Source: a bacterium (GTDB lineage Bacteria > Patescibacteriota > Patescibacteriia > S139-126). From it: a DNA stretch of 64,000 nt. The stretch covers positions 24,691 through 88,690 of the forward strand of contig DAOUWZ010000002.1 of assembly GCA_030666865.1 (NCBI GenBank), read 5' to 3'. The position numbers were made by a program, and so were the translations under genes. The notes under the pieces are model-generated. The model was not told the DNA's origin. It worked only from the letters and a program-made list of their open reading frames with translations, and made no database searches. Below, piece after piece: positions 1 through 64,000 of the stretch (position 1 is its first letter; the number at the start of each line of letters is the position of its first letter).

Positions 1-20
1 AAAAAAATGGAGAAAATATT

Positions 21-260
21 ATGAAAGCAATCGGCAACACACTTTTATACGGAGGTTTACTTATTGCGGGATTAATGCATTTAATAGACGCTAATGTAGT
101 ATTAGCAGTTCCAAAACCCACCTATATTGGCATGGTATTAATTATGGCTACAATTGGCGCCGCCATACAATACTGGGCAAAAAAAGAATCTGATTAATAT
201 CATTCCTTTCATTTGTTTTAAAATAACAGTCGTTCACTCGGCTGTTTTTATTAATATTTA
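21..260 (+). CDS. Small hydrophobic (2-TM) protein, hypothetical. The ORF is open to the window edge in this frame, so the start is uncertain.
   Basis: An ATG at 21 is preceded by GGAG with an 8-nt spacer, giving a 79-codon ORF with two hydrophobic stretches. It is absent from the ORF track, probably because it has no upstream in-frame stop inside the window. Confidence 0.35.
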
Positions 261-342
261 ATTGTCATTCTCCCACGTGGTTAACCACATGGTTTACCAC
301 GTGAGTGCATCGTTTAAAGAACACTATAATTCACTTAACTTT

Positions 343-409
343 GTCATTCCTGCGAAGGCAGGAATCCATGCCTCTTTTCTAGATTCCTGCCTTCGCAGGA
401 ATGACAGTA
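343..409. repeat. Near-perfect 25-bp inverted repeat (tgtcattcctgcgaaggcaggaatc / gattcctgccttcgcaggaatgaca) around a 15-nt loop. Each arm is itself a small hairpin (ttcctgc-gaag-gcaggaa).
   Basis: Read directly from the sequence. The ORF-track ORF 262..447 (...VIPAKAGIH...FLDSCLRRNDS) is its spurious translation. Confidence 0.8.
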
Positions 410-426
410 GAAACACAAAAATAATT

Positions 427-461
427 AAAAAACCATCTACCTTTTAGGTAGATGGTTTTTT
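427..461. terminator. Bidirectional rho-independent terminator between convergent genes.
   Basis: aaaaaccatctacc-tttt-ggtagatggttttttt is a perfect 12-bp stem flanked by an A-run and a T-run. It abuts the stop codon of the 461..793 gene. Confidence 0.75.
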
Positions 462-793
462 TAAATCAATCTCTTATTCCTAAAAGCTATCCCGGAAGCT
501 GTTTTAAGATATTTTTCAAAATCTAGAGCTTTCTTTTTATCATCAAATGCACAATAATATACCAATTTCCAAGGTCTGAATTTACTGGTATGTGGAGACT
601 TCCCATTATTATGTTCATCTATTCTCCCATTAATATTTTCCGAAAAACCGATGTAAAATTGTTTAGAAAATTTTATACTTTGAATTATATATACGAAATA
701 CATGTTATTTGGGCTGTGCCATTCGAAGCGCAGCCATGAATAGGTATAAATTGGAAATATGTAGCCCTTCTTCGCTAAAGCTACGAAGGGCAC
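461..793 (-). CDS. GIY-YIG nuclease family protein (UPF0213-like small GIY-YIG).
   Basis: The N-terminus YFVYIIQS...FYIGFSENINGRIDEHN matches the GIY-YIG motif, and the 110-aa size fits that family. Confidence 0.65.
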   Translation of the reverse strand: MPFVALAKKGYIFPIYTYSWLRFEWHSPNNMYFVYIIQSIKFSKQFYIGFSENINGRIDEHNNGKSPHTSKFRPWKLVYYCAFDDKKKALDFEKYLKTASGIAFRNKRLI

Positions 794-811
794 TCTTCAC
801 TGCGCGAAGAA

Positions 812-886
812 TGGTGACCCGTAGGGGAATCGAACCCCTGTTACCAGGATGAGAACCTGGCGTCCTAACCCCTAGACGAACGGGCC
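812..886 (-). tRNA. tRNA-Glu (anticodon CUC), 75 nt with an encoded CCA.
   Basis: The reverse complement GGCCCGTTCGTCTAGGGGTTAGGACGCCAGGTTCTCATCCTGGTAACAGGGGTTCGATTCCCCTACGGGTCACCA folds as a cloverleaf with a 7-bp acceptor stem (one GU), D stem GTCT/GGAC, anticodon stem CCAGG/CCTGG, loop TTCTCAT (U33, C34 U35 C36, A37) and T arm AGGGG-TTCGATT-CCCCT. Confidence 0.75.
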
Positions 887-1035
887 AGTAAAAAATAGTA
901 TAAAATATTTAGTATAAAGTATCAAGTATAAAAACGATTAATAATAACCGTTAAACAAAAAATTATATTATCCTGTCTGATTATACTTAGATTTAAAATT
1001 CCAAATACTATATACAAACTACTACATACTAGCTA

Positions 1036-2373
1036 CTAACCTACCCACGGACTATCCTGTCTAGCAAGTAGATGCTTAGCAGCCCTTGGATTTGACATTA
1101 AAGACTTAACAACCTTTTCCATTCGCGCGCTTTGAGAACCCTTAACTAAAATTAAATCTCCTTCCTTTAACATTTGCTTAAGAAAACTGCCAGCCCCGCT
1201 ATTATTTTCAAAATAATAAATTCTTTCCTCTCCCATGCCAGCTTCTTTAGCTCCTCTGCCTATATCCCTAGATTTTTCTCCAACGCAGACCAAATAATCA
1301 ATCCCCAATTCTACGGCCCGATGACCAACCTCTCTATGTCCTTGCTCAGTATAATTCCCCAATTCCAACATATCACCAAATATTGCTATTCTTCTATGCC
1401 CTGATTCTATAAAAATTTCTTTTAATACTTCAAGAGCTGCTCTGGCAGCAGCTGGCGATGAATTATAAGTATCATCAATAATCAATGTTTTCTTAATGCC
1501 ATGAACCAAATTCATCCTTCCTTTCGGCGGATTAAAAGTCTGCAACCCATCAACAATTTCTACTAAATTCATATCAAATGCAATACCAACTGCTGTTGCT
1601 GCCAGAGCTGCATAAACCTGATGCCTGCCAAGCACACCTGGTAAAAATACAGGCACGATATGCCCAGCATACAAAAGCTTAAATGACAAACCTTTAAGAA
1701 TATCTTCTTCGCCTTCCTTGCCAGTAGACATCTTCAATTCAGTTGCTTTTATAGTATTGGTATCATTTAAACCAACTGATATTAATTTCGCTTTTGTTTT
1801 GGTGAATGTCTGCTGTAATAATAAATCATCGCCATTGATAACGGCAAATCCGTCAATCGGTAATTTTTCGATAATAATTTGTTTCTCTCTGACAATATTT
1901 TCAACCTTTTTAAAATATTCCAAATGAACCGGAGCAATCGCTGTCAACACACCTACATACAAAGGGACAAAACTAGTAAGATAATCAATATCGCCCGGAT
2001 GATCTGCTCCCATTTCCAGCACCAATATTTCAGGATAACTTTTACTTCTCTTAGTAACAAGAAAAAAACATTGGAAAAGTAAAGATAACCAACCAAAAAT
2101 ATTTTTACCTGGACTATCAGCGCCAATTATGGTCAAAGGGACTCCTATTTCATTATTATAATTTTTGATATTCTGCCTAACCTGATATTTCTTTGACAAT
2201 ACAGAAAATATTGCCTCTTTGGTAGAAGTTTTTCCAACTGAACCAGTAATGCCCACTATTTTTGGCTTATACCTGCGTAAAATTAATTTGCTTTGATAGC
2301 GCAAAAATGCAATCGCTATATTTTTCAATATATTTTTCATATTATATTGTAATGACAGGTCGCGATCTGTCAT
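1036..2373 (-). CDS. murF: UDP-N-acetylmuramoyl-tripeptide--D-alanyl-D-alanine ligase (MurF). The true start is probably the internal MKNILKN near 2340.
   Basis: It carries the Mur ligase P-loop IVGITGSVGKTSTKE and has Mur ligase length and domain order. It is the last gene of the dcw cluster. Confidence 0.8.
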   Translation of the reverse strand: MTDRDLSLQYNMKNILKNIAIAFLRYQSKLILRRYKPKIVGITGSVGKTSTKEAIFSVLSKKYQVRQNIKNYNNEIGVPLTIIGADSPGKNIFGWLSLLFQCFFLVTKRSKSYPEILVLEMGADHPGDIDYLTSFVPLYVGVLTAIAPVHLEYFKKVENIVREKQIIIEKLPIDGFAVINGDDLLLQQTFTKTKAKLISVGLNDTNTIKATELKMSTGKEGEEDILKGLSFKLLYAGHIVPVFLPGVLGRHQVYAALAATAVGIAFDMNLVEIVDGLQTFNPPKGRMNLVHGIKKTLIIDDTYNSSPAAARAALEVLKEIFIESGHRRIAIFGDMLELGNYTEQGHREVGHRAVELGIDYLVCVGEKSRDIGRGAKEAGMGEERIYYFENNSGAGSFLKQMLKEGDLILVKGSQSARMEKVVKSLMSNPRAAKHLLARQDSPWVG

Positions 2374-2421
2374 TACTGATTATTTCTTAACATTTACAAC
2401 CAAATATTGTAAATGGAAGAC

Positions 2422-2455
2422 GGGAAGCCTTCCGCCTGCCTGCCGGCAGGCAGGC
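2422..2455. repeat. GC-rich palindromic repeat, family A copy 1: ggaagccttcc followed by gcctgcctgccggcaggcaggc.
   Basis: A perfect 22-nt palindrome in AT-rich intergenic DNA. It is nearly identical to the copy at 20850-20911. Confidence 0.8.
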
Positions 2456-2488
2456 TACATATTTTCTACTGTTCAACTAGTGTAGCGG

Positions 2489-2504
2489 TCCCGCGAACGC
2501 GGGA
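2489..2504. repeat. tcccgcg-aa-cgcggga hairpin, a member of a recurring tcccgcgNNcgcggga hairpin family.
   Basis: Related copies lie at 12328-12360, 22825-22848 and 59811-59828. Confidence 0.6.
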
Positions 2505-2631
2505 TAGGTTTTAATGATGATTTACTGTTTAATTGTTAGTAATATATTTCTAATCTGTTATACGGAAAAATCTATTTAATTATAAATATTCAACATATAT
2601 ATAATACAACGCCAAACACGAATAATCAAAA

Positions 2632-4386
2632 TTATAAATTCGTAGGTGAAATTTGATAATAATCCAATATAAACTTAGCAATATCACCAAATAACGGCGC
2701 AGCTGAGGAAGCTGAAAATCTTACTCCTGGATTATCAAGCTTGGCAATCATTACGAAAGCTGGATTTTCAATTGGCCCAAAACCAACAAATGAATGAATT
2801 GTTTCATCGGAATACCCGCCTTGCGGTGAAGGTACTTGCGCTGTACCGGTTTTACCAGCAATATAATACCCATCCACCCCAGCTCTTCCGGCGTGACCGT
2901 TTTCAATTACTGATACCAACATCCCAGATAGCAGGGTTGACACCTGAGGAGAAATTACTTGCCTAACAAATTGCGGCTCAAATTCTTCTACTCGTCCATC
3001 ACTATGCCAAATTTCTTCAACTAAATATGGTTTCATTAATTTTCCTCCATTAGCTATAGCGCCAAAAGCAGCCGCAATTTGCATAGGAGTAACGGTAATG
3101 CCTTGCCCAAATGATCCAGTAAAAGTATAAATAGGTCTTTTGCCCAAATTTGAAATATTACCATCAGCTTCACCAGGCAGGGTAATACCAGTTTGTCTGC
3201 CAAATCCAAACCCTTCTACATACTTTTTAAACAAATCATCGCCCACCAATGAAGCAACATGTATAGCGCCTGTATTTAGTGAATTATCCAAAATATCTGT
3301 CATAGTAGCCAGACCATGTCCATTGGGAAATTTTTCAATATCTGAATTACAAATCGGCTTATGCCAGCCCTCAACTATATCACAGCCATTATCATAATAA
3401 GTTGTCTTAGGAGTAACTTTTTCCAAATCAAGACCAGCTGCCATAGTAATAGGCTTGAATATAGAGCCTGGTTCATATTCATGAGCAATGCTTGGATTAT
3501 TAAAAATATTAATCTGCTCCTGTTCATAATATAAATTTGGATTAAAATCTGGATAAGCGCACATAGCGAGTATTGCTCCAGTATTTGGATTTAAAACAAC
3601 AACTTCCCCGCCCTTAGCTCCGAGCCTCATAGAATATTCTTTCAACTTGGTACAAACAGCATATTCAATTACAGGATCAACTGTTAAGATTAAATCTGAG
3701 CCATCAACTGCCTTTTCAACACTACGTGAAGCTACCGTAATCAACCTGCCCGCTGCATCTCGTTCAGAATTTATTACGCCATATGACCCAGATAATTCCG
3801 AATTGAAATAACCCTCTAAACCATACTGACCTTTGGCCTGATCTGATTTAAAACTGTAAAAACCTGTTAAATGAGATCCAATATTATAATTCGGGTAATA
3901 CCTAGAAGCTTCAGGTCTAAAATTTAAACCTTTAATATTAAAAGCTCCTATTTCATTTTTTTGTTCTAGAGTTAAACTTCTCTTAATAGGTTCATACGGA
4001 TCATCTGTCAAAGAAAATTTATTCAAGAAATATTGCGCTGTATCATCATCCCAAGCAAAATATTCCTGCAAAGGTTCAATAATATCAAGCGGATGTTTGT
4101 CGAAATCTTTTGGCACAGAGTATAAAAAATATAAATCCCTATTTTGTACCAGCGGATGCAGAGATTTATCTTTATCTTGCATAAATATTTCTCCACGCTG
4201 AGGTATTAATACTTTCTCGATTTCATGTTGACTAGAAGCCATAAGCTGATAATAATCCTTCTTTAAAACTTGCAAAACAAACAATTTCATTATAATTAAC
4301 AAAAATAATATTGCTACACAAAAAATAAAAAAAGTCAGCCTTGAAATAGCAAACTTCTTATTGTTTCTACCAGCCGCTCTGGACAT
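2632..4386 (-). CDS. ftsI: Penicillin-binding protein 2/3 family peptidoglycan D,D-transpeptidase (FtsI-like).
   Basis: It has an N-terminal TM segment, the SxxK motif (GSIFKP) and the KTG motif (AGKTGTAQ), and sits after ftsL in the dcw cluster. Confidence 0.8.
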   Translation of the reverse strand: MSRAAGRNNKKFAISRLTFFIFCVAILFLLIIMKLFVLQVLKKDYYQLMASSQHEIEKVLIPQRGEIFMQDKDKSLHPLVQNRDLYFLYSVPKDFDKHPLDIIEPLQEYFAWDDDTAQYFLNKFSLTDDPYEPIKRSLTLEQKNEIGAFNIKGLNFRPEASRYYPNYNIGSHLTGFYSFKSDQAKGQYGLEGYFNSELSGSYGVINSERDAAGRLITVASRSVEKAVDGSDLILTVDPVIEYAVCTKLKEYSMRLGAKGGEVVVLNPNTGAILAMCAYPDFNPNLYYEQEQINIFNNPSIAHEYEPGSIFKPITMAAGLDLEKVTPKTTYYDNGCDIVEGWHKPICNSDIEKFPNGHGLATMTDILDNSLNTGAIHVASLVGDDLFKKYVEGFGFGRQTGITLPGEADGNISNLGKRPIYTFTGSFGQGITVTPMQIAAAFGAIANGGKLMKPYLVEEIWHSDGRVEEFEPQFVRQVISPQVSTLLSGMLVSVIENGHAGRAGVDGYYIAGKTGTAQVPSPQGGYSDETIHSFVGFGPIENPAFVMIAKLDNPGVRFSASSAAPLFGDIAKFILDYYQISPTNL

Positions 4387-4397
4387 ATGTTAAATTC

Positions 4398-4715
4398 TTA
4401 TTGTTTAAAAGCAACAGCGTCCTGACCAGTTTGTAAATAATCAATTTTATCGTTTAATACCATCCCAAGCTCTGATACCACTGTTTCAATTCTTGAAAGT
4501 GATCTCAATTTAGCCGTTTCAAAACCTAATTGTTCATTATTTTTTTCCAATTTTTGTACTTGTCTTTCCAAATCTTTCAAATAATACCCTTGAGTAGATA
4601 CCATGCTTATTTGAGACACATAAATAAATACAACTACTCCTAATGATATTAAGAGGGCTATTCTTACGTATTTACTTTTTACAATTTTATTTTTATTTTG
4701 GGCACGACAATGCAT
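4398..4715 (-). CDS. ftsL: Cell division protein FtsL-like (septum formation initiator family).
   Basis: A 105-aa protein with one TM segment followed by a coiled coil, positioned between rsmH and ftsI. Confidence 0.55.
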   Translation of the reverse strand: MHCRAQNKNKIVKSKYVRIALLISLGVVVFIYVSQISMVSTQGYYLKDLERQVQKLEKNNEQLGFETAKLRSLSRIETVVSELGMVLNDKIDYLQTGQDAVAFKQ

Positions 4716-4739
4716 GGATTTATAAATATGTTTTAATTA

Positions 4740-5681
4740 TTATAACTTTTCAACAACTCTCAACTTAGCAGTTCGGCTCCTAGGATTTTCCTCCAATTCT
4801 TTTTTAGTCGCCGTAATCGGCTTTTTATTTATTATTTTAATACTAGCCCGATGTTCGCATACGCATTTTGGAATCTGAGGCGGACAAATACAATCTTTTG
4901 CCTCTTTTCTAAAATAATTTTTTATTACTCTATCTTCAATTGAATGAAAACTAATTATTCCTAACCTAGCTCCTGGTTCTAAAACTTCAATTCCTTGCGG
5001 TAAAAATTCTTCAATATTTCCTAATTCATCATTGACTTCTATTCTCAATGCTTGCCAAGTTCTAGTAGCTGGATGGATTCTTGAGGGCGTACGCCACCTG
5101 TGGGCATACACCCCCTCAATAATCTGTTTCAACCCCAATGCCGAAACTTTTTGTTTTTTTCTTTTTGCTATTATTTCACGAGCGATGGTTTTGGAAAGTG
5201 GTTCCTCCCCGTATTCGCTCAAAATAGTTGTTAATCTTTCTTCGCTGTAATTATTTACTACTTCTTCACCAGTTAATTCTGCATCTGGTGAATATCTCAA
5301 ATCCAAAGATTCTTTACTGTGAAAACTAAATCCTCTCGCATGTTCATCAACCTGAAATGAGGAATAACCCAAGTCGCATATAATACCGTTAATCTTATCA
5401 AATTTGAACTCATATATTTTTGTTTTTAATTTTTTGTAATTATCGTTGATAAAAATAATTCTGCCAGCAAAATCTTTTAAATTCTCTTTAGCCGCTACTA
5501 TTGCTTGTGGATCCAGGTCAAAAGCCAATAATTTACCTTTTGGTGCTGTTTTTTTAAGTATTTCTTGGCTATGTCCTCCACCACCCAATGTACAATCGAC
5601 AAAATTTTGATTTACTTGTGGATTAAGATACTCTATAACTTCATTTAGTAATACTGGGATATGCTGAGAAATAGATTTCAT
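4740..5681 (-). CDS. rsmH: 16S rRNA (cytosine1402-N4)-methyltransferase RsmH (MraW).
   Basis: It shows HIPVLLNEV...DCTLGGGGHS and the characteristic position after mraZ. Confidence 0.85.
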   Translation of the reverse strand: MKSISQHIPVLLNEVIEYLNPQVNQNFVDCTLGGGGHSQEILKKTAPKGKLLAFDLDPQAIVAAKENLKDFAGRIIFINDNYKKLKTKIYEFKFDKINGIICDLGYSSFQVDEHARGFSFHSKESLDLRYSPDAELTGEEVVNNYSEERLTTILSEYGEEPLSKTIAREIIAKRKKQKVSALGLKQIIEGVYAHRWRTPSRIHPATRTWQALRIEVNDELGNIEEFLPQGIEVLEPGARLGIISFHSIEDRVIKNYFRKEAKDCICPPQIPKCVCEHRASIKIINKKPITATKKELEENPRSRTAKLRVVEKL

Positions 5682-5716
5682 ATAATCATCAAATATTTAA
5701 TTCTAAACAATACTTC

Positions 5717-6148
5717 TTACACTCCAAGATCTCCCAATGCTTCAGCTATATCACTGCTATTTGCTTCAGCGTTTTGTTTGTATTTTTCCCATTCTTCTTC
5801 TGACCACACTTCAACTCTGTTATAAAGTCCAGTTAAAACAGTTTTCTTTCTAATATCAGCGTATTTCCTTAAATAATCAGGTAATATTATTCTTCCCTGC
5901 TTATCCAAGGAAACATCCATAGCACCAGCTAGCATCAATCTAGCAAAAGCTCTGGATTTACTTTGTGAAATAGGCAAAGCAGCTAATTTTTCTGCCAACT
6001 TTTTCCATTCAGGTTTAGTATAAACAAACAATGATTTATCCAATCCTTTGGTTACTACTACTCCTTGCTTAAAATCAACACGAAACTTAACAGGTACTGC
6101 TAACCTGCCCTTTTCATCAATACTGTGTTTAAATTCACCAATAAACAT
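5717..6148 (-). CDS. mraZ: Transcriptional regulator MraZ.
   Basis: A duplicated MraZ domain, FxGxxxHxxDxKGR (GEFKHSIDEKGRLAVP) and ...DKQGRIILP, in 143 aa. Confidence 0.85.
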   Translation of the reverse strand: MFIGEFKHSIDEKGRLAVPVKFRVDFKQGVVVTKGLDKSLFVYTKPEWKKLAEKLAALPISQSKSRAFARLMLAGAMDVSLDKQGRIILPDYLRKYADIRKKTVLTGLYNRVEVWSEEEWEKYKQNAEANSSDIAEALGDLGV

Positions 6149-6206
6149 TTTTTTGTTTGATTTTAGCCTAGTTTTACTTGGTTTTATTAAATGTTGAACA
6201 AATTAG

Positions 6207-6314
6207 TTATCCACAAAATATCGAGGTTATCCCCACATTTATCCACTTTTCACCCTTCAAATACATTATACCCCACATAACTAAAAAAATCAACCACTTT
6301 TACCTATGGATAAC
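6207..6314. promoter_or_regulatory. Cluster of four DnaA-box-like 9-mers upstream of mraZ.
   Basis: TTATCCACA (6207-6215), TTATCCCCA (6227-6235), TTATCCACT (6239-6247) and TTATCCATA in reverse complement (6306-6314). A fifth degenerate box, ttatAccccacat, lies near 6266. Confidence 0.5.
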
Positions 6315-6379
6315 TCCTAAATATACAAAAAAAGGCGTAATTTACGCCTTTTCTTTAAAATATTGATAATCCAATTAAT

Positions 6380-6964
6380 TCATAAATACTTTTCCAAAAG
6401 CAATTTACCTGCTTCTCTGATATCTTCAATACGATAAAAAATAAACTTACCTCTTGTAGTTATTCCCCATTCCAAAATTATATTCTTTTTATTCATTTTC
6501 CTGGCTAATAATATTTTTCTTCTTTCTCTAGATGTTAAAAACTTTTTTTCACCTATCACTTGAAATAATTTCTTATTTTTATAATAATAGCTTGCGTCAA
6601 TCTTTCCATGTCTCATTAAATTAACTATCTCGCCTTCTACTGCTTCTATTATTTCACTATTCTTCTCAATTAGAATTGTTCCGCCTTTCTTCCATTTCCA
6701 TGATGGGTAGACAACAAAAACTGTTTTTCCCTTTTGCTGATTCTGAAATTTATCAATTTGGGCTGGAACCTTGTCTTTAATCAGCCAATTTATATATAAA
6801 TTATTCCATTCAGCACCTTTAATATCAACCGTTCTAATTGTCCAACCAACATAATCTTTAATTTTATAAAATTTATCTAAATCCTTTGATGATTTTACAA
6901 ATTCCCATTCTGGATGAGGCAATCCTGCCTTATCAATTAATTTTAATCCTTGGCAAATTGTCAT
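6380..6964 (-). CDS. Hypothetical protein.
   Basis: A 194-aa ORF with coding-like composition. I recognised no family. Confidence 0.4.
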   Translation of the reverse strand: MTICQGLKLIDKAGLPHPEWEFVKSSKDLDKFYKIKDYVGWTIRTVDIKGAEWNNLYINWLIKDKVPAQIDKFQNQQKGKTVFVVYPSWKWKKGGTILIEKNSEIIEAVEGEIVNLMRHGKIDASYYYKNKKLFQVIGEKKFLTSRERRKILLARKMNKKNIILEWGITTRGKFIFYRIEDIREAGKLLLEKYL

Positions 6965-6989
6965 ATATTAACTTATTTATCTTTTTACT

Positions 6990-7125
6990 CTCCCTCATCC
7001 GCCCTCCTAACGGGCACCTGCCCGCCATCGCTACGCTCTCGCCCGCTAACCGCCTAAAGCGATAGTAATAGCGAGCGGGTAGACGTTAGCAGGCAGCCAT
7101 TCTCCCTAAAGGAAAAATAGCTAAT
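6990..7125. other. GC-rich (~60% GC) structured intergenic element of about 135 nt, a possible small RNA or regulatory structure.
   Basis: cctaacgggcacctgcccgccatcgctacgctctcgcccgctaaccgcctaaagcgatagtaatagcgagcgggtagacgttagcaggcagcc contains several imperfect inverted repeats (ctcgcccgcta/tagcgagcggg, cctaacg/cgttag, gcctgc/gcaggc). It sits between two same-strand genes. Confidence 0.25.
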
Positions 7126-7136
7126 AATGTGTTATT

Positions 7137-7538
7137 CTATTTCCCAATATTCGGCTCAGCGCCGTATTCTGGTAATACTATCTGAAATTCATCCATTTTA
7201 TCTAGCTCAACAATCCCCTGTTTCAATAAATCTTGATAATTAACAAAATCATTTTGTTTAAAACCGACTATTTTTTTATTCAAAACCCAAGCCAAAGTAT
7301 TTCCAACAGCCAAACCAATTCTCAGCGCGGAAAAACTGCCAGGTCCTTTTACTGCTATTATTCCTGATAAATCTGTTAACTCTAAATTATTATCTTTAAT
7401 AAATTTATCCAAACTTACCAATAATTTTTCTTCTTGTTCAAATTTTGCTGGAATTTTTCGTTCATGCTTAACCCGAGACTCACTCCCAAGCCCTAAATAA
7501 ATATATTCTATATTTGCAGTGTCTATTATCAAAATCAT
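7137..7538 (-). CDS. tsaB: tRNA threonylcarbamoyladenosine biosynthesis protein TsaB (YeaZ), short N-domain-only form.
   Basis: MILIIDTANIE...IAVKGPGSFSALRIGLAVGNTLA matches the TsaB/Kae1 N-terminal fold, but at 133 aa it is much shorter than typical TsaB. Confidence 0.6.
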   Translation of the reverse strand: MILIIDTANIEYIYLGLGSESRVKHERKIPAKFEQEEKLLVSLDKFIKDNNLELTDLSGIIAVKGPGSFSALRIGLAVGNTLAWVLNKKIVGFKQNDFVNYQDLLKQGIVELDKMDEFQIVLPEYGAEPNIGK

Positions 7539-7637
7539 TACAAAGTATTAAGTATAAAGTATTGAATAAGAAACAAGACGCAAGATACACGCTCTTGACA
7601 TTTCAAGCTAATAGACTTCCTTTTAAAAATCTAAAAA

Positions 7638-8321
7638 CTATTCCACCATCTTCTCAATATCACACTGGCTTATTTTCCGATATTTTCCTTCTGCCAAATC
7701 TAACAATTTTATTCCAGCGATACGAATTCTTTGCAAACTTTTTACTCTCACATCTAAACTTCCCAACATTTCCCTTATTTGTCTATTATAACCTTGATGT
7801 AATACTACTTTATAAACCTTATTATCAATTTTGCTGATTTTATCAAATTTACCTACCCCTTCTTCAAGTTTAATACCTGATAATAATATACCCTGCGTTT
7901 TATCATCTATTAATTTATCTAGAGTTACCAAATATTCTTTCTCCTTTTCAAATTTGGGATGAGTTAATTTAAAAGCGAGTTCTCCATCATTAGTCAAAAT
8001 CATTAAACCTTTGGAATCTTTATCAAGCCTGCCAACTGGAAAAACGGGCGGATTATCAGGCACTATTTCAATAACCAATTTTTCAGCATGCTTGTCTTCT
8101 ACTGAAGATACATAGCCAATTGGCTTATTAATAACATAATACACCTTATTGATAGGTGTTATTGTTTCTTCGTTTAATTGAATTTTATCATGCAAACCTA
8201 TTTGCCTAGCTAAATCATTGACTACTTCTCCATTTATTTTTATCTGCCCTCTTCTGACAAATGCTTCAGCTTGCCTTCTTGAATATTTTGTACAACTGGC
8301 AATATAACGATTTATTCTCAT
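7638..8321 (-). CDS. Pseudouridine synthase, RsuA/RluB family.
   Basis: An N-terminal S4 domain (MRINRYIASCTKYSRRQAEAFVRRGQIKINGEVV) and the catalytic motif PVGRLDKDSKGLMILTNDGE. Confidence 0.8.
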   Translation of the reverse strand: MRINRYIASCTKYSRRQAEAFVRRGQIKINGEVVNDLARQIGLHDKIQLNEETITPINKVYYVINKPIGYVSSVEDKHAEKLVIEIVPDNPPVFPVGRLDKDSKGLMILTNDGELAFKLTHPKFEKEKEYLVTLDKLIDDKTQGILLSGIKLEEGVGKFDKISKIDNKVYKVVLHQGYNRQIREMLGSLDVRVKSLQRIRIAGIKLLDLAEGKYRKISQCDIEKMVE

Positions 8322-8893
8322 TATTTTTTCACGCTAAATATCTTATCAACCACAACTATCTTTGGACTATTTAAAATATTATAAATAAATTTATCCGTCA
8401 TCTGGCTTCTGGAATTGAATTCCGCTGTTGATAAAATAGTATAATTAATTTCCTGATCAAAATTCTTCTCCAATAATTTTACTATTTGCTTGAATTTATC
8501 TGACTCTATTCTGTCTCCAACAATTAAAATATCCGTCAAAGTATCTAACTGTTTGACAAACCGTCCAGTAAAAATACAATATTTAATTCCTTTGATTTTC
8601 TTGATACGATCAATTATTTTATTTTCAATTAAGCTCTGCGATTTTATAATTAAAGCTTCAATTTCAGTAAACAATAAAAAATCTTTATTAACTTGATAAA
8701 ACTTTTTTTTATCTTGATTGAAAGTAATCAAAAAATCTATATTAATCAGATTATCTAGCTCCCGCCTGACCGAATTTATCCTTTCATCAATTTCACGAGT
8801 AAGCTCCCTGACATAATATTTACTATCAGGATTTAATAAAAATTTTTTGAGCAACTTTACTCTGGTTCTTGAACTAAATAGTTGTTCAAGCAT
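8321..8893 (-). CDS. Hypothetical protein with an N-terminal winged-helix-like DNA-binding region.
   Basis: SRTRVKLLKKFLLNPDSKYYVRELTREIDERINSVRRELDNL resembles an ArsR/MarR-type wHTH. The C-terminal half is unassigned. The ATGA stop/start overlaps the downstream pseudouridine synthase. Confidence 0.4.
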   Translation of the reverse strand: MLEQLFSSRTRVKLLKKFLLNPDSKYYVRELTREIDERINSVRRELDNLINIDFLITFNQDKKKFYQVNKDFLLFTEIEALIIKSQSLIENKIIDRIKKIKGIKYCIFTGRFVKQLDTLTDILIVGDRIESDKFKQIVKLLEKNFDQEINYTILSTAEFNSRSQMTDKFIYNILNSPKIVVVDKIFSVKK

Positions 8894-8956
8894 AAATGTT
8901 TATATTAACGGATAATTATCTAAATAGCTTTTAATACGTATATAGTTTAATTAATA

Positions 8957-11161
8957 TTGAAATCAATGTCAATATCAGATACAATACTAATACATATGAA
9001 CAAAAATGAATATAACAATGCAATATTTCAAATAAACACGCCTAGATCTATAAATCATAGCGATTTTCAAACATTTTCTTTGGAAACAAACATAGATTTG
9101 GGTATTATTTTATTTGGCTTTGAGTCATCCCTGCCAGCAGGTACCCACAATAAAATCAAACAGCTGGCAATCGAATCAATTGATTCTTATTTTATTTCGC
9201 AAAATTTAACTAATCCGCTAGACACATTTGAATCAATGTTATCTGATTTAAATAATAAATTTTTTGATATAGTGAAAGAACAAATAAGTTGGACACGCAA
9301 AATAAACATTAGTATTGTCTTGCTACTAGATAATAAACTGCATTTTGTTAATTATGGCAACAATCACCTATTACTTATTAAACATCGATACATGGTGGAT
9401 ATGATAAAAGAAATGTCAGTCAACTTGCAAGTACCTGGAAAAAAATTATTTGATCAAATGTATTCTGGCTCAATTGAAAACTTTTTCAGATTTACCCTGT
9501 GTAACCAAGCTACATTTGATTACACCTCTTTTGAAACAACAAAAGATATATTAAGCCTACTTCCTATCCAAAACATCCAAACTCAAATAGAACAACTGAC
9601 TACTAAAACACATCGCAATCAGAACATTAGCGGAGTAATAATCCAAAAAATTAATAACGAAGTTCAAGAAAATATTTCTGAGGTCTATAAATCAGATGAA
9701 CAGCCTCAAAATTCTATAGAAAAATTAATTCAAACATCACAAAGAACAAAAAAATTATTAAAACCACAGCTATTACCAGACATCTTGCAAATATTTAAAT
9801 TTTTGAAGAAAAAAGAAAAAGAGACTATTTTGAAAGAAATGCCAGAAAAAAATTTGCCAGAAAAACCTATTTACAAAAGATTTAAATTTTCTAAACCTTC
9901 ATTTAATAAAATACCATTCAATCTTTCCAATATCTTATTGAAAGTCAAACATAAAAAAAATAAAACAATTGACATCGTAAAAAATACTCCGCAAAATTTT
10001 CTTTATCTTTGGAAAAATTTGAAAAATAAATACACTAATCTCCCTAAATCTAGTAAATATCTCCTTAATTTTGCTTTAATTCTACTGCTAGCACTTGCTA
10101 TTAATCTGGTTACTTTGGGCCTAAAACAACAAGCCAAAGAAAAGGTAGAATTTTATGATTCTTTGATTGAACAAATTACCTCAAAACATGATGAAATCCA
10201 AGCAACCATCATTTATGGAGATACAAAAAAAGCCAGGGAACTCTTGATTAATAACATGAATTTGATTGCCAAATTACCGCAGAACAATGAAGATAGGAAA
10301 AATACCTATAATATGCTTTTTGAAACTAATCAAAAATTCATGGACGAGGCTAATAAGCTTTACACTATCCCCTCCCCTTTGTTGCTAATTGACCTTAATA
10401 AATTTAATAATTCGGTTGATCCTATAAATATATCTTTAAATAAAAACTCTATCATTGCCCTGACAAATGAATCAATCATAAATATAAATATTAACACCAA
10501 AGAAATATCTGAACTCTCTTTTACTGACTTTAATATTATCAACCCTAAATATTCAATTCCTATCGATACTATAAACCTAATATATTCTGAGGACGGTAAA
10601 ATATTCAGATATGATACTATTACAAACAGCTTTGCTCCCACAAAAACTACATTTACTTATAACAATAATAAAATTTCTGACATTGGCACTTATAATAATA
10701 ATTTGTATTTATTGGATACTACCGAAAATCAAATCTGGAAAATGAATAAAGTTGGAGATAATTTTTCATCACCAAATAAATGGACTAAGGAAAAATTAGA
10801 TATCTCAAACGCAACCAGTTTTACAATTGATGGTAATATATATATATTAGAAAACAATGGCAATGTCACCAAATTAACTAGAGGTAATAAAAAAGAATTT
10901 AATTTAGAAAAAATTGAACCACCGCTTACAAATACAATCAAAATTTATTCCGAAACTGACATCCCCTACTTGTATATTTTAGATAAAAATAATAATCGTA
11001 TAATTATTTTTGATAAGCAAGGTAAATTAGTTAAACAATACAAATCAGATAAATTCAATAACAGTAAAGATTTTGCTATAGATTATAAAGCTCAAGAAGA
11101 TAGTACTTTGGTATATATACTAGCTGAAAAAAATATTTACCAAATTGCCATTGAGGAATAG
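8957..11161 (+). CDS. Large hypothetical membrane protein of 734 aa, with a cytoplasmic N-terminal domain, a central TM helix and an extracytoplasmic C-terminal domain.
   Basis: There is a single strong hydrophobic segment (YLLNFALILLLALAINLVTLGL) near residue 370. The C-terminal half is beta-rich and low complexity (N/K/I rich). Confidence 0.45.
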   Translation: MKSMSISDTILIHMNKNEYNNAIFQINTPRSINHSDFQTFSLETNIDLGIILFGFESSLPAGTHNKIKQLAIESIDSYFISQNLTNPLDTFESMLSDLNNKFFDIVKEQISWTRKINISIVLLLDNKLHFVNYGNNHLLLIKHRYMVDMIKEMSVNLQVPGKKLFDQMYSGSIENFFRFTLCNQATFDYTSFETTKDILSLLPIQNIQTQIEQLTTKTHRNQNISGVIIQKINNEVQENISEVYKSDEQPQNSIEKLIQTSQRTKKLLKPQLLPDILQIFKFLKKKEKETILKEMPEKNLPEKPIYKRFKFSKPSFNKIPFNLSNILLKVKHKKNKTIDIVKNTPQNFLYLWKNLKNKYTNLPKSSKYLLNFALILLLALAINLVTLGLKQQAKEKVEFYDSLIEQITSKHDEIQATIIYGDTKKARELLINNMNLIAKLPQNNEDRKNTYNMLFETNQKFMDEANKLYTIPSPLLLIDLNKFNNSVDPINISLNKNSIIALTNESIINININTKEISELSFTDFNIINPKYSIPIDTINLIYSEDGKIFRYDTITNSFAPTKTTFTYNNNKISDIGTYNNNLYLLDTTENQIWKMNKVGDNFSSPNKWTKEKLDISNATSFTIDGNIYILENNGNVTKLTRGNKKEFNLEKIEPPLTNTIKIYSETDIPYLYILDKNNNRIIIFDKQGKLVKQYKSDKFNNSKDFAIDYKAQEDSTLVYILAEKNIYQIAIEE

Positions 11162-11215
11162 CATTAGTTTTTAGGTTTTAGTTGTTAGGCGATGATAATT
11201 AAATGTTTATATCAA

Positions 11216-11247
11216 AATTCCCCCCGATATTATATCCGAGGGGAATT
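11216..11247. terminator. Hairpin between convergent genes (aattcccc...ggggaatt).
   Basis: aattccccccgatattatatccgaggggaatt. The same aattcccc/ggggaatt arms recur in the terminator at 54287-54311. Confidence 0.5.
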
Positions 11248-11284
11248 TAATATTTAATACCTATTTAAATAGGTATTAAAATAC

Positions 11285-11713
11285 TTATTTCAAATTTACA
11301 CCAGCCCCAGCTTCTTCAAGTTTTTTCTTCATTTCTTCTGCTTCTTCCTTTTTAACAGCTTTTTTAATCACTGTTGGTGCTCCATCAACCATATCTTTAG
11401 CTTCTTTTAAGCCCAAAGCAGTAATTTCACGAACCGCTTTAATAGCGCCGATTTTATTATCACCAGCTGAAGTCAATTCAACATCAAATTCACTTTTTTC
11501 CTCAGCAGCTTCACCAATAGCAGCGCCTGGCACAGCCGCAATGGCTACTGGAGCTGCAGCCGAAACGCCGAACTTATCTTCTAAAATTTTAACCAGTTCA
11601 GACAAGTCAAGTACGGACATTTTCTCAATCTCTTCAATAATACTTTTAAATTTTGCTGGAACTTCTACTTTTTTTTCTTTAGCAGCTTCCTGCTCTTTTT
11701 TTTCTTCAGTCAT
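11285..11713 (-). CDS. rplL: 50S ribosomal protein L7/L12.
   Basis: It has an Ala-rich hinge and the C-terminal domain ...[49 protein letters not shown]. Confidence 0.9.
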
Positions 11714-11724
11714 ATTTATATTAA

Positions 11725-12249
11725 TTAATTCTTAGATTCTTTAATCGCGTTAAGAGTATAGACTAAATTTTTTATATTACCAGATAAAACATTAACGAAA
11801 CCAGCTATTGGCGCCTGGATAGTGCCAACAGTCTTTGCTAATAATTCTTGTCTAGATGGTAAGACAGCTAAATTTTTAATTTCCTCAGTGGTAATAAACA
11901 CTTTTCCCAGTAACCCGCCAAAAATCTGCATAGCTTCGTTATCTTTAGCAAATTTAGCCATTATCTTAGCTGGAGCAACTTCATCCTCATAACCAAAAGC
12001 AACCGTGAGGCTGCCAGAAAAATCATTAATTTTATTTTCATCTAAACCTTGTTCTTTTAAAACAAGTTTTAGCAATCGCTTCTTAGCCATTTTTAGTTCA
12101 GCACCTTCACTACGCAATCCTTTACGCAAGTCTTCGGTTTCGTTAACTGTCAAACCTTGATAAGAAGCAAAAACTGTCGCTTTAGCTTCAGTAAATTTAT
12201 CTGTTAACTCCTTAACTTCTTGTTTTTTTTGTTGTTTAGTTTTCGCCAT
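11725..12249 (-). CDS. rplJ: 50S ribosomal protein L10.
   Basis: N-terminus [55 protein letters not shown], located upstream of rplL. Confidence 0.9.
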
Positions 12250-12480
12250 AAATTATTTCTTGAATTTATTTTCCGCTATTCATTACTTATTGTTTTATGA
12301 ATCTCGGCTATCCACGCTTTGTTCCGCATCCGCGGAACTACGCGGGATTGTAACTGCTAATAAAATTTTCTGCGTTTACAACTTGAAAATTTCAAGCCAG
12401 TTACAAAAAAAAATCTGTTTACAACAGACTTCCAGTTTCTCGACCTTAACCTAAATAAAAATTTAGGATGGAAACCTCGA
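12250..12480 (-). promoter_or_regulatory. Putative rplJ leader (possible L10 autoregulatory leader) containing gttccgcatccgcggaac-type hairpins.
   Basis: A long 5' region with GC hairpins directly upstream of rplJ, where no rplK-rplA precede it. The assignment rests on position only. Confidence 0.25.
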
Positions 12481-12801
12481 TAGGCGCTCACGTGCATTAA
12501 ACCTTTTAATTCTGATGTCTTTATTTAGAAATTAGTAATTAGACATTAGAAATTCACTCAGGTGCCTATTGTCTGTGGTTCTTGTTATTTACAATAATAT
12601 ATATATTATACTATGTCAACCATTAAAATACACAGGTCAAACCTATATATAAAAATACTTGACAAAACTGACTAATTGTACTAATTTAATATAATTTACA
12701 TTAACAAAAATAACTAGACTCACTGTATAATAAATTACGTAACGACGAAATTTTCAGATTTTGAGATAAATTTTTAAAACAATTTTTGAAGTTTAGCTTA
12801 A

Positions 12802-12823
12802 GCCTTGCCTACCGGCAGGCAGG
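12802..12823. repeat. GC-rich palindromic repeat, family A copy 2 (gccttgcctaccggcaggcagg).
   Basis: It shares aagcctt...cctgcctRccggcaggcagg with the copies at 2422, 20850 and 29270. Confidence 0.7.
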
Positions 12824-12997
12824 TAAACTGAAAATATTTTTTAGAAATTTAGCCAAAATGTGTAATTGCAGTAGTAAAATTATTATGCAGTGAGTCTAAG
12901 TAATTAAATTTACCAGAAAGGGGTAAAAAAATTGTATTTTCCAAAATACTAAATGAAATTAAATTAATTATGTTTAACTAACTTTATAGGGGTTATT

Positions 12998-13996
12998 ATG
13001 AAGAAATTGGAAGAATCAAGAGTAGTGATCATTGTGGCCATTGTAGCTGTCGCTATTTTATTCGCTATGATGTTTAAAACAACAGAACAACCACAGTTAG
13101 ATCAAACAATAAGTAAAATTGACAGCCTGATCCACGAAATCCGGATTATACAACAAAACGCTATTGCCATGGAAAATGCCCGGGCAGAAACCACTATGCT
13201 TGATCGCGCCTTTACGCGCGATATGTTTAATCAAGCTGAACAGCTGAAAAATCAAACCAAGCAACCGGAAAAATTGTCGCTTTTGGATTCTAAACTAACA
13301 AACGCTATCAAAAAATGGACAGCGGATCGGAATATTGAGGTATCCGAATTTGTACCAAATGAACTGGAATTAGGGATTGAAACTAATCAATCTTACGATT
13401 CTACTGCGACTAAAACGGAAACAAAACCAAAAATGTCAAAAAAAGAAGCCACCCGGCTACTGCCCATTAAAATGACTGTATACGAAACCACAATCGATAG
13501 CATCCGCATGGTGGTTAAAGATGAAATTTCCGCAACAGCTACACAGTGGGATTTTTGCTATCAAAATAATATGTTTCAGGTGCCGGAAGTGGATAAAAAA
13601 ATGCTGAAATTTTTTCAGCGTATTCCCAGCTCACGCAATTTAGCAATTCATCTTTATTCGGATAATCTCCGATATTATTTTGAAAATAAGCACGACATAT
13701 ATTTTTTTAACAACTTCGCCGACACGACCGCTTATATCATGGATGCGCTATTTCGTTTTCATCAACAAAAAGAAAACGCGCACAAAAAGATACAGCGGGT
13801 AGCCGAACTGAGAAGGATACTATTTCAGCATCCGGAAATAGAAATGAAAATTAAAGGCTATATGGAATGGCAGGGGTCGGATGAACATTTGCAGATGCTT
13901 TTGGATAAAAATCCAGATTTCCTGACATATTTAAGTGGAATTAAACCGGATATTCCGCCATACACCATCGGCTGCACCAACACTATTTATAAATAA
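12998..13996 (+). CDS. Hypothetical membrane-anchored protein of 332 aa.
   Basis: An N-terminal TM segment (VVIIVAIVAVAILFAMMF). GC content is visibly higher than in flanking genes. Confidence 0.5.
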   Translation: MKKLEESRVVIIVAIVAVAILFAMMFKTTEQPQLDQTISKIDSLIHEIRIIQQNAIAMENARAETTMLDRAFTRDMFNQAEQLKNQTKQPEKLSLLDSKLTNAIKKWTADRNIEVSEFVPNELELGIETNQSYDSTATKTETKPKMSKKEATRLLPIKMTVYETTIDSIRMVVKDEISATATQWDFCYQNNMFQVPEVDKKMLKFFQRIPSSRNLAIHLYSDNLRYYFENKHDIYFFNNFADTTAYIMDALFRFHQQKENAHKKIQRVAELRRILFQHPEIEMKIKGYMEWQGSDEHLQMLLDKNPDFLTYLSGIKPDIPPYTIGCTNTIYK

Positions 13997-14019
13997 TAGC
14001 TCTTTCTGGAAATATATAA

Positions 14020-14041
14020 GGGGTTGCGCTTGCGCAACCCC
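14020..14041 (+). terminator. Rho-independent terminator (ggggttgcgc-tt-gcgcaacccc followed by T-rich sequence).
   Basis: A perfect 10-bp GC stem 24 nt after the stop of 12998..13996. Confidence 0.7.
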
Positions 14042-14269
14042 TTTTAAATTTATTTACACACAGGTCGACCCAGGGAACTCATGGCCGAGAGAAGAGTAGT
14101 GTGTATTATCCCCTCTATCAAGAGGGGTGCCCGAAGGGCGGGGTGTGTTATTTTCTTTAAAATAAATAAATTTTCTACCTACCACTACCTATTACACACC
14201 CCTTTAATTCCCCTCTCAAGAGGGGATTTTTGCTATTAATGTATTCTACAGTTAAAACATAATTGAGGC

Positions 14270-14350
14270 ATTCCCCTCTCCTCCTCGAGTCTGAGTCTCG
14301 GAGTCGATGACCAGAGAGGTGGCCATGAGCTTGGCGAAGCGACGGGGTGT
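14270..14350. repeat. Repeat family B copy 1, which contains ctcctcgagtctgag, the reverse complement of ctcagactcgaggag found at 54754-54768.
   Basis: An exact 15-mer is shared with the region just upstream of dnaE. The ggtcatcg/cgatgacc and aggtggcc motifs are also shared. Confidence 0.7.
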
Positions 14351-14421
14351 ATTATCCCTCTTGATGTATATTAACCTAATCACTATTTATAAATATAAAC
14401 CAATAATAATATTATCCTGCT

Positions 14422-14447
14422 TTGTTACGTAGCGTGCTACGTAACAA
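14422..14447. repeat. Perfect palindrome ttgttacgtagc-gt-gctacgtaacaa. The GTTACGTAGC motif also recurs at 47194-47229.
   Basis: Read directly from the sequence. Confidence 0.7.
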
Positions 14448-14490
14448 GGTAAGTAGCAAAATTTTTGTAAACTAAATTTCTATGTTCAAA

Positions 14491-14522
14491 TCGTAGGGTA
14501 CACATATATGTGTACCCTACGA
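14491..14522. terminator. Hairpin tcgtagggtaca-catatatg-tgtaccctacga, the terminator for the PEGA lipoprotein gene.
   Basis: A 12-bp perfect stem. A near-identical stem (gtagggtaca/tgtaccctac) occurs at 18348-18377. Confidence 0.65.
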
Positions 14523-14596
14523 TATTATTAAATGAAAAACCTGGAACAACGTTCTGTTCCAGGCTTTCCCTCCTTTATTTTAAAATAAACTAAAAG

Positions 14597-17392
14597 TTAA
14601 AAAACATAGTTACGGATTACTCCCTTTCGGATGTAAGTCGCGGCATAGGCACAACCACCGTCACCCCAAACTTTGGCAACAACGACAATGTTTCGCTCTT
14701 CCCACTGCAAATCATTCATATAGAACGACTGGACTTCAGATTCGTCCAAAGTGAGTGGGAAACGACTATCAACTGACAATGGAAAGACCGCTATACGACC
14801 TCCCGTCGCATATTCAGACTCAAGATTGATTTCGTACTTTTTGCACGAAACCTTCCTTAGTTGATTCGGCTGACCATCATCATAGTCAACCTGCCACCAC
14901 AATTTCGGCGCATACACCGGCGGTGAGATAATAACGGGCTGTAATTCAAAGTACAATTCGTTTACTACGCCCTCAATCGCTTTAAACGCCATTACCACAG
15001 TTTGGTAACCATCAGCTTGCAGAATCACCAAATGCCAACCCGGCTCTACAGCATAATTATAAATCGGCGTAGTGCCAATTTCCATAGAATCCAAGGTTAC
15101 CGTGGCGGTGACATTGCTAGTAATATTAACCAGTGTTTCTCCGGGGCTAGATGGATCCAAATCCTTATGAACAACCATGGAATCACCAGGCACAACTGTA
15201 AAAGCAGAATGCCAGGGTTGATAACCATCAAGTTCATACGAATAAGTATGAAACCCAGGCTGCAGTTTTATCCAACCAGTATTAGTTTGATAATTCTGCA
15301 AATACCCATCAAGATACACTTTGGCGCCTGCCGGAGCTGAACTAAACCGTACCCAGGCATCCAAGGTGGGATTTATATACCCGCCTTTGACATAAACCTT
15401 GATAGTTTTATGGGTAATTCCGCCAGGCCCAGATACTTCCAGCGTATAATAATACACTCCAGAAGCTTCCTTAACTTCAGTAACAGACCCGTTAGTCGGC
15501 ACAATACCGATTCCGGAAATAACCGCACTGGTAGCGCCAGAGGAAGTCCACTGCAAAGTAAAAGGTTCGCCAGCCATAGCGGTATCAGGTCCGGTAAATA
15601 AATTAATAACAACCGGATCCGGACTGTCAATAAAATTGAAAGTCAAAGTCTTAAGTTCACCCGAATTGAGCTTCACCCAATTTTTTTGATCAACATAGCC
15701 CGTACGAGTAACCTTAATTTCTAAAACTTGATTGGCGATAATAGTAAACACGTTATCCGTATCACCGACATAGGATCCGTTGATGTAAATCTTAGATCCG
15801 CCGCCCTTATTATCCTTAATCGCCAGCTGCGCTTCATTGTCTTGTAGTTTCTCTTTAACAAAAACTGTAAGACTTTTTGAAGCTTGACCGCCGGGTCCAG
15901 ATACTTCCAATGTGTAAGCGTATTCGCCTGATGCGTATTTAACATCTGAAACGCTACCGGAAGTCGTAACTGGTCCAATACCATTAATAATAGCATTATC
16001 AGCGCCAGAAGATGCCCAGCTTAAGGTAAATACTTCATCGGCTTCTACAGTATCCGGTCCAGTGAATGATCGAATAACAACCGGATCCGGACTGTCAATA
16101 AAATTGAAAGTCAAAGTCTTTAATTCCCCGGCAGACAGTTTTACCCAATCCTTTTGATCGGCGTAACCATCACGGGTAACTTTAATTTCGTGGATCTGAT
16201 CGGCTATAACGGTAAAATAACTATTCGTATTACCAACGTAATTACCGTCAATCTCAACCCGAGATCCGCCATCTTTATTATCCATAACCGCGACTTCTGC
16301 AGTATTATCCGGTAATTTCACCAGATAAACTGTGGACAGAATAGCGGTTTGTCCGGCAGTAACGCTAAACGGAATATTTTTAGATTTATAACCGGCTTTA
16401 TGTACTGCAAGAGAATAATCACCGGCTGATAAACCATTAAAATACACCACTTCGCCATCAAGCATAACATTCACAGAATCAGCTCCAGGGTAACTATACA
16501 AAACTACCTGGTCATATCCGCCATCTACTGCCATCATAACCGAACCGGTAGATGGTGATTCTTCTGGAAAATCAAAATGAAATTTAAGTACATTTCCAGA
16601 CTGAGCAGTTTTGGTGTCCTGTATCGTCAAACCATTTTTAGAAACAGTAGCTGTGACAGTAACACCAACCTCAACTGAATCATGTGCAGACAAATCAATC
16701 GGCGTTTTACCCTGATAAGAGTAATAACCGTTAGTGACAATATAATTAACTGGATCATTATTCGTAGTAACAACCAATGGCACTTTTTCTTTTCCTGAAT
16801 CAATTTCTTTAGGAACCATTCTGACATCAAGAGCGGTCCGTCGCCCATTTATCACCTGAACTTGCCCATAAAAAGGACGATAATCCTGATGAGATAGACG
16901 CACAAAATAATCACCACCTGGTAAATAGAATTTATCAGACGAATATCCGATCGCGACTGTATCCTTGGAATCAGCATTAATAACATAGATATCGGCACCC
17001 TGCATATTCATAGTGTTAACCACAAATATGCCTTGAGTCGGATTATCAGTCAGCTTGGTTAAGGAATTTACTACGAACAACTTCTGCTTATCCGGTTCAA
17101 TCATAAACTTTTCATCCTGAGTATCATACCCAGGGGCATAAGCTTCCATATAAAATTCCTTATTAGCGGGTAATTCCCAGACAGTTGATTCACCAGAATT
17201 TAATAATTTTTCCTGCCCAGTATGAAGACGAATGGTCACTGGAATGGAAAATTTGTTTACTGCTTCCAGCTTTCCGGTTTCTCCATCTGTTACCTGCGGT
17301 CCAGCAATGTTATTCTCCTCATGAAAGGTTGTGCAAGAGGAAAACATAATCACCGCCAGCAAAACCGTTAAAATCACACAAATATTTTTCAT
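14597..17392 (-). CDS. Large secreted PEGA-domain protein of 931 aa, a probable lipoprotein or cell-surface protein with an internal ~160-aa tandem duplication.
   Basis: A signal peptide ending in a cysteine (MKNICVILTVLLAVIMFSSC). PEGA-like motifs include SSAPAGAKVYLDGY, VTRDGYADQ and VTRTGYVDQ. Two near-identical blocks (VIRSFTGPDTVEADEVFTLSWASSGA... / VINLFTGPDTAMAGEPFTLQWTSSGA...) are also repeated at the nucleotide level (15600-16080 and 16075-16560). Confidence 0.6.
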   Translation of the reverse strand: MKNICVILTVLLAVIMFSSCTTFHEENNIAGPQVTDGETGKLEAVNKFSIPVTIRLHTGQEKLLNSGESTVWELPANKEFYMEAYAPGYDTQDEKFMIEPDKQKLFVVNSLTKLTDNPTQGIFVVNTMNMQGADIYVINADSKDTVAIGYSSDKFYLPGGDYFVRLSHQDYRPFYGQVQVINGRRTALDVRMVPKEIDSGKEKVPLVVTTNNDPVNYIVTNGYYSYQGKTPIDLSAHDSVEVGVTVTATVSKNGLTIQDTKTAQSGNVLKFHFDFPEESPSTGSVMMAVDGGYDQVVLYSYPGADSVNVMLDGEVVYFNGLSAGDYSLAVHKAGYKSKNIPFSVTAGQTAILSTVYLVKLPDNTAEVAVMDNKDGGSRVEIDGNYVGNTNSYFTVIADQIHEIKVTRDGYADQKDWVKLSAGELKTLTFNFIDSPDPVVIRSFTGPDTVEADEVFTLSWASSGADNAIINGIGPVTTSGSVSDVKYASGEYAYTLEVSGPGGQASKSLTVFVKEKLQDNEAQLAIKDNKGGGSKIYINGSYVGDTDNVFTIIANQVLEIKVTRTGYVDQKNWVKLNSGELKTLTFNFIDSPDPVVINLFTGPDTAMAGEPFTLQWTSSGATSAVISGIGIVPTNGSVTEVKEASGVYYYTLEVSGPGGITHKTIKVYVKGGYINPTLDAWVRFSSAPAGAKVYLDGYLQNYQTNTGWIKLQPGFHTYSYELDGYQPWHSAFTVVPGDSMVVHKDLDPSSPGETLVNITSNVTATVTLDSMEIGTTPIYNYAVEPGWHLVILQADGYQTVVMAFKAIEGVVNELYFELQPVIISPPVYAPKLWWQVDYDDGQPNQLRKVSCKKYEINLESEYATGGRIAVFPLSVDSRFPLTLDESEVQSFYMNDLQWEERNIVVVAKVWGDGGCAYAATYIRKGVIRNYVF

Positions 17393-17405
17393 TACATCAC
17401 TCCTT

Positions 17406-18173
17406 CTATAAATTGATATTCAGATTAAAATTAATTCCGTTTACAAATTTACTGCTTCCCTGCCATGATCGCGATTGAGCTGGCGCGTAATTGAAATTGG
17501 CATTCAAACGGCCATAGACCAAATTAACACCAATCAAACCGCCAGAAACCTGATAATAGGTTTCGTTAGAAGACACACCCTGTTCTGATCCATGAATACC
17601 GCCGAGATTAAGTCCCAGCCAATTATTCACAAAATAAGTCAACTGACCGGAAAATAAAAATTCCCGAACTTTTTCATGCGGATTTTCCATCTCTAAAGGA
17701 TTTACTCCGCCTTGTAAAAACAAAGCAAAACTTTTCCCAATCGGAAAGGAAATCTGCAACATACCAGCGGAAAGATCTTGATTTTTTCCACCGTACCAGG
17801 TAGCAAATCCGGCGCCCAAATGAATACCTTTCAGAAAAATATTTTCCCTACGGGTATTGCGGATATAAGAACCATAGCGCTCATGCACTACTTCTCCGGA
17901 TGCCAACTTTGCAAAAACTTCACGAAGTTTTGTAGCCGGGGCTTTGATATTAATATCATTACCCTTGCCAACAATAACAATGAAAAAATCCCCAGAACGT
18001 GGCAATAGCCGAAGTACTTGGAATTGGTGATTGGTTTTGATTTGTTCAATCAAAACTAAGGCCTGAGGAGTTAAACTCCCCCGCTCAACCTCCAGCTGAT
18101 ACACCTTTGGACGCTGGGCCCAAACAGATGTAACCAGCAAAAACATTAGTGCAACAAAAATCAATCGTCTCAT
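17406..18173 (-). CDS. Secreted hypothetical protein of 255 aa, beta-strand-rich.
   Basis: A signal peptide (MRRLIFVALMFLLVTSVWAQ) and a Gly/Asn-rich C-terminal half with alternating hydrophobic residues. It lies 14 nt downstream of the PEGA gene. Confidence 0.5.
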   Translation of the reverse strand: MRRLIFVALMFLLVTSVWAQRPKVYQLEVERGSLTPQALVLIEQIKTNHQFQVLRLLPRSGDFFIVIVGKGNDINIKAPATKLREVFAKLASGEVVHERYGSYIRNTRRENIFLKGIHLGAGFATWYGGKNQDLSAGMLQISFPIGKSFALFLQGGVNPLEMENPHEKVREFLFSGQLTYFVNNWLGLNLGGIHGSEQGVSSNETYYQVSGGLIGVNLVYGRLNANFNYAPAQSRSWQGSSKFVNGINFNLNINL

Positions 18174-18347
18174 GACGACTCCTTTCTTGGTTAATTTAAC
18201 TATTAGTTAATTATTTTCTTCAATTTTTAAAGCAACAAATAAGGGATTGTTTCCCTTGAGATTTCATAAAAGAATAACATAAATGGTCTAGTTTGTCAAT
18301 AACAAAATGATCGCTAAAATTAGCGATATTTATAACAGAAAAACAAC

Positions 18348-18377
18348 TGTAGGGTACAGGCATGCCTGTACCCTACA
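18348..18377. terminator. Hairpin tgtagggtaca-ggcatgcc-tgtaccctaca, the terminator for mltG.
   Basis: An 11-bp stem that shares its arms with the hairpin at 14491-14522. Confidence 0.65.
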
Positions 18378-18407
18378 AAAATAAAATCGTAATACCTATT
18401 TAAATAC

Positions 18408-19409
18408 TTATTTCAAATATTTTCGATTAGCTTTATGTTCATCAAGCGTTTTACCAAAATAAGCTTTGCCCTCTAGTGAAGTCAGAAAAAAATAATAATC
18501 ATTTGCTACCGGATAAATAGCAGCTCTAATAGCATTCATACCAGGATTGGATATCGGTGTGGGCGGATAACCTAAATATTTATATAAATTATATTTTGAA
18601 TCAATTTGCAGTTCATCATAAGTTAAACTTGAATTTTTTCCTCCAGTAGCATAATTCAAAGTGCTATCAGCCTGCAGAGCCATGCCAATTGCTAATCTTT
18701 TCAAAAAAATATCAGCGACAATTTTCATATCCTCAGCTGCTTTTACTTCTTTTTCAACTATTGATGCTAACATAATAACTTCATGAAAACTGCGGTTGCT
18801 ATTTTCTATATCATCTAACAACTGACTGTTCATTCTGATTGAAAATGTTTCCAACATTTTTCTGACAATAGTTTCCACATCTGCGTCAATATAAAAATTA
18901 TAAGTATCAGGAAATAAATATCCCTCCAAGGTTTCATTATTATTAAGATCACTTAAAAAATCAAATTCATCTTTCCATAAACCAACTTTATTCCATTTAT
19001 CAAATTCTGCTTTACTTAAAATTAATTTTTGTTCAAACAAGTAATTGGAAATATCATCAACAGTCCAACCTTCAATAAATTGCAAAATTATTTCCTCAGC
19101 ATTTATTTTTGAAGTAAATAAAACCACTAAGTCCTTAGTACTTACTTTTTCTGGTAAAATATATTTTCCCGCCACAAATTTACTTTCTTTCCCTTTTAAC
19201 CATGAATAAGACTCAAAAATAAACTTGTTGTTTATAATATCTTGTTCAAAAAGATTTTGACTAATCTGATTTACCCCATCGCCTCTTACTACTTCAAACT
19301 CTATCTCTGAACCTATATTTCTAACTTCATTCAAAGATGATAAAAAGAAAAATAGAAAACCAATCCCTCCTACTATAATTATTAAAATTAAAAATATAAT
19401 TTTTTTCAT
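18408..19409 (-). CDS. mltG: Endolytic murein transglycosylase MltG (YceG family).
   Basis: An N-terminal TM segment and the YceG C-terminal motifs LQADSTLNYATGG...LGYPPTPISNPGMNAIRAAIYP. Confidence 0.7.
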   Translation of the reverse strand: MKKIIFLILIIIVGGIGFLFFFLSSLNEVRNIGSEIEFEVVRGDGVNQISQNLFEQDIINNKFIFESYSWLKGKESKFVAGKYILPEKVSTKDLVVLFTSKINAEEIILQFIEGWTVDDISNYLFEQKLILSKAEFDKWNKVGLWKDEFDFLSDLNNNETLEGYLFPDTYNFYIDADVETIVRKMLETFSIRMNSQLLDDIENSNRSFHEVIMLASIVEKEVKAAEDMKIVADIFLKRLAIGMALQADSTLNYATGGKNSSLTYDELQIDSKYNLYKYLGYPPTPISNPGMNAIRAAIYPVANDYYFFLTSLEGKAYFGKTLDEHKANRKYLK

Positions 19410-19535
19410 ATTGTATATTGAGATAGTTGTAAAATTATTCTAATTGTAATTTATTCCTTTTAACTGCAACTTCATCGGATTAGAACAAAAATATTTTTAT
19501 CATAGTTATTATCAGGCAAGTAAATATAGACTGAG

Positions 19536-19598
19536 CGAGGCTAAATGCCTCGCCTACGCGATATATAATTATTCGCGTAGCTGAGGCATTTAGCCTCG
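19536..19598. repeat. Compound inverted repeat of 25-bp arms (cgaggctaaatgcctcgcctacgcg / cgcgtagctgaggcatttagcctcg) around a 13-nt AT loop.
   Basis: There are 2 mismatches between the arms, and each arm holds its own gaggc-taaat-gcctc hairpin. It lies in the intergenic region between the manC-like gene and mltG. Confidence 0.75.
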
Positions 19599-19707
19599 GT
19601 ATAAAGCGCTCAATTCAAGTATCTTTACTGTCTTACCGACGAGTTTATCTCGTATAAACAAGCTAAATTTTACTACAAAATAATCTTGCAACTACCTTAT
19701 TTAATTA

Positions 19708-20796
19708 TTAAAGATATTTTTCCAATCCCATTTTCTTCAATTTTTCTACAATTTGCTTTACCTCTTGCACCCGATCTTTCTTGGCTACCAACAGGGCATC
19801 ATCTGTATTTATTATTATACTATTATCAATTCCAATTGTACTAATTAGTTTATCTGTTGTTGAATATATCAAATTACCTCTGGAATCTATATTAATATGA
19901 TTACCAGGCGCTACATTGGCCTCTCCTTTGTCTAAAATATCATAAATCGCCCGCCAACTACCAATATCACTCCACCCAAATGAAGCTGGTATAACTAACA
20001 ATTTTGTATCCTTTTCCAAAATGCCATAATCAAAAGAAATAGCTTCAAATTTTGAAAATAATTTTGCGACTTTTTTTTCATCTGATATCACCTCTTTAAT
20101 TTGCATCAAAATATCATAATGCTTAGGTAAATATTTCAAAAATAAACTAATCAAATAAGATGCCTTAAAAATAAATATTCCGGGATTCCAATAATAATCC
20201 AAATCTTTATGATACCGCTTAGCTGTTTTTAAATCCGGCTTCTCTTTAAAACTCTCCACTGCCAGCACTTTATCTTCTCCAATTATTTCTTTCTCGTGAG
20301 TAGCGTTTATATAGCCATACCCTGTTTCTGGATATTCTGTCTTCATTCCTAGTAATAAAATTTTATCAGGATTATCTTTTATTACTCTGTCAGCTAAATT
20401 CAAAATTCGCAAATATTCTTTGGCATCTTTGATATAGTGATCAGAATTTACAGTAACAATAACGCTATCCTGATCTGTATTTAAAATACGAAGAGTAGCT
20501 AAGCCAATTGCTGGAGCAGTATTTTTCATAACTGGCTCAAAAGAATAATTTTTTATACTTGGTAAATGCTCTCTAACTGTTTCCTCTTGATTGCTTGCCG
20601 TAGCTACCCAGATATCGTCATCTTTAAAATGATTACTGATGCGTTTATAAGTAGTCTGTAATAATGACAAATCATCATCCAACGTCATTATTTGCTTTGG
20701 TTTATTTTTTCTTGATACTGGCCACAATCTAGTCCCTCCTCCGCCAGCTAATATTAAAGCTTTCATTTTTTTACCCCGTAGAAGAATTTTGAACAT
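19708..20796 (-). CDS. Mannose-1-phosphate guanylyltransferase-like sugar nucleotidyltransferase. The true start is likely the internal MKALILAGG near 20766.
   Basis: MKALILAGGGGTRLWPVSRKNKPKQ is the nucleotidyltransferase G-loop, and the size matches GDP-mannose pyrophosphorylase. Confidence 0.7.
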   Translation of the reverse strand: MFKILLRGKKMKALILAGGGGTRLWPVSRKNKPKQIMTLDDDLSLLQTTYKRISNHFKDDDIWVATASNQEETVREHLPSIKNYSFEPVMKNTAPAIGLATLRILNTDQDSVIVTVNSDHYIKDAKEYLRILNLADRVIKDNPDKILLLGMKTEYPETGYGYINATHEKEIIGEDKVLAVESFKEKPDLKTAKRYHKDLDYYWNPGIFIFKASYLISLFLKYLPKHYDILMQIKEVISDEKKVAKLFSKFEAISFDYGILEKDTKLLVIPASFGWSDIGSWRAIYDILDKGEANVAPGNHINIDSRGNLIYSTTDKLISTIGIDNSIIINTDDALLVAKKDRVQEVKQIVEKLKKMGLEKYL

Positions 20797-20849
20797 AAAC
20801 CTATAACTCTCATATATTCAAAATTATTAATTAATAATTAAACTACTAT

Positions 20850-20911
20850 GGAAGGCTAAAGCCTTCCGCCTGCCTGCCGGCAGGCAGACAGGCGGAAACC
20901 TTTAGGTTTCC
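20850..20911. repeat. Family A copy 3, three consecutive GC hairpins: ggaaggc-taaa-gccttcc, then ccgcctgcctgccggcaggcagacaggcgg, then ggaaacc-ttta-ggtttcc.
   Basis: Its core gccttccgcctgcctgccggcaggcag matches the copy at 2422-2455 almost exactly. Confidence 0.8.
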
Positions 20912-20994
20912 ATTTCTTATTGGAATATGTTTTAACTTTTAAATAATTTTATTATTATTCTTTTCAAAATTTCTCTACGGGGTTATTTTTCATA

Positions 20995-21624
20995 TTAATC
21001 ATTTATCAAAGAAACAAATCTAAATCCAGGAAATTCCTGATATGAAAAATCTTTTTCACTTTTCCTTATTACCAAAATTATAGATTGAGCTTCTCTACCC
21101 ACTGGTATTACCAATCGTCCGCCAACTTTCAATTGATAAAGTATATTTTCAGGAATATCCTCAGCGGCAGCGCTAACAATTATTTTATCATAAGGTTCGT
21201 ACGTAGTTAATCCTTTTGACCCATCGCCTGAAACAAATTCAACATTATCAAAATTATACTTGGACACATTTTTTTTAGTAAAATCCAACAATTCAGGAAT
21301 ACGCTCAACCGCAATCACCTGCCCTCTTAAACCAACAACTTTGGCAAGCAGAGCAGTTACCCAACCAGAACCACTGCCGATATCTAAAACCTTATCTCCA
21401 AGCCTAGGTTTTAATAATTCAAGCATAAAAGCGACAGTAGCAGGCTGCGATATTGTCTGTCCATAACCAATTAATAATGGTGCATTATAATGAGCTTCCT
21501 GCTCCATGCCAGCCATGACAAAATCACGTCTTTTGATAAATTTAAAGGCTCCAATCAATTCTGGGGACTGCAAATAATCATTAGAAACTAAATCTTCTAC
21601 TAAATTTTGATATTTTGGGGACAT
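20995..21624 (-). CDS. pcm: Protein-L-isoaspartate O-methyltransferase.
   Basis: LLIGYGQTISQPATVAFMLELL and the SAM-binding motif VLDIGSGSGWVTALLAKVVG. Confidence 0.85.
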   Translation of the reverse strand: MSPKYQNLVEDLVSNDYLQSPELIGAFKFIKRRDFVMAGMEQEAHYNAPLLIGYGQTISQPATVAFMLELLKPRLGDKVLDIGSGSGWVTALLAKVVGLRGQVIAVERIPELLDFTKKNVSKYNFDNVEFVSGDGSKGLTTYEPYDKIIVSAAAEDIPENILYQLKVGGRLVIPVGREAQSIILVIRKSEKDFSYQEFPGFRFVSLIND

Positions 21625-21726
21625 AATTATTTTTTTAAATAATATTATATTTGATTACTTGATTTTTCACTTAAAACATGCTATACTTATATTATAAAAT
21701 AAAAACAAAAATAAAACAAAAATAAA

Positions 21727-22338
21727 ATGTATAAAAAAATAATTTCAGTGTTAACTGAAATTAAAATTAATTCACTTGCAATTTCTAAATATCTAAATAA
21801 ATACCTATTTATTAACATCGCATTAGTGATAGCGCTAGAAGCATGTCTATTGGGAATGCTTTTTTTTGTTACCCCAAGCAACTTTTTACAAGCAATTGAC
21901 CAAAAAAGGGATAATTCAATAGTTAATACCTATTCCCTGCTTAATTTAGTAAATCAGGAAAGACAATCAGTCGATATAAATAATTTGGAAATTAACCCCA
22001 AGTTGCAAGCTGCTGCCGAGCAAAAAGCCATGGATATTATTACCAATCAATATTTCTCCCACACTTCTAAAACCGGAAAAATTTTCTCTGCTTGGATCAA
22101 GGAGTCTGATTATGAATACCTAAGAGTTGGTGAGAACCTAGCCATCTTTTTTAATGATAATAAAAATATAGTTGATGCTTGGATGGAATCAGAAAAGCAT
22201 AGACAAAATATCCTCAACCCTTATTATAAAGAAACGGGCATCGCAGTTATATATGATAATTTCGAAAATAAAAATACCCACATTATAGTACAAATTTTTG
22301 GGGAACCAACTGGTGAATTCATCACCGATATAAGATAA
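21727..22338 (+). CDS. CAP/SCP domain protein (YkwD-like) with an N-terminal TM anchor.
   Basis: YFSHTSKTGK...GENLA...VDAWMESEKHRQNILNPYYKETGIA are CAP-domain motifs. Confidence 0.6.
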   Translation: MYKKIISVLTEIKINSLAISKYLNKYLFINIALVIALEACLLGMLFFVTPSNFLQAIDQKRDNSIVNTYSLLNLVNQERQSVDINNLEINPKLQAAAEQKAMDIITNQYFSHTSKTGKIFSAWIKESDYEYLRVGENLAIFFNDNKNIVDAWMESEKHRQNILNPYYKETGIAVIYDNFENKNTHIIVQIFGEPTGEFITDIR

Positions 22339-22350
22339 TTAATAAATATT

Positions 22351-22785
22351 ATGATTTTAGAATATAAGCTAATGCTAATTCCCTTAATAGTCTTGGCAGT
22401 TGTCCAAATAATCAAAATAATAATTGATCTGAGTAAAAGAGAATTTTCTTGGGATGTACTTCTTAACTACGGGGGCATGCCATCTGGACATACAGCTCTG
22501 GTAATCTCTGCTACTACAATTATTGGCATCTATACAAATTGGAATTCACCTATATTTTTATTATCAGGCATTCTAGCCTTACTTGTCGTTAGGGACGCTA
22601 TAGGATTTCGTATGCAATTATCTGAACATGCAAAAATTCTAAATAAGCTAATAAAAGAATTGCCAGATGAGAAAGAATATAAATACCCATATTCTCCAGA
22701 AAGAATAGGCCATACTTTTTCTCAAGTTATAACTGGCGGTCTACTAGGACTTGTCTTAACTTTTATTTTAAACTGGTGGATGTAG
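22351..22785 (+). CDS. Divergent PAP2 family membrane protein (DUF212/YuiD-like).
   Basis: The GGMPSGHTAL motif and four hydrophobic segments in 144 aa. Confidence 0.6.
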   Translation: MILEYKLMLIPLIVLAVVQIIKIIIDLSKREFSWDVLLNYGGMPSGHTALVISATTIIGIYTNWNSPIFLLSGILALLVVRDAIGFRMQLSEHAKILNKLIKELPDEKEYKYPYSPERIGHTFSQVITGGLLGLVLTFILNWWM

Positions 22786-22817
22786 CTAGGTTTTAAGTGA
22801 TAGTTTGTAATAAATTT

Positions 22818-22850
22818 TAAAATCAATCCCGCGGATGCGGGATTGATTTT
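22818..22850. terminator. Bidirectional terminator aaaatcaatcccgc-ggat-gcgggattgatttt.
   Basis: A 14-bp perfect stem with a flanking A-run and T-run, between convergent genes. Confidence 0.8.
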
Positions 22851-22906
22851 AAAATTTATTAAACCTATTACCTATATGCTATATACTAATCACTACAACC
22901 CAACAC

Positions 22907-24505
22907 CTATACTAACGATTTGCCAGTAATTTCATCAGGCGGATTGATTCCTAATAATTTTAATACTGTCGGCGCTATATCGGCTAAAACACCAACTGGA
23001 GTTATTGTGCTTAAATCAAAATCCTCTCCAGCCCGACCTTGTCCAAGCCATTGCTGACCAATCATAACAAATGGTACTGGTGAAGTTGAATGTTCTTTAT
23101 CCACTTCACCACTTTTTAATTTAATAATCTCTTCTGCATTACCATGGTCGGCTGTTACCAGCATAACGCCATTCTTAGCTAATACGCTTTCCGATATTCT
23201 CCCCAAGCACTCATCCACTGCTTCAATACCCTTAATAGTGGCTTGCAAATCCCCAGTATGAGCAATCATGTCAGGTGTGGCATAATTAACTAAAATAAAT
23301 TCATATTTTCCGCTCTCTACAGATTCAGTAACTTTTTTAGTAATTTCATATGAAGACATCTCAGGTTTGGTAACATAATTCGCTATTTTTGGTGATGGCA
23401 CCATAATATGTTCTTCACCCGGAAATGGTTTTTCAATACCTCCATTAAAGAAAAAAGTGACATGTGCATATTTTTCAGTTTCAGCAATATGAACCTGCTT
23501 CATTCCATTGTCAGACAAAACTTTAGCCAATGGCATTGAAACAGTTTCTGGAGGAAAGGCAATATTGTCAGTCAGATTTTTTTCATATTCTGTCATAGTA
23601 ACAAAAAAAATATTTTTACATACTTTTTTTCTATCAAAACCTGAAAAATCATCAAATAAAAATGCCTTTGACATTTCTCTAGCTCGATCTGATCTGAAAT
23701 TAAAATAGATGATAGCATCATTATCATCTACAGTTGTTATTGGCTTTTCATTTCTAGTAACAACTGTGGGAATAAATTCTTCATCAAAAACCCCTTGATC
23801 ATAAGATTCTTGAATAATTTCTAAAGGATTATCTCCTGACTTTTCTGATTGACCTTGAATTATCGCACTATATACTAATTCAATCCGATCCCACCTGTTA
23901 TCCCTGTCCATTGCATAATATCTTCCTGAAATCGTAGCTAATTCCCCCAACCCGATAATTTTCAAAACTTTCAACAAACTAGTAATAAATGACAAACCGC
24001 TATTTTTGGATGTATCTCTGCCATCCAAAAAAGCGTGTATATACAATTTTTTTACTTTGTGCATTTTAGCCGTTTCAATCAAGGCAAATAAATGCTCAAT
24101 GTAGCTATGAACCCCGCCATCAGATACCAAACCCATAATATGCAAACTTGAATCATTCTTCTTTACATGTTCAAATGCATCTATAAAAGCCTTATTCTTA
24201 ACAAATGTTCCATCAGAAATAGCTCGAGTTATTCTTGGTAAATTATGATATAATATTTTTCCTGATCCAATAGAAAGATGCCCAACTTCACTATTACCCA
24301 TTTCACCCCATGGTAATCCTACTGATTCACCAGAGGCTTGCAGAGTAAAAGCCGGATAATTTGCAATAAAATTATCATAGTTTGGAGTTTTAGCCAGGAT
24401 TATAGCATTACCAATTGACGGCGGTGCTATTCCCCATCCATCTAAAATTACTAATACTACCGGTTTTGTTATATTTGCTACCATTTTATTATATTTACTG
24501 CACAA
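22907..24505 (-). CDS. gpmI: 2,3-bisphosphoglycerate-independent phosphoglycerate mutase, paralog 2.
   Basis: VVLVILDGWGIAP and the catalytic Ser motif GNSEVGH, full length at 532 aa. Confidence 0.85.
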   Translation of the reverse strand: MCSKYNKMVANITKPVVLVILDGWGIAPPSIGNAIILAKTPNYDNFIANYPAFTLQASGESVGLPWGEMGNSEVGHLSIGSGKILYHNLPRITRAISDGTFVKNKAFIDAFEHVKKNDSSLHIMGLVSDGGVHSYIEHLFALIETAKMHKVKKLYIHAFLDGRDTSKNSGLSFITSLLKVLKIIGLGELATISGRYYAMDRDNRWDRIELVYSAIIQGQSEKSGDNPLEIIQESYDQGVFDEEFIPTVVTRNEKPITTVDDNDAIIYFNFRSDRAREMSKAFLFDDFSGFDRKKVCKNIFFVTMTEYEKNLTDNIAFPPETVSMPLAKVLSDNGMKQVHIAETEKYAHVTFFFNGGIEKPFPGEEHIMVPSPKIANYVTKPEMSSYEITKKVTESVESGKYEFILVNYATPDMIAHTGDLQATIKGIEAVDECLGRISESVLAKNGVMLVTADHGNAEEIIKLKSGEVDKEHSTSPVPFVMIGQQWLGQGRAGEDFDLSTITPVGVLADIAPTVLKLLGINPPDEITGKSLV

Positions 24506-24514
24506 TTAGTTTCG

Positions 24515-26089
24515 TTACAAATCCAATTTTAATAAATTTCTTCCTGTCATTTCCCGAGAAGGTTTTACTCCCATTACTCCTAAAATTGTCGGCGCAATAT
24601 CAGCTAGAGCGCCTTTTGGCAAAACCTGTTTATTAGACAATTTTTCATTACTCACTATAAAAAACGGAACCGGATTGGTTGAATGTTCAGTGTCTATTTC
24701 ACCAGTTTCAATATTGATAATTTCTTCAATATTTCCATGATCAGCGGTAATAAACAAAACTCCATCCCGGCTTAACACTTCATCTATTATTTCCTTCAAT
24801 ATTTTATCAATAGACTCAACTGCTTTAATAGCAGCTCCCAAATTTCCAGTATGACCCATCATGTCAGGACTAGCTAAATTTATTCCATAAAAATCATATT
24901 TCTCTAATTTAATATTATCAATCAAATATTTAGCAACCAGCTGAGTAGACATTTCCGGAGTCTGCTCATAAGAATCTACTTTTGGCGATGGTACAAAAAT
25001 TCTATCCTCTCCAGCAATTGGAATGTCATAACCGCCGTTAAAAAAATAAGTCATATGAGCATATTTTTCACTTTCAGCTATATACAATTGCTCATAATTT
25101 CGCAAAACCATGGGCAAGGTACCTTCAATATCAGCTGAAGGATAAGCCGTCAAAACATTTTCTAAATCCGGCCCAAAATCTGTCATAGCAACAAACATTA
25201 TATTCTTTAACTTTTTGGTTCTTTTGAATGAATTTTTATTTAAGTTTTCAAAATCTGCTTGAACAAAGGGTTTGGTTAATTGCCTGGCTCGATCAGAACG
25301 TAAATTAAAAAAAATTATGGAATCTTTGTCATTCATCCGAGCAAATTTTTTATTCTTATCTATAGATATTATATATGGACTAATAAACTCATCTGTCTCG
25401 CCATTGGCATAAGCTTCTTTTATAGCTTGTTCGGGTTTTAAAACTACATTACCTTTCCCCAATATCAAAGCGTCATATACTTTCTTTGTTTTTTTCCAAT
25501 CTTTCTTTCTGTCAAGATAAACCCTTCCCATAATAGTAGCGATTCTTTCATTCGGTTGCAAAAATTCTTCTAACTCCCTTAAAAATTTAATACTCGCATA
25601 TTTAGGCGTATCTCTGCCATCTGTAAATAAATGCAAAAAAATATTTTGGATCCCATAACTCCTGATCATCTTAATTAAAAATCTTAAATGATCAGGATTT
25701 GAATGAGCAGAATCTTTATCAGATAAAAGCCCCATTAGATGTAAGTCACCTCCAGTGTTTAAAACATGATCAATAGCAGCTACAAATGCTGCGTTTTTAA
25801 AAAATGTACCATTAGCAATACTTTTATTAATCACTGCTACATCTTGTTTGATTATTCTACCAGCGCCAATAGTCATATGTCCAGCTTCACTATTCCCATC
25901 TTGCCCTGGCAACAAACCAACATCAACTCCTGAAGCAGATAATGTAGTATGAATATGCTCTCTCCATAACATACTGTAAGTAGGAGTTTTAGCCATTTCA
26001 ATTGGATTGTCAGGCTGGTTTTCAGTAATCCCCCAACCGTCAATTATTACCAAAACATAAGGCTTTATTTTTTTTACTTTATTATTCAT
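24515..26089 (-). CDS. gpmI: 2,3-bisphosphoglycerate-independent phosphoglycerate mutase, paralog 1.
   Basis: YVLVIIDGWGI and GNSEAGH. It aligns to the adjacent copy across its whole length (sampled N-terminal segments show few identities) and is separated from it by only 9 nt. Confidence 0.85.
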   Translation of the reverse strand: MNNKVKKIKPYVLVIIDGWGITENQPDNPIEMAKTPTYSMLWREHIHTTLSASGVDVGLLPGQDGNSEAGHMTIGAGRIIKQDVAVINKSIANGTFFKNAAFVAAIDHVLNTGGDLHLMGLLSDKDSAHSNPDHLRFLIKMIRSYGIQNIFLHLFTDGRDTPKYASIKFLRELEEFLQPNERIATIMGRVYLDRKKDWKKTKKVYDALILGKGNVVLKPEQAIKEAYANGETDEFISPYIISIDKNKKFARMNDKDSIIFFNLRSDRARQLTKPFVQADFENLNKNSFKRTKKLKNIMFVAMTDFGPDLENVLTAYPSADIEGTLPMVLRNYEQLYIAESEKYAHMTYFFNGGYDIPIAGEDRIFVPSPKVDSYEQTPEMSTQLVAKYLIDNIKLEKYDFYGINLASPDMMGHTGNLGAAIKAVESIDKILKEIIDEVLSRDGVLFITADHGNIEEIINIETGEIDTEHSTNPVPFFIVSNEKLSNKQVLPKGALADIAPTILGVMGVKPSREMTGRNLLKLDL

Positions 26090-26197
26090 TATATAAAATT
26101 GTAAAAAAGAGAGGTTTTAAAAACCCTCCTTATTATATCATATCGATTATTAAAAACAAAAAAAGACTCCTTTATTCATTTTTTTCCAAATATTCAA

Positions 26198-27436
26198 CTA
26201 TATAAATTCTCTTTCCAATTTAACCAATCGATTATATTTAGCCACTCTTTCTGCCCGAGCAGGCGCTCCTGATTTGATATATTCGGCTCCAACAGCTAAC
26301 GCTAAATCAGCAATAAAATCATCTGGGGTTTCACCACTACGATGTGATATTACAACTTTATAATTATTCTTTTGAGCAAGCTTTATAGCAGATATAGTTT
26401 CTGAAACAGTTCCGATCTGATTTAATTTTATCAAAACTGAATTTGCTACCCCGAGTTCTATTCCTTTTTGCAAACGTTTATAATCTGTAACAAATAAATC
26501 ATCACCTACTTGCATAATCTTATCAGATATTTTCTTAGACTGTAATATCCAACTATCCCAATCATCTTCACCAAACCCATCTTCAATTGATATTATTGGA
26601 TATTTTTTTATCCACTTTTTATACAAAGATATCAAATCTTTAGCTGTAAATTTTTTATTTTCAAATTTATACTTTCCCCCATCATAAAATTCTGAAGCCG
26701 CCACATCCATTGCTAAAAAAACATTTTTTCCAGGTAAATATCCAGCTTGTTTAATAGCTTTAAGTAACAATTTTAGAGCATGCTCATTATTTTTCAATTT
26801 TGGTGCAAATCCACCTTCATCGCCTAATCCAGTACTTAAACCATTTTTATTTAAAATATTTTTTAGCTCATGATATATTTCTGATCCTGCCCTCAATCTC
26901 TCTGCAAATGATACCAATTTCGGAACAATCATAAATTCTTGAATAGACAAATTATTATCTGCGTGTCTACCACCATTAAGGACATTCATCATTGGATAAG
27001 GAAAACCTATTTTTTTTGGAAATGAATAAACATTTTGCAAATACTTATACAAAGACATTTTATTTTCATATGCCACTGCTCTGGCAAATGCCATAGAAAC
27101 CCCAAGAATTGCATTTGCTCCAAGATTTTTTTTATTCTTTGATCCGTCAATTGCGCACAATTCATAATCAATATCAATAATATCTTTAAAATCTTTACCT
27201 CTTAACTTCCTATTCAATACCACATTAATATTCTTAACCGCCTTGGTTACTCCCATGCCTTTATATCTCTTTCCCCCGTCTCTTAACTCTAATGTCTCAT
27301 GACGACCGGTTGATGCCCCTGACGGAACACCAGCTGTAGCTTTAATGCCAGTTGCAAGTGTTACCGTAGCAGCAATTGTCGGGTTGCCACGTGAATCCAA
27401 AATTTCCAAAGCAGTAATTTTTTTTATTTTCGGCAT
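26198..27436 (-). CDS. eno: Enolase.
   Basis: ITALEILDSRGNPTIAATV together with the enolase signature regions. Confidence 0.9.
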   Translation of the reverse strand: MPKIKKITALEILDSRGNPTIAATVTLATGIKATAGVPSGASTGRHETLELRDGGKRYKGMGVTKAVKNINVVLNRKLRGKDFKDIIDIDYELCAIDGSKNKKNLGANAILGVSMAFARAVAYENKMSLYKYLQNVYSFPKKIGFPYPMMNVLNGGRHADNNLSIQEFMIVPKLVSFAERLRAGSEIYHELKNILNKNGLSTGLGDEGGFAPKLKNNEHALKLLLKAIKQAGYLPGKNVFLAMDVAASEFYDGGKYKFENKKFTAKDLISLYKKWIKKYPIISIEDGFGEDDWDSWILQSKKISDKIMQVGDDLFVTDYKRLQKGIELGVANSVLIKLNQIGTVSETISAIKLAQKNNYKVVISHRSGETPDDFIADLALAVGAEYIKSGAPARAERVAKYNRLVKLEREFI

Positions 27437-27452
27437 AATATTTTTATTTCAA

Positions 27453-27968
27453 TTATTTATTAACTACTTTTATAACATCATCACTATCATACTGATTTTG
27501 TCCTACTCCATTTGCGCCAAACGATCCTACTACCACAGAATCAAAACAACCACCTCCGCCATCGCAAGGTTCATTATCTAAATTGATTTCGTAATCGGTA
27601 TCAAAAAAATAATTATTTCCCCATGGATCAGAAGGAATACTAAGCATATATGCTCCAGCCCAATTTGAAAACAATCCATCAGTTTGGGTTATACCTGATG
27701 ATTGAGTAGTCAAGTCCCACACTTCATTATTAGCGCCAGTATTGACTTGATCAGGAATTTGATGCCCTGGCCATTCGCCAGTGTCTATCATTAATTGCCC
27801 AATAGCAGAATAAATAACATCTATATCTTGTTGAGCTTTAGCAATTTTCGCTTTACTTCTAGCATTATTAACTGCAATCATAGTTATACTTGACAACAAA
27901 CCTATAATCCCGATAACAACCAATATTTCTATTAAAGTAAATCCTGATTTATTAAACTTATTTTTCAT
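27453..27968 (-). CDS. Type IV pilin / pseudopilin (prepilin-type N-terminal cleavage/methylation domain).
   Basis: The class III signal KSG|FTLIEILVVIGIIGLLSSI. The gene is embedded between eno and pgk. Confidence 0.75.
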   Translation of the reverse strand: MKNKFNKSGFTLIEILVVIGIIGLLSSITMIAVNNARSKAKIAKAQQDIDVIYSAIGQLMIDTGEWPGHQIPDQVNTGANNEVWDLTTQSSGITQTDGLFSNWAGAYMLSIPSDPWGNNYFFDTDYEINLDNEPCDGGGGCFDSVVVGSFGANGVGQNQYDSDDVIKVVNK

Positions 27969-27980
27969 AATTAAAACTGT

Positions 27981-29171
27981 TTATTTTAATAAAGGCTTTA
28001 AGCCTGGTAAATTCTTTTTTTCCAAAAAATCCAACATGGCACCGCCTCCAGTTGAAATATAATCAAAACTGGCAAACAAATTCATATCTTGAATAAGCCA
28101 AACAGTTTCTCCACCACCTAAAACTGTAAAACATTTACGTTTTGACCTAGCCGCTATTAATTCGGTCAAAGCTCTAGAAGCATGGCTAGATTTTTTATCC
28201 TCAACAATTCCCAGTGGACCATTCCAAAAAATAGTTTTAGCTTGTTTTATTACATCTGACCACTCAAGTACTGTTTTAGTACCAATATCAATAATCCTAT
28301 CATATTGCTTAATATCAATAAGATCTTTTTGACAAGCTTCCAATTTTTTTGTTTTCACATCATCAACCGTGACATCTGTAGGAATAATTATTTTTTTTGA
28401 ATATTTCTTATACAGTTGCTTTACTTCAGTCATCATATCCTTTTCTACCAATGATTTACCAACCTGATTGCCAGCAGCGGCAATAAAATTATTAGCCAGC
28501 CCCCCGCCAATCAATAAATAGTCAACTTTTTTAGCAATGCTATCGATCAACTTCACTTTTGTTTCTATTTTTGCGCCACCCAACACGACTACTAAAGGTT
28601 TTTTTGGTTTAGAAAAAAATTTAGTTAATTGTTCGACCTCTGACAAAATTAGCAAACCGGCATAACTCGGCAAATATTTTGTTATAGCGACCAAAGATGC
28701 CGCCCTTCGATGAGAAACAGCAAAAGCATCATTAATAAAAATATCACCCAAAATTGCAAGGTCTTTAGCAAATTTATCAGAATTTTTTTCTTCACCAATA
28801 TGAAATCGCAAATTTTCCAATAAAACAATATTCCCATTATGCATCTTATCAAGATGCTGCTCTACTTTTTTTCCTATACAATCATCCAACTTCACAATCT
28901 TTCTTTTAAGTAGAGTTGTCAGTCTTCTAGCAATCGGAGTAAGTCTTAAAGATTTATTTTTTTTACCATGAGGTCTGCCTAAATGAGATAATAGAATTAC
29001 TTTTGCACCTGCTTTTGTTAAATAGTCTATAGTTGGTAACACTCGTCGCAGACGAAAATCTTCACAACCATCTACTTCTAAATTATCACCTAAACTAACA
29101 TTAAAATCTACCCTGAGTAACACTCTTTGCCCTGCCAAATTTTTTATCTGTTTTATTGATTTTAATTTCAT
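27981..29171 (-). CDS. pgk: Phosphoglycerate kinase.
   Basis: N-terminus VLLRVDFNV, full length at 396 aa. Confidence 0.9.
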   Translation of the reverse strand: MKLKSIKQIKNLAGQRVLLRVDFNVSLGDNLEVDGCEDFRLRRVLPTIDYLTKAGAKVILLSHLGRPHGKKNKSLRLTPIARRLTTLLKRKIVKLDDCIGKKVEQHLDKMHNGNIVLLENLRFHIGEEKNSDKFAKDLAILGDIFINDAFAVSHRRAASLVAITKYLPSYAGLLILSEVEQLTKFFSKPKKPLVVVLGGAKIETKVKLIDSIAKKVDYLLIGGGLANNFIAAAGNQVGKSLVEKDMMTEVKQLYKKYSKKIIIPTDVTVDDVKTKKLEACQKDLIDIKQYDRIIDIGTKTVLEWSDVIKQAKTIFWNGPLGIVEDKKSSHASRALTELIAARSKRKCFTVLGGGETVWLIQDMNLFASFDYISTGGGAMLDFLEKKNLPGLKPLLK

Positions 29172-29269
29172 TCTTTTTGTTTAATATCCCTTCGTCCCGC
29201 TCAGCGAGACTTCGCTTTTCTATTTCTGTCTATTAATTAGTGTATTTATCAATTAGCTATGGGGTATTA

Positions 29270-29293
29270 CCTGCCTGCCTGCAGGCAGGCAGG
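29270..29293. repeat. Family A copy 4, the perfect 24-nt palindrome cctgcctgcctgcaggcaggcagg.
   Basis: Read directly from the sequence. Confidence 0.8.
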
Positions 29294-29424
29294 TACAAAT
29301 TTATTAAGTAATTGAATTTAAAATTTTTTCTACCTGCTCTTTATCAACTTTTTTTATTATAATTATATATTACCATAACTCAATTTTTTTTAATACTCTC
29401 AATTTTATAGAAAAATACATATTT

Positions 29425-29943
29425 TTAAATTGCATACAAATTAATAGGGACTCCGTTGTTACCTGATTTTTCTTTTTTTATTAAATTCAAATCGGCAATA
29501 GAAAAGGTATAAGATATAATTTTAGTACCGCTGTCACATTCTTTTTTTATTTTTTGACTTAATCTGCTGAACGCTTTCCTAGTCAAACCATAAACAAAAA
29601 ATTTATTATAGTCACTAAAGTCGCATTTAAAAAAATCTCTATTTTTTAATTCTATATTCTGACAGCCAAAAAAAATTTTTTTACTATAAGTTATCAAAAA
29701 CAACGGCCAAGCAATTTCAATACCAACAAAATTTGTTTGCGGATATTTTTTCGCCAAATAAACAAGTAAACTGCCTGTACCACAACCAACATCAACAAAA
29801 TTATCGCCTTCTTTCAATTTTGCTAATTTATCAATTCTGCTAAAATCTTTTCTTCTAGTAGGCACCCATGGAGCCATAGATATTGCCCCTCTAGACATCC
29901 CAAATAAAACTAAGATTATAATAATCAAAACTATCCAAGTCAT
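29425..29943 (-). CDS. Small membrane-anchored class I SAM-dependent methyltransferase.
   Basis: An N-terminal TM segment and SAM motif I (VDVGCGTGSLLVYLAKKY). Confidence 0.55.
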   Translation of the reverse strand: MTWIVLIIIILVLFGMSRGAISMAPWVPTRRKDFSRIDKLAKLKEGDNFVDVGCGTGSLLVYLAKKYPQTNFVGIEIAWPLFLITYSKKIFFGCQNIELKNRDFFKCDFSDYNKFFVYGLTRKAFSRLSQKIKKECDSGTKIISYTFSIADLNLIKKEKSGNNGVPINLYAI

Positions 29944-30005
29944 GCGTTAAAAATTTTTTTATTATCAACTACCATTAACTAATTTTTTCAATTTATTAAT
30001 AAAAT

Positions 30006-31715
30006 TTACCAGCTTCCTCCTCCGCCACCACCAAAACCACCGCCAGAAAATCCTGAGCCGCCAGAACCAGTGCCACCCCGAGCTGCTGCAGAAAAACCAC
30101 TATTTACATTAGTAGTAAAACCAGATAAATCATCAATCAAGCTCAAAGCTATCAAATTACCTGTCATACCTCCTTCATACCATGTAGGCGGCTCAATATA
30201 CATATCAGCAAACTGCTTGGCCCATTTTTTTTCAACTCCCATCGCTATTGCAAACGGTAAAAATTTCATAAACTGTTTAGGATCCTTTTCCGGAGCATTA
30301 TGAAATTCTAACCGATCTTTGTCAGTCACAGCCAAAAATTCTTTAAAACCTAGAATACTTTCTTTTGTTTCAGCTCCATGTTTAGTCTTTTTGCTCATTA
30401 TCCAGCCAAAACCCATAATGATAACTCCTGATACAATCAAAGCTACAATGCCCGCGCCAAACCAATCTCCTAAATATATTGCCAAGAAAATTATACCGAT
30501 TCCGAGTCCCATGTACAAACCTCTGACTTTCTCAGGATTTTTCTTATAATACCCTTTTAGAACCATTTCTTCATTTATATCTCTTTTGAATAACTTTATT
30601 TTCTTGCTCATACTAACATCTTTTTTTATTTTTGACATCTTTTTTTTACTTCCAGAAATTGCATTATTACCAAAAATAATTTCACCAATATCTTTTTCAA
30701 TTTTACTATTTATTTCACCAATATCTTTTAATAATATCAACTCATAATCTTTGCCAGAAAACACGCTTTGCTTCTCTATTTTTTTAATTTTTAGAAAACC
30801 TTGCTGAGCCAAATAAATAATGCCAGCAGTAATATCTCGATTATCAACTTTTTCATCAATCAAAGATCCGAGGAGTGTCGGTTTTAAATCTTGCGGTGGA
30901 TGATATTCAGGAATGATAGTTCCTTTCCCTTTAGGATCTCGTCCTTTATAAAACCATAATAAAAACATAAATACAAAAACCAATACCGGCAATGCAATTA
31001 TAAAATTATTTTTCAGCCATCTCATAAAAAAACTAAACTCACCTGGCTGATCTAAATAGCCCTTAGGCATACCAAAAGCAATTGTCATTCCTTCCTTAGG
31101 ATATAATTCTGATTTATTCTGAAAAATAGTAGTAAATCCATTTTCAATAAGACATTCTTCGTCAGAGCCATATTCCCCTTGATAGCATGACACTTGAATA
31201 TTTTCTTTGGAACCAGAATAAAAAATCTCTGCCCTAACATTTTTGATTGGTACTGGCCATTGATTTCCTGTCAAATTCCAATAAAATTCATCAAATTCAT
31301 CAAAATAATTAATCGCTCCTGTAACCTTATAAATAATTTCATATTTATTAAGACCGTCAACAAAAACTTCCGCTTGACCAATTTTTATTTCTTTATTTTT
31401 CCCTTTATTACTAACTTCATACATTTCTGGTTGTTCATTTCTCATAACATCTGAAACACTAATATCAATTTTCCTTTCCCCGAATTTGCCTTGATAGCTA
31501 ATCGGAATGTTCCGATAAATGCCATGCTTTTGCAAATTACCGAAATCATAAAAAATTGTTTCTTGAATAGTAATTGTGGCATCAGCATCAATCTTAATAT
31601 TTACTTGAAAATGAGTAATTTCTTCTGCACTTACCCAAAAACCAAAAAGTAGACTTATTAATCCAATTAAAAGACCTATTGCGACATGCCAAATTTTTAT
31701 ACTACCGCTTTTCAC
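30006..31715 (-). CDS. DUF2207-family membrane protein with a C-terminal Gly-rich tail.
   Basis: A signal/TM segment, then a large extracytoplasmic domain, then TM helices, then GGTGSGGSGFSGGGFGGGGGGSW. This architecture is typical of DUF2207. Confidence 0.5.
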   Translation of the reverse strand: MKSGSIKIWHVAIGLLIGLISLLFGFWVSAEEITHFQVNIKIDADATITIQETIFYDFGNLQKHGIYRNIPISYQGKFGERKIDISVSDVMRNEQPEMYEVSNKGKNKEIKIGQAEVFVDGLNKYEIIYKVTGAINYFDEFDEFYWNLTGNQWPVPIKNVRAEIFYSGSKENIQVSCYQGEYGSDEECLIENGFTTIFQNKSELYPKEGMTIAFGMPKGYLDQPGEFSFFMRWLKNNFIIALPVLVFVFMFLLWFYKGRDPKGKGTIIPEYHPPQDLKPTLLGSLIDEKVDNRDITAGIIYLAQQGFLKIKKIEKQSVFSGKDYELILLKDIGEINSKIEKDIGEIIFGNNAISGSKKKMSKIKKDVSMSKKIKLFKRDINEEMVLKGYYKKNPEKVRGLYMGLGIGIIFLAIYLGDWFGAGIVALIVSGVIIMGFGWIMSKKTKHGAETKESILGFKEFLAVTDKDRLEFHNAPEKDPKQFMKFLPFAIAMGVEKKWAKQFADMYIEPPTWYEGGMTGNLIALSLIDDLSGFTTNVNSGFSAAARGGTGSGGSGFSGGGFGGGGGGSW

Positions 31716-31731
31716 TTATTAAAATTAATAT

Positions 31732-32064
31732 TTAAATTTCTATTTCTTCAGAATTATGGTCTTCGGAATTTTCTTCATCTAAGCCATTATCTAATTCTAT
31801 TTCGTCATTAGCATGATTATTGATTTTTTTTTCTAGTTCTGGCTGAACTTTATTTGATTCTGACCTGATAACTTCACATTTTTCTTTTTTAACTGTACTT
31901 ATGCCCAGTATTTGATATAAACCACAAAAATTTATAAAACTAGTTATAGCTAAAATTATTGCCAAAATCCACCAATATGGCGAATGAAAAAATGCTAAAA
32001 CAACGAATAATAAAGCAAAAAATAATCTAATAAATCTATCAATTTTACCTATATTTTTTCTCAT
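31732..32064 (-). CDS. DUF2892 (YgaP-like) small membrane protein with an acidic C-terminal tail.
   Basis: IDRFIRL...AITSF.NFCGLYQILGIS resembles the DUF2892 consensus. Confidence 0.45.
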   Translation of the reverse strand: MRKNIGKIDRFIRLFFALLFVVLAFFHSPYWWILAIILAITSFINFCGLYQILGISTVKKEKCEVIRSESNKVQPELEKKINNHANDEIELDNGLDEENSEDHNSEEIEI

Positions 32065-32290
32065 AAAATTTTATTAATTTATTAAATATATATAAATTTT
32101 CCTATAAATATATTATACAGAATTAAAGGCCATTTTAAAAGAATTTTATATATCCTCATTAAAATAGATAATATTAATTTATCATCTTGAACATTTAACA
32201 TTTGAATTTTGGGCTTTTTGGTATTTGGATTTTCCTGCCTGTCTAGACGAATCGGCAAGACTCACAATAGTAACTAATTATACGACAAGT

Positions 32291-33883
32291 CTAATACGGT
32301 AATGTAAATTTAAATGTGGAGCCCTTGCCATAACCATCGCTTTCCGCCCAAATATTACCGCTATGTCCTTCAATAATTTTCTTAGCAATATAAAGCCCGA
32401 GCCCTACTCCGCTAGTATCTACTTTATTAATATCTTTGCCACGACGGAACTTATTAAATAATTCATCTAATTCTTCATAAGAAATTCCCCTACCAGTATC
32501 AGTAACACTAACTAAAACATATTTTTCCATCTTTTTAACCTCAATAACAATTTTCCCGCCATTAGGAGTATATTTTATTGCATTATCTATCAAATTCAAA
32601 ATAACATCAGTTACTTTATCACTATCACACGATGTGCTTATATCAGACTTTGTTTTAAATTCAATCTTAATATTTTTTTCCGTTGCTTCAATTTCTAAAG
32701 ATTTAATAATATCAGAAATTATATTATTAATATTCTGCTTGGTCTTAAGTATTTTTAAACGACCAGACTCAATTCTAGAAATATTCAAAAAGATATTTAT
32801 CAAACGAATTAATCTCTCCGAATTTCTCAACAAAACTCCGACAATATCATTTTGCTCTTTAGTCATCTTGCCATAATCACCATCTGACAACATAGACAAA
32901 TATCCTTTAATAGCCGATAATGGCGTTCTTAATTGGTGAGAAGTGATGGATAAAAATTCAGTTTTAGCTTCATCAAGTTTAGTCAATCTGGCATTAGCTT
33001 CTTGCAAAGCCGAAGTAATCTTTTTTAATTTTTTAACCTGTTTAATCTCTCTTAAAATACTTTTTACTAATAAAATACTAATAATAACTACAGCAACAAA
33101 CACTATTACATTAATTACTAACTCGGTATAAGTACTTGAAGTTAATACTTTTACTAACAAAAAAAATGATAAGAGCACGCTTAATAATTCAGATGCAATA
33201 ACTTTTATATTCATTAAATTATAACGTATAAGAGCGTAAACAAAGCTTAATATCAATGGAATATGAAACAAATGACCAAAACGAACAAAATTAGTTCTCT
33301 TAAAAAAAACAACTGATAAATAATTAAAAAATACCATTAAACTAAATGTCAATATCAAACCCGCTGCAATATATTTCCATTGTTTTTTCTCAAGACCTTC
33401 CGCTCTATAAAACCTCTTAAATAAATAAAAGAAAGAAAAAATTGTAAAAAAAATAATATATAGACCAAATACTGGCATTAATAAACCTTTTACCGGCTCT
33501 ATATTTTGATTGTTATAAACAACCGATTCAAATATTAGAGGTGTTAGAGATAACCCCATTAAAACAATGGTAATAAATATAGAGGAATAAAAAACCCATT
33601 TATTCCAAGTAATTTTTTTATCTGGGAATGTGTAAATAAATAAAAATAGTAAATATGTTTGCGGAATAGCAAATAACATAACTATTCTAATCCAAAATAA
33701 AGTAAATTCTGGATCACTATGCACAGAAAAAAAGTTATTTACGCCCCAAAATGTCAACGATAATACTAATAAAACAAAAAATATTTGATTAACATTCTTT
33801 TTCCCATAATAATACACAAAAATTACTAACGTTATATTAGATAATGCTGTGATTACTAAAGTTAAAAAATCAAAATTAAACAT
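32291..33883 (-). CDS. Sensor histidine kinase with a multi-TM (7TM-like) N-terminal domain. It is an orphan, with no response regulator adjacent.
   Basis: H-box SHQLRTPLSAIKGYLSML and a HATPase_c domain (DTGRGISYEELDELFNKFRRG...GVGLGLYIAKKIIEGHSGNIWAES). Confidence 0.8.
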   Translation of the reverse strand: MFNFDFLTLVITALSNITLVIFVYYYGKKNVNQIFFVLLVLSLTFWGVNNFFSVHSDPEFTLFWIRIVMLFAIPQTYLLFLFIYTFPDKKITWNKWVFYSSIFITIVLMGLSLTPLIFESVVYNNQNIEPVKGLLMPVFGLYIIFFTIFSFFYLFKRFYRAEGLEKKQWKYIAAGLILTFSLMVFFNYLSVVFFKRTNFVRFGHLFHIPLILSFVYALIRYNLMNIKVIASELLSVLLSFFLLVKVLTSSTYTELVINVIVFVAVVIISILLVKSILREIKQVKKLKKITSALQEANARLTKLDEAKTEFLSITSHQLRTPLSAIKGYLSMLSDGDYGKMTKEQNDIVGVLLRNSERLIRLINIFLNISRIESGRLKILKTKQNINNIISDIIKSLEIEATEKNIKIEFKTKSDISTSCDSDKVTDVILNLIDNAIKYTPNGGKIVIEVKKMEKYVLVSVTDTGRGISYEELDELFNKFRRGKDINKVDTSGVGLGLYIAKKIIEGHSGNIWAESDGYGKGSTFKFTLPY

Positions 33884-33910
33884 ATTGTTATAAAATAACT
33901 ATAACTTTTT

Positions 33911-35470
33911 TTAGTCAATAATCCAAGATTGCTTACCAGAACGAGAGAAATAATCAGAACTGTTATAATCCCAAAACTCAATTTTTGGAATTACTTTCTC
34001 GCCCATAGATTCAAACAGCTTATTAAATTCAAAATTTGTCTCTCTTAAATTTTTAATAATTATTTCTTGAATAGTATTTTTGATTTCATTATCAATTTTA
34101 ATATTTTCCATCAATTCAATATCTATTTTTAAATAAGAATTGTTGTTATTATCATACAATTTTTTCATAACAAATCTTCCAGAAATATATTTCTTAATAT
34201 AATCATCTTCTAAACCTTTTTTAATATTATCAGGATAGATTAATAATCCATATAAAATAACAGCTGACTTTTTCCCCTTCAATTCTAAAAATGGTAAGTT
34301 CCAAATAGACATTCTATTTTTAGAATTTTTATTTAGTATATTAACACCATTTTTATCTAATTTTTTTTTCATCCGCTCAAAAGAGACTACTCTGCCCTCA
34401 TCTTTAATATTATATCTTAATAAAGGAATACTGCCATCAGAAGAAAAAACTAATTCATTTTTAACTTGTTCAAAATATTTTGAAAGTGGATTATATTGGA
34501 ATAAACCAGGAATATTTACCGCCTGAAAAAATAATCTATTCTTTATTTCCTCATTAATTGTAGCTAATTGTCTTAAATAAATTGTTACTGGCGTTTCGTG
34601 TGCTAATATATTTGCATCAGCAGATCCATACAAACTAAAAGAATCATATATTTTATTACTACAACATGCTTTCTCCATTATTTCTAATCTCCAATTTTCA
34701 CTAAAACCCTCACCAGCAAATAAAAATTTAATATTAAACTTACTCCATTCAATATTATTTTTTAAACCCACATCAATAATATCTTTTAAAAAGGGGGGGT
34801 AACCAGCTAAAACTACTTGATCATATTTACCACCTAATTTACTTATCAAACTACTTGTTTCTTCAATACTGATTCCTGGGCTAATAACTGTTAAAGGATA
34901 ATTTTTTTGTGATAAACGCATACCACAATTTTGAGTAAGTACGCCAGCAACATACATGCCCATTGAAAAACATACTATCAATAAAGTACTTTTATTATTA
35001 ATCTGAAAAAATTCTTTAAATAATATTTCATGTTGCAAAGAAGCTTCAAATTCTTGCCAACTGGACCTAAACCAAAAAAATGGATCCCCGCTAGATCCTG
35101 AGCTAACAGAAATTATAGTCTGTTTATTAAAAGATCCTTGCCAACAGAGATCCTGTAATTGATATTTATTCAAGTAATTATTCTTATCAATCAAAGGCAC
35201 TTTTTGAAAATCATTCCAAGTAGCAATATCTTTATGATTGATATTATTTTTCTTCAAAAACTTTTTATAGGCTGGCACTTCTTCGGCAGCCCGATGAAAC
35301 AATTTAAGAAATTTTGTTTTTGCTTTGGCGACTAACTCTTCACTAGAAATATTCTCCAAATCTTTTTTAAAACTATCTGCATTATAACTATCAAAATCAA
35401 TAGTATAGTTTTGTGAATAATTCTTATCACTTAAAAAAAATTCTATGCCTTTAAAATTGTTCTTTTTCAT
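33911..35470 (-). CDS. Adenylate-forming enzyme, phenylacetate-CoA ligase / coenzyme F390 synthetase (PaaK)-like, ANL superfamily.
   Basis: SSGSSGDPFFW resembles the ANL/PaaK A3 motif (SSGTTGKP), and the length of ~520 aa fits. A 4-nt overlap with the upstream gene points to translational coupling. Confidence 0.5.
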   Translation of the reverse strand: MKKNNFKGIEFFLSDKNYSQNYTIDFDSYNADSFKKDLENISSEELVAKAKTKFLKLFHRAAEEVPAYKKFLKKNNINHKDIATWNDFQKVPLIDKNNYLNKYQLQDLCWQGSFNKQTIISVSSGSSGDPFFWFRSSWQEFEASLQHEILFKEFFQINNKSTLLIVCFSMGMYVAGVLTQNCGMRLSQKNYPLTVISPGISIEETSSLISKLGGKYDQVVLAGYPPFLKDIIDVGLKNNIEWSKFNIKFLFAGEGFSENWRLEIMEKACCSNKIYDSFSLYGSADANILAHETPVTIYLRQLATINEEIKNRLFFQAVNIPGLFQYNPLSKYFEQVKNELVFSSDGSIPLLRYNIKDEGRVVSFERMKKKLDKNGVNILNKNSKNRMSIWNLPFLELKGKKSAVILYGLLIYPDNIKKGLEDDYIKKYISGRFVMKKLYDNNNNSYLKIDIELMENIKIDNEIKNTIQEIIIKNLRETNFEFNKLFESMGEKVIPKIEFWDYNSSDYFSRSGKQSWIID

Positions 35471-36525
35471 TTATTTATAATAATATCTTCTGCTATTTTT
35501 TTTGCAATAAAATTAGGAGATAATTTTTCTAACTTTGAACGCTCTGCCACTTTTTTTAATATTACCTTAATATTTTCTATTCTTGCCAAAACTCTTTCTT
35601 TTTGATAACCACCTCCTTCAAATTGATCAACTATATTTATCAACCCTCCAGCATTAACAATAAAATCAGGCGCAAAAAATATTCCTTTGTTATATAACTC
35701 TTCTCCAATCATTTCTGATGACAATTGATTATTCGCCCCACCAACTATTATTCTTGTTTTCAACTCTTTAATACTGGTGTGATTAAATTCATCTCCTAAA
35801 GCACAAGGAGAATAGATATCAACTGGATATGTATGAATTTTTTTGTAATCAACAAATTCTATATTCGGATATATTCCTTTTATTCTATTTTCTACATCTT
35901 TATTAATATCCGCAACAATAACATTAGCATTATTCTCAATCAACAATCTTAACAACTCTCCGCCTAATTTGCCAACTCCCTTGATAGCCACTTTAATTCC
36001 ATCTAATTTTTCTACGCCCTTTAATTCTTTAACAACACCCTGTATTCCATAAAAAACTCCTAATGCAGCCATGTCGGATGTAGAAAATCTTTTTCCTCCA
36101 TCAGTAGAATGCCCTAAGATATATTTTGATTGTTGTGACATTATTTTAGTATCAGATTCATTGATACCAATATCTGGCCCGGTAGTAAATTCTCCCTGTA
36201 ATTTATCTACTTCTTGAACGTAAGCTTTTAATAACTCGCTATTCTTATTTTTTTGTTCTGAAATAATTACAGCTTTTCCTCCACCAAATTTAACTCCGGC
36301 TAAAGCGCACTTATATGTCATTGCTTTTGATAAATTCAACACATCTTTTACAGCTTCTTCATCCGTTTTATAATGCCATATTCTAGTACCACCAGTTGCT
36401 GGACCTAAATTTGTATTATGTATAGCAATATATCCTCTTAATCCTACTGTTTTATCTACAAAAAAAACCACTTTCTCATGATTATCATATTCTGAAAATT
36501 GTTTTATTTCTTCTATATTTAACAT
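35467..36525 (-). CDS. Glu/Leu/Phe/Val dehydrogenase family, NAD(P)-dependent amino-acid dehydrogenase (Leu/Phe-DH size class).
   Basis: AMTYKCALAGVKFGGGKAVI carries the catalytic-Lys glycine-rich motif, and GVGKLGGEL is the Rossmann motif. Confidence 0.7.
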   Translation of the reverse strand: MLNIEEIKQFSEYDNHEKVVFFVDKTVGLRGYIAIHNTNLGPATGGTRIWHYKTDEEAVKDVLNLSKAMTYKCALAGVKFGGGKAVIISEQKNKNSELLKAYVQEVDKLQGEFTTGPDIGINESDTKIMSQQSKYILGHSTDGGKRFSTSDMAALGVFYGIQGVVKELKGVEKLDGIKVAIKGVGKLGGELLRLLIENNANVIVADINKDVENRIKGIYPNIEFVDYKKIHTYPVDIYSPCALGDEFNHTSIKELKTRIIVGGANNQLSSEMIGEELYNKGIFFAPDFIVNAGGLINIVDQFEGGGYQKERVLARIENIKVILKKVAERSKLEKLSPNFIAKKIAEDIIINK

Positions 36526-37631
36526 TTCTTATTTATTATTTTATCCATACGAAATTCATACCTTCCCGAAGGCACTTCATAATTATTTGCAATTTGTCTG
36601 GCAAAATAACATAAAACCGCCCCCCTTAAAAATGAACACTCTGCCAATTGAGGTATGCCAGCAATTTTATTACCAATTAACGAGAATGATTCCTGTAGTC
36701 TTGTTACTAAATATTTAGCTCCAATAAAATCTTTTGCCAACTCTATCTTTTCTTTAATATCCCTAGGCTTATTATTTATTTTAGCAATAATATTGTTCTG
36801 CAAATATCCATTCATTATTTTTAAATCTTCATCAATGTCATACCTTTCTATATCAATGATTAAATTTTCACCATTGCCAGTAACCATTAAAACTGGAATC
36901 TTATATTTTTTTGCCTTTTCTCTTATATCAATTTTTAATTTTAAGTTATCAGTCTCTTCAATTAAAAGATCCAGCTTCGGATCTAATAAAAATTTTTCTT
37001 CATCACCGCTTATCACTCCTTGATCAAAAATATCAATTTTCATATATGGATCAATCTCAAATACTTGCCTGGCAGTCAATATTGCTTTATTTAAACCCAA
37101 TTCTGAAAGACTTGAACGAAAACGATTTAAATTTGATGCTGATAAAATATCAAAATCGGCAAACTTCATACATTTTGACCCGCCTTCTAAAGCAATACAG
37201 ACTGCAGCCGGATTTCCTACATTCAAACCTGCGATTCCGATTTTAAAATCTTTAAATTTTTTTTGCTCTGCTTTGGTAATTAATTTATTATTTCTAGAAA
37301 TCCTTAAATCATAAAAATCATCCTCGTCAATAATATGTACTATACAATTTTTCCACGGATAATAAATCCATTTGCCATCATAAAATTTTGTGGCAACACT
37401 CTCTTCTTTTAATTTATTGTTTTTAAATAGCAAAGATGGGTCTTTTATTAATTGTAATTCATTTTCAATTTCTGAATACTCGTCAACTATTTCATTAACA
37501 GTCCCCTCTTTTATTAATTTTATAAAAAAATTTTTATCTTTATTGTCAGACAAATCAAATATTACAGGCTGAAAAATATTTCTACCATTTTTATCTATCT
37601 TGCAATTATTGACTAATTTTTCTATTTCCAT
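36519..37631 (-). CDS. E1-like ThiF/MoeB/HesA family adenylyltransferase with a ~125-aa N-terminal extension.
   Basis: IGIAGLNVGNPAAVCIALEGG...DFDILSASNLNRF matches the MoeB/ThiF motifs GLGGLGSPAA...DDDVVSLSNLQRQ. A 7-nt overlap with the downstream dehydrogenase gene. Confidence 0.65.
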   Translation of the reverse strand: MEIEKLVNNCKIDKNGRNIFQPVIFDLSDNKDKNFFIKLIKEGTVNEIVDEYSEIENELQLIKDPSLLFKNNKLKEESVATKFYDGKWIYYPWKNCIVHIIDEDDFYDLRISRNNKLITKAEQKKFKDFKIGIAGLNVGNPAAVCIALEGGSKCMKFADFDILSASNLNRFRSSLSELGLNKAILTARQVFEIDPYMKIDIFDQGVISGDEEKFLLDPKLDLLIEETDNLKLKIDIREKAKKYKIPVLMVTGNGENLIIDIERYDIDEDLKIMNGYLQNNIIAKINNKPRDIKEKIELAKDFIGAKYLVTRLQESFSLIGNKIAGIPQLAECSFLRGAVLCYFARQIANNYEVPSGRYEFRMDKIINKKC

Positions 37632-37641
37632 ATTTCCTTTA

Positions 37642-38664
37642 TCAATTTTCTAACAAATTATCATTCAACAAAATTCGTGGTGTATGTTTCATTTTCCCGC
37701 GAATATTTCCTATACATAACAAAAATTGAGGCAACTCACTTGTATTCAATATTTCTTGTAAATTTTTTCGAAAATCTCCAATTTCAATACTGGCAACATA
37801 AATTGAAAAATCTAAATTATCTTTAATTATATTCAGCATTAAACGTTCTGACGAACGACCAGCTTCTAACCAGCTATATTTATCATCATTATTTGTAGTT
37901 AAAACATATATGCCAGGAGCAGATCTGATACTAAAATAATTTAGTTTAGATAAAATTCGACCAAAATTAAAATATGAAATTAAAACAGGGACAATAAAAG
38001 ATAACAAACCTGGCATTTTTAAAGAATAACCGGGCAAACCATCTTTTTTATTGGAAAAATTATTGTGCATCCAATTAGACATTTCTAGACGAAACTCCTT
38101 ATCACTATGAGCCATTTTCATCCCCTGAGAAGTTAAATCTGCAATTTTTTGAATATTATTTTTATTATTTACACATTTTAAATTTACGATTTCAGATGAT
38201 AATAATTTTTCATATTTTATTATAGTTTCTAAATTATCAACATAATTGGAAAAAATACCACGAGTATTTACTCTATTCGATATAGCTTCTAATAAATCTT
38301 TATATTTTTCATTTACTTCATCAGATTCGCTAAAAAAAACTTCTGCAACAAGATTTTCTTCACTATCAATTTTATACTTAATATCGCTATAAATTCCAAA
38401 ATATTTAGCAGCAATTATTAGATTTTCCAAAAAACATCCAATGCTAATATATAAATCTCTGCCTGTTGGATCAGCCTGTGGTAAAATTTTTGCAGGATTA
38501 ATATATACTTTGCAAGTATTATTTTTAATTTTATACAACCATGGCTGACTATTATGTGTTGACGGAGCTAAAATCGCATAATTTAAGATAAATCTTATTT
38601 TATCTTTTAAATCGCCTTCAGCTGGAAAATCATTTTTATTTAATTCCCAATTATTTAAGTTCAT
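37642..38664 (-). CDS. Nitroreductase-family flavoprotein, two-domain ~340-aa type.
   Basis: AILAPSTHNSQPW is the nitroreductase FMN-site motif. The length implies a tandem nitroreductase fold, as in SagB/Acg-type proteins. Confidence 0.65.
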   Translation of the reverse strand: MNLNNWELNKNDFPAEGDLKDKIRFILNYAILAPSTHNSQPWLYKIKNNTCKVYINPAKILPQADPTGRDLYISIGCFLENLIIAAKYFGIYSDIKYKIDSEENLVAEVFFSESDEVNEKYKDLLEAISNRVNTRGIFSNYVDNLETIIKYEKLLSSEIVNLKCVNNKNNIQKIADLTSQGMKMAHSDKEFRLEMSNWMHNNFSNKKDGLPGYSLKMPGLLSFIVPVLISYFNFGRILSKLNYFSIRSAPGIYVLTTNNDDKYSWLEAGRSSERLMLNIIKDNLDFSIYVASIEIGDFRKNLQEILNTSELPQFLLCIGNIRGKMKHTPRILLNDNLLEN

Positions 38665-38754
38665 TGTTTAGATTTATAACTTTATTATAACAAAAAAATA
38701 CTTTTTTCATAAATTAATCATTATTAATATATCTGCAAGTAAATTCCAATAAAC

Positions 38755-39291
38755 CTAAACCTTCCCTACAATTCTCAAATAAGTAATGCCAACACCATTA
38801 GCTAACAGCTCCTCTGCCGATATCCTTGGCAGAGATTTTTTATACCTCCACAAAATTTCTTGCTGTAATGCATTAATATCTTTGATGTGTGAAAATGAAT
38901 ATTGCCAAACATCAGCGTCAAGTTTTTCATAAGCAACACCCTCTTCAACATCTATACATTCGGCCATATAACAATTTTTAAAATCCAATAATGGTAATTG
39001 TTCATTTTTTTGATCAATAAAAAAACCAGGCTTAATTATTCTTGGCAAAGCATATAATTTACCTAGGCAATGTCCACTATATTCTAAATTAAAATGAGTA
39101 AATAAACCAATTGGCTCGGGAAAATTTTGATAATCTTTCTGATGTATTCTGATAATTCCATCTATTTTGTATGTCAGGCACGCATCAAAATTTGTAAGCA
39201 TTTTCTCCTGACCATCATTGTCTATGAACAAACACTTATCATTCAAACTTCTTTTTGTAAAAAATGGAATCATTATAGTTACCAAGATCAA
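38755..39291 (-). CDS. Hypothetical protein of 178 aa, the first gene of the accessory operon.
   Basis: An ORF only 3 nt downstream of gap. No family was recognised. Confidence 0.4.
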   Translation of the reverse strand: MILVTIMIPFFTKRSLNDKCLFIDNDGQEKMLTNFDACLTYKIDGIIRIHQKDYQNFPEPIGLFTHFNLEYSGHCLGKLYALPRIIKPGFFIDQKNEQLPLLDFKNCYMAECIDVEEGVAYEKLDADVWQYSFSHIKDINALQQEILWRYKKSLPRISAEELLANGVGITYLRIVGKV

Positions 39292-39293
39292 AA

Positions 39294-40292
39294 CTATTTG
39301 ACAAGTTCAATCATTTCTACCAAACGATTTGCATATCCCCACTCATTATCATACCAAGCAACAATTTTTACCATATCGCCATCGGTAACTTTAGTCAATG
39401 ATAAATCAACAATAGACGAAGCTGGATTGCCGATAATATCTGATGAGACCAAAGCCTCGTCAGAAACTTCTAAAATATTTTTATATCTATCAGTATTAGC
39501 AGCATCAATCAAAGCTTGGTTAACTTTTTCAACAGTCACTTTCTTTTTCAACAAAAATGTAAAATCAGCCAAAGAACCGCAAATAGTCGGCACCCTGACT
39601 GCTAAACCATCAAATATCCCTTTAAGTTCTGGTATAACTTGAGCAGTAGCGCTAGCTGCACCTGTAGTAGTTGGCACTATATTTGTTGCCGCCGCTCTGG
39701 CTCTACGCAAATCTCGATTCGGACCATCAACTAAATTCTGGTCAGCAGTATAAGAATGAATTGTGGTCATCGTGGCTTTTTTCACTCCAAAAATACTCTG
39801 CATAACCTGTGCCACTGGAGCTACACAGTTTGTGGTACAAGAAGCATTGCTAACTACATTATTCTTATTTTTCTTGTCAGAATTAACTCCTAGCACAAAA
39901 ATTGGAGTTTCTCCATCTTTCGGCGGAGCAGAAATAATTACACCGCGAGCCCCCGCTTTAATATGTAAATTTGCCATTTCAGTAGTTCGAAAAATTCCAG
40001 TACATTCAAGCACAAAATCAACATCCAGAGAACGCCATGATAAAGAAGCTGGATCTTTTTCTGAAAAAATTGCATACTGCTTACCATCAACCATAATATT
40101 CTTTTCATCATAAGATATTTCTTTATCATATTTTCCATAAACTGAATCATACTTCAATAAGTACACCAAAGCCTCAATATTACCCAAATCATTTATAGCC
40201 ACCACTTCCATATCATCCCTAGTTTGAATTATTTTGAAAGCAGCTCGGCCAATTCTGCCAAAACCATTTATAGCGATTTTAATTTTATCCAT
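39294..40292 (-). CDS. gap: Glyceraldehyde-3-phosphate dehydrogenase.
   Basis: INGFGRIGR and the active site SCTTNC. Confidence 0.9.
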   Translation of the reverse strand: MDKIKIAINGFGRIGRAAFKIIQTRDDMEVVAINDLGNIEALVYLLKYDSVYGKYDKEISYDEKNIMVDGKQYAIFSEKDPASLSWRSLDVDFVLECTGIFRTTEMANLHIKAGARGVIISAPPKDGETPIFVLGVNSDKKNKNNVVSNASCTTNCVAPVAQVMQSIFGVKKATMTTIHSYTADQNLVDGPNRDLRRARAAATNIVPTTTGAASATAQVIPELKGIFDGLAVRVPTICGSLADFTFLLKKKVTVEKVNQALIDAANTDRYKNILEVSDEALVSSDIIGNPASSIVDLSLTKVTDGDMVKIVAWYDNEWGYANRLVEMIELVK

Positions 40293-40311
40293 AATTATAA
40301 ATTAATTTTTA

Positions 40312-41094
40312 TTATTTTAATATATGTCTAATTATTTTATTGCCCTCGCTATCCAATTTTACATCAACAGCATTCTGTAAAAAATAACGAGATATTACCT
40401 TGCCACTACCTTCTGGTATTTTAATCTTTGTGCCAATTCTTGGTATTTTCTTATTTAATTCATCATACTGCTCATTTTCATAAGCCAAGCAACACTTCAA
40501 ACGACCGCAAATACCTGACAATCTATCCACTCCTCGATGAGCAATATTCTGTGTTTGAGCCATATCAGCCGAAACCTTGCCTAAAAATTTCAAATGCCCC
40601 TGACAGCACAATGCACAGCCACAATCACCAATATCACCATTTATTTTAGCTTCATCCCGAACACCAATTTGTTCAAGTCTTATATTGCCATGGTACCTTT
40701 TAGTAAGATCTTTTAAAAGATTGCGAAAATCTACTCTACCTTGAGCTATAAACGAAAAAATTAATTTTTCCTTGTCAAAAGAAAAATGAGCGTCAATTAA
40801 TTTCATAGACAAAGCATATTTTTTTACCAGCTCATGACAATATTCCAACGCTCCTTTTTCCGCAATATATATCTCTTTCAATCTATTGTTATCATCTTCG
40901 GTTGGCTTACCAATATATTCAACATATTCTCCGGAAAAATCTTTGGCAAAATCTTCTATAGAATCTACCTTGCCAATTTCTCTTCCCCATTCTGCTTTTA
41001 CTAATATTTTATCACCTACTTTAAAATCAGGATTATCAATTTTTATATAATACTTAGAATCCCAACAAACAAATTGTACACCCACTAATTTCAT
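40312..41094 (-). CDS. ricT: PSP1 C-terminal domain protein (RicT/YaaT-like).
   Basis: The Cys cluster CGCALCCQ...GICGRLKCCL is typical of the PSP1 domain. Confidence 0.7.
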   Translation of the reverse strand: MKLVGVQFVCWDSKYYIKIDNPDFKVGDKILVKAEWGREIGKVDSIEDFAKDFSGEYVEYIGKPTEDDNNRLKEIYIAEKGALEYCHELVKKYALSMKLIDAHFSFDKEKLIFSFIAQGRVDFRNLLKDLTKRYHGNIRLEQIGVRDEAKINGDIGDCGCALCCQGHLKFLGKVSADMAQTQNIAHRGVDRLSGICGRLKCCLAYENEQYDELNKKIPRIGTKIKIPEGSGKVISRYFLQNAVDVKLDSEGNKIIRHILK

Positions 41095-41108
41095 TTTTTA
41101 TACAATAA

Positions 41109-41795
41109 CTAGTTAATAACAGTTCCTAAACTCTTATTTTTTAACAATTTTTCCATACAACCTCTATTCCACTTAAATATACGCATGTTTAAATCATTGT
41201 CTCTGGCCAAAGCAAAAGCTGTCTGATCCATAACATTTAAACGATCCTTGAGTATTTGATCGTAAGTTAATTTATCATATTTTTTAGCGTTTCGAAACCT
41301 TTCTGGATCTTTATCATAAACACCATTTACTTTTGTCGCTTTCAATAAAACATCCACGCCAAGCTCCAAAGAAAAAACTACTGAAGCTGTGTCAGTAGAA
41401 AAATATGGCAATCCAGTTCCGCCAAATATTAAGACCATACCTGATTCATAATCCTGTTTAGCTCTTTCTGGTTGATGATGTGTTCCGACTTGAGAAATAT
41501 TTAAAGTAGAATCCAAAACCGCCTGAATTCCCAAACTTTCCAAAGTTGCTTTCAAAACCAAACCATTGGTCACCGCGCCGCACATACCCGCATAGTCAAG
41601 AATAGTCCGATTCAAATCTGCTTTAATTCTGCCGCCGCGCATAATATTGCCAGCCCCAACAACGACTGCGACTTTTTTTTTCTTAGCTGTCAAAACTTTT
41701 ATCTCTTTTGCTACTTGTAAAACCTTTGAGATATTGATGGCATCACCGCCTTTTTGAAAAAATTCTCCGGAAATTTTCAATAATATTCTATTCAT
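41109..41795 (-). CDS. pyrH: UMP kinase.
   Basis: ILLKISGE...AVVVGAGNIMRG, in the conserved pyrH position downstream of tsf. Confidence 0.85.
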   Translation of the reverse strand: MNRILLKISGEFFQKGGDAINISKVLQVAKEIKVLTAKKKKVAVVVGAGNIMRGGRIKADLNRTILDYAGMCGAVTNGLVLKATLESLGIQAVLDSTLNISQVGTHHQPERAKQDYESGMVLIFGGTGLPYFSTDTASVVFSLELGVDVLLKATKVNGVYDKDPERFRNAKKYDKLTYDQILKDRLNVMDQTAFALARDNDLNMRIFKWNRGCMEKLLKNKSLGTVIN

Positions 41796-41887
41796 ATAAA
41801 AAATATAAAAAATTAATCTAAATATTATTAATAATAAAACAAAATTGAAAAAAATTCAAAAAACCCTGACTAAAGTCAGGGTTTTTA

Positions 41888-42475
41888 TCATAAGCTATAT
41901 CTGACAAATTTATTAATTTTTATATTCTCACCGATTTTTGCTATGCTGGCAGTCAACAATTTTTCTATGGTTAATGAATCTTCCTTAATATAACTTTGCC
42001 TCAAAAGACATGTGCCGGCGTAATACTTTTCCAATTTACCTTCAATTATCTTTTCGATAATATTAGCTGGTTTATCAGAATCTTTCATTTCTTCCCGATA
42101 GATGTCTTTCTCTTTATTTTTTTCTTCTTCTGGAACATTATCAGGGGATAAATATTTTGGATTCATAGCTGCTACCTGCATAGCTAAATTGTTTGCTAAC
42201 TCTTTAAACTGATCAGTCCTAGCTACGAAATCTGTTTCGCAATTCAAAGAAACCATAGCCGCCACCCTGCCATTAGCATGCAAATACATTCCGATCAAAC
42301 CTTCAGATGCATCACGATCAGATTTCTTAGCAGCAATCTTTTGTCCTTTTTTTCGAAGTAACTCTATTGCTCTGTCAACACTGCCATTGGCTTCAACCAA
42401 AGCTTGTTTGGCATCCATCATGCCAGCTCCAGTTTTATCTCTTAATTCTTTTACATCACCTGCTTTAATATCCAT
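41888..42475 (-). CDS. tsf: Elongation factor Ts. The track ORF runs to 42535, but the start is placed at MDIKAG.
   Basis: MDIKAGDVKELRDKTGAGMMDAKQAL is the canonical EF-Ts N-terminus. The longer ORF would overlap rpsB. Confidence 0.8.
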   Translation of the reverse strand: MDIKAGDVKELRDKTGAGMMDAKQALVEANGSVDRAIELLRKKGQKIAAKKSDRDASEGLIGMYLHANGRVAAMVSLNCETDFVARTDQFKELANNLAMQVAAMNPKYLSPDNVPEEEKNKEKDIYREEMKDSDKPANIIEKIIEGKLEKYYAGTCLLRQSYIKEDSLTIEKLLTASIAKIGENIKINKFVRYSL

Positions 42476-42485
42476 ATTTTTATAA

Positions 42486-43247
42486 TTATTTTTTATTATT
42501 TTCCTCTTTTGGTTTGGAAACTGTTTTCTTCTCAACTACAGGAACTTTTTTGGCAAACTCTGCCTTGCCCAATCTTACTGCCTGAACAATCAAATCAGTA
42601 ATTAATTGCACTGACCGAATGGCATCATCATTAGCAGGAATTGGATAATTAACTTTATTAGGATTTACATTGGTGTCACACATTGCCACAATTGGAATAT
42701 TCATATTCCTTGATTCGTTGATAGCTGTTTTCTCTTCCTTAATATCAACTACGAAAATCAAACTTGGCAATTTACTCATTTTCCTAATGCCACCGACCTT
42801 ATACAAAAGACTATCATATTCTTTTTGCAAATTTAGTTGCTCTTTTTTAGTATACCGATCCCATTCACCTTTTTCTTTTTGCTTTTCAAGTTTTTCCAAT
42901 TTTTTAATCAACTTAAAAACAGTTTTAAAATTGGTAAATATTCCACCAACCCATTTCCCAGCTACATAGGGACTCTGAGAATCTATAGCGCCTTTTTTAA
43001 TAATATCTTTTATTTGCTTTTTAGAACCTACAAAAAGCACTTCCCCGCCTTTACTAGTTTCACTGATAATAAAATCAATGGCTTTATTAAGCTGTGTCTG
43101 AGTTTGCTCTAAATCAATAACATGAACTCCATCTCTAGAAGTAAAAATAAAAGGCTTCATTTTTGGATGCCACCGTGAAGTCTGGTGACCAAAATGAACC
43201 CCATTTTTCAACATCTCCATTAGAGATGGTAATGTAATTTTTGACAT
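42486..43247 (-). CDS. rpsB: 30S ribosomal protein S2. The track ORF runs to 43298, but the start is placed at MSKITL.
   Basis: LKNGVHFGHQTSRWHPKM is the canonical S2 N-terminus. Confidence 0.85.
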   Translation of the reverse strand: MSKITLPSLMEMLKNGVHFGHQTSRWHPKMKPFIFTSRDGVHVIDLEQTQTQLNKAIDFIISETSKGGEVLFVGSKKQIKDIIKKGAIDSQSPYVAGKWVGGIFTNFKTVFKLIKKLEKLEKQKEKGEWDRYTKKEQLNLQKEYDSLLYKVGGIRKMSKLPSLIFVVDIKEEKTAINESRNMNIPIVAMCDTNVNPNKVNYPIPANDDAIRSVQLITDLIVQAVRLGKAEFAKKVPVVEKKTVSKPKEENNKK

Positions 43248-43541
43248 ATTTTTATCCTTTCTATTATCCCCTATATAGGGATTCTCTATTTTCGTCATTT
43301 CAGCTTGTAGCCCAAAACATTGGGAGGAAACAAGTGATCAGAAAATATAAGTGGTAATTAATTAGTTAATTATTAAACTTGTTATGTAATAAAAAACCTT
43401 TTTTAGGTCAAAACCAGTTTACAACAAAATACAAATAATTGCAAGTCTTTTTATAATAGCAGACTCTTGCCAAACTTATTTGTATATGTTATCTTTATTC
43501 TACTTGTAAATAATTGATTTAATTATATTTGAAGAAAAGAT

Positions 43542-43820
43542 ATGAAAAAAGATATTCATCCAAAATATTATCTAAATGCCAAGGTTAACTGCGCTTGCGG
43601 TAATTCTTTTAAAACTGGTTCAACTGTAGAAAATATTCATGTTGAAATTTGTTCAAAATGCCACCCTTTTTATACTGGCAAATCAAATATTATTGATACT
43701 GCCGGCAGAGTCGATAGATTCAAAAAACGACAAGAAAAGTCAGTTAGTAAAACCAAAAAAACATTAACTGCTACACAAAAAAAAGCCAAAATTGCAAAAA
43801 GAAAAAAAAGTGACAAATAA
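43542..43820 (+). CDS. rpmE: 50S ribosomal protein L31 with a basic C-terminal extension.
   Basis: MKKDIHPKY...CxCG...[10 protein letters not shown]. Confidence 0.85.
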
Positions 43821-43891
43821 CTATATTGATAAAAAACTCTGCTTTCTCTTAGGCAGGGTTTTTGTTATGATAAAATATATAAATTAATATT

Positions 43892-44941
43892 ATGGAAAAT
43901 AAAATAAAAAAATTAAATGATCAAAAAAACGATTTAGAAAATAAATTAGCCAATTTTTCCAATGATCCGCAAAAATTGAAAACTTTAGCCAAGAAATACA
44001 ATGAAACCAAAGAACTACTAGGACTTTACGAAAAACTCGGGCAAACAAATACCGCCATCAATGACGCTAATCAGACTTTAGCCGAAGGAGATGACGCTGA
44101 ACTGACAATTTTGGCCGAAGAACAAATCAGCAATCTGACTCCGAAAAAAAACGAACTGGAATTGCAAATTCAAGAAATTGAACACCCGATTTCTCCTTTG
44201 GATAAAAAAAATATCATTATGGAAATCAGAGCTGGTACTGGCGGCGAAGAAGCCGCCCTCTTTGCTGGCGACTTATTCAGAATGTACTCGCGTTATGCTG
44301 AAAAACAAAAATTTAAAATCTCCGTAATCTCTACAAATAGAACTGGTATTGGCGGATTCAAAGAAATTATTTTTTCAATTGAAGGAAAAAATGTCTACGG
44401 CAATCTAAAATTTGAATCTGGTGTTCATCGAGTGCAAAGAATTCCAGAAACAGAAAAATCCGGCCGAGTGCATACTTCCGCCGCGACAATAGCGGTTATG
44501 CCAGAGGCAGAAGAAATTGATTTAAAAATGGATCCAGCCGACTTAAAAATTGAGGCCAACACCTCCACCGGTGCCGGCGGACAATCAGTTAATACTACTT
44601 ATTCATCAATTCGCATCACTCACCTGCCAACTGGCTTAATAGTTAATTGCCAAGACGAGCGTTCGCAAACTCAAAATAAACTGAAAGCCCTGCAAGTAAT
44701 ACGTTCCCGCTTATTTGCGATAGAAGAAGAAAAAAGAATGGCTGAAGAATCAGCTATGAGAAAAGATCAAATCGGCTCTGGCGACCGATCAGAAAAAATC
44801 AGAACGTATAATTGGCCGCAAAATAGAGTAACTGATCATAGAATAAATTTAACCCTGCATAATCTTGAACAAATTTTAGATGGTGAACTTGATGAAATAA
44901 TTCAAGCATTAAAAAAAGTAGACAGAGCTAGCCAATCATAA
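43892..44941 (+). CDS. prfA: Peptide chain release factor 1.
   Basis: GGQ motif ([10 protein letters not shown]), a PxT-type tripeptide (PET) in [26 protein letters not shown], followed by prmC. Confidence 0.85.
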
Positions 44942-44994
44942 ACCGACCCACGTAGGTCATTACAATTATCATAAATAATAATCTTTAATTTGAA

Positions 44995-45018
44995 AAAGAG
45001 GCCTTTTGGGCCTCTCTT
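44995..45018. terminator. Bidirectional terminator aaaaagaggcc-tttt-gggcctctctt.
   Basis: A perfect GC stem between convergent genes. Confidence 0.7.
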
Positions 45019-45022
45019 AAAT

Positions 45023-45666
45023 TTAAAAAATACAATACGATTTAGTTAACAAAAATGCTATGGCAACATAAACGCCAGCAATAACATCATCTATCATTAC
45101 TTGATATCCGATCTTTAAAAGTATTGTATCAGATACCTGATGAAGCGCATTGCGAGGCGGTTCTTTCCCATTTCCGAATTGATTTTCAAAAATATCCTTG
45201 ATTTCCTCTTTTAATTTTTCTTCATATTTACCTATCAACGGCCATTTAAATATATCAAATAGACGAAAGAAGAAAAAAGCAATAATAAAATCTAAATAGG
45301 GTTAATGTATATACCATAAGCTTTTAAAATAAATATAGGCAATACGCCAATAAAAATTCCCGCAAATTCGTCAATTACTGTTTTGTCCATATCAAAGTAA
45401 ACTTGCTCGTCAGTATGCCTGTTCCCAAATCCTGATTTTTTGTAATCATACAATTCAGCCGTTCCTGTTATTATAATACCAATAAACGTAACGGCAATTA
45501 TCATAATTACAATAATCAGCCAAGATAGTCCAGCCTGATACATATAATAAGCTATCACGCTAGCCACTAAACTACCGGCTGTTCCCGGCGCAACAGGACA
45601 AAATCCTGAATAAAAACCGGTAGAAATAAACTTACACATTTCACATTGCCAATCTGAAATACGCAT
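45023..45666 (-). pseudogene. pgpA: Phosphatidylglycerophosphatase A (pgpA) split across two reading frames, either a frameshifted pseudogene or a sequencing frameshift.
   Basis: ORF 45292..45666 encodes the PgpA N-terminal and middle portions (GFYSGFCPVAPGTAGSLVA...VIDEFAGIFIG). ORF 45023..45238, in a different frame, encodes the C-terminal motif (GYQVMIDDVIAGVYVAIAFLL, matching E. coli GMGIMIDDIVAGVISAGILYF). Confidence 0.5.
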
Positions 45667-45977
45667 AATTAATTCCCCTTTTAAAAAATATATATTTATT
45701 AATTAACGATTAAATTAATTTACTTGTTTATTAATAAAATGTCAAGAAAATTAGCGTGTCTTAAGTGTCAAACACTGGGGCTTATCTATTCTTACAAACG
45801 ATTAAAATCCTCGTTCTGCTCTCCGTAGCTATCATAATTCTGATTCACGCTAATTTTCATTCGCTATCCTCCCCTAATGCCAAGTATCGGGGGTCTAAAG
45901 CGAAGGAGGGTCAAACATTTTGACTACGGATTTTTTTCGCTTGGTTTTTTACATAAAAAAAGATATTATTAAATTAT

Positions 45978-47135
45978 ATGAAAAAAATAGATTGTAAAAA
46001 ACTAGCGAATTTTTTTGGCTTAGTGCTAGTCTGGCGACTAGCTGTTCAGCTATTATTTTGGATAAGTAAAACTAGTTTCTCGCTCAATCCTGATATCTCT
46101 TACGAATTTGACAATCCCAATCTTTGGATTAATGATCTGCCAAACTGGCTCAAAAGTTTTGCCAATTGGGATTCAGGCTGGTATCTGAAAATCGCCTCTG
46201 ATGGTTATGAATATATTCCTGAGACTGCTGCTAATATAGTTTTCTTTCCATTATATCCCCTATTAATGCGCTGGCTAGCTTGGCTGATGAATAATCAATA
46301 TCTTTTGGCTGGAATAATTTTATCCCATACTTTTTTAATATTGGCAATCTATTTTTTTTATAAATTAATCAAAATAGATTTTTCTGAAAAAGTAGCTTGG
46401 CGGAGCGTACTTTATCTTCTAGTTTTTCCTGTTTCTTTTTTCTTAATTTCAGTCTACACGGAATCACTTTTTTTATTTCTGGTTATATTATCATTTTATT
46501 TAGCCAGAAAAAGAAAGTGGCTGCTGACTGGAATTGTGGGAATATTTTTAAGTCTAACAAAACCTTGGGGCATAACTATCTGTTTGCCGCTATTAATAGA
46601 ATACTTGGATCAAAATAATTTCAAATTTAAAGAAATAAAAGCCGATATCTTGTGGCTCGGACTGCCCTTACTGGGATTACTTTCTTATATGCGATTTTTA
46701 AAAGTAAAATTCGGTTCTTATTTCCTGTTTGTCAGCAGTCAAACTGCATGGCACGATGAATACGCTTTTAACTTTTTCAAAATAATAACCGACTATTTCA
46801 ATAATATATTTATAAACATTTCCGATAACTTATCATACCAAACTTCTATTACTTTTGATTTTAGCTTTTTTATTTTGGCATTAATTCTATCAATTCTAGT
46901 TTTTTTCTATGTCAGAAAATCATATGGGGTTTATGCCTTGCTAGCTACATTGATTCCGGCCTTCTCTGGAATAATGGTTTCTATGTCTAGATATATACTT
47001 ATTATCTTTCCTATTTTTATTTTATTAGCAAAATTTGGCAGAAAAAAAATAGTTAATTCTGGCGTTATGATTATATTTACTTCCCTCTTAGCCTATTTTA
47101 TTATTTTATTTGTCAATAATTACTGGGTAGCGTGA
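45978..47135 (+). CDS. Polytopic membrane protein, GT-C-type glycosyltransferase-like (PMT/PIG-V/DUF2029-like).
   Basis: About 10 TM helices, with an N-terminal loop NWDSGWYLKIASDGYEY typical of GT-C mannosyltransferase-like families. Confidence 0.4.
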   Translation: MKKIDCKKLANFFGLVLVWRLAVQLLFWISKTSFSLNPDISYEFDNPNLWINDLPNWLKSFANWDSGWYLKIASDGYEYIPETAANIVFFPLYPLLMRWLAWLMNNQYLLAGIILSHTFLILAIYFFYKLIKIDFSEKVAWRSVLYLLVFPVSFFLISVYTESLFLFLVILSFYLARKRKWLLTGIVGIFLSLTKPWGITICLPLLIEYLDQNNFKFKEIKADILWLGLPLLGLLSYMRFLKVKFGSYFLFVSSQTAWHDEYAFNFFKIITDYFNNIFINISDNLSYQTSITFDFSFFILALILSILVFFYVRKSYGVYALLATLIPAFSGIMVSMSRYILIIFPIFILLAKFGRKKIVNSGVMIIFTSLLAYFIILFVNNYWVA

Positions 47136-47193
47136 AACATGTAACATACAGCATATAACACGAAACAATTTAGATTAAATAATAAATAAACCT

Positions 47194-47229
47194 TGTTACG
47201 TAGCATGTTACGTAGCATGTTACGTAACA
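47194..47229. repeat. Tandem repeat (TGTTACGTAGCA)x2 followed by TGTTACGTAACAG, ending 1 nt before the prmC start codon.
   Basis: Read directly from the sequence. The motif is shared with the palindrome at 14422-14447. Confidence 0.75.
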
Positions 47230-47230
47230 G

Positions 47231-48058
47231 ATGACTATTAAACAAGCTCTTCTCTGGGCAACCAAAAAATTAAACCAAACTTCAAACTCCCCTCAGCTTG
47301 ATGCTGAGATTCTTTTAGCTTATTTATTCAACCAGCCCAAATCATTTCTATACACCTATCCAGCCAAAAAATTAACAACCAATCAAGAACAAAAATACAG
47401 AACATATATTGCCAAAAGAAAAAACCTTTATCCCATAGCTTATATTACTAATAACAGGGAATTTTATTACAATAATTTTTTTGTTGATGAAAATGTACTA
47501 ATCCCTAGACCAGAAACTGAACTTCTGATAGATGAAGCTATCAAGTTGATCAAAAAAAATAACATCAACCATATAGCCGATATTGGAACTGGCAGTGGCG
47601 CAATCGCTATCACTTTAAAAAAACTATTTCCCAAATCAAATATTTATGCAACTGACATTTCCAAACCAGCTCTTAAAATTGCCAAAAAAAACGCTACATT
47701 GCACCATGCTAAAATAAATTTTTTATATGGAAATCTACTAGAACCACTAAAAAATAAAAGTATAGATCTGCTGCTAGCAAACCTGCCTTATGTATCATAT
47801 GATATTTATCACTCAGTCAAATCAATTAAACATGAACCTCAAAATGCGCTGCTGGCAAAAAATAATGGCATCTTCTATTATCAAAATTTGATAGCTATGA
47901 TTCTTAAATCAAAACAAAAAATCAAATATTTGATACTGGAAATAAATCCAAGGCAGGAAAAACTTCTACAAAAAGACTTACAAAAACTCAAACCAAAAAA
48001 AATCTTAATAAAAAAAGATTTAAATAAAAAAAATCGTTTCATAATTATTTATTTATAA
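47231..48058 (+). CDS. prmC: Release factor glutamine methyltransferase PrmC (HemK).
   Basis: IADIGTGSGAIAITL and the NPPY-type motif NLPYV, located downstream of prfA. Confidence 0.8.
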   Translation: MTIKQALLWATKKLNQTSNSPQLDAEILLAYLFNQPKSFLYTYPAKKLTTNQEQKYRTYIAKRKNLYPIAYITNNREFYYNNFFVDENVLIPRPETELLIDEAIKLIKKNNINHIADIGTGSGAIAITLKKLFPKSNIYATDISKPALKIAKKNATLHHAKINFLYGNLLEPLKNKSIDLLLANLPYVSYDIYHSVKSIKHEPQNALLAKNNGIFYYQNLIAMILKSKQKIKYLILEINPRQEKLLQKDLQKLKPKKILIKKDLNKKNRFIIIYL

Positions 48059-48152
48059 AAAGGATAAATTACCCGGCAAATATATTTAAATCGTAGTGAC
48101 AGAGCACTGCTCTGTCACTACATTCTAACAACTATCACCCATAAACTATAAC

Positions 48153-49220
48153 CTAGAAAACTTCTCTATCTCCAGGCACTACTACAATCCAAGTTAAGCC
48201 TTGATTAAGTTCAATTTGCTTGCTTCCTTCACCAAAAAACTTAGTTTTCTGTCCTGGCGATTCTTTCTTCCAAAAAATATCTTTCTTCATACCATCTTGC
48301 CAAAGAATTGCCTCTCCATTTCCAAAAATATCTAACTTAATTCTCAATTTTTCATCAAGTATTTTTTCTGCGGGCACAAATTGAACTATTATATTATTAA
48401 CGATAACTAATTGTCCATTATCTAAAACATTCTTATTACCCTGTTTCCTGATATAAGCATTTCTTTTCCTATTATAGATAAATTTAGAATCATATATTTC
48501 TCCAGCGGTAAAATCAATATAAACTTCATCATTATAATCATTTCTTTCTTCAAAAATCAAATCGGCTTTATAAAGCCAATCTTCTTTATATTCTGTCAAT
48601 CCCCAAGACTCTAAAGCTTTATTCAATTTTTTTGAACTGGTAAATAAATTATGTGGCGCATTTCTATTAAAATCTCGATAAAAATAGTATTGCCCAGCGC
48701 CTGAAATTTCATTCAAATCATTTATTTCCAATTTTTTTATATCATCCAATGCTTCGGGACTACCGCCGGCATGAACATACAGGGCATCATACTCATTAGC
48801 CCATTCAACAAAATAAGGGCGAGCTGAACGCACTGGACCAATCTTTTCTATATTCTTATTTACATCAAAAATACCTAAAAATCTTGTTGCTCCACCCTCA
48901 ACCAATGTTTCATAAACAAAACGAGCCTCTGATATCCCTACCTGCGGTCTAGCTAAAAAATAATTATCAAGCATAACTGCTATCGGATATGATGGTTGAA
49001 CTACTTCTTTTTGATCCAATATTTCCTTATTTCTATTTTCAATTACACTAATTGGATTTACTTTTTGAACTCTATGAGAAATATTTTTTACATTGTAATA
49101 ATTTTCATTCTCAGCCAAAAGAACAAATATTCCAAAAATTAATATGGTAAATAATAAAAGTACTATTATAGCAACAATTTCATTTTTTTTAATAAAATAT
49201 TTTTTCTCATTAATCGGCAT
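48153..49220 (-). CDS. Membrane-anchored extracytoplasmic protein, possibly DUF3048 (YerB-like).
   Basis: An N-terminal TM segment. ARPQVGISEARFVYETLVEGGATRFLGIF resembles the DUF3048 N-terminal motif, recalled from memory and not verified. Confidence 0.35.
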   Translation of the reverse strand: MPINEKKYFIKKNEIVAIIVLLLFTILIFGIFVLLAENENYYNVKNISHRVQKVNPISVIENRNKEILDQKEVVQPSYPIAVMLDNYFLARPQVGISEARFVYETLVEGGATRFLGIFDVNKNIEKIGPVRSARPYFVEWANEYDALYVHAGGSPEALDDIKKLEINDLNEISGAGQYYFYRDFNRNAPHNLFTSSKKLNKALESWGLTEYKEDWLYKADLIFEERNDYNDEVYIDFTAGEIYDSKFIYNRKRNAYIRKQGNKNVLDNGQLVIVNNIIVQFVPAEKILDEKLRIKLDIFGNGEAILWQDGMKKDIFWKKESPGQKTKFFGEGSKQIELNQGLTWIVVVPGDREVF

Positions 49221-49289
49221 GATTTTTTATTGAAATATTTAGATTTGTTTATATGAAATAATTTTGCAACCATCTCTATAATTAATTTA

Positions 49290-49793
49290 TTACTGTGCTC
49301 CCATTATTGTATAACCATTTGGAAGTTCCGTAACAAAATCAAAATCCGGACAATTGCCCTTACCATGATCTTCTTGCAAGGTTTCAAAATTTACTATTTG
49401 TAAAATATAATACTCATTTAAACATTTGTGTGATCCGTATGAAAATTTTTTATACCGATAAAAATAATTTTCATCATTATAAGGATCTCTAGGAATATCA
49501 ATAAGAATTTCTTCTTCAATCAACTGGGGAATAAATTCATACAAGCCACCTTTTGGTTCATAAGTCGCATCCCAACCATTCCAATCATCATCTATTGTAT
49601 CTGGATATTCATTATAACGATCATAATAAATATCCAAAGCTTTTGCTATCTCTTTTAAATCTGCTTTTCTTTTAACATCTCTAACTTTTGCTCGAATATT
49701 ATCAAATCCTACAAAAAAAATCACTGCTATACATCCCGTAATTATGATAGCGAAGCTCTTTCGTAATTTATTTTTTGAATTCATAGATGACAT
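49290..49793 (-). CDS. Hypothetical membrane-anchored protein of 167 aa.
   Basis: An N-terminal TM segment (FAIIITGCIAVIFFVGF). No family was recognised. Confidence 0.4.
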   Translation of the reverse strand: MSSMNSKNKLRKSFAIIITGCIAVIFFVGFDNIRAKVRDVKRKADLKEIAKALDIYYDRYNEYPDTIDDDWNGWDATYEPKGGLYEFIPQLIEEEILIDIPRDPYNDENYFYRYKKFSYGSHKCLNEYYILQIVNFETLQEDHGKGNCPDFDFVTELPNGYTIMGAQ

Positions 49794-49926
49794 AACTCTT
49801 CTATAATTATAACATATCTAGTTACTGTGTAAAAATGATTGTAAAAAGAAAAACAGCCACGCAAACGCGGGGCTGTCTAATAAATATTTGAGATGGTTGC
49901 AAAACTATTTTATGACTATCTTATTA

Positions 49927-50622
49927 TTATTTCTTATTTTCTGACTTTTCTTTCTTATCTCCTTCCTTCTTATCCTCCTCTTTCTTATCGCCTTCATCAG
50001 CATTTTCATCCTCTTCTTTCTTATCGCCTTCATCAGCATTTTCATCCTCTTCTTTGACTGGTTCTTTTTCGACCCTTGGCGGCTGAACCAAACAAACTGG
50101 GATTGAATCATTTAAATTTAATGTTATACCCTCAGGAATTTTCAAATCTCCTATAGTAATAACTTGATCAAATTCTTCTAAAGCAGAAATATCAACATCT
50201 ATCTTCGGAACTAAATCTTTTGGCAAACAGCTAACTTGAATGTCACTTATAGATTTTACAAATACACCGCCCAATTCTTTAACCGCCTTAGATATGCCAA
50301 TAAATTCCAAAGGAATTTCTGTACTAAGTTTTTCATTCATATTTACGATATAAAAATCAATATGAATAACTTCATCAGTAACAGGATCTTGCTGAATATT
50401 CTTAACCAAAACATTAATAGGCTTATTTTCGTCAATGGTCAATTCAATCAAATTACTTTCTCCGACTTTATTATAAAGCTTTTCAAAATCATTTTTAACA
50501 ACCGTAACATGCTGATTTTTCTTTTTATGGCCATAAATCTCACCTGGTATCAATTCATCCTGCCTTAATTTACCAGCAGATGCTGATTCTAAATCTCTGG
50601 TTTTAACCTTAAATTCAAACAT
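49927..50622 (-). CDS. rplY: 50S ribosomal protein L25 / general stress protein Ctc, with a C-terminal acidic/basic tandem-repeat tail.
   Basis: Ribosomal L25 family N-terminus (MFEFKVKTRDLESASAGKLRQDELIPGEIYG), and a tail KEEDENADEGDKK x2 encoded by a 39-bp tandem repeat at 49975-50051. Confidence 0.75.
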   Translation of the reverse strand: MFEFKVKTRDLESASAGKLRQDELIPGEIYGHKKKNQHVTVVKNDFEKLYNKVGESNLIELTIDENKPINVLVKNIQQDPVTDEVIHIDFYIVNMNEKLSTEIPLEFIGISKAVKELGGVFVKSISDIQVSCLPKDLVPKIDVDISALEEFDQVITIGDLKIPEGITLNLNDSIPVCLVQPPRVEKEPVKEEDENADEGDKKEEDENADEGDKKEEDKKEGDKKEKSENKK

Positions 50623-50732
50623 AATTTTATTAATTATTTATGTAATATTTATATTAACTAAAAAATATCAATCAGTCAAGAGCTAGTCTTCAAACCTATT
50701 ATTTATGCAGAACATTAAAAATAGGAGTTAAC

Positions 50733-51518
50733 ATGTCAAATAAAGGCAGTTTTATAGATATTCGAGTAGCCCAAAAAGATTTTTATTATTTCAAAAAAAA
50801 TGAATGTTATCTTGATAACTTAAAACAAATCTTATATAGAGAATATTTAGGATTGGTAAAATATGTCGTCAGAAAAATGATCAAAAATTTTCCCAATTGT
50901 CTGGAAGAAGAAGATCTTTATCAAATCGGAATAACTGGCTTACATGAAACCATTGAAAGATTTAACCCAAATTATGGCATTAAATTTGAAACATATGCCA
51001 TCCCACGGATTAAAGGTTCTATTATTGATGAACTGCGTAAACTAAATTGGATTCCCAGATCTATTAGAGCAAAATTAAATACAATGAACAATCAAACAAT
51101 AAAAATGGAACAAATATTTCCACATGGTTATACTGACGAACAAACAGCCAATAGACTAGGTGTTGATATCAAAAATCTCCATAACTGGAAAAAATATGCA
51201 CCTTCAGTGACATTGCTTTCTCTGAACAGACCTTTAGATCAAACAAATAAAGAAAATCTATACGATGTTATTCCAGATGAAAATTACATATGTCCTCATC
51301 AAATGATTGAGGATGCAGAAATAAAAACAGCCTTGATTAAAACTTTAAAAAAACTTCCCGCAAAAACAAGAATAGCTATTAGTCTATATTACTATGAAAA
51401 ACTAACTTTCAAAAAAATCGGGAAAATTCTAAATGTATCTGAATCCCGTATTTCTCAAATTCACTCGGAAACGATGCTAAAACTAAAAAAAGAAATTAAT
51501 AAAATGTTTTACGCATGA
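50733..51518 (+). CDS. Sigma-70 family sigma factor, group 3 (FliA/WhiG/SigD-like).
   Basis: Region 2 (YAIPRIKGSIIDELRK) and region 4 HTH (LTFKKIGKILNVSESRISQIHSETMLKL), in 261 aa. Confidence 0.7.
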   Translation: MSNKGSFIDIRVAQKDFYYFKKNECYLDNLKQILYREYLGLVKYVVRKMIKNFPNCLEEEDLYQIGITGLHETIERFNPNYGIKFETYAIPRIKGSIIDELRKLNWIPRSIRAKLNTMNNQTIKMEQIFPHGYTDEQTANRLGVDIKNLHNWKKYAPSVTLLSLNRPLDQTNKENLYDVIPDENYICPHQMIEDAEIKTALIKTLKKLPAKTRIAISLYYYEKLTFKKIGKILNVSESRISQIHSETMLKLKKEINKMFYA

Positions 51519-51730
51519 ACCCCTGCTACTTGTAGGAGTTTTATTTTTGAATCTTTATTTTTAAAGTATCAGGTATTAAGTTGTTCATGAGGAATAATCA
51601 ACTAGGCTAATTAAATCAATTCGAAACTTCAGAATTATATAGTCCAATTTTTTATTTAAAATTCAAACATTTAATATTGATTTAAAATTTATAATTTAAA
51701 TTTTTTAATTCTAGCTTCTATATACTAAAT

Positions 51731-52834
51731 TTATTTATCATGCAAATAAACGCTTTGTGCCAATCCCAAAGCAATAAAAACAGCCAACAGAGCTGAACCG
51801 CCAGCAGACACAAATGGCAGCGGTATGCCAGCAATTGGAAACAAACCAATATTCATACCAATATTAACAGCCATTTGCGCAAATAAATAAATAACAACTC
51901 CTAAAACAATAAACATACCAAAATCAGTTCGAGCAATCTTGATAGTTTTAACCAGACGATAAAAAATCAAAGCAAAAAGGAACAAAAGCACCATGCTCCC
52001 CAGCCACCCCAGCTCTTCTGCAATTACAGCAAAAATAAAATCAGTTTGCGCTTCTGGTAAAAATCGCAACTGTGATTGAGTCCCAAGACCAAGCCCCCTG
52101 CCATTAAATCCACCTGATCCGACCGCTACTTTTGCCTGAGTAATATTATACCCTTCTCCCAATGGATCGGCAGCTGGATGCAAAAAAGTCACAATTCTTG
52201 ATTTTTGATAATCCTGAAGAACCCATTGCCAACTAATGCCTAGGCTAAATATTAAAAATAATATTACAATCAAATAATGCACCTTTCTGAATGGTATGAA
52301 AAAAATAAATATAAACCATATCAAAAACAAAATAAAAGCCGAACCCCAATCTGGCTGCAACATTGTCAAACCGACTAAAATAAAAGTCAAAACACCTGAA
52401 AAAATTAATTGCCCAAAAGAATAAATCGGGCGATTGCTTTGCGAAAAAAATTTAGCCAAAAAAATTATATATAAAACTTTGACAAACTCAATCGGTTGAA
52501 TACTTATCGGTCCAATAATAAACCAAGCCTTAATATTTCTTATTTCTTGGCCAAAAATCAATACTGCAACCAAAAGCCCCAAAGCTATAAAATACGCCAA
52601 CCAGCCATAATGTTTCAAACCCCTATAATTATTTACACCAAACCAAAATAAAAAAATCACCCCGATAAAACCGGCGGTGAACTGCTTATAAAAAAATACA
52701 AAAGAATCCTCAATCACATTCAAATTCAAGCTGAATAGCATTATCAAGCCAAAAATAACCAATATAATACTTGCTATCAAAATCTGCCAATCAAAACTTG
52801 ATAATAAGGATAACACTCTTTTCATACATAACAA
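51731..52834 (-). CDS. rodA: SEDS family peptidoglycan glycosyltransferase (RodA/FtsW).
   Basis: 10 TM helices and a C-terminal PFVSAGGSALLAVFIALGLAQSV. Confidence 0.8.
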   Translation of the reverse strand: MLCMKRVLSLLSSFDWQILIASIILVIFGLIMLFSLNLNVIEDSFVFFYKQFTAGFIGVIFLFWFGVNNYRGLKHYGWLAYFIALGLLVAVLIFGQEIRNIKAWFIIGPISIQPIEFVKVLYIIFLAKFFSQSNRPIYSFGQLIFSGVLTFILVGLTMLQPDWGSAFILFLIWFIFIFFIPFRKVHYLIVILFLIFSLGISWQWVLQDYQKSRIVTFLHPAADPLGEGYNITQAKVAVGSGGFNGRGLGLGTQSQLRFLPEAQTDFIFAVIAEELGWLGSMVLLFLFALIFYRLVKTIKIARTDFGMFIVLGVVIYLFAQMAVNIGMNIGLFPIAGIPLPFVSAGGSALLAVFIALGLAQSVYLHDK

Positions 52835-52836
52835 AA

Positions 52837-53724
52837 TTATCTAATAAAACTTGGATCTATATCCTGATATGTACGAATATTGCTTTTTTCCAAATGATTG
52901 ACGTCAATTATAACCTCTGGTCTTAGCCCAAGCGCCAATAATCTGTCCCAATATACAAATATCTCTCTTTGTTCATTTGGCATCACGTCATCAAGCCCTA
53001 TTATATTGAAACCGGCTATCTTGTTGCCTTGCCACAAAATTACCTGCGCGTTCATTTCCCAAAAATTATATGATGACAAATTATACAAATCAAATATCAC
53101 ATAACTTTTCTTAACTTCATCATTTTTAGTTCCACCTTGATTATAAATAATATTTTCAACGCTAACATCTGGACTAATAAACTGTTTTCTAGCATCAAAA
53201 TGACTACTACCTTTAACTTTATTCCATACCTCCCTGCCTAAAACCAATCTAGCAGAAGAATTTTTATCGCCAAAATCAAAATTGAAATAATACAAATATT
53301 TTTTTTGCCCAGGTAATAAATAAGTAGTCTGTGATGGCGTTAACATTCCGCCAACTTCAAATTGATAATTAATTTCCCGCAGGTACCATTTATTATTCAT
53401 ATTTTCAACCTCAGCTACTATATCAATAGTATTTGAACTATTTGGTAAAACTTTAGCTGAAACCACACGTATTTTCCTTGGCCCAGTAACTGCTTTGATC
53501 GCCTGATAATCAATACTATCCGTGGAAAGCTCATAAATCATCTGCTGGTGCGCTGCCGTGCCTTGTAAATATTTATAAAATTTTATACCAACATTTGCAT
53601 ATGTAGCGACTAATAATAAAATTACAAAAGAAATCATCCCGGCTTTTACCTTGAGACGATGCTCTACCCACCAATAACCAAACTGCAATTCTTTATCAGT
53701 TAAATTACCGCGCTCATCTGACAT
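52837..53724 (-). CDS. Hypothetical membrane-anchored protein, co-transcribed with rodA across a 2-nt gap.
   Basis: One TM segment near the N-terminus (MISFVILLLVATYANVGI) followed by a ~250-aa extracytoplasmic domain. Confidence 0.4.
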   Translation of the reverse strand: MSDERGNLTDKELQFGYWWVEHRLKVKAGMISFVILLLVATYANVGIKFYKYLQGTAAHQQMIYELSTDSIDYQAIKAVTGPRKIRVVSAKVLPNSSNTIDIVAEVENMNNKWYLREINYQFEVGGMLTPSQTTYLLPGQKKYLYYFNFDFGDKNSSARLVLGREVWNKVKGSSHFDARKQFISPDVSVENIIYNQGGTKNDEVKKSYVIFDLYNLSSYNFWEMNAQVILWQGNKIAGFNIIGLDDVMPNEQREIFVYWDRLLALGLRPEVIIDVNHLEKSNIRTYQDIDPSFIR

Positions 53725-53901
53725 TTATCTTTATTAATGATTATTCATATAACAAATTTATTATACAATATTTTCAATTTTATTAAAATAACAAGACTAT
53801 ATATCGAATTGCTTTTAAATTAATCTATTTATATGATATCATTATATTAGAATTAATAATATTTTATTTAATTCTTATTTCTTAATTCTTAATTTATTTT
53901 T

Positions 53902-54204
53902 ATGGACATTCAAACTACTAATGATCTTTTCTGGTTACTACTGGGGATATCAATACTGCTTTTTACCTTATTTGTCTGCTGGGGGATGTTTTATTTTATA
54001 ATGACTTTGAAAGACATTAGATTAATCACCAAAAATTTGAAAGAGAAAATGAAATTACTGGAAGATTTCATCAAAGTAGCCAAAGAGAAACTCAATGATA
54101 CTTCTCTGTATTTGAAAACCATAGTAGATACTGTGGTTAAAGTAACCGGCTGGGTTGCCAGTAAAAAAATACCTGCAGACAAATCAGATGATGAAAAAAA
54201 ATAA
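53902..54204 (+). CDS. Small membrane protein, hypothetical.
   Basis: A 100-aa ORF with an N-terminal TM segment and a coiled-coil-like remainder. Confidence 0.4.
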   Translation: MDIQTTNDLFWLLLGISILLFTLFVCWGMFYFIMTLKDIRLITKNLKEKMKLLEDFIKVAKEKLNDTSLYLKTIVDTVVKVTGWVASKKIPADKSDDEKK

Positions 54205-54286
54205 TATTTTACGATAAAAACTAAGGCTAAATGAATATACTGTGATATGTTAATAAGTATGTTCAATAAAATTTATTAAGCCCCTA

Positions 54287-54311
54287 AATTCCCCTTATCG
54301 GGGGAATTTTT
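54287..54311 (+). terminator. Rho-independent terminator aaattcccc-ttatc-ggggaatttttt.
   Basis: A perfect stem plus a T-run about 80 nt after the 53902..54204 stop. Confidence 0.7.
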
Positions 54312-54717
54312 TATTTTATACCCTTATAAAAATATAATCTAGTCAGCCATTCATGTAGTAAAGTTTAAAAATTTAATTTATGAGCGTATAAAAGTTTTGA
54401 CTCTTCTGCAAAGCAGAATTCAAAGCTTTAGCGAATAAATTAAATTTTTACTGAGCGAAATGATAGGCTGCAGTTTTTGGTTACTTTTTTGCTGCCAAAA
54501 AAGTAAAAATAAAAAAACCATAAAACATAATAATAAAATCGTTTATAAAACTCGATTATTATATCTCCATTCTTTATTCTCAACGCCCGTTTGCCCCGTC
54601 AAACAATATGTTCTATAATATATACACCCCGTGCCGTTCACCAAAAATTATACAGAGTTTAAAAAGTATTAAAATACTCTGTTTTTTATACGTTTAAAAA
54701 ACAAAAAAACTATAACC

Positions 54718-54772
54718 CCTGCCTACCGGTCATCGCTCTAAGGTGGCCTCGGGCTCAGACTCGAGGAGCAAG
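54718..54772. repeat. Repeat family B copy 2 (cctgcctaccgg-tcatcgctctaaggtggcctcgggctcagactcgaggag), directly upstream of dnaE.
   Basis: It shares an exact 15-mer with 14281-14295 in reverse complement. The 5' half carries a family A half-site. Confidence 0.7.
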
Positions 54773-54806
54773 CAGATAACATCTAAAAAAACTATAAACT
54801 AATTAA

Positions 54807-57800
54807 ATGAGTTTCGTTCACCTCCATGTTCATAGCCACTACTCCCTGCTTGACGGTTTGACCAAAATTGATGATTTGGTAAATAAAGCAGTGAAATATA
54901 AAATGCCAGCAGTTGCCCTGACTGATCATGGTGTGATGTACGGAGTAATAGAATTTTACCAAAAATGCCAGAAAGCCGGCATCAAACCAATTATTGGCGT
55001 GGAAGCATATCTGGCGCCTGGCGGACGGCTTAATAAAAAATCAGGCATTGATAATAAATATTATCACATCATTCTACTGGCCAAAAATAATACTGGCTAT
55101 CAAAACCTGACTAAATTGACAACTTTGGCAAATTTAGAAGGATTTTATTATAAACCAAGAATTGATTGGGAAATTTTGGAAAAATATTCAGATGGATTAA
55201 TAGCCCTGTCAGCTTGCCTGCAAGGACAAATACCAAAAACCCTGCTTAGCAATGAACCAGATAAAGCCGATGAAGTGGTCGCAAAATTTATTTCGGTTTT
55301 TGGCAAAGATAATTTTTATTTAGAAGTTCAACATCATCCAAATATTCCTGAACAGATAAAAGTAAATAAACAAATTTTCGGCCTAGCTGATAAACATAAT
55401 TTGAAAGTAGTTGCTACCAATGACGTCCACTATCTCAATTCCGAAGATGCTGATGCTCATGATACTCTAATATGTTTACAAACAAAAAGTAAAAAATCTG
55501 ACACTGATCGAATGTCTTATTTGGTCAGTGATTTTTCTTTTCGCGCGCCTGACAAAATGCGACAAGATTTTTCTGATCACCCGGAAGTATTATCAAATAC
55601 CTTGGAGATTGCCGATAAGTGTAATGTGGAAATCACCACCGGCGAATATTTATTGCCGCACTATCAACTGGATAATGACATAACAGCTGAACAAGAATTG
55701 AAAAATTTATGCCAAACTGGTCTAGCTAAGCGCTATCCAGCCAAAAAAGATGATCAGAAAATCAAAGACCGGCTTGAATATGAACTATCAATTATCAATA
55801 AAACAGGTTATGCTTCTTATTTTTTGATTGTTCAAGATTTTGTCAATTGGGCGCGTGGCCAAGGTATTGTGGTTGGTCCGGGCCGTGGCAGCGCAGCCGG
55901 TTCTATTGTGGCTTATTTGACTGGTATTACAAATATTGATCCTATCAGCTATAATCTTATTTTTGAACGATTTTTAAATCCCGAGCGCATATCCATGCCT
56001 GATATTGATTTGGATTTTGCTGATACTCGTCGCGATGAAGTTATCCGCTATGTTGAAAATAAATACGGTAAAGATAATGTTGCTCAAATTATCACTTTTG
56101 GAACTTTGGCCGCTCGAGTGGCAATCCGTGATGTTGGTCGGGTTTTAGATGTCCCCTATACTTATTGCGATCAATTAGCCAAACTAGTACCTATGTTTAC
56201 TACCCTTGACGAAGCTATTAATATCGTTTCTGAACTAAAAGAAAAATATAACCAGGAAGAATATACCAAAAAAATTATTGATACTGCTAGAAAGCTTGAA
56301 GGTATTTCCCGGCATTCTTCCACTCATGCTTGCGGAGTAGTAATCACCCCTGAACCACTGGTAAAATATCTGCCTTTGCAATATGCGGCGGCTGGCGACG
56401 ATACAATTGTCACTCAATATTCTCTTCATCCGGTTGAAGATTTAGGACTTTTAAAAATGGATTTCTTGGGCTTGAAAAATTTGACCTTAATTCAAACTGC
56501 CATTGAAATTATTGCCAAGATTCACGAACACAAAATCGATATTGAAAATATTCCTCTTAATGACGCTAAAACTTTTTCAATCCTGCAAAATGGCAACACT
56601 ACTGGTGTTTTCCAACTTGAATCTAGTGGTATGAAAAGATACTTAAAACAGCTTAAACCCAACGAGCTAGAAGATATTATTGCGATGGTATCCTTGTATC
56701 GACCAGGTCCAATGGAATTTATCAAAGATTTCATCAACGGCAAACATGGCAAGAAAAAAATTACCTACATTGATCCAAAACTTGAACCAATCCTAGCTAA
56801 AACTTATGGCATAGCTGTTTATCAAGAACAAATCATGGAAATTGCTAGAAAACTAGCTGGCTTTTCCTATGCTGAAGCAGATGTACTTAGAAAAGCTGTT
56901 GGTAAAAAAATTAAAAAACTTCTTGACGAACAAGAAGAAAAAATGATTACTGGAATGATTAAAAATGGAATAAATTCAAAAACAGCCAAAAAAATATGGA
57001 AATTTATTTTACCATTTGCCAGATACGGATTCAATCGAGCTCACGCAGCCTGTTATGCAATGATCGCCTATCAGACAGCATACTTGAAAGCCAATTATCC
57101 GACTGAATTCATGGCAGCCTTACTTACAACTGATCAAGACAACCTTGATAGAGTGGCTATTGAAATTGAGGAATGCAAAAAAATTGGCATTGAAGTTTTG
57201 CCACCAGAGATTAATGAAAGTTTTTCAACATTTACAGTAGTGGCTAAAACTATTGATACTGACAAGCCGAGAATTAGATTTGGATTAAACGCTATAAAAA
57301 ATGTAGGTAATAATATTGTCAAAGCACTAATCAAAACCAGAAAAGAAAATGGACCATATAAATCGCTTAGTGATCTTCTATACAGAATTCATGATAAGGA
57401 TTTAAATAAAAAATCTTTAGAAGCTTTAATAAAATCAGGCACCCTTGATGCCTTGGGTGAACGAGGCCAAATGCTCAGTAATATTGACCTGATACTAAAT
57501 TATAATAAATCAGCCAAGAAAGATGCAACCAACATGCAAACCAATCTTTTTGGCATAACAAATTCTGGTCCCCCACCACTCAACCTTAGCCCTTCTGAAA
57601 ATATCGATGACAATCTCAAACTAGGATGGGAAAAAGAATTGTTAGGTTTATATATTAGTTCGCATCCTTTAAAAAAAATTGAATCCTATTTACAAAATAG
57701 TCAAATAATAGCTTGCCGTGATGCTAGTAAACATATTAATGATATAATTCCAGTAGTCGGAGTAATTACCAAAATAAAAAAAATTATAACTAGAAGAGCT

Positions 57801-58286
57801 GAAACTATGCTTTTTGTAACTATTGAAGATTATACTGCCAGTATTGAAGCTTTAATATTTCCAAAATTATTCAAAATCACCAATCAATTATGGCAGGAGG
57901 GTAGTATTGTATTGATCAGAGGAAAAATCTCTGACAAAGATGGAGAAATAAAAATATTAGCTGAAGAAGCTAGAAAACTTAATATTGATAATATTAAAAA
58001 TAATTTTAATAACAGTCAAAACAATTCAGCTAATGTAAATATTCAAACTTCACTGATTATTCGGCAACATCAAGGACAAATATATCTTGAATTACCACCT
58101 CAAACCAAGCCAAAACTTATTGAAGAATTAAAAAAAATATTTTCTCTTCACCCTGGACCAGAAAAAGTATTACTAATCATCAAACAAGAACAACAAATCA
58201 AAAAAATTGCCACTAATTTCTCTATAAGCTATAATGAAATTGTGAAAAATAAAATTCAAATAGCATACAAAGAACACTATGGCTAA
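54807..58286 (+). CDS. dnaE: DNA polymerase III alpha subunit.
   Basis: N-terminal PHP domain (FVHLHVHSHYSLLDG), polymerase core motifs (PDIDLDF) and a length of 1159 aa. Confidence 0.9.
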   Translation: MSFVHLHVHSHYSLLDGLTKIDDLVNKAVKYKMPAVALTDHGVMYGVIEFYQKCQKAGIKPIIGVEAYLAPGGRLNKKSGIDNKYYHIILLAKNNTGYQNLTKLTTLANLEGFYYKPRIDWEILEKYSDGLIALSACLQGQIPKTLLSNEPDKADEVVAKFISVFGKDNFYLEVQHHPNIPEQIKVNKQIFGLADKHNLKVVATNDVHYLNSEDADAHDTLICLQTKSKKSDTDRMSYLVSDFSFRAPDKMRQDFSDHPEVLSNTLEIADKCNVEITTGEYLLPHYQLDNDITAEQELKNLCQTGLAKRYPAKKDDQKIKDRLEYELSIINKTGYASYFLIVQDFVNWARGQGIVVGPGRGSAAGSIVAYLTGITNIDPISYNLIFERFLNPERISMPDIDLDFADTRRDEVIRYVENKYGKDNVAQIITFGTLAARVAIRDVGRVLDVPYTYCDQLAKLVPMFTTLDEAINIVSELKEKYNQEEYTKKIIDTARKLEGISRHSSTHACGVVITPEPLVKYLPLQYAAAGDDTIVTQYSLHPVEDLGLLKMDFLGLKNLTLIQTAIEIIAKIHEHKIDIENIPLNDAKTFSILQNGNTTGVFQLESSGMKRYLKQLKPNELEDIIAMVSLYRPGPMEFIKDFINGKHGKKKITYIDPKLEPILAKTYGIAVYQEQIMEIARKLAGFSYAEADVLRKAVGKKIKKLLDEQEEKMITGMIKNGINSKTAKKIWKFILPFARYGFNRAHAACYAMIAYQTAYLKANYPTEFMAALLTTDQDNLDRVAIEIEECKKIGIEVLPPEINESFSTFTVVAKTIDTDKPRIRFGLNAIKNVGNNIVKALIKTRKENGPYKSLSDLLYRIHDKDLNKKSLEALIKSGTLDALGERGQMLSNIDLILNYNKSAKKDATNMQTNLFGITNSGPPPLNLSPSENIDDNLKLGWEKELLGLYISSHPLKKIESYLQNSQIIACRDASKHINDIIPVVGVITKIKKIITRRAETMLFVTIEDYTASIEALIFPKLFKITNQLWQEGSIVLIRGKISDKDGEIKILAEEARKLNIDNIKNNFNNSQNNSANVNIQTSLIIRQHQGQIYLELPPQTKPKLIEELKKIFSLHPGPEKVLLIIKQEQQIKKIATNFSISYNEIVKNKIQIAYKEHYG

Positions 58287-59433
58287 AATAAAAAAAACTA
58301 GCAAGATTAGTAAAACAACAGCAAAAGCATCAATATCAAAAGTTAATAGACAAATAACTGTTGGTTTTGTAGTAGTAACAATTTTACTAATTTTGATGAT
58401 TGGTTATTTTTCTCTATCCAAGGCTAATATTTATCTAACTCCTGACAAAAATACAATTCATACTAATATGGAAATTGAAGTTATGCCTGAAGTAACCTCT
58501 ACTCTGACAAGTTCAAATATTTTACCTGGAGAAATTAAAAAATTCGAAACTGAAAAAACCGGAAAATATAAACCAAGCCAGGAAACTATACAAACAAAAA
58601 AATCTAATGGGACTGTCAAATTGATAAACAATTATTCAAAAGATCAGACTTTGGTAGCAACTACCAGATTATTGACTCCTGACAATCTACTTTTCCGCAC
58701 TATCGAAAGTGTGGTAGTTCCAGCTGGAGGTGAAATTCTAGTTAATATTGAAGCTGATGAAATAGGGACAAAATATGAAATCGGTCCAACCAAATTTACT
58801 ATTCCAGGGCTTTGGGAGGGACTGCGTGATAAAATATATGGAATATCAGAATCTCCAATGTCAGAATCAACAACCAAAGTAAAAATAGTTTCATCAGAAG
58901 ATCTTGAACTTGCTAAACAAGATTTGACCAATAAAATAACAATTGAAGCTAAAAATGAATATTCCAGTCCTGATCATATTGTTTTAGTAAAAATACAAAC
59001 ATCTTCTATCAATTCAACAGCTAAAATAAATGAAGAAATAGAAAATTTTGACTTTTCATTAAATGCTGAGGTTTCAATAGTAAAATTTCTTAAACAAGAT
59101 ATGGAAACTATTGCGATTAATAATTTAAAAATAATAACTTTAAATAATCAAGAATATTTAAGCTATAATCCTAGCTCTATTAAATATGATTTGCTAAAAA
59201 TAAATCATAATGCCAAAGCTGCTACTATTTCAGTTGACATATCAGGACTAGCAACTTCCAAAATTGATAATCTATATAAAAAAAGTGACATTCTGGGATT
59301 GGCAGAACCTGATGTAGAAAAATACTTTAAAAAAATTAACGGCATTGATGTAGTCAAAGTTAAATTTTCGCCTTCTTGGGTAAAATCTGTTCCCCCGCTT
59401 GAAGATCACGTAAATATTGAAATTGTAAAATAA
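58279..59433 (+). CDS. Hypothetical membrane-anchored protein of 384 aa, overlapping the dnaE stop by 8 nt.
   Basis: An N-terminal TM segment (VGFVVVTILLILMIGYF) and a Ser/Thr/Lys-rich extracytoplasmic domain. Confidence 0.45.
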   Translation: MAKIKKTSKISKTTAKASISKVNRQITVGFVVVTILLILMIGYFSLSKANIYLTPDKNTIHTNMEIEVMPEVTSTLTSSNILPGEIKKFETEKTGKYKPSQETIQTKKSNGTVKLINNYSKDQTLVATTRLLTPDNLLFRTIESVVVPAGGEILVNIEADEIGTKYEIGPTKFTIPGLWEGLRDKIYGISESPMSESTTKVKIVSSEDLELAKQDLTNKITIEAKNEYSSPDHIVLVKIQTSSINSTAKINEEIENFDFSLNAEVSIVKFLKQDMETIAINNLKIITLNNQEYLSYNPSSIKYDLLKINHNAKAATISVDISGLATSKIDNLYKKSDILGLAEPDVEKYFKKINGIDVVKVKFSPSWVKSVPPLEDHVNIEIVK

Positions 59434-59460
59434 TAATAAAAAAAAATTATAAAGTAAAAA

Positions 59461-59490
59461 GTCACCAGCCCTTAGACTGGTGACTTTTAT
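59461..59490 (+). terminator. Rho-independent terminator gtcaccagccc-tt-agactggtgac + ttttat.
   Basis: A perfect stem 28 nt after the stop. Confidence 0.7.
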
Positions 59491-59603
59491 CTATATGCGA
59501 TGCAAACAGGTTGTTTTGGCGTGGTTGATAACGAATATAGTGTTTAACACCTATCTATAGACAATTTTTATTGTTATACAAATCTAACCATTTTGTCAAA
59601 AAC

Positions 59604-59631
59604 TTGACTATGCCATAAAATAGCGTATAAT
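59604..59631 (+). promoter_or_regulatory. Sigma-70-like promoter for the thrS leader: TTGACT, 16-nt spacer, TATAAT.
   Basis: Consensus -35 and -10 hexamers read directly from the sequence. Confidence 0.45.
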
Positions 59632-59639
59632 ACAAATAC

Positions 59640-59862
59640 TAGAATATATTTTTTGGAAAACTTCTTTAAGAGAGAAAAAGTCCTGGGCTGTAAGCTTTTT
59701 CAAGAATAAGTCCAAAAAATACCAACTAGACCAGTTCTGCTAAAACTGGAAAATACAATATTGACTTAAATGAGTGGTCTGATGTTTAATCAGACAATTT
59801 GGGTGGAACCGTCCCGCGACCGCGGGACCCCGAAAACTAGATGTTTTTCGGGTTTTTTTATT
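59640..59862 (+). ncRNA. T-box riboswitch leader upstream of thrS.
   Basis: The T-box sequence aatttGGGTGGaACCGtCCCGCG (59795-59818) is followed by a terminator helix (gggaccccgaaaa/ttttcggg + T7). An AGAGA-containing stem I region and an ACC-A candidate specifier (ataccaacta) lie upstream. Confidence 0.55.
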
Positions 59863-60172
59863 AAAAAAGGGATTAATTTCAAAATTAACCCCAAATCAAC
59901 AAAACATTATTTATCACTCTTTTACACCAGAGTATTAATGAATTTTCCAATTCATCACTTGGAACTATAAATGAACGTTTTGTCTTAGAAATTCTAATAG
60001 ATTCTATTTCGGTAATTCTCAATACTTCACCATAGAATCTTGAATTTTCTGGCAACTTCTTATTGAGAACGAAATAGATATTTCCACCACGCTGATAAAT
60101 TCTGCTAATGTGCATTGTCCCCTCTCCCTATTTATTTTATATTCATAAAATTAATAACTAATAATCAATCAT

Positions 60173-61978
60173 ATGTCAAACAAAAAAAAATTAGAAATCA
60201 TCCGCCACTCCCTAGCCCATGTGATGGCGGCTAGCGTCTTGAAACTTTGGCCTCAGACTCGTTTTGGTGTTGGCCCAATCATTGACAATGGATTTTATTA
60301 TGATATAGAAATTCCTGGCACTTCTCTAAAAGAACAGGATTTGAAAAAAATTGCTAAAACCATGAAAAAAATGATTCAAAGCAAAGAATCTTTTACCCAT
60401 AGTGAAATCGCTATTGATGAAGCAATTGCTAAATTTTCTAAACTAAATCAGCCATACAAAATTGAACTCTTAAATAATTTGAAAACAAAAGGCTCAACCC
60501 GTCTAGATGATGCTGAACAAAAAGTAATGCCTCAAGGCGAATCAAAAATTTCCTTATACCAAACAGGTGAATTTTTAGACTTATGCAAAGGTCCTCATGT
60601 TGAAGACTCCGGCGAATTAAAAAATATTGCTTTCTGTCTGCATAAGCTAGCTGGCGCTTATTGGCGTGGCAATGAAGAGAATCAAATGCTTACCAGAATT
60701 TATGGACTGGCTTTTGCTTCTCAAACAGAACTAGATGAACATTTAGAATTATTAGCCGAAGCGGAAAAACGTGATCATCGTAAGCTTGGCCGAGAACTTG
60801 AACTATTTGTTTTTTCAGATCTGATTGGACCGGGCTTGCCGATTTACACGCCAAAAGGGACAATTATTAGAAATGAAATTATAAATTTTTCTCGTGAACT
60901 CCAATCAGCTATTGGCTATGAAGAAGTACACTCACCGCAAATGAATAAAGCTGAACTTTTCAAAACTTCTGGCCATTATGAAAAATTCAAAGATGATATG
61001 ATTTTAGCAAAATCTCACTATACTGATGAAGAATATTTTCTAAAACCAATGAACTGTCCGCAGCATACTCAAATTTACGCTTCCCAAAAACGCAGCTATC
61101 GGAATCTACCATTGCGTTATGCTGATTTTGCCAATCTATTTCGCGATGAAAAACCTGGCGAACTGGCGGGACTAACTCGCCTTCGGTGTTTTTCTCAAGA
61201 CGATGGTCATAGCTTTTGCCGCGAAGATCAAATTGAACAAGAATTCAAATATGTCCTTAATATCGTAAAACAAGCGCTTGACACTTATGGACTGGATTAT
61301 CAAATAAGACTTTCTCTTTGGGATGAAGACAACCAAGACAAATATCTAGGTGACAAAAAAATATGGAACAAATCTCAAAAACTTTTGGAAAAATTACTTA
61401 TTGACAATAAAGTCAAATATTTTGTGGCTGAAGGTGAAGCTGCTTTCTATGGACCAAAAATGGACATTATTGCTACTGACGCACTGAAACGCGAGTTTCA
61501 AATATCCACCATCCAACTTGATTTTAATATGCCAAAAAGATTTGAATTGAAATATACTGATGACAAAGGTAAAGAACAAACTCCGGTAATGATTCATAGA
61601 GCTATTGTTGGTTCACCAGAAAGATTTATGGGAATTTTAATAGAACATTATGGCGGTGTTTTCCCAGTTTGGCTATCCCCTGTTCAAGTCAGTATAATTT
61701 CAGTTGGTGAAGATCACCAAGAATACTGCGAAAAATTAAGCCAAAAATTAAAAGATGCCGATATTCGAGTAGAAGTAGATAGTGCTGATGCCACAGTAGG
61801 AAATAAAATTAGAAAAGCTGTTAAACAAAAAATTCCTTATATACTGGTTATCGGTGATAAGGAGATAAATTCAGATGATTTAATGGTTAGGGTCAGAGGA
61901 CGGAAAAATCTACTTAAAATATCCGAATCTAAATTTATCACCAAAATTCAAACAGAAATAACAAACCGAACTAAGTGA
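60173..61978 (+). CDS. thrS: Threonyl-tRNA synthetase.
   Basis: Class II aaRS motifs, the editing/second additional domain (HSLAHVMAA) and a C-terminal anticodon-binding domain, in 601 aa. Confidence 0.9.
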   Translation: MSNKKKLEIIRHSLAHVMAASVLKLWPQTRFGVGPIIDNGFYYDIEIPGTSLKEQDLKKIAKTMKKMIQSKESFTHSEIAIDEAIAKFSKLNQPYKIELLNNLKTKGSTRLDDAEQKVMPQGESKISLYQTGEFLDLCKGPHVEDSGELKNIAFCLHKLAGAYWRGNEENQMLTRIYGLAFASQTELDEHLELLAEAEKRDHRKLGRELELFVFSDLIGPGLPIYTPKGTIIRNEIINFSRELQSAIGYEEVHSPQMNKAELFKTSGHYEKFKDDMILAKSHYTDEEYFLKPMNCPQHTQIYASQKRSYRNLPLRYADFANLFRDEKPGELAGLTRLRCFSQDDGHSFCREDQIEQEFKYVLNIVKQALDTYGLDYQIRLSLWDEDNQDKYLGDKKIWNKSQKLLEKLLIDNKVKYFVAEGEAAFYGPKMDIIATDALKREFQISTIQLDFNMPKRFELKYTDDKGKEQTPVMIHRAIVGSPERFMGILIEHYGGVFPVWLSPVQVSIISVGEDHQEYCEKLSQKLKDADIRVEVDSADATVGNKIRKAVKQKIPYILVIGDKEINSDDLMVRVRGRKNLLKISESKFITKIQTEITNRTK

Positions 61979-62185
61979 TGTGCCACCAGCGCTGCTGGTG
62001 GCTTCTATCCTATCCGCTACGCGGGCAGATATCATTCTCGTTGTTAAAGTCTGATGTACTGTATAAAACATGTTACCCTTCGACAAGCTCAGGGAATAAC
62101 ATGTTTTTAATACTGTTTGTTCTGCACATCCTTACCCACAGTGATACCGGGGGTTTTCTTTTTATTAATAATTTTATAACACAAA

Positions 62186-62225
62186 CATAAACCCAGCTTA
62201 GGGAGCTCCCTAAGCTGGGTTTATG
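62186..62225. terminator. Perfect 40-nt palindrome cataaacccagcttagggagctccctaagctgggtttatg, a bidirectional terminator.
   Basis: It lies between convergent thrS and the 62365..63495 gene. Two further hairpins sit at 61981-62002 and 62068-62110. Confidence 0.65.
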
Positions 62226-62364
62226 TTATTAAAATGGAAGAGTGGTTACCTGTCCGTCTCTGGAAAAGGGATGCCTACTTGTCGGCAGATAGAAATTTCA
62301 TTTTTCAAAACACCTTATGATAATAGGTATTCTCTGCTATTACTCTGGATCTAATTACAATTCA

Positions 62365-63495
62365 TTAATCTAATTCTTTAGTTATTACGAATGGCTTATG
62401 TCCAAACCTTTCAGAAGTAATATACCAAGGACTGTCTACCAATTTTGCACTTCCATCAGCCGGATCAATCACATATTTGCTTTCAACTTTCCATGGAATA
62501 ATCCATAAAAATTTAGCAGGTTGTTTAACGCTTAAGTCATAAATTGCTTTTTCGTTCTCAATCCTAAGTGAAAGATCTTTAATGAGAACTTTCGGTTTTT
62601 CAACTCTCAAATCATAAATCGCGGAGTAAATTTCAGACGGGTTAACTCTCAAATCATGCACTTCCTCATTATGAAGCAAATACAATTTTTTATCTTGAAC
62701 TTTAAAATCAGAATAAACTGGCATCATCACTTCTTTTTCTTTATATAAGAATTTAAACTCTGCTGATTTTAGGCCAGGAATTACTTTTAAGTCATATACT
62801 TTCCCATCTGTGATTGCAGAATGAATCTCTAATTCAATAGGAGGCATAACTTCTTTTTCTCTAACAATTTCTTTATAATCAATTATTTGCTCGTCATTTA
62901 CAATAATTCTATTATTAACTAGCTTAAACTCAACTGGCTGATCAACTCTTAAATCAAAAATCGGCTGAATAACTTCATCTCCTTTGAATATTGGTTTATT
63001 TACTTCTTTTGTTTCCAACTTGTAGACAACTTTTTCATCTTCAAGTACAGGTTCTACTACCAAATTTTCAATTGCGGAAAATACTGGAGAAAATATTTCA
63101 GCAGGATTAACTCTTAAATCAAAAATCGCGGATTGAATCTCAGGAGTTACTTTTTTATCTGTTTTAATATAAATTTTAGTTGGATCTAATACTTCCTTTT
63201 CTCTAAAAATCGCTTCTGTATTAAATTCAACTGCTGAGTATACTTCTGACTCAGTCTCTTCTCCTATATAAACATCATATTCAGTTACAACTGCCCCTCT
63301 ATCTTGCTCCTTATCAGAAATCGGCTTATTCACAACAGGATTAGTTATTCCAGAATTCACTTCTTGGTTGCTTATTGGCATATTAACTGTCTGTGTATTA
63401 ACCTCCTGCGCTAAAACAGGAAATACAACAAACGATACAAACAAAAATACCGTTATTACAGTTGCTGTAAAATTTTTCATTTTTTTGTACCTCAT
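62365..63495 (-). CDS. Secreted protein with short internal repeats (IYDLRVxxP-like), hypothetical.
   Basis: A signal peptide (MKNFTATVITVFLFVSFVVFPVLAQ) and repeated motifs DLRVNPAEIFS, DLRVDQPVEF, YDLRVEKP, YDLSVKQP and YDLKVIPG. Confidence 0.45.
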   Translation of the reverse strand: MRYKKMKNFTATVITVFLFVSFVVFPVLAQEVNTQTVNMPISNQEVNSGITNPVVNKPISDKEQDRGAVVTEYDVYIGEETESEVYSAVEFNTEAIFREKEVLDPTKIYIKTDKKVTPEIQSAIFDLRVNPAEIFSPVFSAIENLVVEPVLEDEKVVYKLETKEVNKPIFKGDEVIQPIFDLRVDQPVEFKLVNNRIIVNDEQIIDYKEIVREKEVMPPIELEIHSAITDGKVYDLKVIPGLKSAEFKFLYKEKEVMMPVYSDFKVQDKKLYLLHNEEVHDLRVNPSEIYSAIYDLRVEKPKVLIKDLSLRIENEKAIYDLSVKQPAKFLWIIPWKVESKYVIDPADGSAKLVDSPWYITSERFGHKPFVITKELD

Positions 63496-63567
63496 AATTT
63501 TTTAAATTAATTATTAAAGCCACTACTATACTATAGTATATATTATTATTCAAATCATATAAAACCC

Positions 63568-63789
63568 TTACTGTGACAATAATGAGGTGGTTTCACAATT
63601 ATATGTCATTCCATAACACAAATCATTATAAGAACCTTTAAGTAATCGTTGGCGCTCAAAACCAATACAATCACAGTAAGCAACACCCGAGCCATCAACC
63701 CAAATTCCTTTACTACTTGACTTTGGGAAGAAAAAAATTATCAAACCTACTACAATTATTATAACAATAATTGGAGTTAATTTTTTCAT
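63568..63789 (-). CDS. Small secreted cysteine-containing protein of 73 aa, hypothetical.
   Basis: A signal peptide/TM segment and 4 Cys in the mature 45 aa (CDC...C...C). Confidence 0.3.
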   Translation of the reverse strand: MKKLTPIIVIIIVVGLIIFFFPKSSSKGIWVDGSGVAYCDCIGFERQRLLKGSYNDLCYGMTYNCETTSLLSQ

Positions 63790-63826
63790 TTTTTTCTCTA
63801 TGACGATTATGTTAAAAATAAAAACT

Positions 63827-64000
63827 TATTCTGAAATAGGTCGTGCAATACCTGTTTTATAAAGAGAGTTTAATTCTGTGTCAGACAGCGCGTAATCATA
63901 GATTTTTACTTCGTCAATAATGCCGTTGAAAAATTCGCTAAGTCTACCAGAGGCTTCTCTCGCGCCAATAGTAATGAAATCATTACTGTTCCCAACAGAT
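63827..64000 (-). CDS. C-terminal fragment of a LamG/concanavalin-like domain protein; the gene continues past the window end.
   Basis: The reverse-strand translation ...GRLSEFFNGIIDEVKIYDYALSDTELNSLYKTG resembles the C-terminus of a LamG-like domain. Confidence 0.35.

Follow-up and report, generated by a model that had tools for sequence, protein, structure and literature searches.

In many bacteria the glycolytic genes gap and pgk are neighbours, but in the window analysed here, a 64,000-nucleotide stretch of DNA from a Patescibacteria (CPR) genome, they lie about 10 kb apart. A sequence-only reading had taken this for a conserved glycolytic operon split by an accessory insert, devoid of tpiA and with a pilin gene embedded in it. 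The question is whether the locus is indeed a recently broken operon of the Firmicutes type or the inherited gene order of its lineage. The description of the locus itself held: coordinates and gene identities were confirmed with Pfam, exactly nine ORFs, all on the minus strand, separate gap from pgk, and from rpsB (43298) as far as the last iPGM gene (22907) every gene is on that strand (Table 1). The full layout reads rpsB-tsf, pyrH-PSP1-gap, the interval, pgk-pilin-eno and gpmI-gpmI, gap closing a run that is itself downstream of rpsB-tsf. The gpmI gene noted at the end of the block was found, but as two tandem cofactor-independent phosphoglycerate mutase (iPGM) paralogues and not one gene. 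These are 42% identical to each other, both keep the catalytic residues of 1EJJ, and a tandem pair is also present in loci L023, L027, L090, L087, L089 and L166.

Table 1. Features of the block, in the order of the minus strand (window coordinates)
Feature	Coordinates	Strand	Matches and remarks
gap, glyceraldehyde-3-phosphate dehydrogenase	39294..40292	-	Pfam Gp_dh_N E 8e-38, Gp_dh_C E 2e-57
ASCH/PUA-fold protein, 178-aa ORF (172 aa from ATG at 39273)	38755..39291	-	no family match
Acg-family flavin-dependent oxidase, nitroreductase superfamily, 340 aa	37642..38664	-	NF047509 206.9 bits (cutoff 199)
ThiF-like ATP-dependent adenylating/cyclizing enzyme, 370 aa	36519..37631	-	NF005901 (Rv1355c family) E 1e-83
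Glu/Leu/Phe/Val-type (ELFV) amino-acid dehydrogenase, 352 aa	35467..36525	-	Pfam ELFV_dehydrog_N + ELFV_dehydrog
PaaK-fold adenylate-forming ligase (ANL superfamily), 519 aa	33911..35470	-	weak NCBIfam: F390 synthetase, PaaK
Histidine kinase (HK), N-terminal 7TM sensor half	33031..33883	-	HisKA_7TM, residues 9-226
HK kinase core, same 530-aa gene	32291..33030	-	HisKA + HATPase_c (Pfam)
YgaP-like_TM protein (ex-DUF2892), 110 aa, acidic C-terminal tail	31732..32064	-	PF11127
DUF2207 membrane protein, 569 aa	30006..31715	-	PF09972 + PF20990
Small SAM-dependent methyltransferase (Methyltransf_4-like), 172 aa	29425..29943	-	Pfam + NCBIfam matches
REP-like dispersed element, perfect 28-nt GC-rich palindrome	29268..29295	.	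in 253-nt spacer before pgk
pgk, 396 aa, without tpi fusion	27981..29171	-	PF00162 (PGK) E 4e-127
GspG-like type IV prepilin, 171 aa	27453..27968	-	N_methyl 29.5 bits (cutoff 21.2), T2SSG 32.9 bits (cutoff 21)
eno, enolase	26198..27436	-	Pfam Enolase_N + Enolase_C
iPGM paralogue 1, 524 aa	24515-26089	-	TIGR01307 530.9 bits
iPGM paralogue 2, 532 aa	22907-24505	-	TIGR01307 643.1 bits

In 36 of 58 loci from outside CPR, gap immediately preceded pgk, and in 29 of 60 tpi came directly after pgk. In CPR-labelled loci, by contrast, gap adjoined pgk once (1/8) and tpi never followed it (0/8). Thus, the notion that the two genes are normally adjacent applies to the non-CPR loci and fails in those labelled CPR. 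The Firmicutes order (gapA-pgk-tpiA-gpmI-eno in Bacillus subtilis) was seen in the Firmicutes loci L004, L005, L007, L009, L011, L018, L019, L031, L040, L051, L056, L062, L069 and L079. The window shares with this operon the clustering of GAPDH, PGK, iPGM and enolase genes on one strand, but it differs by the distance of gap from pgk, the lack of tpiA in the cluster, the position of eno before gpmI, the duplication of gpmI and the pilin gene between pgk and eno. Another cluster, of CPR/Parcubacteria type, was observed in L020, L023, L027, L067 and L090. It has the order pgk-(0 to 2 genes)-eno-iPGM(x2), that is, pgk and eno followed by one or two iPGM genes, without tpi, and L067 and L010 also have the rpsB-tsf...gap neighbourhood. 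The type found in the branch of the window is likewise pgk-(x)-eno-gpmI-gpmI without tpiA. The CPR/Parcubacteria-type loci differ from the window in having, between pgk and eno, either nothing or membrane proteins of the SIMPL and Bax1-I types; the pilin at this site and the kinase-bearing interval ahead of pgk are both confined to the window's clade.

Within that clade, the layout pyrH-(PSP1)-gap-[interval]-pgk-pilin-eno-gpmI-gpmI was found in at least nine related metagenomic or MAG loci (L084, L085, L087, L089, L091, L092, L093, L126 and L166). Closer genomes may exist beyond the matches listed in the GTDB scan. Their flanking enzymes are 54-75% identical to those of the window (54-67% for pgk, 67-75% for gap), and across this range the 7TM kinase in the interval and the pilin between pgk and eno are common to them. 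An identical pgk protein, in the same gene order, occurs in at least three other assemblies. Among the matches listed, all named homologues of pgk and of the ligase are from Patescibacteria (or 'bacterium'), and so are those of the pilin but for one, from Kiritimatiellae.

A possibility was that a ~10-kb island, acquired horizontally and recently, had split a canonical gap-pgk-tpi-pgm-eno operon, tpiA being lost in the process. The frequent adjacency of gap and pgk outside CPR would fit, and so would composition, since the genes of the interval have a lower GC content than the rest of the window (0.286 versus 0.332, Mann-Whitney p = 5e-4) and a lower GC3 (0.202 versus 0.253, p = 4e-3); this AT-richness could stem from foreign origin rather than weaker constraint. 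The content of the interval also varies. The ASCH/PUA-fold gene is, at its position, restricted to the window's species, and an opposite-strand VKOR gene replaces it in every clade relative with a contig covering that position. The DUF2207 gene is patchy, being present in L084 and L089 and missing from L085, L087, L092 and L166, while the position of the YgaP-like gene is taken in relatives by a highly acidic ORF of 38-43 aa. Two types of enzyme cassette (see below) exist among the relatives, and L092 has no cassette enzymes but retains the kinase, VKOR and the pilin gene; in simple NJ trees, one with moderate support and the other bearing no support values, its position is basal or sister to L089. 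However, the interval is in place, with the same kinase orthologue, in at least nine diverged relatives, the methyltransferase gene usually precedes pgk in clade members (kept in L084, L085, L087, L091, L126 and L166), and the pgk-eno-gpmI-gpmI cluster is of the CPR type, in which tpi was never found in the CPR loci examined. Codon usage of the interval genes is typical, with no outlier, and no integrase, transposase, tRNA, flanking direct (att-like) repeats or other mobility or defence signatures were found. The conserved synteny largely refutes a recent island, which we regard as very unlikely. In the distant loci L067 (labelled Uhrbacteria) and L010 (labelled Methylomirabilis), the order is rpsB-tsf-gap-pgk-eno, with gap and pgk adjacent or ~1 kb apart, from which it follows that the window's lineage once acquired the ~10 kb between them. 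We consider it likely that an uncultivated clade of ultra-small Patescibacteria (CPR) inherited this layout as part of its core chromosome, and that no Firmicutes-type operon was recently broken here.

The sequence-only reading was right that the block has no triosephosphate isomerase (TIM) gene, and none was found anywhere in the window: tblastn with the E. coli and B. subtilis TpiA proteins gave a best E of 1.8, the PROSITE-type TIM motif was absent from all six frames, and no scanned ORF of at least 90 aa matched PF00121. Its absence from the block is normal for CPR-labelled genomes, in whose loci tpi does not follow pgk either, and gives no information on the remaining genome. The clade loci, too, lack a TIM gene within ~10 kb around pgk. 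Taken together with the window, this might point to a genuine lack of tpiA, in which case the organism would run only the lower glycolysis from GAP to pyruvate, fed by pentose phosphates or nucleoside salvage, and would not need to interconvert DHAP and GAP. Yet the window covers just a small part of the genome. TIM, like GAPDH and PGK, is essentially universal in CPR (PMC7304191; PMC8406219), and in a survey of ~1000 CPR genomes the absences of TIM were put down to incompleteness (PMC7304191). Moreover, tpi is missing beside pgk in other CPR loci too, yet L049 and L119 have the order tpi-pgk, showing that its location varies. A true absence of tpiA is therefore improbable in our view, and the gene is probably located in another part of the genome.

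As for the pilin gene, its identity was confirmed by two domain matches and a class III leader, MKNKFNKSG/FTLIE. Its PDB matches are pilins and GspG. With T2SS GspG and type IVa pilins it shares the class III signal peptide (G-1, F+1, E+5), the N-terminal hydrophobic helix and a T2SSG domain with the DPWGN motif, but it scores under the GspG equivalog cutoff (63.9 versus 88.85 bits) and belongs to a glycolytic operon instead of a pilus or secretion operon; secretin, ATPase, platform and prepilin peptidase genes were all absent from the 64-kb window. Its position is regular in the clade, pgk-pilin-eno being seen in every clade locus covering the site. The relatives' pilins are 64-69% identical over the full length, with the motifs DPWGNNYF, PCxGGxGC and VGSFGP conserved, whereas outgroup homologues (54-55% identity) were found in other gene contexts. 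One database protein of 567 aa, P0014, has both PGK and N_methyl domains, which raised the idea of a PGK-pilin fusion, or else of an artefact or pseudogene. But the contig encoding it (L091) is full of frameshifts, with eno, iPGM and PCMT each in pieces, and in all other loci pgk and the pilin gene are separate intact ORFs, the pilin having a canonical G/FTLIE site and conservation along its full length. We rejected this explanation, whose probability is close to nil. The pilin ORF is 12 nt from pgk and 16 nt from eno, and in all clade loci both sides show spacers of at most 17 nt or overlaps. Hence pgk-pilin-eno probably forms one translationally coupled transcription unit, and the pilin would be made along with the glycolytic enzymes.

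In contrast, the larger spacers of the block (90, 226, 253 and 108 nt) would split it into several transcription units, as opposed to a single operon running from gap to gpmI. A promoter scan did no better than on shuffled sequence, and the extended -10 motif was not enriched. The 253-nt spacer before pgk, which has a fold z-score of -4.8, is only 18-52 nt long in relatives.

Within the interval lies a cassette of four enzymes. Its first gene encodes the Acg-type oxidase, whose matches include ThiF-FDO fusion families (PRK14851, Rv1355c), over their C-terminal half, and, in the PDB, Acg itself (2YMV, E 1.4e-9). The ThiF-like protein aligns with positions 7-340 of 722 of NF005901, that is, the N-terminal half of TrzS/Rv1355c, has the DxD, SNLNR and TDN motifs, and is closest in the PDB to ThiF-type proteins. 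For the ELFV dehydrogenase, the best match was a ScyB-like tryptophan dehydrogenase, under the family cutoff (NF035922, 301.7 versus 600 bits). The ligase had no match in Pfam, but it has the P-loop motif SSGSSGDP, and its AF2 model (pLDDT 90.9) gave 4R1M and PaaK1 (2Y27) as top Foldseek hits (E ~1e-21, TM 0.62/0.73); in several CPR phyla its homologues are labelled 'phenylacetate--CoA ligase family' by the sources. The cassette is found across CPR, as a rule with a histidine kinase gene after it: of 73 metagenome loci carrying a homologue of the ligase, ~37 have ThiF next to it and ~27 have a kinase, in several gene orders. The kinase is an orphan only insofar as the window has no receiver domain, and regularly partners the enzymes.

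Comparison of L087 and L126 revealed how the cassette varies. These loci are 90% identical in gap, 80% in pgk and 81% in eno, whereas their cassette proteins are only 25-38% (or up to 41%) identical and differently ordered. The kinase is divided, with 26% identity in the sensor half and 94% in the core. Homology in blastn stops at the spacer between VKOR and the cassette and restarts at HK codon ~285 (282-289), and L126 and L166, which are independent assemblies, agree with each other. Across the clade, core identity (63-94%) keeps in step with housekeeping genes, but sensor halves fall into types A, B, C and D (D without enzymes), 23-35% identical between types as against 52-65% within A and 80% within B. 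These types match the adjacent gene content and the cores do not; within type A, the relatives rank in roughly the same order by identity of the cassette proteins as by that of the flanks. The DNA breakpoints at the cassette edge and inside the kinase gene indicate that the enzymes and the sensor domain were exchanged together. The four enzymes and the membrane sensor half have been swapped between related lineages as one block of ~5.5-5.6 kb, with breakpoints in the upstream spacer of the cassette and at the junction of sensor and core, while the kinase core and flanks are vertically inherited. The idea of an accessory insert thus survives for this sub-block of ~5.6 kb, and not for the whole ~10-kb interval, which is not recent.

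In the agr locus of Staphylococcus, the signal-synthesis genes and the sensor part of the kinase gene are hypervariable and the kinase core is conserved. In comQXPA of Bacillus, the hypervariable part spans comQ, comX and the 5' end of comP (PMC6334282). The window's block varies in the same manner, over candidate synthesis genes and the 5' sensor part, but the locus has neither a precursor peptide nor an adjacent response regulator, its enzymes would make a small molecule, and the variation lies so far between related species or genera (flanks ~77% identical in DNA) and not between strains. A signalling function of the cassette and kinase is suggested by this analogy.

As to the product, a ThiF-like protein beside an Acg-family FDO recalls OxzAB (Pseudoalteromonas rubra), TyzABC and TrzAS (Mycobacterium tuberculosis), and oxazolone synthesis is carried out by ThiF and FDO (PMC10404671, PMC12856293). 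By analogy, the cassette may make a small molecule, for which an N-acyl-amino-acid or an oxazolone-type compound is the most plausible candidate, with the PaaK-like ligase acting in place of an acyltransferase, and the co-exchanged sensor domain may detect this molecule. The known systems, from Proteobacteria or Actinobacteria, differ in having an OxzA/TyzA/TrzA-type N-acyltransferase where the CPR cassette has the ligase and the dehydrogenase; the window's FDO scores best with the Acg/Rv3131 group and not the FDO-A group of TyzC/TrzS, and a 7TM kinase is attached. The known FDO step needs O2 and many CPR are thought to be anaerobes, which counts against oxazolone-type chemistry. As no N-acyltransferase, response regulator or transporter accompanies the cassette in the clade, both the chemistry and the signalling role rest on analogy. 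Alternatively, the enzymes could be an ordinary catabolic set, for instance for aromatic amino acids or aryl acids, and the pattern devoid of functional meaning, the breakpoint falling in the kinase merely since its conserved core was the nearest homology for recombination. Recombination does need flanking homology, an ELFV dehydrogenase would pair plausibly with a PaaK-type ligase in amino-acid/aryl-acid metabolism, and an acyltransferase, precursor peptide, exporter and response regulator are all absent. But the kinase follows the cassette in diverse CPR despite changes of gene order, discrete sensor types go with gene content where the cores do not, and the ThiF-FDO pairing is biosynthetic, not catabolic, in every case studied in the literature. 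We therefore hold a catabolic set without functional link to the sensor to be rather unlikely.

Collectively, these data depict the gap-pgk interval as inherited, yet plastic, an enzyme set and the sensor half of a kinase being exchanged among related lineages as one unit.

Gene calls in the window were based on an ORF map combined with Pfam and NCBIfam scans, the Pfam labels of the YceG, NTP transferase, CAP and DUF212 ORFs being taken from the identical locus L001. They bore out the layout described in the sequence-only reading: gap and pgk lie 10,122 bp apart with nine genes in between, and everything from rpsB through both genes for cofactor-independent phosphoglycerate mutase (iPGM) is on the minus strand. 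Likewise, tpiA is missing from the block, the prepilin gene coming next after pgk, and TIM was found nowhere in the window. A tblastn search of the window with two bacterial TpiA queries returned a best E of 1.8, the TIM active-site pattern had zero occurrences in the six frames, and PF00121, a model that also covers the archaeal-type TIMs carried by some CPR (PMC7304191), had zero matches among the scanned window ORFs of at least 90 aa. The remaining window is core chromosome (mraZ-mraW-ftsL-PBP-murE, rplJ-rplL, rpmE-prfA-prmC, rodA, dnaE and thrS). Its single tRNA gene, tRNA-Glu(CUC), adjoins a 110-aa ORF with a GIY-YIG nuclease domain. A GC-rich palindromic motif (CCTGCCTGC/GCAGGCAGG) is repeated across the intergenic spacers of this AT-rich genome, with 27 matches at no more than one mismatch versus 4.0 +/- 2.2 in shuffled sequence; its copies fold into stable hairpins, and it looks like a REP-like dispersed element.

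Coordinates of features in the window and in comparison loci (L-numbers)
Feature	Sequence	Position	Strand
rpsB	window	42486-43298	minus
tsf	window	41888-42535	minus
pyrH	window	41109-41795	minus
PSP1-domain gene	window	40312-41094	minus
gap	window	39294-40292	minus
nine interval genes	window	between gap and pgk	minus
172-aa ORF (ASCH/PUA-like)	window	38755-39291	minus
YgaP-type TM protein	window	31732-32064	minus
pgk	window	27981-29171	minus
prepilin	window	27453-27968	minus
eno	window	26198-27436	minus
iPGM 1 (tandem)	window	24515-26089	minus
iPGM 2 (tandem)	window	22907-24505	minus
iPGM pair	window	22907-26089	minus
compositional outliers, three genes	window	12998-18173	
tRNA-Glu(CUC)	window	812-886	
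GIY-YIG ORF with tRNA-Glu(CUC)	window	461-886	
GC-rich palindrome sites	window	29268-29295, 2435-2454, 20869-20892, 12815-12823, 7017-7097, 354-394, 32234-32242, 54718-54726	
acidic ORF	L085	8702-8830	
acidic ORF	L087	8858-8983	
acidic ORF	L089	8027-8158	
acidic ORF	L126	10976-11104	
acidic ORF	L166	7602-7718	
two-component genes upstream of pgk	L020	6412-7445	
two-component genes upstream of pgk	L023	5426-6448	
enzyme-kinase cassette near tpi-pgk	L119	421-12200	
ASCH/PUA-transketolase fusion	L169	4216-5748	

The window shows neither gap just upstream of pgk nor tpiA just downstream, as in the canonical gap-pgk-tpiA-gpmI-eno operon, which moreover puts gpmI before eno, whereas the order here is eno, iPGM, iPGM. 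We counted adjacencies in 80 loci centred on pgk and drawn from GTDB species representatives. Outside CPR, gap was directly upstream of pgk in 36/58 loci and tpi directly downstream in 29/60, the Firmicutes loci having the textbook gap-pgk-tpi-gpmI-eno order; among CPR-labelled loci, gap was adjacent to pgk in one of eight and tpi downstream in none of eight. Five loci (L020, L023, L027, L067 and L090) had pgk, zero to two genes, eno and then one or two iPGM genes. The window fits such a CPR-type pgk-eno-gpmI cluster, with eno at most two genes after pgk, then iPGM, and no tpiA, as do L020, L023, L027 and L090. In L049 and L119, tpi sits immediately upstream of pgk; CPR thus differ in where tpiA lies. 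A survey of ~1000 CPR genomes found TIM, GAPDH and PGK to be essentially universal, rare absences being put down to incompleteness (PMC7304191, PMC8406219). The absence of tpiA holds for the window alone and is unproven beyond it; most likely, the gene is located elsewhere in the source genome. Expectations drawn from Firmicutes operons do not transfer to Patescibacteria, and the split operon, missing tpiA and embedded pilin, as first stated, mostly amount to ordinary lineage-specific gene order.

The iPGM paralogues share only 42% identity, and both retain all catalytic residues of 1EJJ (Geobacillus stearothermophilus, formerly Bacillus), and the tandem is conserved over several Parcubacteria-type lineages (L023, L027, L087, L089, L090 and L166). 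Two other Patescibacteria, L020 and L023, have a short HisKA-like ORF and two response-regulator genes immediately upstream of pgk, so that two-component genes beside pgk recur outside the window's clade.

The sequence-only reading had taken the genes between gap and pgk for a ~10-kb accessory insert into an operon of the kind seen in low-GC bacteria. That frame does not apply: the window comes from an uncultivated CPR bacterium, as named homologues show. For pgk, pilin and ligase, almost all of these belong to Patescibacteria (Uhrbacteria, Buchananbacteria, Falkowbacteria, Nealsonbacteria, Woesebacteria, Spechtbacteria and Wirthbacteria). A PGK identical to that of the window occurs in three further public assemblies, with the same neighbours, and the nearest PGK in the GTDB scan, among the matches listed, was 44% identical. 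We delimited a clade by PGK homologues of 54-67% identity. Eight of its loci (L084, L085, L087, L089, L091, L093, L126 and L166) share the order pyrH-(PSP1)-gap-VKOR (opposite strand)-four enzymes-7TM kinase-small ORFs-(DUF2207)-(methyltransferase)-pgk, followed by pilin-eno-iPGM-iPGM-DUF212-CAP-PCMT-NTP transferase-YceG. A ninth, L092, which is basal or sister to L089, is without the four enzymes, yet keeps gap...VKOR...kinase-pgk-pilin-eno. Among relatives with the window's type of kinase sensor half (type A), the divergence of the interval proteins ranks roughly as that of the flanks. Thus, diverged relatives show the same intervening genes as ancestral, which speaks against a recent insertion.

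We also rejected a mobile element: neither integrase, transposase, bordering tRNA nor direct repeats were found for the interval, the only repeats being AT-rich chance ones. A defence island was likewise discarded, a PADLOC search giving only weak generic E1, HATPase and methyltransferase matches. Interval genes are slightly AT-richer than the remaining window (GC 0.286 vs 0.332, p = 5e-4; GC3 also lower, p = 4e-3), and their codon usage is not outlying, the RSCU distance falling inside the range of other genes. Elsewhere in the window, a 332-aa hypothetical protein, a 931-aa PEGA-domain protein and a 255-aa hypothetical protein are encoded by three compositional outliers (GC 0.38-0.42 and GC3 0.36-0.39 vs ~0.33 and ~0.25 elsewhere); judged on composition, this trio is a better foreign-DNA candidate than the gap-pgk interval. 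Two distant loci, L067 (labelled Uhrbacteria) and L010 (labelled Methylomirabilis), have the same rpsB-tsf-gap-pgk-eno order with gap either next to pgk or ~1 kb away, which indicates that the interval grew in the clade ancestor. The split of gap from pgk is therefore real at this greater evolutionary depth, but not as a recent event. The initial observation was confirmed and its interpretation partly supported, except for recent disruption: the glycolytic layout is ordinary for the lineage.

The gene between pgk and eno does encode a pilin, as noted earlier, and across the clade it sits routinely inside the operon as a fixed member. The 171-aa product combines a short leader and a G/FTLIE site (cleavage at KSG/FTLIEILVV) with a hydrophobic N-terminal helix and a T2SSG domain. 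It matched the prepilin models PF07963 (29.5 bits, cutoff 21.2) and TIGR02532 (29.2 bits, cutoff 16.3) and scored 63.9 bits against the GspG equivalog model TIGR01710, under its cutoff of 88.85; by these scores it is GspG-like and not a GspG equivalog. No pilus assembly genes (PilB/GspE ATPase, PilC/GspF or prepilin peptidase) were found within the 64-kb window. Along its entire length, the pilin shares 64-69% identity with its orthologues, with conserved globular motifs DPWGNNYF, PCxGGxGC and VGSFGPxGxGQN, and its conservation equals that of enolase. At every clade locus its start either overlaps the pgk stop or lies within 12 nt of it, and its end either overlaps the eno start or lies within 17 nt of it. 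Such spacers leave no room for separate promoters or terminators, and pgk, pilin and eno are probably co-transcribed and translationally coupled. Homologues from outgroup Patescibacteria (54-55% identity) stand in other contexts, HtrA-pilin-prfA and sigma factor-x-pilin-DUF1653, so the operon placement is a shared derived trait of the clade. An apparent PGK-pilin fusion (database protein P0014) was dismissed as an artefact, its contig, L091, being full of frameshifts. A pilin as conserved as enolase and fixed between pgk and eno clade-wide suggests that a pilus subunit is made constitutively along with the core ATP-yielding pathway in these episymbionts.

We then considered transcription units, whose map, read from spacer lengths and a few hairpins, is necessarily putative. 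Spacers in the block do not exceed 27 nt apart from those that follow tsf (92 nt, which has a strong hairpin and U-run), the ASCH-like gene (90), the kinase (226), DUF2207 (62), the methyltransferase (253) and eno (108). Promoter-like sites were no commoner in the window than in shuffled sequence, and TGnTATAAT was not enriched. In relatives, an opposite-strand VKOR gene follows gap, and pgk begins only 18-52 nt after its upstream gene. Together, these arrangements make a single gap-to-gpmI transcript unlikely.

In the window, a 172-aa ORF takes the place of the VKOR gene seen in those clade relatives whose contigs reach this far. Its family, real though unnamed and without a Pfam model, comprises 240 representative clusters. 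The position of the ORF, and fusions of the family to the C-terminal half of transketolase, had suggested a TPI or sugar-phosphate isomerase; we rejected this, as the confident structural model shows an ASCH/PUA-like fold. Such fusions occur in some genomes, as in L169, where a transketolase is split and its C-terminal half is joined to the ASCH/PUA-fold domain within a pentose-phosphate operon (zwf-pgl-pgi-rpiB-tktN-[ASCH::tktC]); GATase and DUF952 are further fusion partners of the family. Clade relatives carry, just behind the kinase gene on its downstream side, a conserved and extremely acidic ORF of 38-43 aa (MSNDDFMEEDN...DEDM), of which 1.3 Mb of background loci contained none; at this position, the window encodes a TM protein of YgaP type whose tail is acidic. 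We rejected the acidic ORFs as RiPP precursors for the ThiF-like protein: they are restricted to the clade, lie downstream of the kinase and do not accompany the cassette elsewhere.

The four enzymes of the interval form a cassette of an Acg-type oxidase, a ThiF-like protein, an amino-acid dehydrogenase of ELFV type and a ligase. The 370-aa ThiF-like protein keeps its ATP-binding motifs and matched the N-terminal half of NF005901 (Rv1355c family) end to end (281.9 bits, E 1e-83), scoring below the full-length cutoff of 476 because it is split. Its 340-aa neighbour, encoded 10 nt away, belongs to the FMN oxidoreductases of the Acg family (206.9 bits vs a cutoff of 199; PDB 2YMV match). The 519-aa protein has a PaaK/aryl-CoA ligase fold (model pLDDT 90.9; Foldseek E ~1e-21). 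Rv1355c is TrzS, a fusion of ThiF cyclase and flavin oxidase that makes N-acyl tryptazolones, with analogues in TyzB/TyzC and OxzB; all these systems include an N-acyltransferase (PMC12856293, PMC10404671, bioRxiv 10.1101/2020.06.11.147165). The window cassette shares with the oxazolone systems (OxzAB/TyzABC/TrzAS) an adjacent flavin oxidase of the nitroreductase superfamily, but no OxzA/TyzA/TrzA-type N-acyltransferase was found in the cassette block, which has the PaaK-fold ligase and ELFV dehydrogenase instead. By analogy, the cassette product may be oxazolone-like. If true, this would take oxazolone-type chemistry beyond Proteobacteria and Actinobacteria.

A metagenome scan for the ligase family returned 73 loci, and named homologues of the ligase come from many CPR phyla. 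ThiF adjoins the ligase in ~37 of the 73 loci; the oxidase does so in ~33 and a histidine kinase in ~27. Gene orders vary, and all loci but one (L126) lie outside the window's glycolytic context. The kinase had been called an orphan, which is right in that the window holds no response regulator; it is nonetheless a regular member of a cassette that occurs across CPR. The enzyme-kinase cassette also lies within a few kb of glycolytic genes in some more distant metagenome loci, near tpi-pgk in L119, near gap in L131 and near iPGM in L117; such proximity may be chance or a wider association.

Two closely related clade loci, L087 and L126, were compared. Their gap, pgk and eno products are 90%, 80% and 81% identical and their flanking DNA 76-78%, whereas their cassette enzymes are only 25-38% identical and encoded in different orders (oxidase-ThiF-DH-ligase vs DH-ligase-ThiF-oxidase). 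Blastn homology runs through pyrH-PSP1-gap-VKOR, halts 3 nt before the first cassette gene, is lost for ~5.5 kb and returns at kinase codon 282-289, continuing to the contig end. The 7TM halves of the two kinases are 26% identical and the HisKA-HATPase halves 94%. Across the clade, sensor halves fall into type A (window, L084, L085 and L087), type B (L126 and L166), type C (L089) and type D (L092, without enzymes), with 23-35% identity between types and 52-80% within; the kinase cores, at 63-94%, follow the housekeeping phylogeny. Since type B occurs in two independent assemblies, it is not a chimera. The enzymes and the sensor domain have thus been exchanged as one unit.

The same mosaic pattern defines agr groups and comQXP pherotypes. 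In the latter, variability is found in comQ and comX and at the 5' end of comP (PMC6334282). The locus described here shares with comQXP and agr a variable block of synthesis genes and kinase sensor domain joined to a conserved kinase core, and by this analogy the sensor would recognise the cassette product. As for a secreted signal or a cognate response regulator, no precursor peptide, exporter or receiver domain was found in the window or the clade loci. We found no description of such a cassette-plus-sensor locus in Patescibacteria in the literature; what is new here is the mosaic block, which resembles both oxazolone synthetases and pherotype loci.

We tentatively propose, while holding it to be rather improbable, that 33031-38664 (~5.6 kb) is a CPR small-molecule self-signalling module, either quorum-sensing-like or for partner recognition. 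The Acg-type oxidase, ThiF-like cyclase, dehydrogenase and PaaK-type ligase would make an oxazolone-like or N-acyl-amino-acid compound, the co-inherited 7TM sensor half would detect it, and the specificity types A, B, C and D would be swapped between lineages by recombination, as are agr and comQXP pherotypes. CPR are regarded as almost devoid of secondary metabolism and signalling. The swapping of enzymes with the sensor half offers a concrete candidate for small-molecule communication in these uncultivated bacteria and, if true, the fixed position beside pgk-pilin-eno would tie signalling to pilus production and energy metabolism in these ultra-small episymbionts.

Follow-up and report, generated by a model that had tools for sequence, protein, structure and literature searches.

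Five minus-strand genes in the window, the whole 64,000-nucleotide stretch of patescibacterial DNA analysed here, were previously singled out as an accessory operon that might encode an uncharacterised biosynthetic or peptide-modification system, and the question is which of these genes belong together and what they might make. All five open reading frames (ORFs) were found where the original prediction had placed them (Table 1), both quoted motifs are present, and the junctions are as described, with a 7-nt overlap (ATGTTAA) between the E1-like gene (E1) and the dehydrogenase gene (DH) and a 4-nt ATGA overlap between DH and the ligase gene. The nitroreductase-fold gene (NTR) is separated from E1 by 10 nt, and AGGA precedes the E1 ATG. 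The family calls were also right, namely a two-lobed nitroreductase fold, a ThiF-like E1, a Leu/Phe/Trp-family dehydrogenase, and a PaaK-fold ligase.

Table 1. Features of the cassette and its upstream region (window positions)
Feature	Position	Strand	Remarks
Cassette NTR-E1-(DH)-ligase-HK	32291-38664	minus	conserved unit
7TM histidine kinase (HK)	32291-33883	minus	530 aa; 27 nt downstream of ligase
Ligase	33911-35470	minus	519 aa; SSGSSGDPFFW
DH	35467-36525	minus	352 aa
E1	36519-37631	minus	370 aa
NTR	37642-38664	minus	340 aa; APSTHNSQPW
Upstream spacer	38665-38754	minus	90 nt; read directly from sequence
Extended -10-like site	38692-38684		TGTTATAAT
19-codon ORF	38710-38651	minus	overlies the TGTTATAAT site
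178-aa ORF	38755-39291	minus	TTG start

A cassette conserved across Patescibacteria

To define the unit, we counted same-strand neighbors at 43 Patescibacteria loci with sufficient flanking DNA, using the E1-like gene as the anchor. The ligase is on the E1 strand in all 43 loci, NTR lies beside E1 in 41/43 and is fused to it in 2, and HK is found in 41/43; ligase, NTR, and HK occur all together in 40/43. NTR-E1 fusions are seen in L054, L068, and L070. DH is an optional member, present in 18/43 loci; a class I/II aminotransferase takes its place in 6/43, so that one or the other is found in 24/43 and both are absent from about 45% of cassettes. The enzyme genes are arranged in about 20 different orders, across which NTR adjoins E1 and DH or the aminotransferase is almost always immediately upstream of the ligase. 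Whatever the enzyme order, HK is downstream of E1 (60/60 loci), and in 50/60 it immediately follows a core gene. No YcaO-like or any other additional family recurs at the loci, the cassette has no conserved exporter, and no homologue of an N-acyl amino acid synthase was found in the 64-kb window or in the 80 loci.

The 178-aa gene, shortened to 172 aa in public gene calls by a start 6 codons further on, is missing from all of the other 80 related loci and represents a separate family. Thus, four of the five genes originally grouped together recur and the fifth does not, and the grouping had omitted the conserved HK; what is conserved is NTR-E1-(DH)-ligase-HK, a Patescibacteria-wide cassette shared by many of these ultra-small bacteria, and the co-occurrence of four enzymes and a kinase supports the idea of a biosynthetic accessory operon. 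Its reported position between gap and pgk applies to this lineage (L001, L032, L044, L046, and L047) but not elsewhere, as the genomic context varies among lineages (e.g., after grpE-dnaK-dnaJ).

The 90-nt spacer between the 178-aa gene and NTR is probably the promoter region of the cassette: reading the sequence directly, we found an extended -10-like element, TGTTATAAT, 19 nt before the NTR start. A consensus promoter scan yielded 59 sites versus 59.7 expected and is uninformative in such AT-rich DNA.

Homology and conserved motifs of the enzymes

E1 aligns with the NCBIfam Rv1355c family at 281.9 bits, residues 16-367 matching model positions 7-340 in one stretch that includes an N-terminal extension of about 110 aa specific to the family, whereas it reaches only 27-48 bits against the models for ThiF, MoeB, and TcdA. 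Its adenylation motifs, NLNRFR and EExDN (D228), are invariant, and it contains no CxxC pairs or other Zn or thiol motifs. The AF2 model (pLDDT 80.8) has AclA (9egb), ThiF, and MoeB as its top solved matches, which cover the core only. These features suggest a ThiF/E1-like ATP-dependent adenylating cyclase of the type represented by the N-terminal half of TrzS (Rv1355c).

NTR is a two-lobed Acg-type nitroreductase-fold flavoprotein, which scores 206.9 bits against the NCBIfam Acg family NF047509 (cut-off 199) and has MsAcg (2YMV, E 1.4e-9) as its sole solved relative. Against the C-terminal half of the Rv1355c family it scores lower (59 bits). With 207 versus 59 bits, NTR is closer to the Acg/Rv3131 branch than to the oxidase domain of TrzS, so its chemistry may differ. 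E1 and NTR together form a split homologue of Rv1355c/TrzS, as the E1-NTR fusion of L068 aligns end to end with this family (residues 13-726 on model positions 25-712) at 450.5 bits, just below the equivalog cut-off of 476.

DH contains the Pfam domains ELFV_dehydrog_N and ELFV_dehydrog, and its top NCBIfam match is the tryptophan dehydrogenase ScyB (301.7 bits, below the cut-off of 600). The catalytic residues K72, K84, and D118 are invariant, and G116 (32/32) and L295 (26/32) agree with the solved tryptophan dehydrogenase 5B37, whereas four leucine dehydrogenases carry Ala and Val. Within the Leu/Phe/Trp family of NAD(P)-dependent amino-acid dehydrogenases, DH is therefore predicted to have a pocket of the aromatic type, which would fit the aromatic substrates of all known oxazolones.

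The ligase has no Pfam match and only weak NCBIfam matches to F390 synthetase and PaaK (32-40 bits). However, its family profile matches the PaaK-type structures 4r1l, 2y4o, and 2y27 (E 1e-11 to 7e-8), and the top Foldseek matches of its AF2 model (pLDDT 88.9) are PaaK1, BT_0428, HCL, and the amide ligase ClxA (9s3l). The P-loop SSGSSG and the C-terminal K513 are invariant. The protein is a PaaK-fold adenylate-forming (ANL) enzyme.

A candidate oxazolone-type pathway and its rivals

Rv1355c is TrzS, an oxazolone synthetase in which a ThiF-like ATP-dependent cyclase and a flavin oxidase act on N-acyl aromatic amino acids; in Mycobacterium tuberculosis and its relatives, TrzA/TrzS (Rv1356c/Rv1355c 'MoeY') make up the pathway to N-acyl tryptazolone (PMC12856293). 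OxzB and TyzB/TyzC are likewise characterised oxazolone-forming ThiF + FDO enzymes, which use N-acyl Tyr, Phe, or Trp (PMC10404671, bioRxiv 10.1101/2020.06.11.147165), and in the known systems the N-acyl amino acid comes from an acyl-CoA N-acyltransferase (PMC12856293, PMC10404671). The cassette shares with TrzA/TrzS a ThiF-like cyclase that carries the same N-terminal extension and for which this is the top family, and a nitroreductase-superfamily flavin oxidase; the CPR fusions align end to end, and both systems point to an aromatic amino-acid substrate. It differs in that E1 and NTR are split in the window, NTR is of the Acg/Rv3131 type, TrzA has no counterpart, the scores fall below the equivalog cut-off, and a PaaK-like ligase, a DH or aminotransferase, and a 7TM HK are added. 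The tyrazolone/phenazolone systems OxzAB (Pseudoalteromonas rubra) and TyzACB (Rv2336-2338c) also combine ThiF ATP-dependent cyclisation with subsequent FDO desaturation, their genes are adjacent or fused, and TyzB and TyzC are separate proteins as well; in contrast, their E1 belongs to a subcluster other than that of TrzS, they are always accompanied by an acyl-CoA-using N-acyl amino acid synthase, they have no dedicated kinase, and their hosts are Proteobacteria and Actinomycetota. The earlier view that the genes match no known pathway thus does not apply to the E1 and nitroreductase core, which has characterised relatives in OxzB, TyzB/TyzC, and TrzS, but it stands for the full combination with a PaaK-like ligase, a DH or aminotransferase, and HK, which was not found in the literature accessible to search.

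On balance, we lean toward a CoA-independent, oxazolone-type synthesis from a probably aromatic amino acid, coupled to two-component signalling. DH or the aminotransferase would convert an aromatic amino acid into the corresponding 2-oxo acid or back, and so supply the acyl donor or else the amino acid to the ligase. The ligase, proposed to N-acylate in place of OxzA/TyzA/TrzA, would adenylate a carboxylic acid and hand the acyl group directly to an amino group without CoA, in line with the lack of any N-acyl amino acid synthase homologue in the window and the 80 loci. E1 would then adenylate the carboxylate of the N-acyl (probably aromatic) amino acid, the amide oxygen would close the 5(4H)-oxazolone ring, and NTR would desaturate the C-alpha/C-beta bond of the cyclised intermediate to give a conjugated 4-arylidene oxazolone, the last two steps following those demonstrated for OxzB, TyzB/TyzC, and TrzS. 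A precedent for the ligase step is PaaK-like ClxA, a CoA-independent ligase that forms amides and esters (PMC9400959, PMC12519233), that has the same fold (Foldseek E 3e-14) and joins an adenylated acid straight to a nucleophile; however, it is only 16% identical to the ligase and uses aminohydroxybenzoates in the benzoxazole (closoxazole) pathway, and the CPR activity is a proposal. The defining N-acyltransferase of the known operons is absent, which argues against an oxazolone, and the ligase might form a CoA thioester rather than an amide. A further difficulty is that O2 is used by the known oxidases of this kind, while anoxic habitats are home to many Patescibacteria.

The missing acyl-CoA acyltransferase would suit a diketopiperazine pathway. 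Here, two amino acids, or an amino acid and a 2-oxo acid, would be coupled by the ligase, and adenylation of the C-terminal carboxylate by E1 would let the free amine, rather than the amide oxygen, close a 2,5-diketopiperazine or related ring; NTR would dehydrogenate it as AlbA does for albonoursin, and HK would sense the dehydro-diketopiperazine. With DH or the aminotransferase beside the ligase, amino acids seem to be the source of both building blocks; NTR is not of the TrzS subtype, and nitroreductase-family enzymes are known to desaturate diketopiperazines (AlbA, cited in bioRxiv 10.1101/2020.06.11.147165). We nevertheless regard this route as unlikely: the closest characterised relative of E1 is an oxazolone maker, TrzS, no ThiF-like enzyme known to make diketopiperazines was found in the review PMC12596934, and NTR matches the Acg family, with no AlbA-type relationship seen. 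A slightly less probable scenario is scavenging, whereby the ligase makes aryl-acyl-CoA from scavenged aryl acids, DH or the aminotransferase converts arylpyruvate to and from aromatic amino acids, E1 and NTR have an unrelated redox or stress role (as proposed for Acg proteins), and HK senses nutrient or membrane state. It is consistent with the genuine CoA ligases among the top structural matches (PaaK1, BT_0428, and HCL), with the DH/aminotransferase-ligase adjacency as the tightest sub-module, and with the NTR score above the Acg cut-off. However, neither an oxidoreductase to connect aryl-acyl-CoA with arylpyruvate nor any further paa gene is a recurrent neighbor at the 80 loci, the ligase scores 32 bits against a PaaK cut-off of 646, and DH or the aminotransferase is dispensable; the presence of the ligase in all 43 E1 loci and of E1 with NTR in 41/43 argues for one pathway.

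Peptide modification, as originally suggested, would have the N-terminal extension of E1 act as a peptide clamp while E1 activates a protein or a short precursor at its C-terminus, with NTR oxidising the product. The RRE-bearing ThiF-like enzymes MccB, PaaA, and GrcB are similar in size and layout (PMC12596934), MccB and PaaA are among the structural matches of E1 and share an adenylation core with a roughly 100-aa N-terminal extension, and the 19-codon ORF upstream of NTR does exist. Yet this ORF lacks conservation and overlaps the promoter-like site, no conserved small ORF occurs within or beside the cassettes across loci, and the MccB/PaaA matches are weak (profile E 1e-4 to 4e-3). The reading found no support because neither a precursor peptide, a YcaO, nor an RRE-like fold was found, the last in a check of the extension itself. 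Since E1, extension included, aligns with the N-terminal half of Rv1355c/TrzS (282 bits), whose substrate is a small molecule (PMC12856293), we consider peptide modification very improbable.

The sensor kinase

HK is a membrane-embedded protein with the Pfam domains HisKA_7TM, HisKA, and HATPase_c. Its residues 3-281 include about 7-9 hydrophobic segments, it lacks an extracytoplasmic domain of appreciable size, and W46, N50, R66, G175, and P209 are conserved TM-region residues. The HK family is wider than the cassette, which lies upstream in 4 of about 10 assessable full-length metagenome homologues; one homologue without the cassette (L085) has a gene for a FeeM-type N-acyl amino acid synthase immediately upstream, a point in favor of the oxazolone-type reading. 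Small-molecule synthases are paired with polytopic membrane HKs without a large extracytoplasmic domain in the autoinducer systems CqsA/CqsS, LuxM/LuxN, and AgrBD/AgrC, although neither their synthases nor their sensor domains are homologous to the cassette proteins and ligand sensing by the cassette HK is hypothetical. No response regulator was found in the 64-kb window; a receiver-only regulator lies nearby in 12/43 loci. In the oxazolone-type pathway favored here, HK would link synthesis to two-component signalling, either sensing the hydrophobic product in an autoinducer-type loop or controlling its synthesis, and a signalling role for oxazolones has been raised by the authors who described them (PMC12856293, PMC10404671, bioRxiv 10.1101/2020.06.11.147165). 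Taken together, what looks new here is a PaaK-fold ligase in the place that an acyl-CoA N-acyltransferase occupies in known systems, the amino-acid dehydrogenase or aminotransferase beside it, and the strict linkage of the cassette to a sensor kinase; as HK always comes last, the cassette may be a signalling system rather than one for peptide modification.

The cassette and its boundaries

The original prediction joined five minus-strand genes, from one encoding a 178-aa protein to one encoding a PaaK-like ligase, into a single operon, a candidate biosynthetic or peptide-modification system, and all five open reading frames (ORFs) lie where it had placed them. The overlaps it reported were also confirmed: the E1 stop and the dehydrogenase (DH) start share 7 nt (ATGTTAA), and the DH and ligase genes overlap by ATGA. 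A 10 nt gap that holds AGGA separates the end of the flavoprotein gene (NTR) from the E1 start, and a spacer of 90 nt lies between the 178-aa gene and NTR. On the same strand, starting 27 nt past the ligase stop codon, is a histidine kinase gene (HK) that the original prediction omitted; Pfam assigns its product an N-terminal 7TM region (HisKA_7TM), followed by HisKA and HATPase_c. The same gene arrangement is present on identical contigs of two public runs. The G+C content of positions 32001-39000, which contain the cassette, is 25-29%, the lowest in the window (flanks 31-34%), which would fit accessory or transferred DNA. An extended −10-like site, TGTTATAAT, lies 19 nt ahead of the NTR start and is overlapped by a 19-codon ORF; the promoter and terminator scan was uninformative because the DNA is AT-rich, and an Rfam search returned a single tRNA, distant from the cassette. 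Downstream of HK, the window encodes a YgaP-like protein with an acidic C-terminal tail and a DUF2207 membrane protein with a glycine-rich C-terminal tail (...GGTGSGGSGFSGGGFGGGGGGSW).

Coordinates of the cassette genes, neighboring features, and features of related loci (L handles)
Feature	Sequence	Position	Strand	Length
178-aa gene (172 aa in public gene calls)	window	38755-39291	−	178 aa
19-codon ORF	window	38710-38651	−	19 codons
NTR, nitroreductase-fold flavoprotein	window	37642-38664	−	340 aa
E1, ThiF-like enzyme	window	36519-37631	−	370 aa
DH, Leu/Phe/Trp-family dehydrogenase	window	35467-36525	−	352 aa
Ligase, PaaK-like	window	33911-35470	−	519 aa
HK, 7TM histidine kinase	window	32291-33883	−	530 aa
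YgaP-like protein	window	31732-32064		
DUF2207 membrane protein	window	30006-31715	−	
Cassette-less kinase locus, FeeM-type synthase	L085	6035-8236		
Cassette-less kinase locus, fatty-acyl-reductase-like gene	L089	5542-9599		
Cassette-less kinase locus, Shikimate_DH-like reductase	L090	473-3181		
Cassette-less kinase locus, other enzyme genes	L091	215-4255		
Kinase with insert	L019	9842-12106		
Kinase with insert	L067	13046-15262		
Flavoprotein with C-terminal extension	L067	11143-13044		633 aa
Acidic ORF	L032	~15170		
Acidic ORF	L044	~13745		
Acidic ORF	L046	~13745		
Acidic ORF	L047	~13760		

A homologue scan with one genome per species returned 151 relatives of E1, from which 80 loci were kept; 151 or more species-level genomes of Patescibacteria have the E1 cassette. 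The 80 loci span many Patescibacteria lineages, and the few labelled 'uncultured Gammaproteobacteria' or 'Nitrospirae' were taken as mislabelled. By tblastn and ORF clustering, E1 recurs with three other families, the PaaK-like ligase, the flavoprotein, and the 7TM kinase. In the 43 loci whose E1 is flanked by 5 kb or more on each side, the ligase is present in all 43, the flavoprotein in 41 (two as E1 fusions), and the kinase in 41; the three occur together in 40. The dehydrogenase was found in 18/43 loci, a class I/II aminotransferase (PF00155) in 6/43, and one or the other in 24/43. All families are on the E1 strand, save some aminotransferases and receivers. About 20 variants of gene order exist among the loci, and they obey rules: the dehydrogenase or aminotransferase is nearly always immediately 5′ of the ligase, the flavoprotein adjoins E1, and the kinase is 3′ of E1 in 60 of 60 loci, with a core gene immediately before it in 50. 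The gap...pgk setting claimed for the cassette holds for the lineage of the window; in other lineages the cassette lies elsewhere, for example, past grpE-dnaK-dnaJ, and since its genomic neighborhoods differ, it travels as one block.

The 178-aa gene, directly past gap, was examined as a cassette member; however, tblastn and HMM searches gave no match to its product in the 80 loci. The protein looked like an ORFan in a word-indexed search, an appearance removed by exhaustive HMMER, which recovered a family of approximately 240 cluster representatives, mostly near 170 aa in length. The family has no Pfam model, and fusions occur among its members: with the transketolase pyrimidine-binding and C-terminal domains in P0264, P0266, and P0366, with DUF952 in P0381, and with a class-I glutamine amidotransferase in P0309. 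As judged from these sequences, the gene is a separate uncharacterised family outside the cassette. Of the five genes first proposed as a unit, E1, the flavoprotein, and the ligase do co-occur and the dehydrogenase does so in part of the loci, whereas the 178-aa gene recurs in none and HK had been missed. Taken together, these results indicate that the finding is real, yet wrongly delimited, and that it is a conserved Patescibacteria cassette.

Two other genes were seen beside the cassette. In 13 loci (including L012, L013, L018, L021, L038, L041, L043, L069, and L077) it adjoins a gene of family f8, which, from HIGH- and KMSKS-like motifs identified by eye, resembles a tryptophanyl- or tyrosyl-tRNA synthetase; a frequent series is dnaK-dnaJ-[cassette]-f8-aspS-like. 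This adjacency is probably conserved synteny, and it is notable beside the aromatic substrate proposed below. In the four closest relatives of the window (L032, L044, L046, and L047), a conserved, very acidic ORF of 38-45 codons, e.g., MSNEDFLTGDDMEEEGTDEEDMDEEDMDEDIDDEDEDM, lies just 3′ of the kinase; in the window it is absent from 32065-32290.

Enzymes of the cassette and their predicted chemistry

In 2025, Rv1355c ('MoeY') was identified as TrzS, whose partner TrzA makes N-acyl tryptophan from acyl-CoA (PMC12856293); the same two-step chemistry is established for OxzB with OxzA (bioRxiv 10.1101/2020.06.11.147165) and for TyzB and TyzC, which are not fused, with TyzA (PMC10404671). According to a 2025 review, no ThiF-like enzyme other than OxzB is known to act on a small molecule (PMC12596934). 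A single alignment of 281.9 bits joins residues 16-367 of the window E1, and with them its N-terminal extension, to the N-terminal half of the NCBIfam Rv1355c model. The adenylation motifs NLNRFR and EExDN, the latter with D228, are kept in 19 homologues; the ATP and Mg motif of the ThiF-like cyclase (the TrzS Asp217 equivalent) is intact. Just one Cys, C145, is conserved in the family, and the solved structure nearest to E1 is AclA (9egb).

NTR scores above the NCBIfam cut-off for FMN-binding oxidoreductases of the Acg family (206.9 vs 199 bits), with a weaker match, of 59.2 bits, to the Rv1355c family's C-terminal half; its sole solved relative is Mycobacterium smegmatis Acg. By model scores, it probably falls in the Acg/Rv3131-like subtype (the FDO-B model of flavin-dependent oxidases), whereas the characterised oxazolone oxidases are all FDO-A. 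We know of no reaction demonstrated for the Acg-like branch. In other cassettes, e.g., L047, the flavoprotein is TrzS- or PRK14851-like (161-201 bits). NTR adjoins E1 in 41/43 loci, and the two are fused in L054, L068, and L070; the alignment of the L068 fusion to the Rv1355c model runs from one end to the other and scores 450.5 bits, below the full-length equivalog cut-off of 476. Because such fusions from CPR (Patescibacteria) cassettes align in this way, the window pair can be regarded as a split relative of oxazolone synthetase, and E1 and NTR would constitute a split oxazolone-synthetase-type pair whose product, as in the known systems, would be a 4-alkylidene or 4-arylidene 5(4H)-oxazolone. 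The flavoprotein of L067 carries a C-terminal extension that, by its GSSFGG motif, resembles an alpha/beta-hydrolase and hints at an added tailoring or hydrolysis step.

The ligase has no Pfam match; a profile of its family recovers PaaK-type structures. Its AlphaFold model (pLDDT 88.9) is best matched by PaaK1, BT_0428, 2-hydroxyisobutyryl-CoA ligase, and ClxA, with Foldseek E values of 3e-20 against PaaK1 (2y27) and BT_0428 (4r1m) and TM scores of at most 0.71, normalised by target length. The P-loop SSGSSG and the C-terminal K513 are invariant. No OxzA/TyzA/TrzA-type N-acyl amino acid synthase family recurs in the 80 loci, and phmmer with a FeeM-type CPR sequence, one query of limited sensitivity, returned nothing from the window ORFs and loci. 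ClxA, which is PaaK-like, forms amide and ester bonds straight from the acyl adenylate (PMC9400959, PMC12519233). Given this precedent, the absence of a synthase, and the presence of the ligase in all 80 loci, we infer that the ligase supplies the N-acyl amino acid without acyl-CoA.

DH carries both ELFV domains (PF02812, 85 bits; PF00208, 65 bits), and none of 32 sequences departs from the catalytic K72, K84, and D118. It shows approximately 45-50% similarity to solved LeuDH and TrpDH enzymes (E 1e-75 to 1e-78), and its best NCBIfam match is tryptophan dehydrogenase ScyB (301.7 bits, under the cut-off of 600). In the pocket, G116 (32/32) and L295 (26/32) are the residues of the solved TrpDH 5B37, positions that are Ala and Val in four solved LeuDHs; at the same two positions, G124 and L307 of Bacillus sphaericus PheDH set it apart from LeuDH. 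The pocket sequence fits an aromatic substrate, be it Phe, Tyr, or Trp, in agreement with the known oxazolones, all of which derive from Tyr, Phe, or Trp. Since an aminotransferase replaces DH in some loci and either enzyme has a fixed place before the ligase, interconversion of amino acid and 2-oxo acid appears to feed the ligase; DH or the aminotransferase would provide either the acyl donor (arylpyruvate) or the amino acid. ScyB supplies arylpyruvate in scytonemin synthesis.

The original prediction noted that the E1 extension has the size of an RRE or peptide-clamp domain and considered a peptide-modification system. This extension is common to E1 and TrzS, a small-molecule enzyme, and it gave no match to an RRE or peptide clamp such as RiPP ThiF-like enzymes (MccB, PaaA, LAP C-protein) carry. 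When ORFs of 12-70 aa in or beside 77 cassettes were clustered, no family extended past 3-5 closely related loci; the 19-codon ORF, very tentatively proposed as a precursor or leader peptide, was not conserved and overlaps the −10-like site. No recurrent YcaO, protease, or transporter family emerged from ORF clustering of the 80 loci. On these results, the RiPP reading is not upheld. Nor does E1 resemble the sulfur-carrier activating enzymes ThiF, MoeB, and MoeZ: matches to the ThiF, MoeB, and TcdA models are weak (27-48 bits vs cut-offs of 152-647), the Zn-binding CxxC pairs are absent, and small-ORF clustering of the cassettes gave no conserved small beta-grasp ORF that could be a ThiS/MoaD partner. 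The ligase stays below the equivalog level of PaaK (TIGR02155, 32.3 bits vs a cut-off of 646), and paa genes were not found nearby. We also rejected a defence system, for which PADLOC gave marginal matches only (E1-E2 and kinase core).

The 7TM kinase and a possible signaling role

The kinase has approximately 7-9 hydrophobic segments and no sizeable extracytoplasmic domain, with polar and aromatic residues conserved inside the membrane region, a topology that would fit a ligand soluble in the membrane or a signal from the state of the membrane. Kinases of 730-754 aa in L019, L067, L075, and L079 carry an insert that separates the 7TM region from HisKA; the one insert scanned, that of L019, is a GAF domain by Pfam. 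A receiver-only response regulator is nearby in 12/43 loci, and tblastn found none in the 64-kb window.

The link from E1 to the kinase is near absolute (41/43), whereas the reverse link is weaker. A homologue search with a full-length alignment returned mostly generic kinase cores; among approximately 10 assessable full-length homologues from metagenomes, the cassette is upstream in four (L083, L086, L092, and L101). The six cassette-less loci, two of which have more than 6.6 kb of upstream sequence, again place the kinase behind same-strand enzyme genes. For example, in L085 a FeeM-type N-acyl amino acid synthase gene lies 13 nt 5′ of the kinase and is itself preceded by a radical SAM/SPASM gene and two methyltransferase genes; in L089 a fatty-acyl-reductase-like gene and a hexapeptide transferase gene precede the kinase, as does a Shikimate_DH-like reductase gene in L090, and L091 is a further case. 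From this handful of loci, a variable enzyme cassette with a 7TM kinase may be a general Patescibacteria layout.

Bacterial N-acyl oxazolones were found only in 2020-2025; the papers reporting them give the physiological role as unknown and propose signaling (PMC12856293, PMC10404671, and the OxzB preprint). The cassette shares with the known oxazolone systems a cyclase of the ThiF-like kind as well as an adjacent or fused nitroreductase-superfamily oxidase; it differs in three ways: the acyltransferase gives way to a PaaK-fold ligase, a dehydrogenase of aromatic type or an aminotransferase is added as feeder, and a 7TM sensor kinase is the fixed last gene. Full-text literature searches found neither this gene combination nor oxazolone biosynthesis in Patescibacteria. 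The cassette also resembles autoinducer synthase/sensor-kinase modules, in which enzyme genes and that of a polytopic membrane histidine kinase lie side by side in the same orientation; however, its kinase family is not exclusive to it. Both the chemistry and what the kinase does are inferred here. In the boldest reading, which we consider rather unlikely, the cassette would be a self-contained signal synthase and receptor, which would need ATP alone, without acyl-CoA, to turn amino acids into an oxazolone-type (or related dehydro-heterocyclic) product, with the 7TM kinase as the receptor of that product.

The rule-like pairing of the core enzymes with a sensor kinase makes the idea of oxazolone signaling directly testable. 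The cassette points to a CoA-independent N-acyl amino acid route via a PaaK-fold ligase, a possible biocatalyst, and such a route would suit organisms with minimal lipid and cofactor metabolism. It is a conserved accessory function in genomes of approximately 1 Mb that hold little dispensable content. If the signaling reading were true, bacterial oxazolones would gain their first physiological role and receptor, and these episymbiotic ultra-small bacteria their first described system for small-molecule cell-cell or host sensing.
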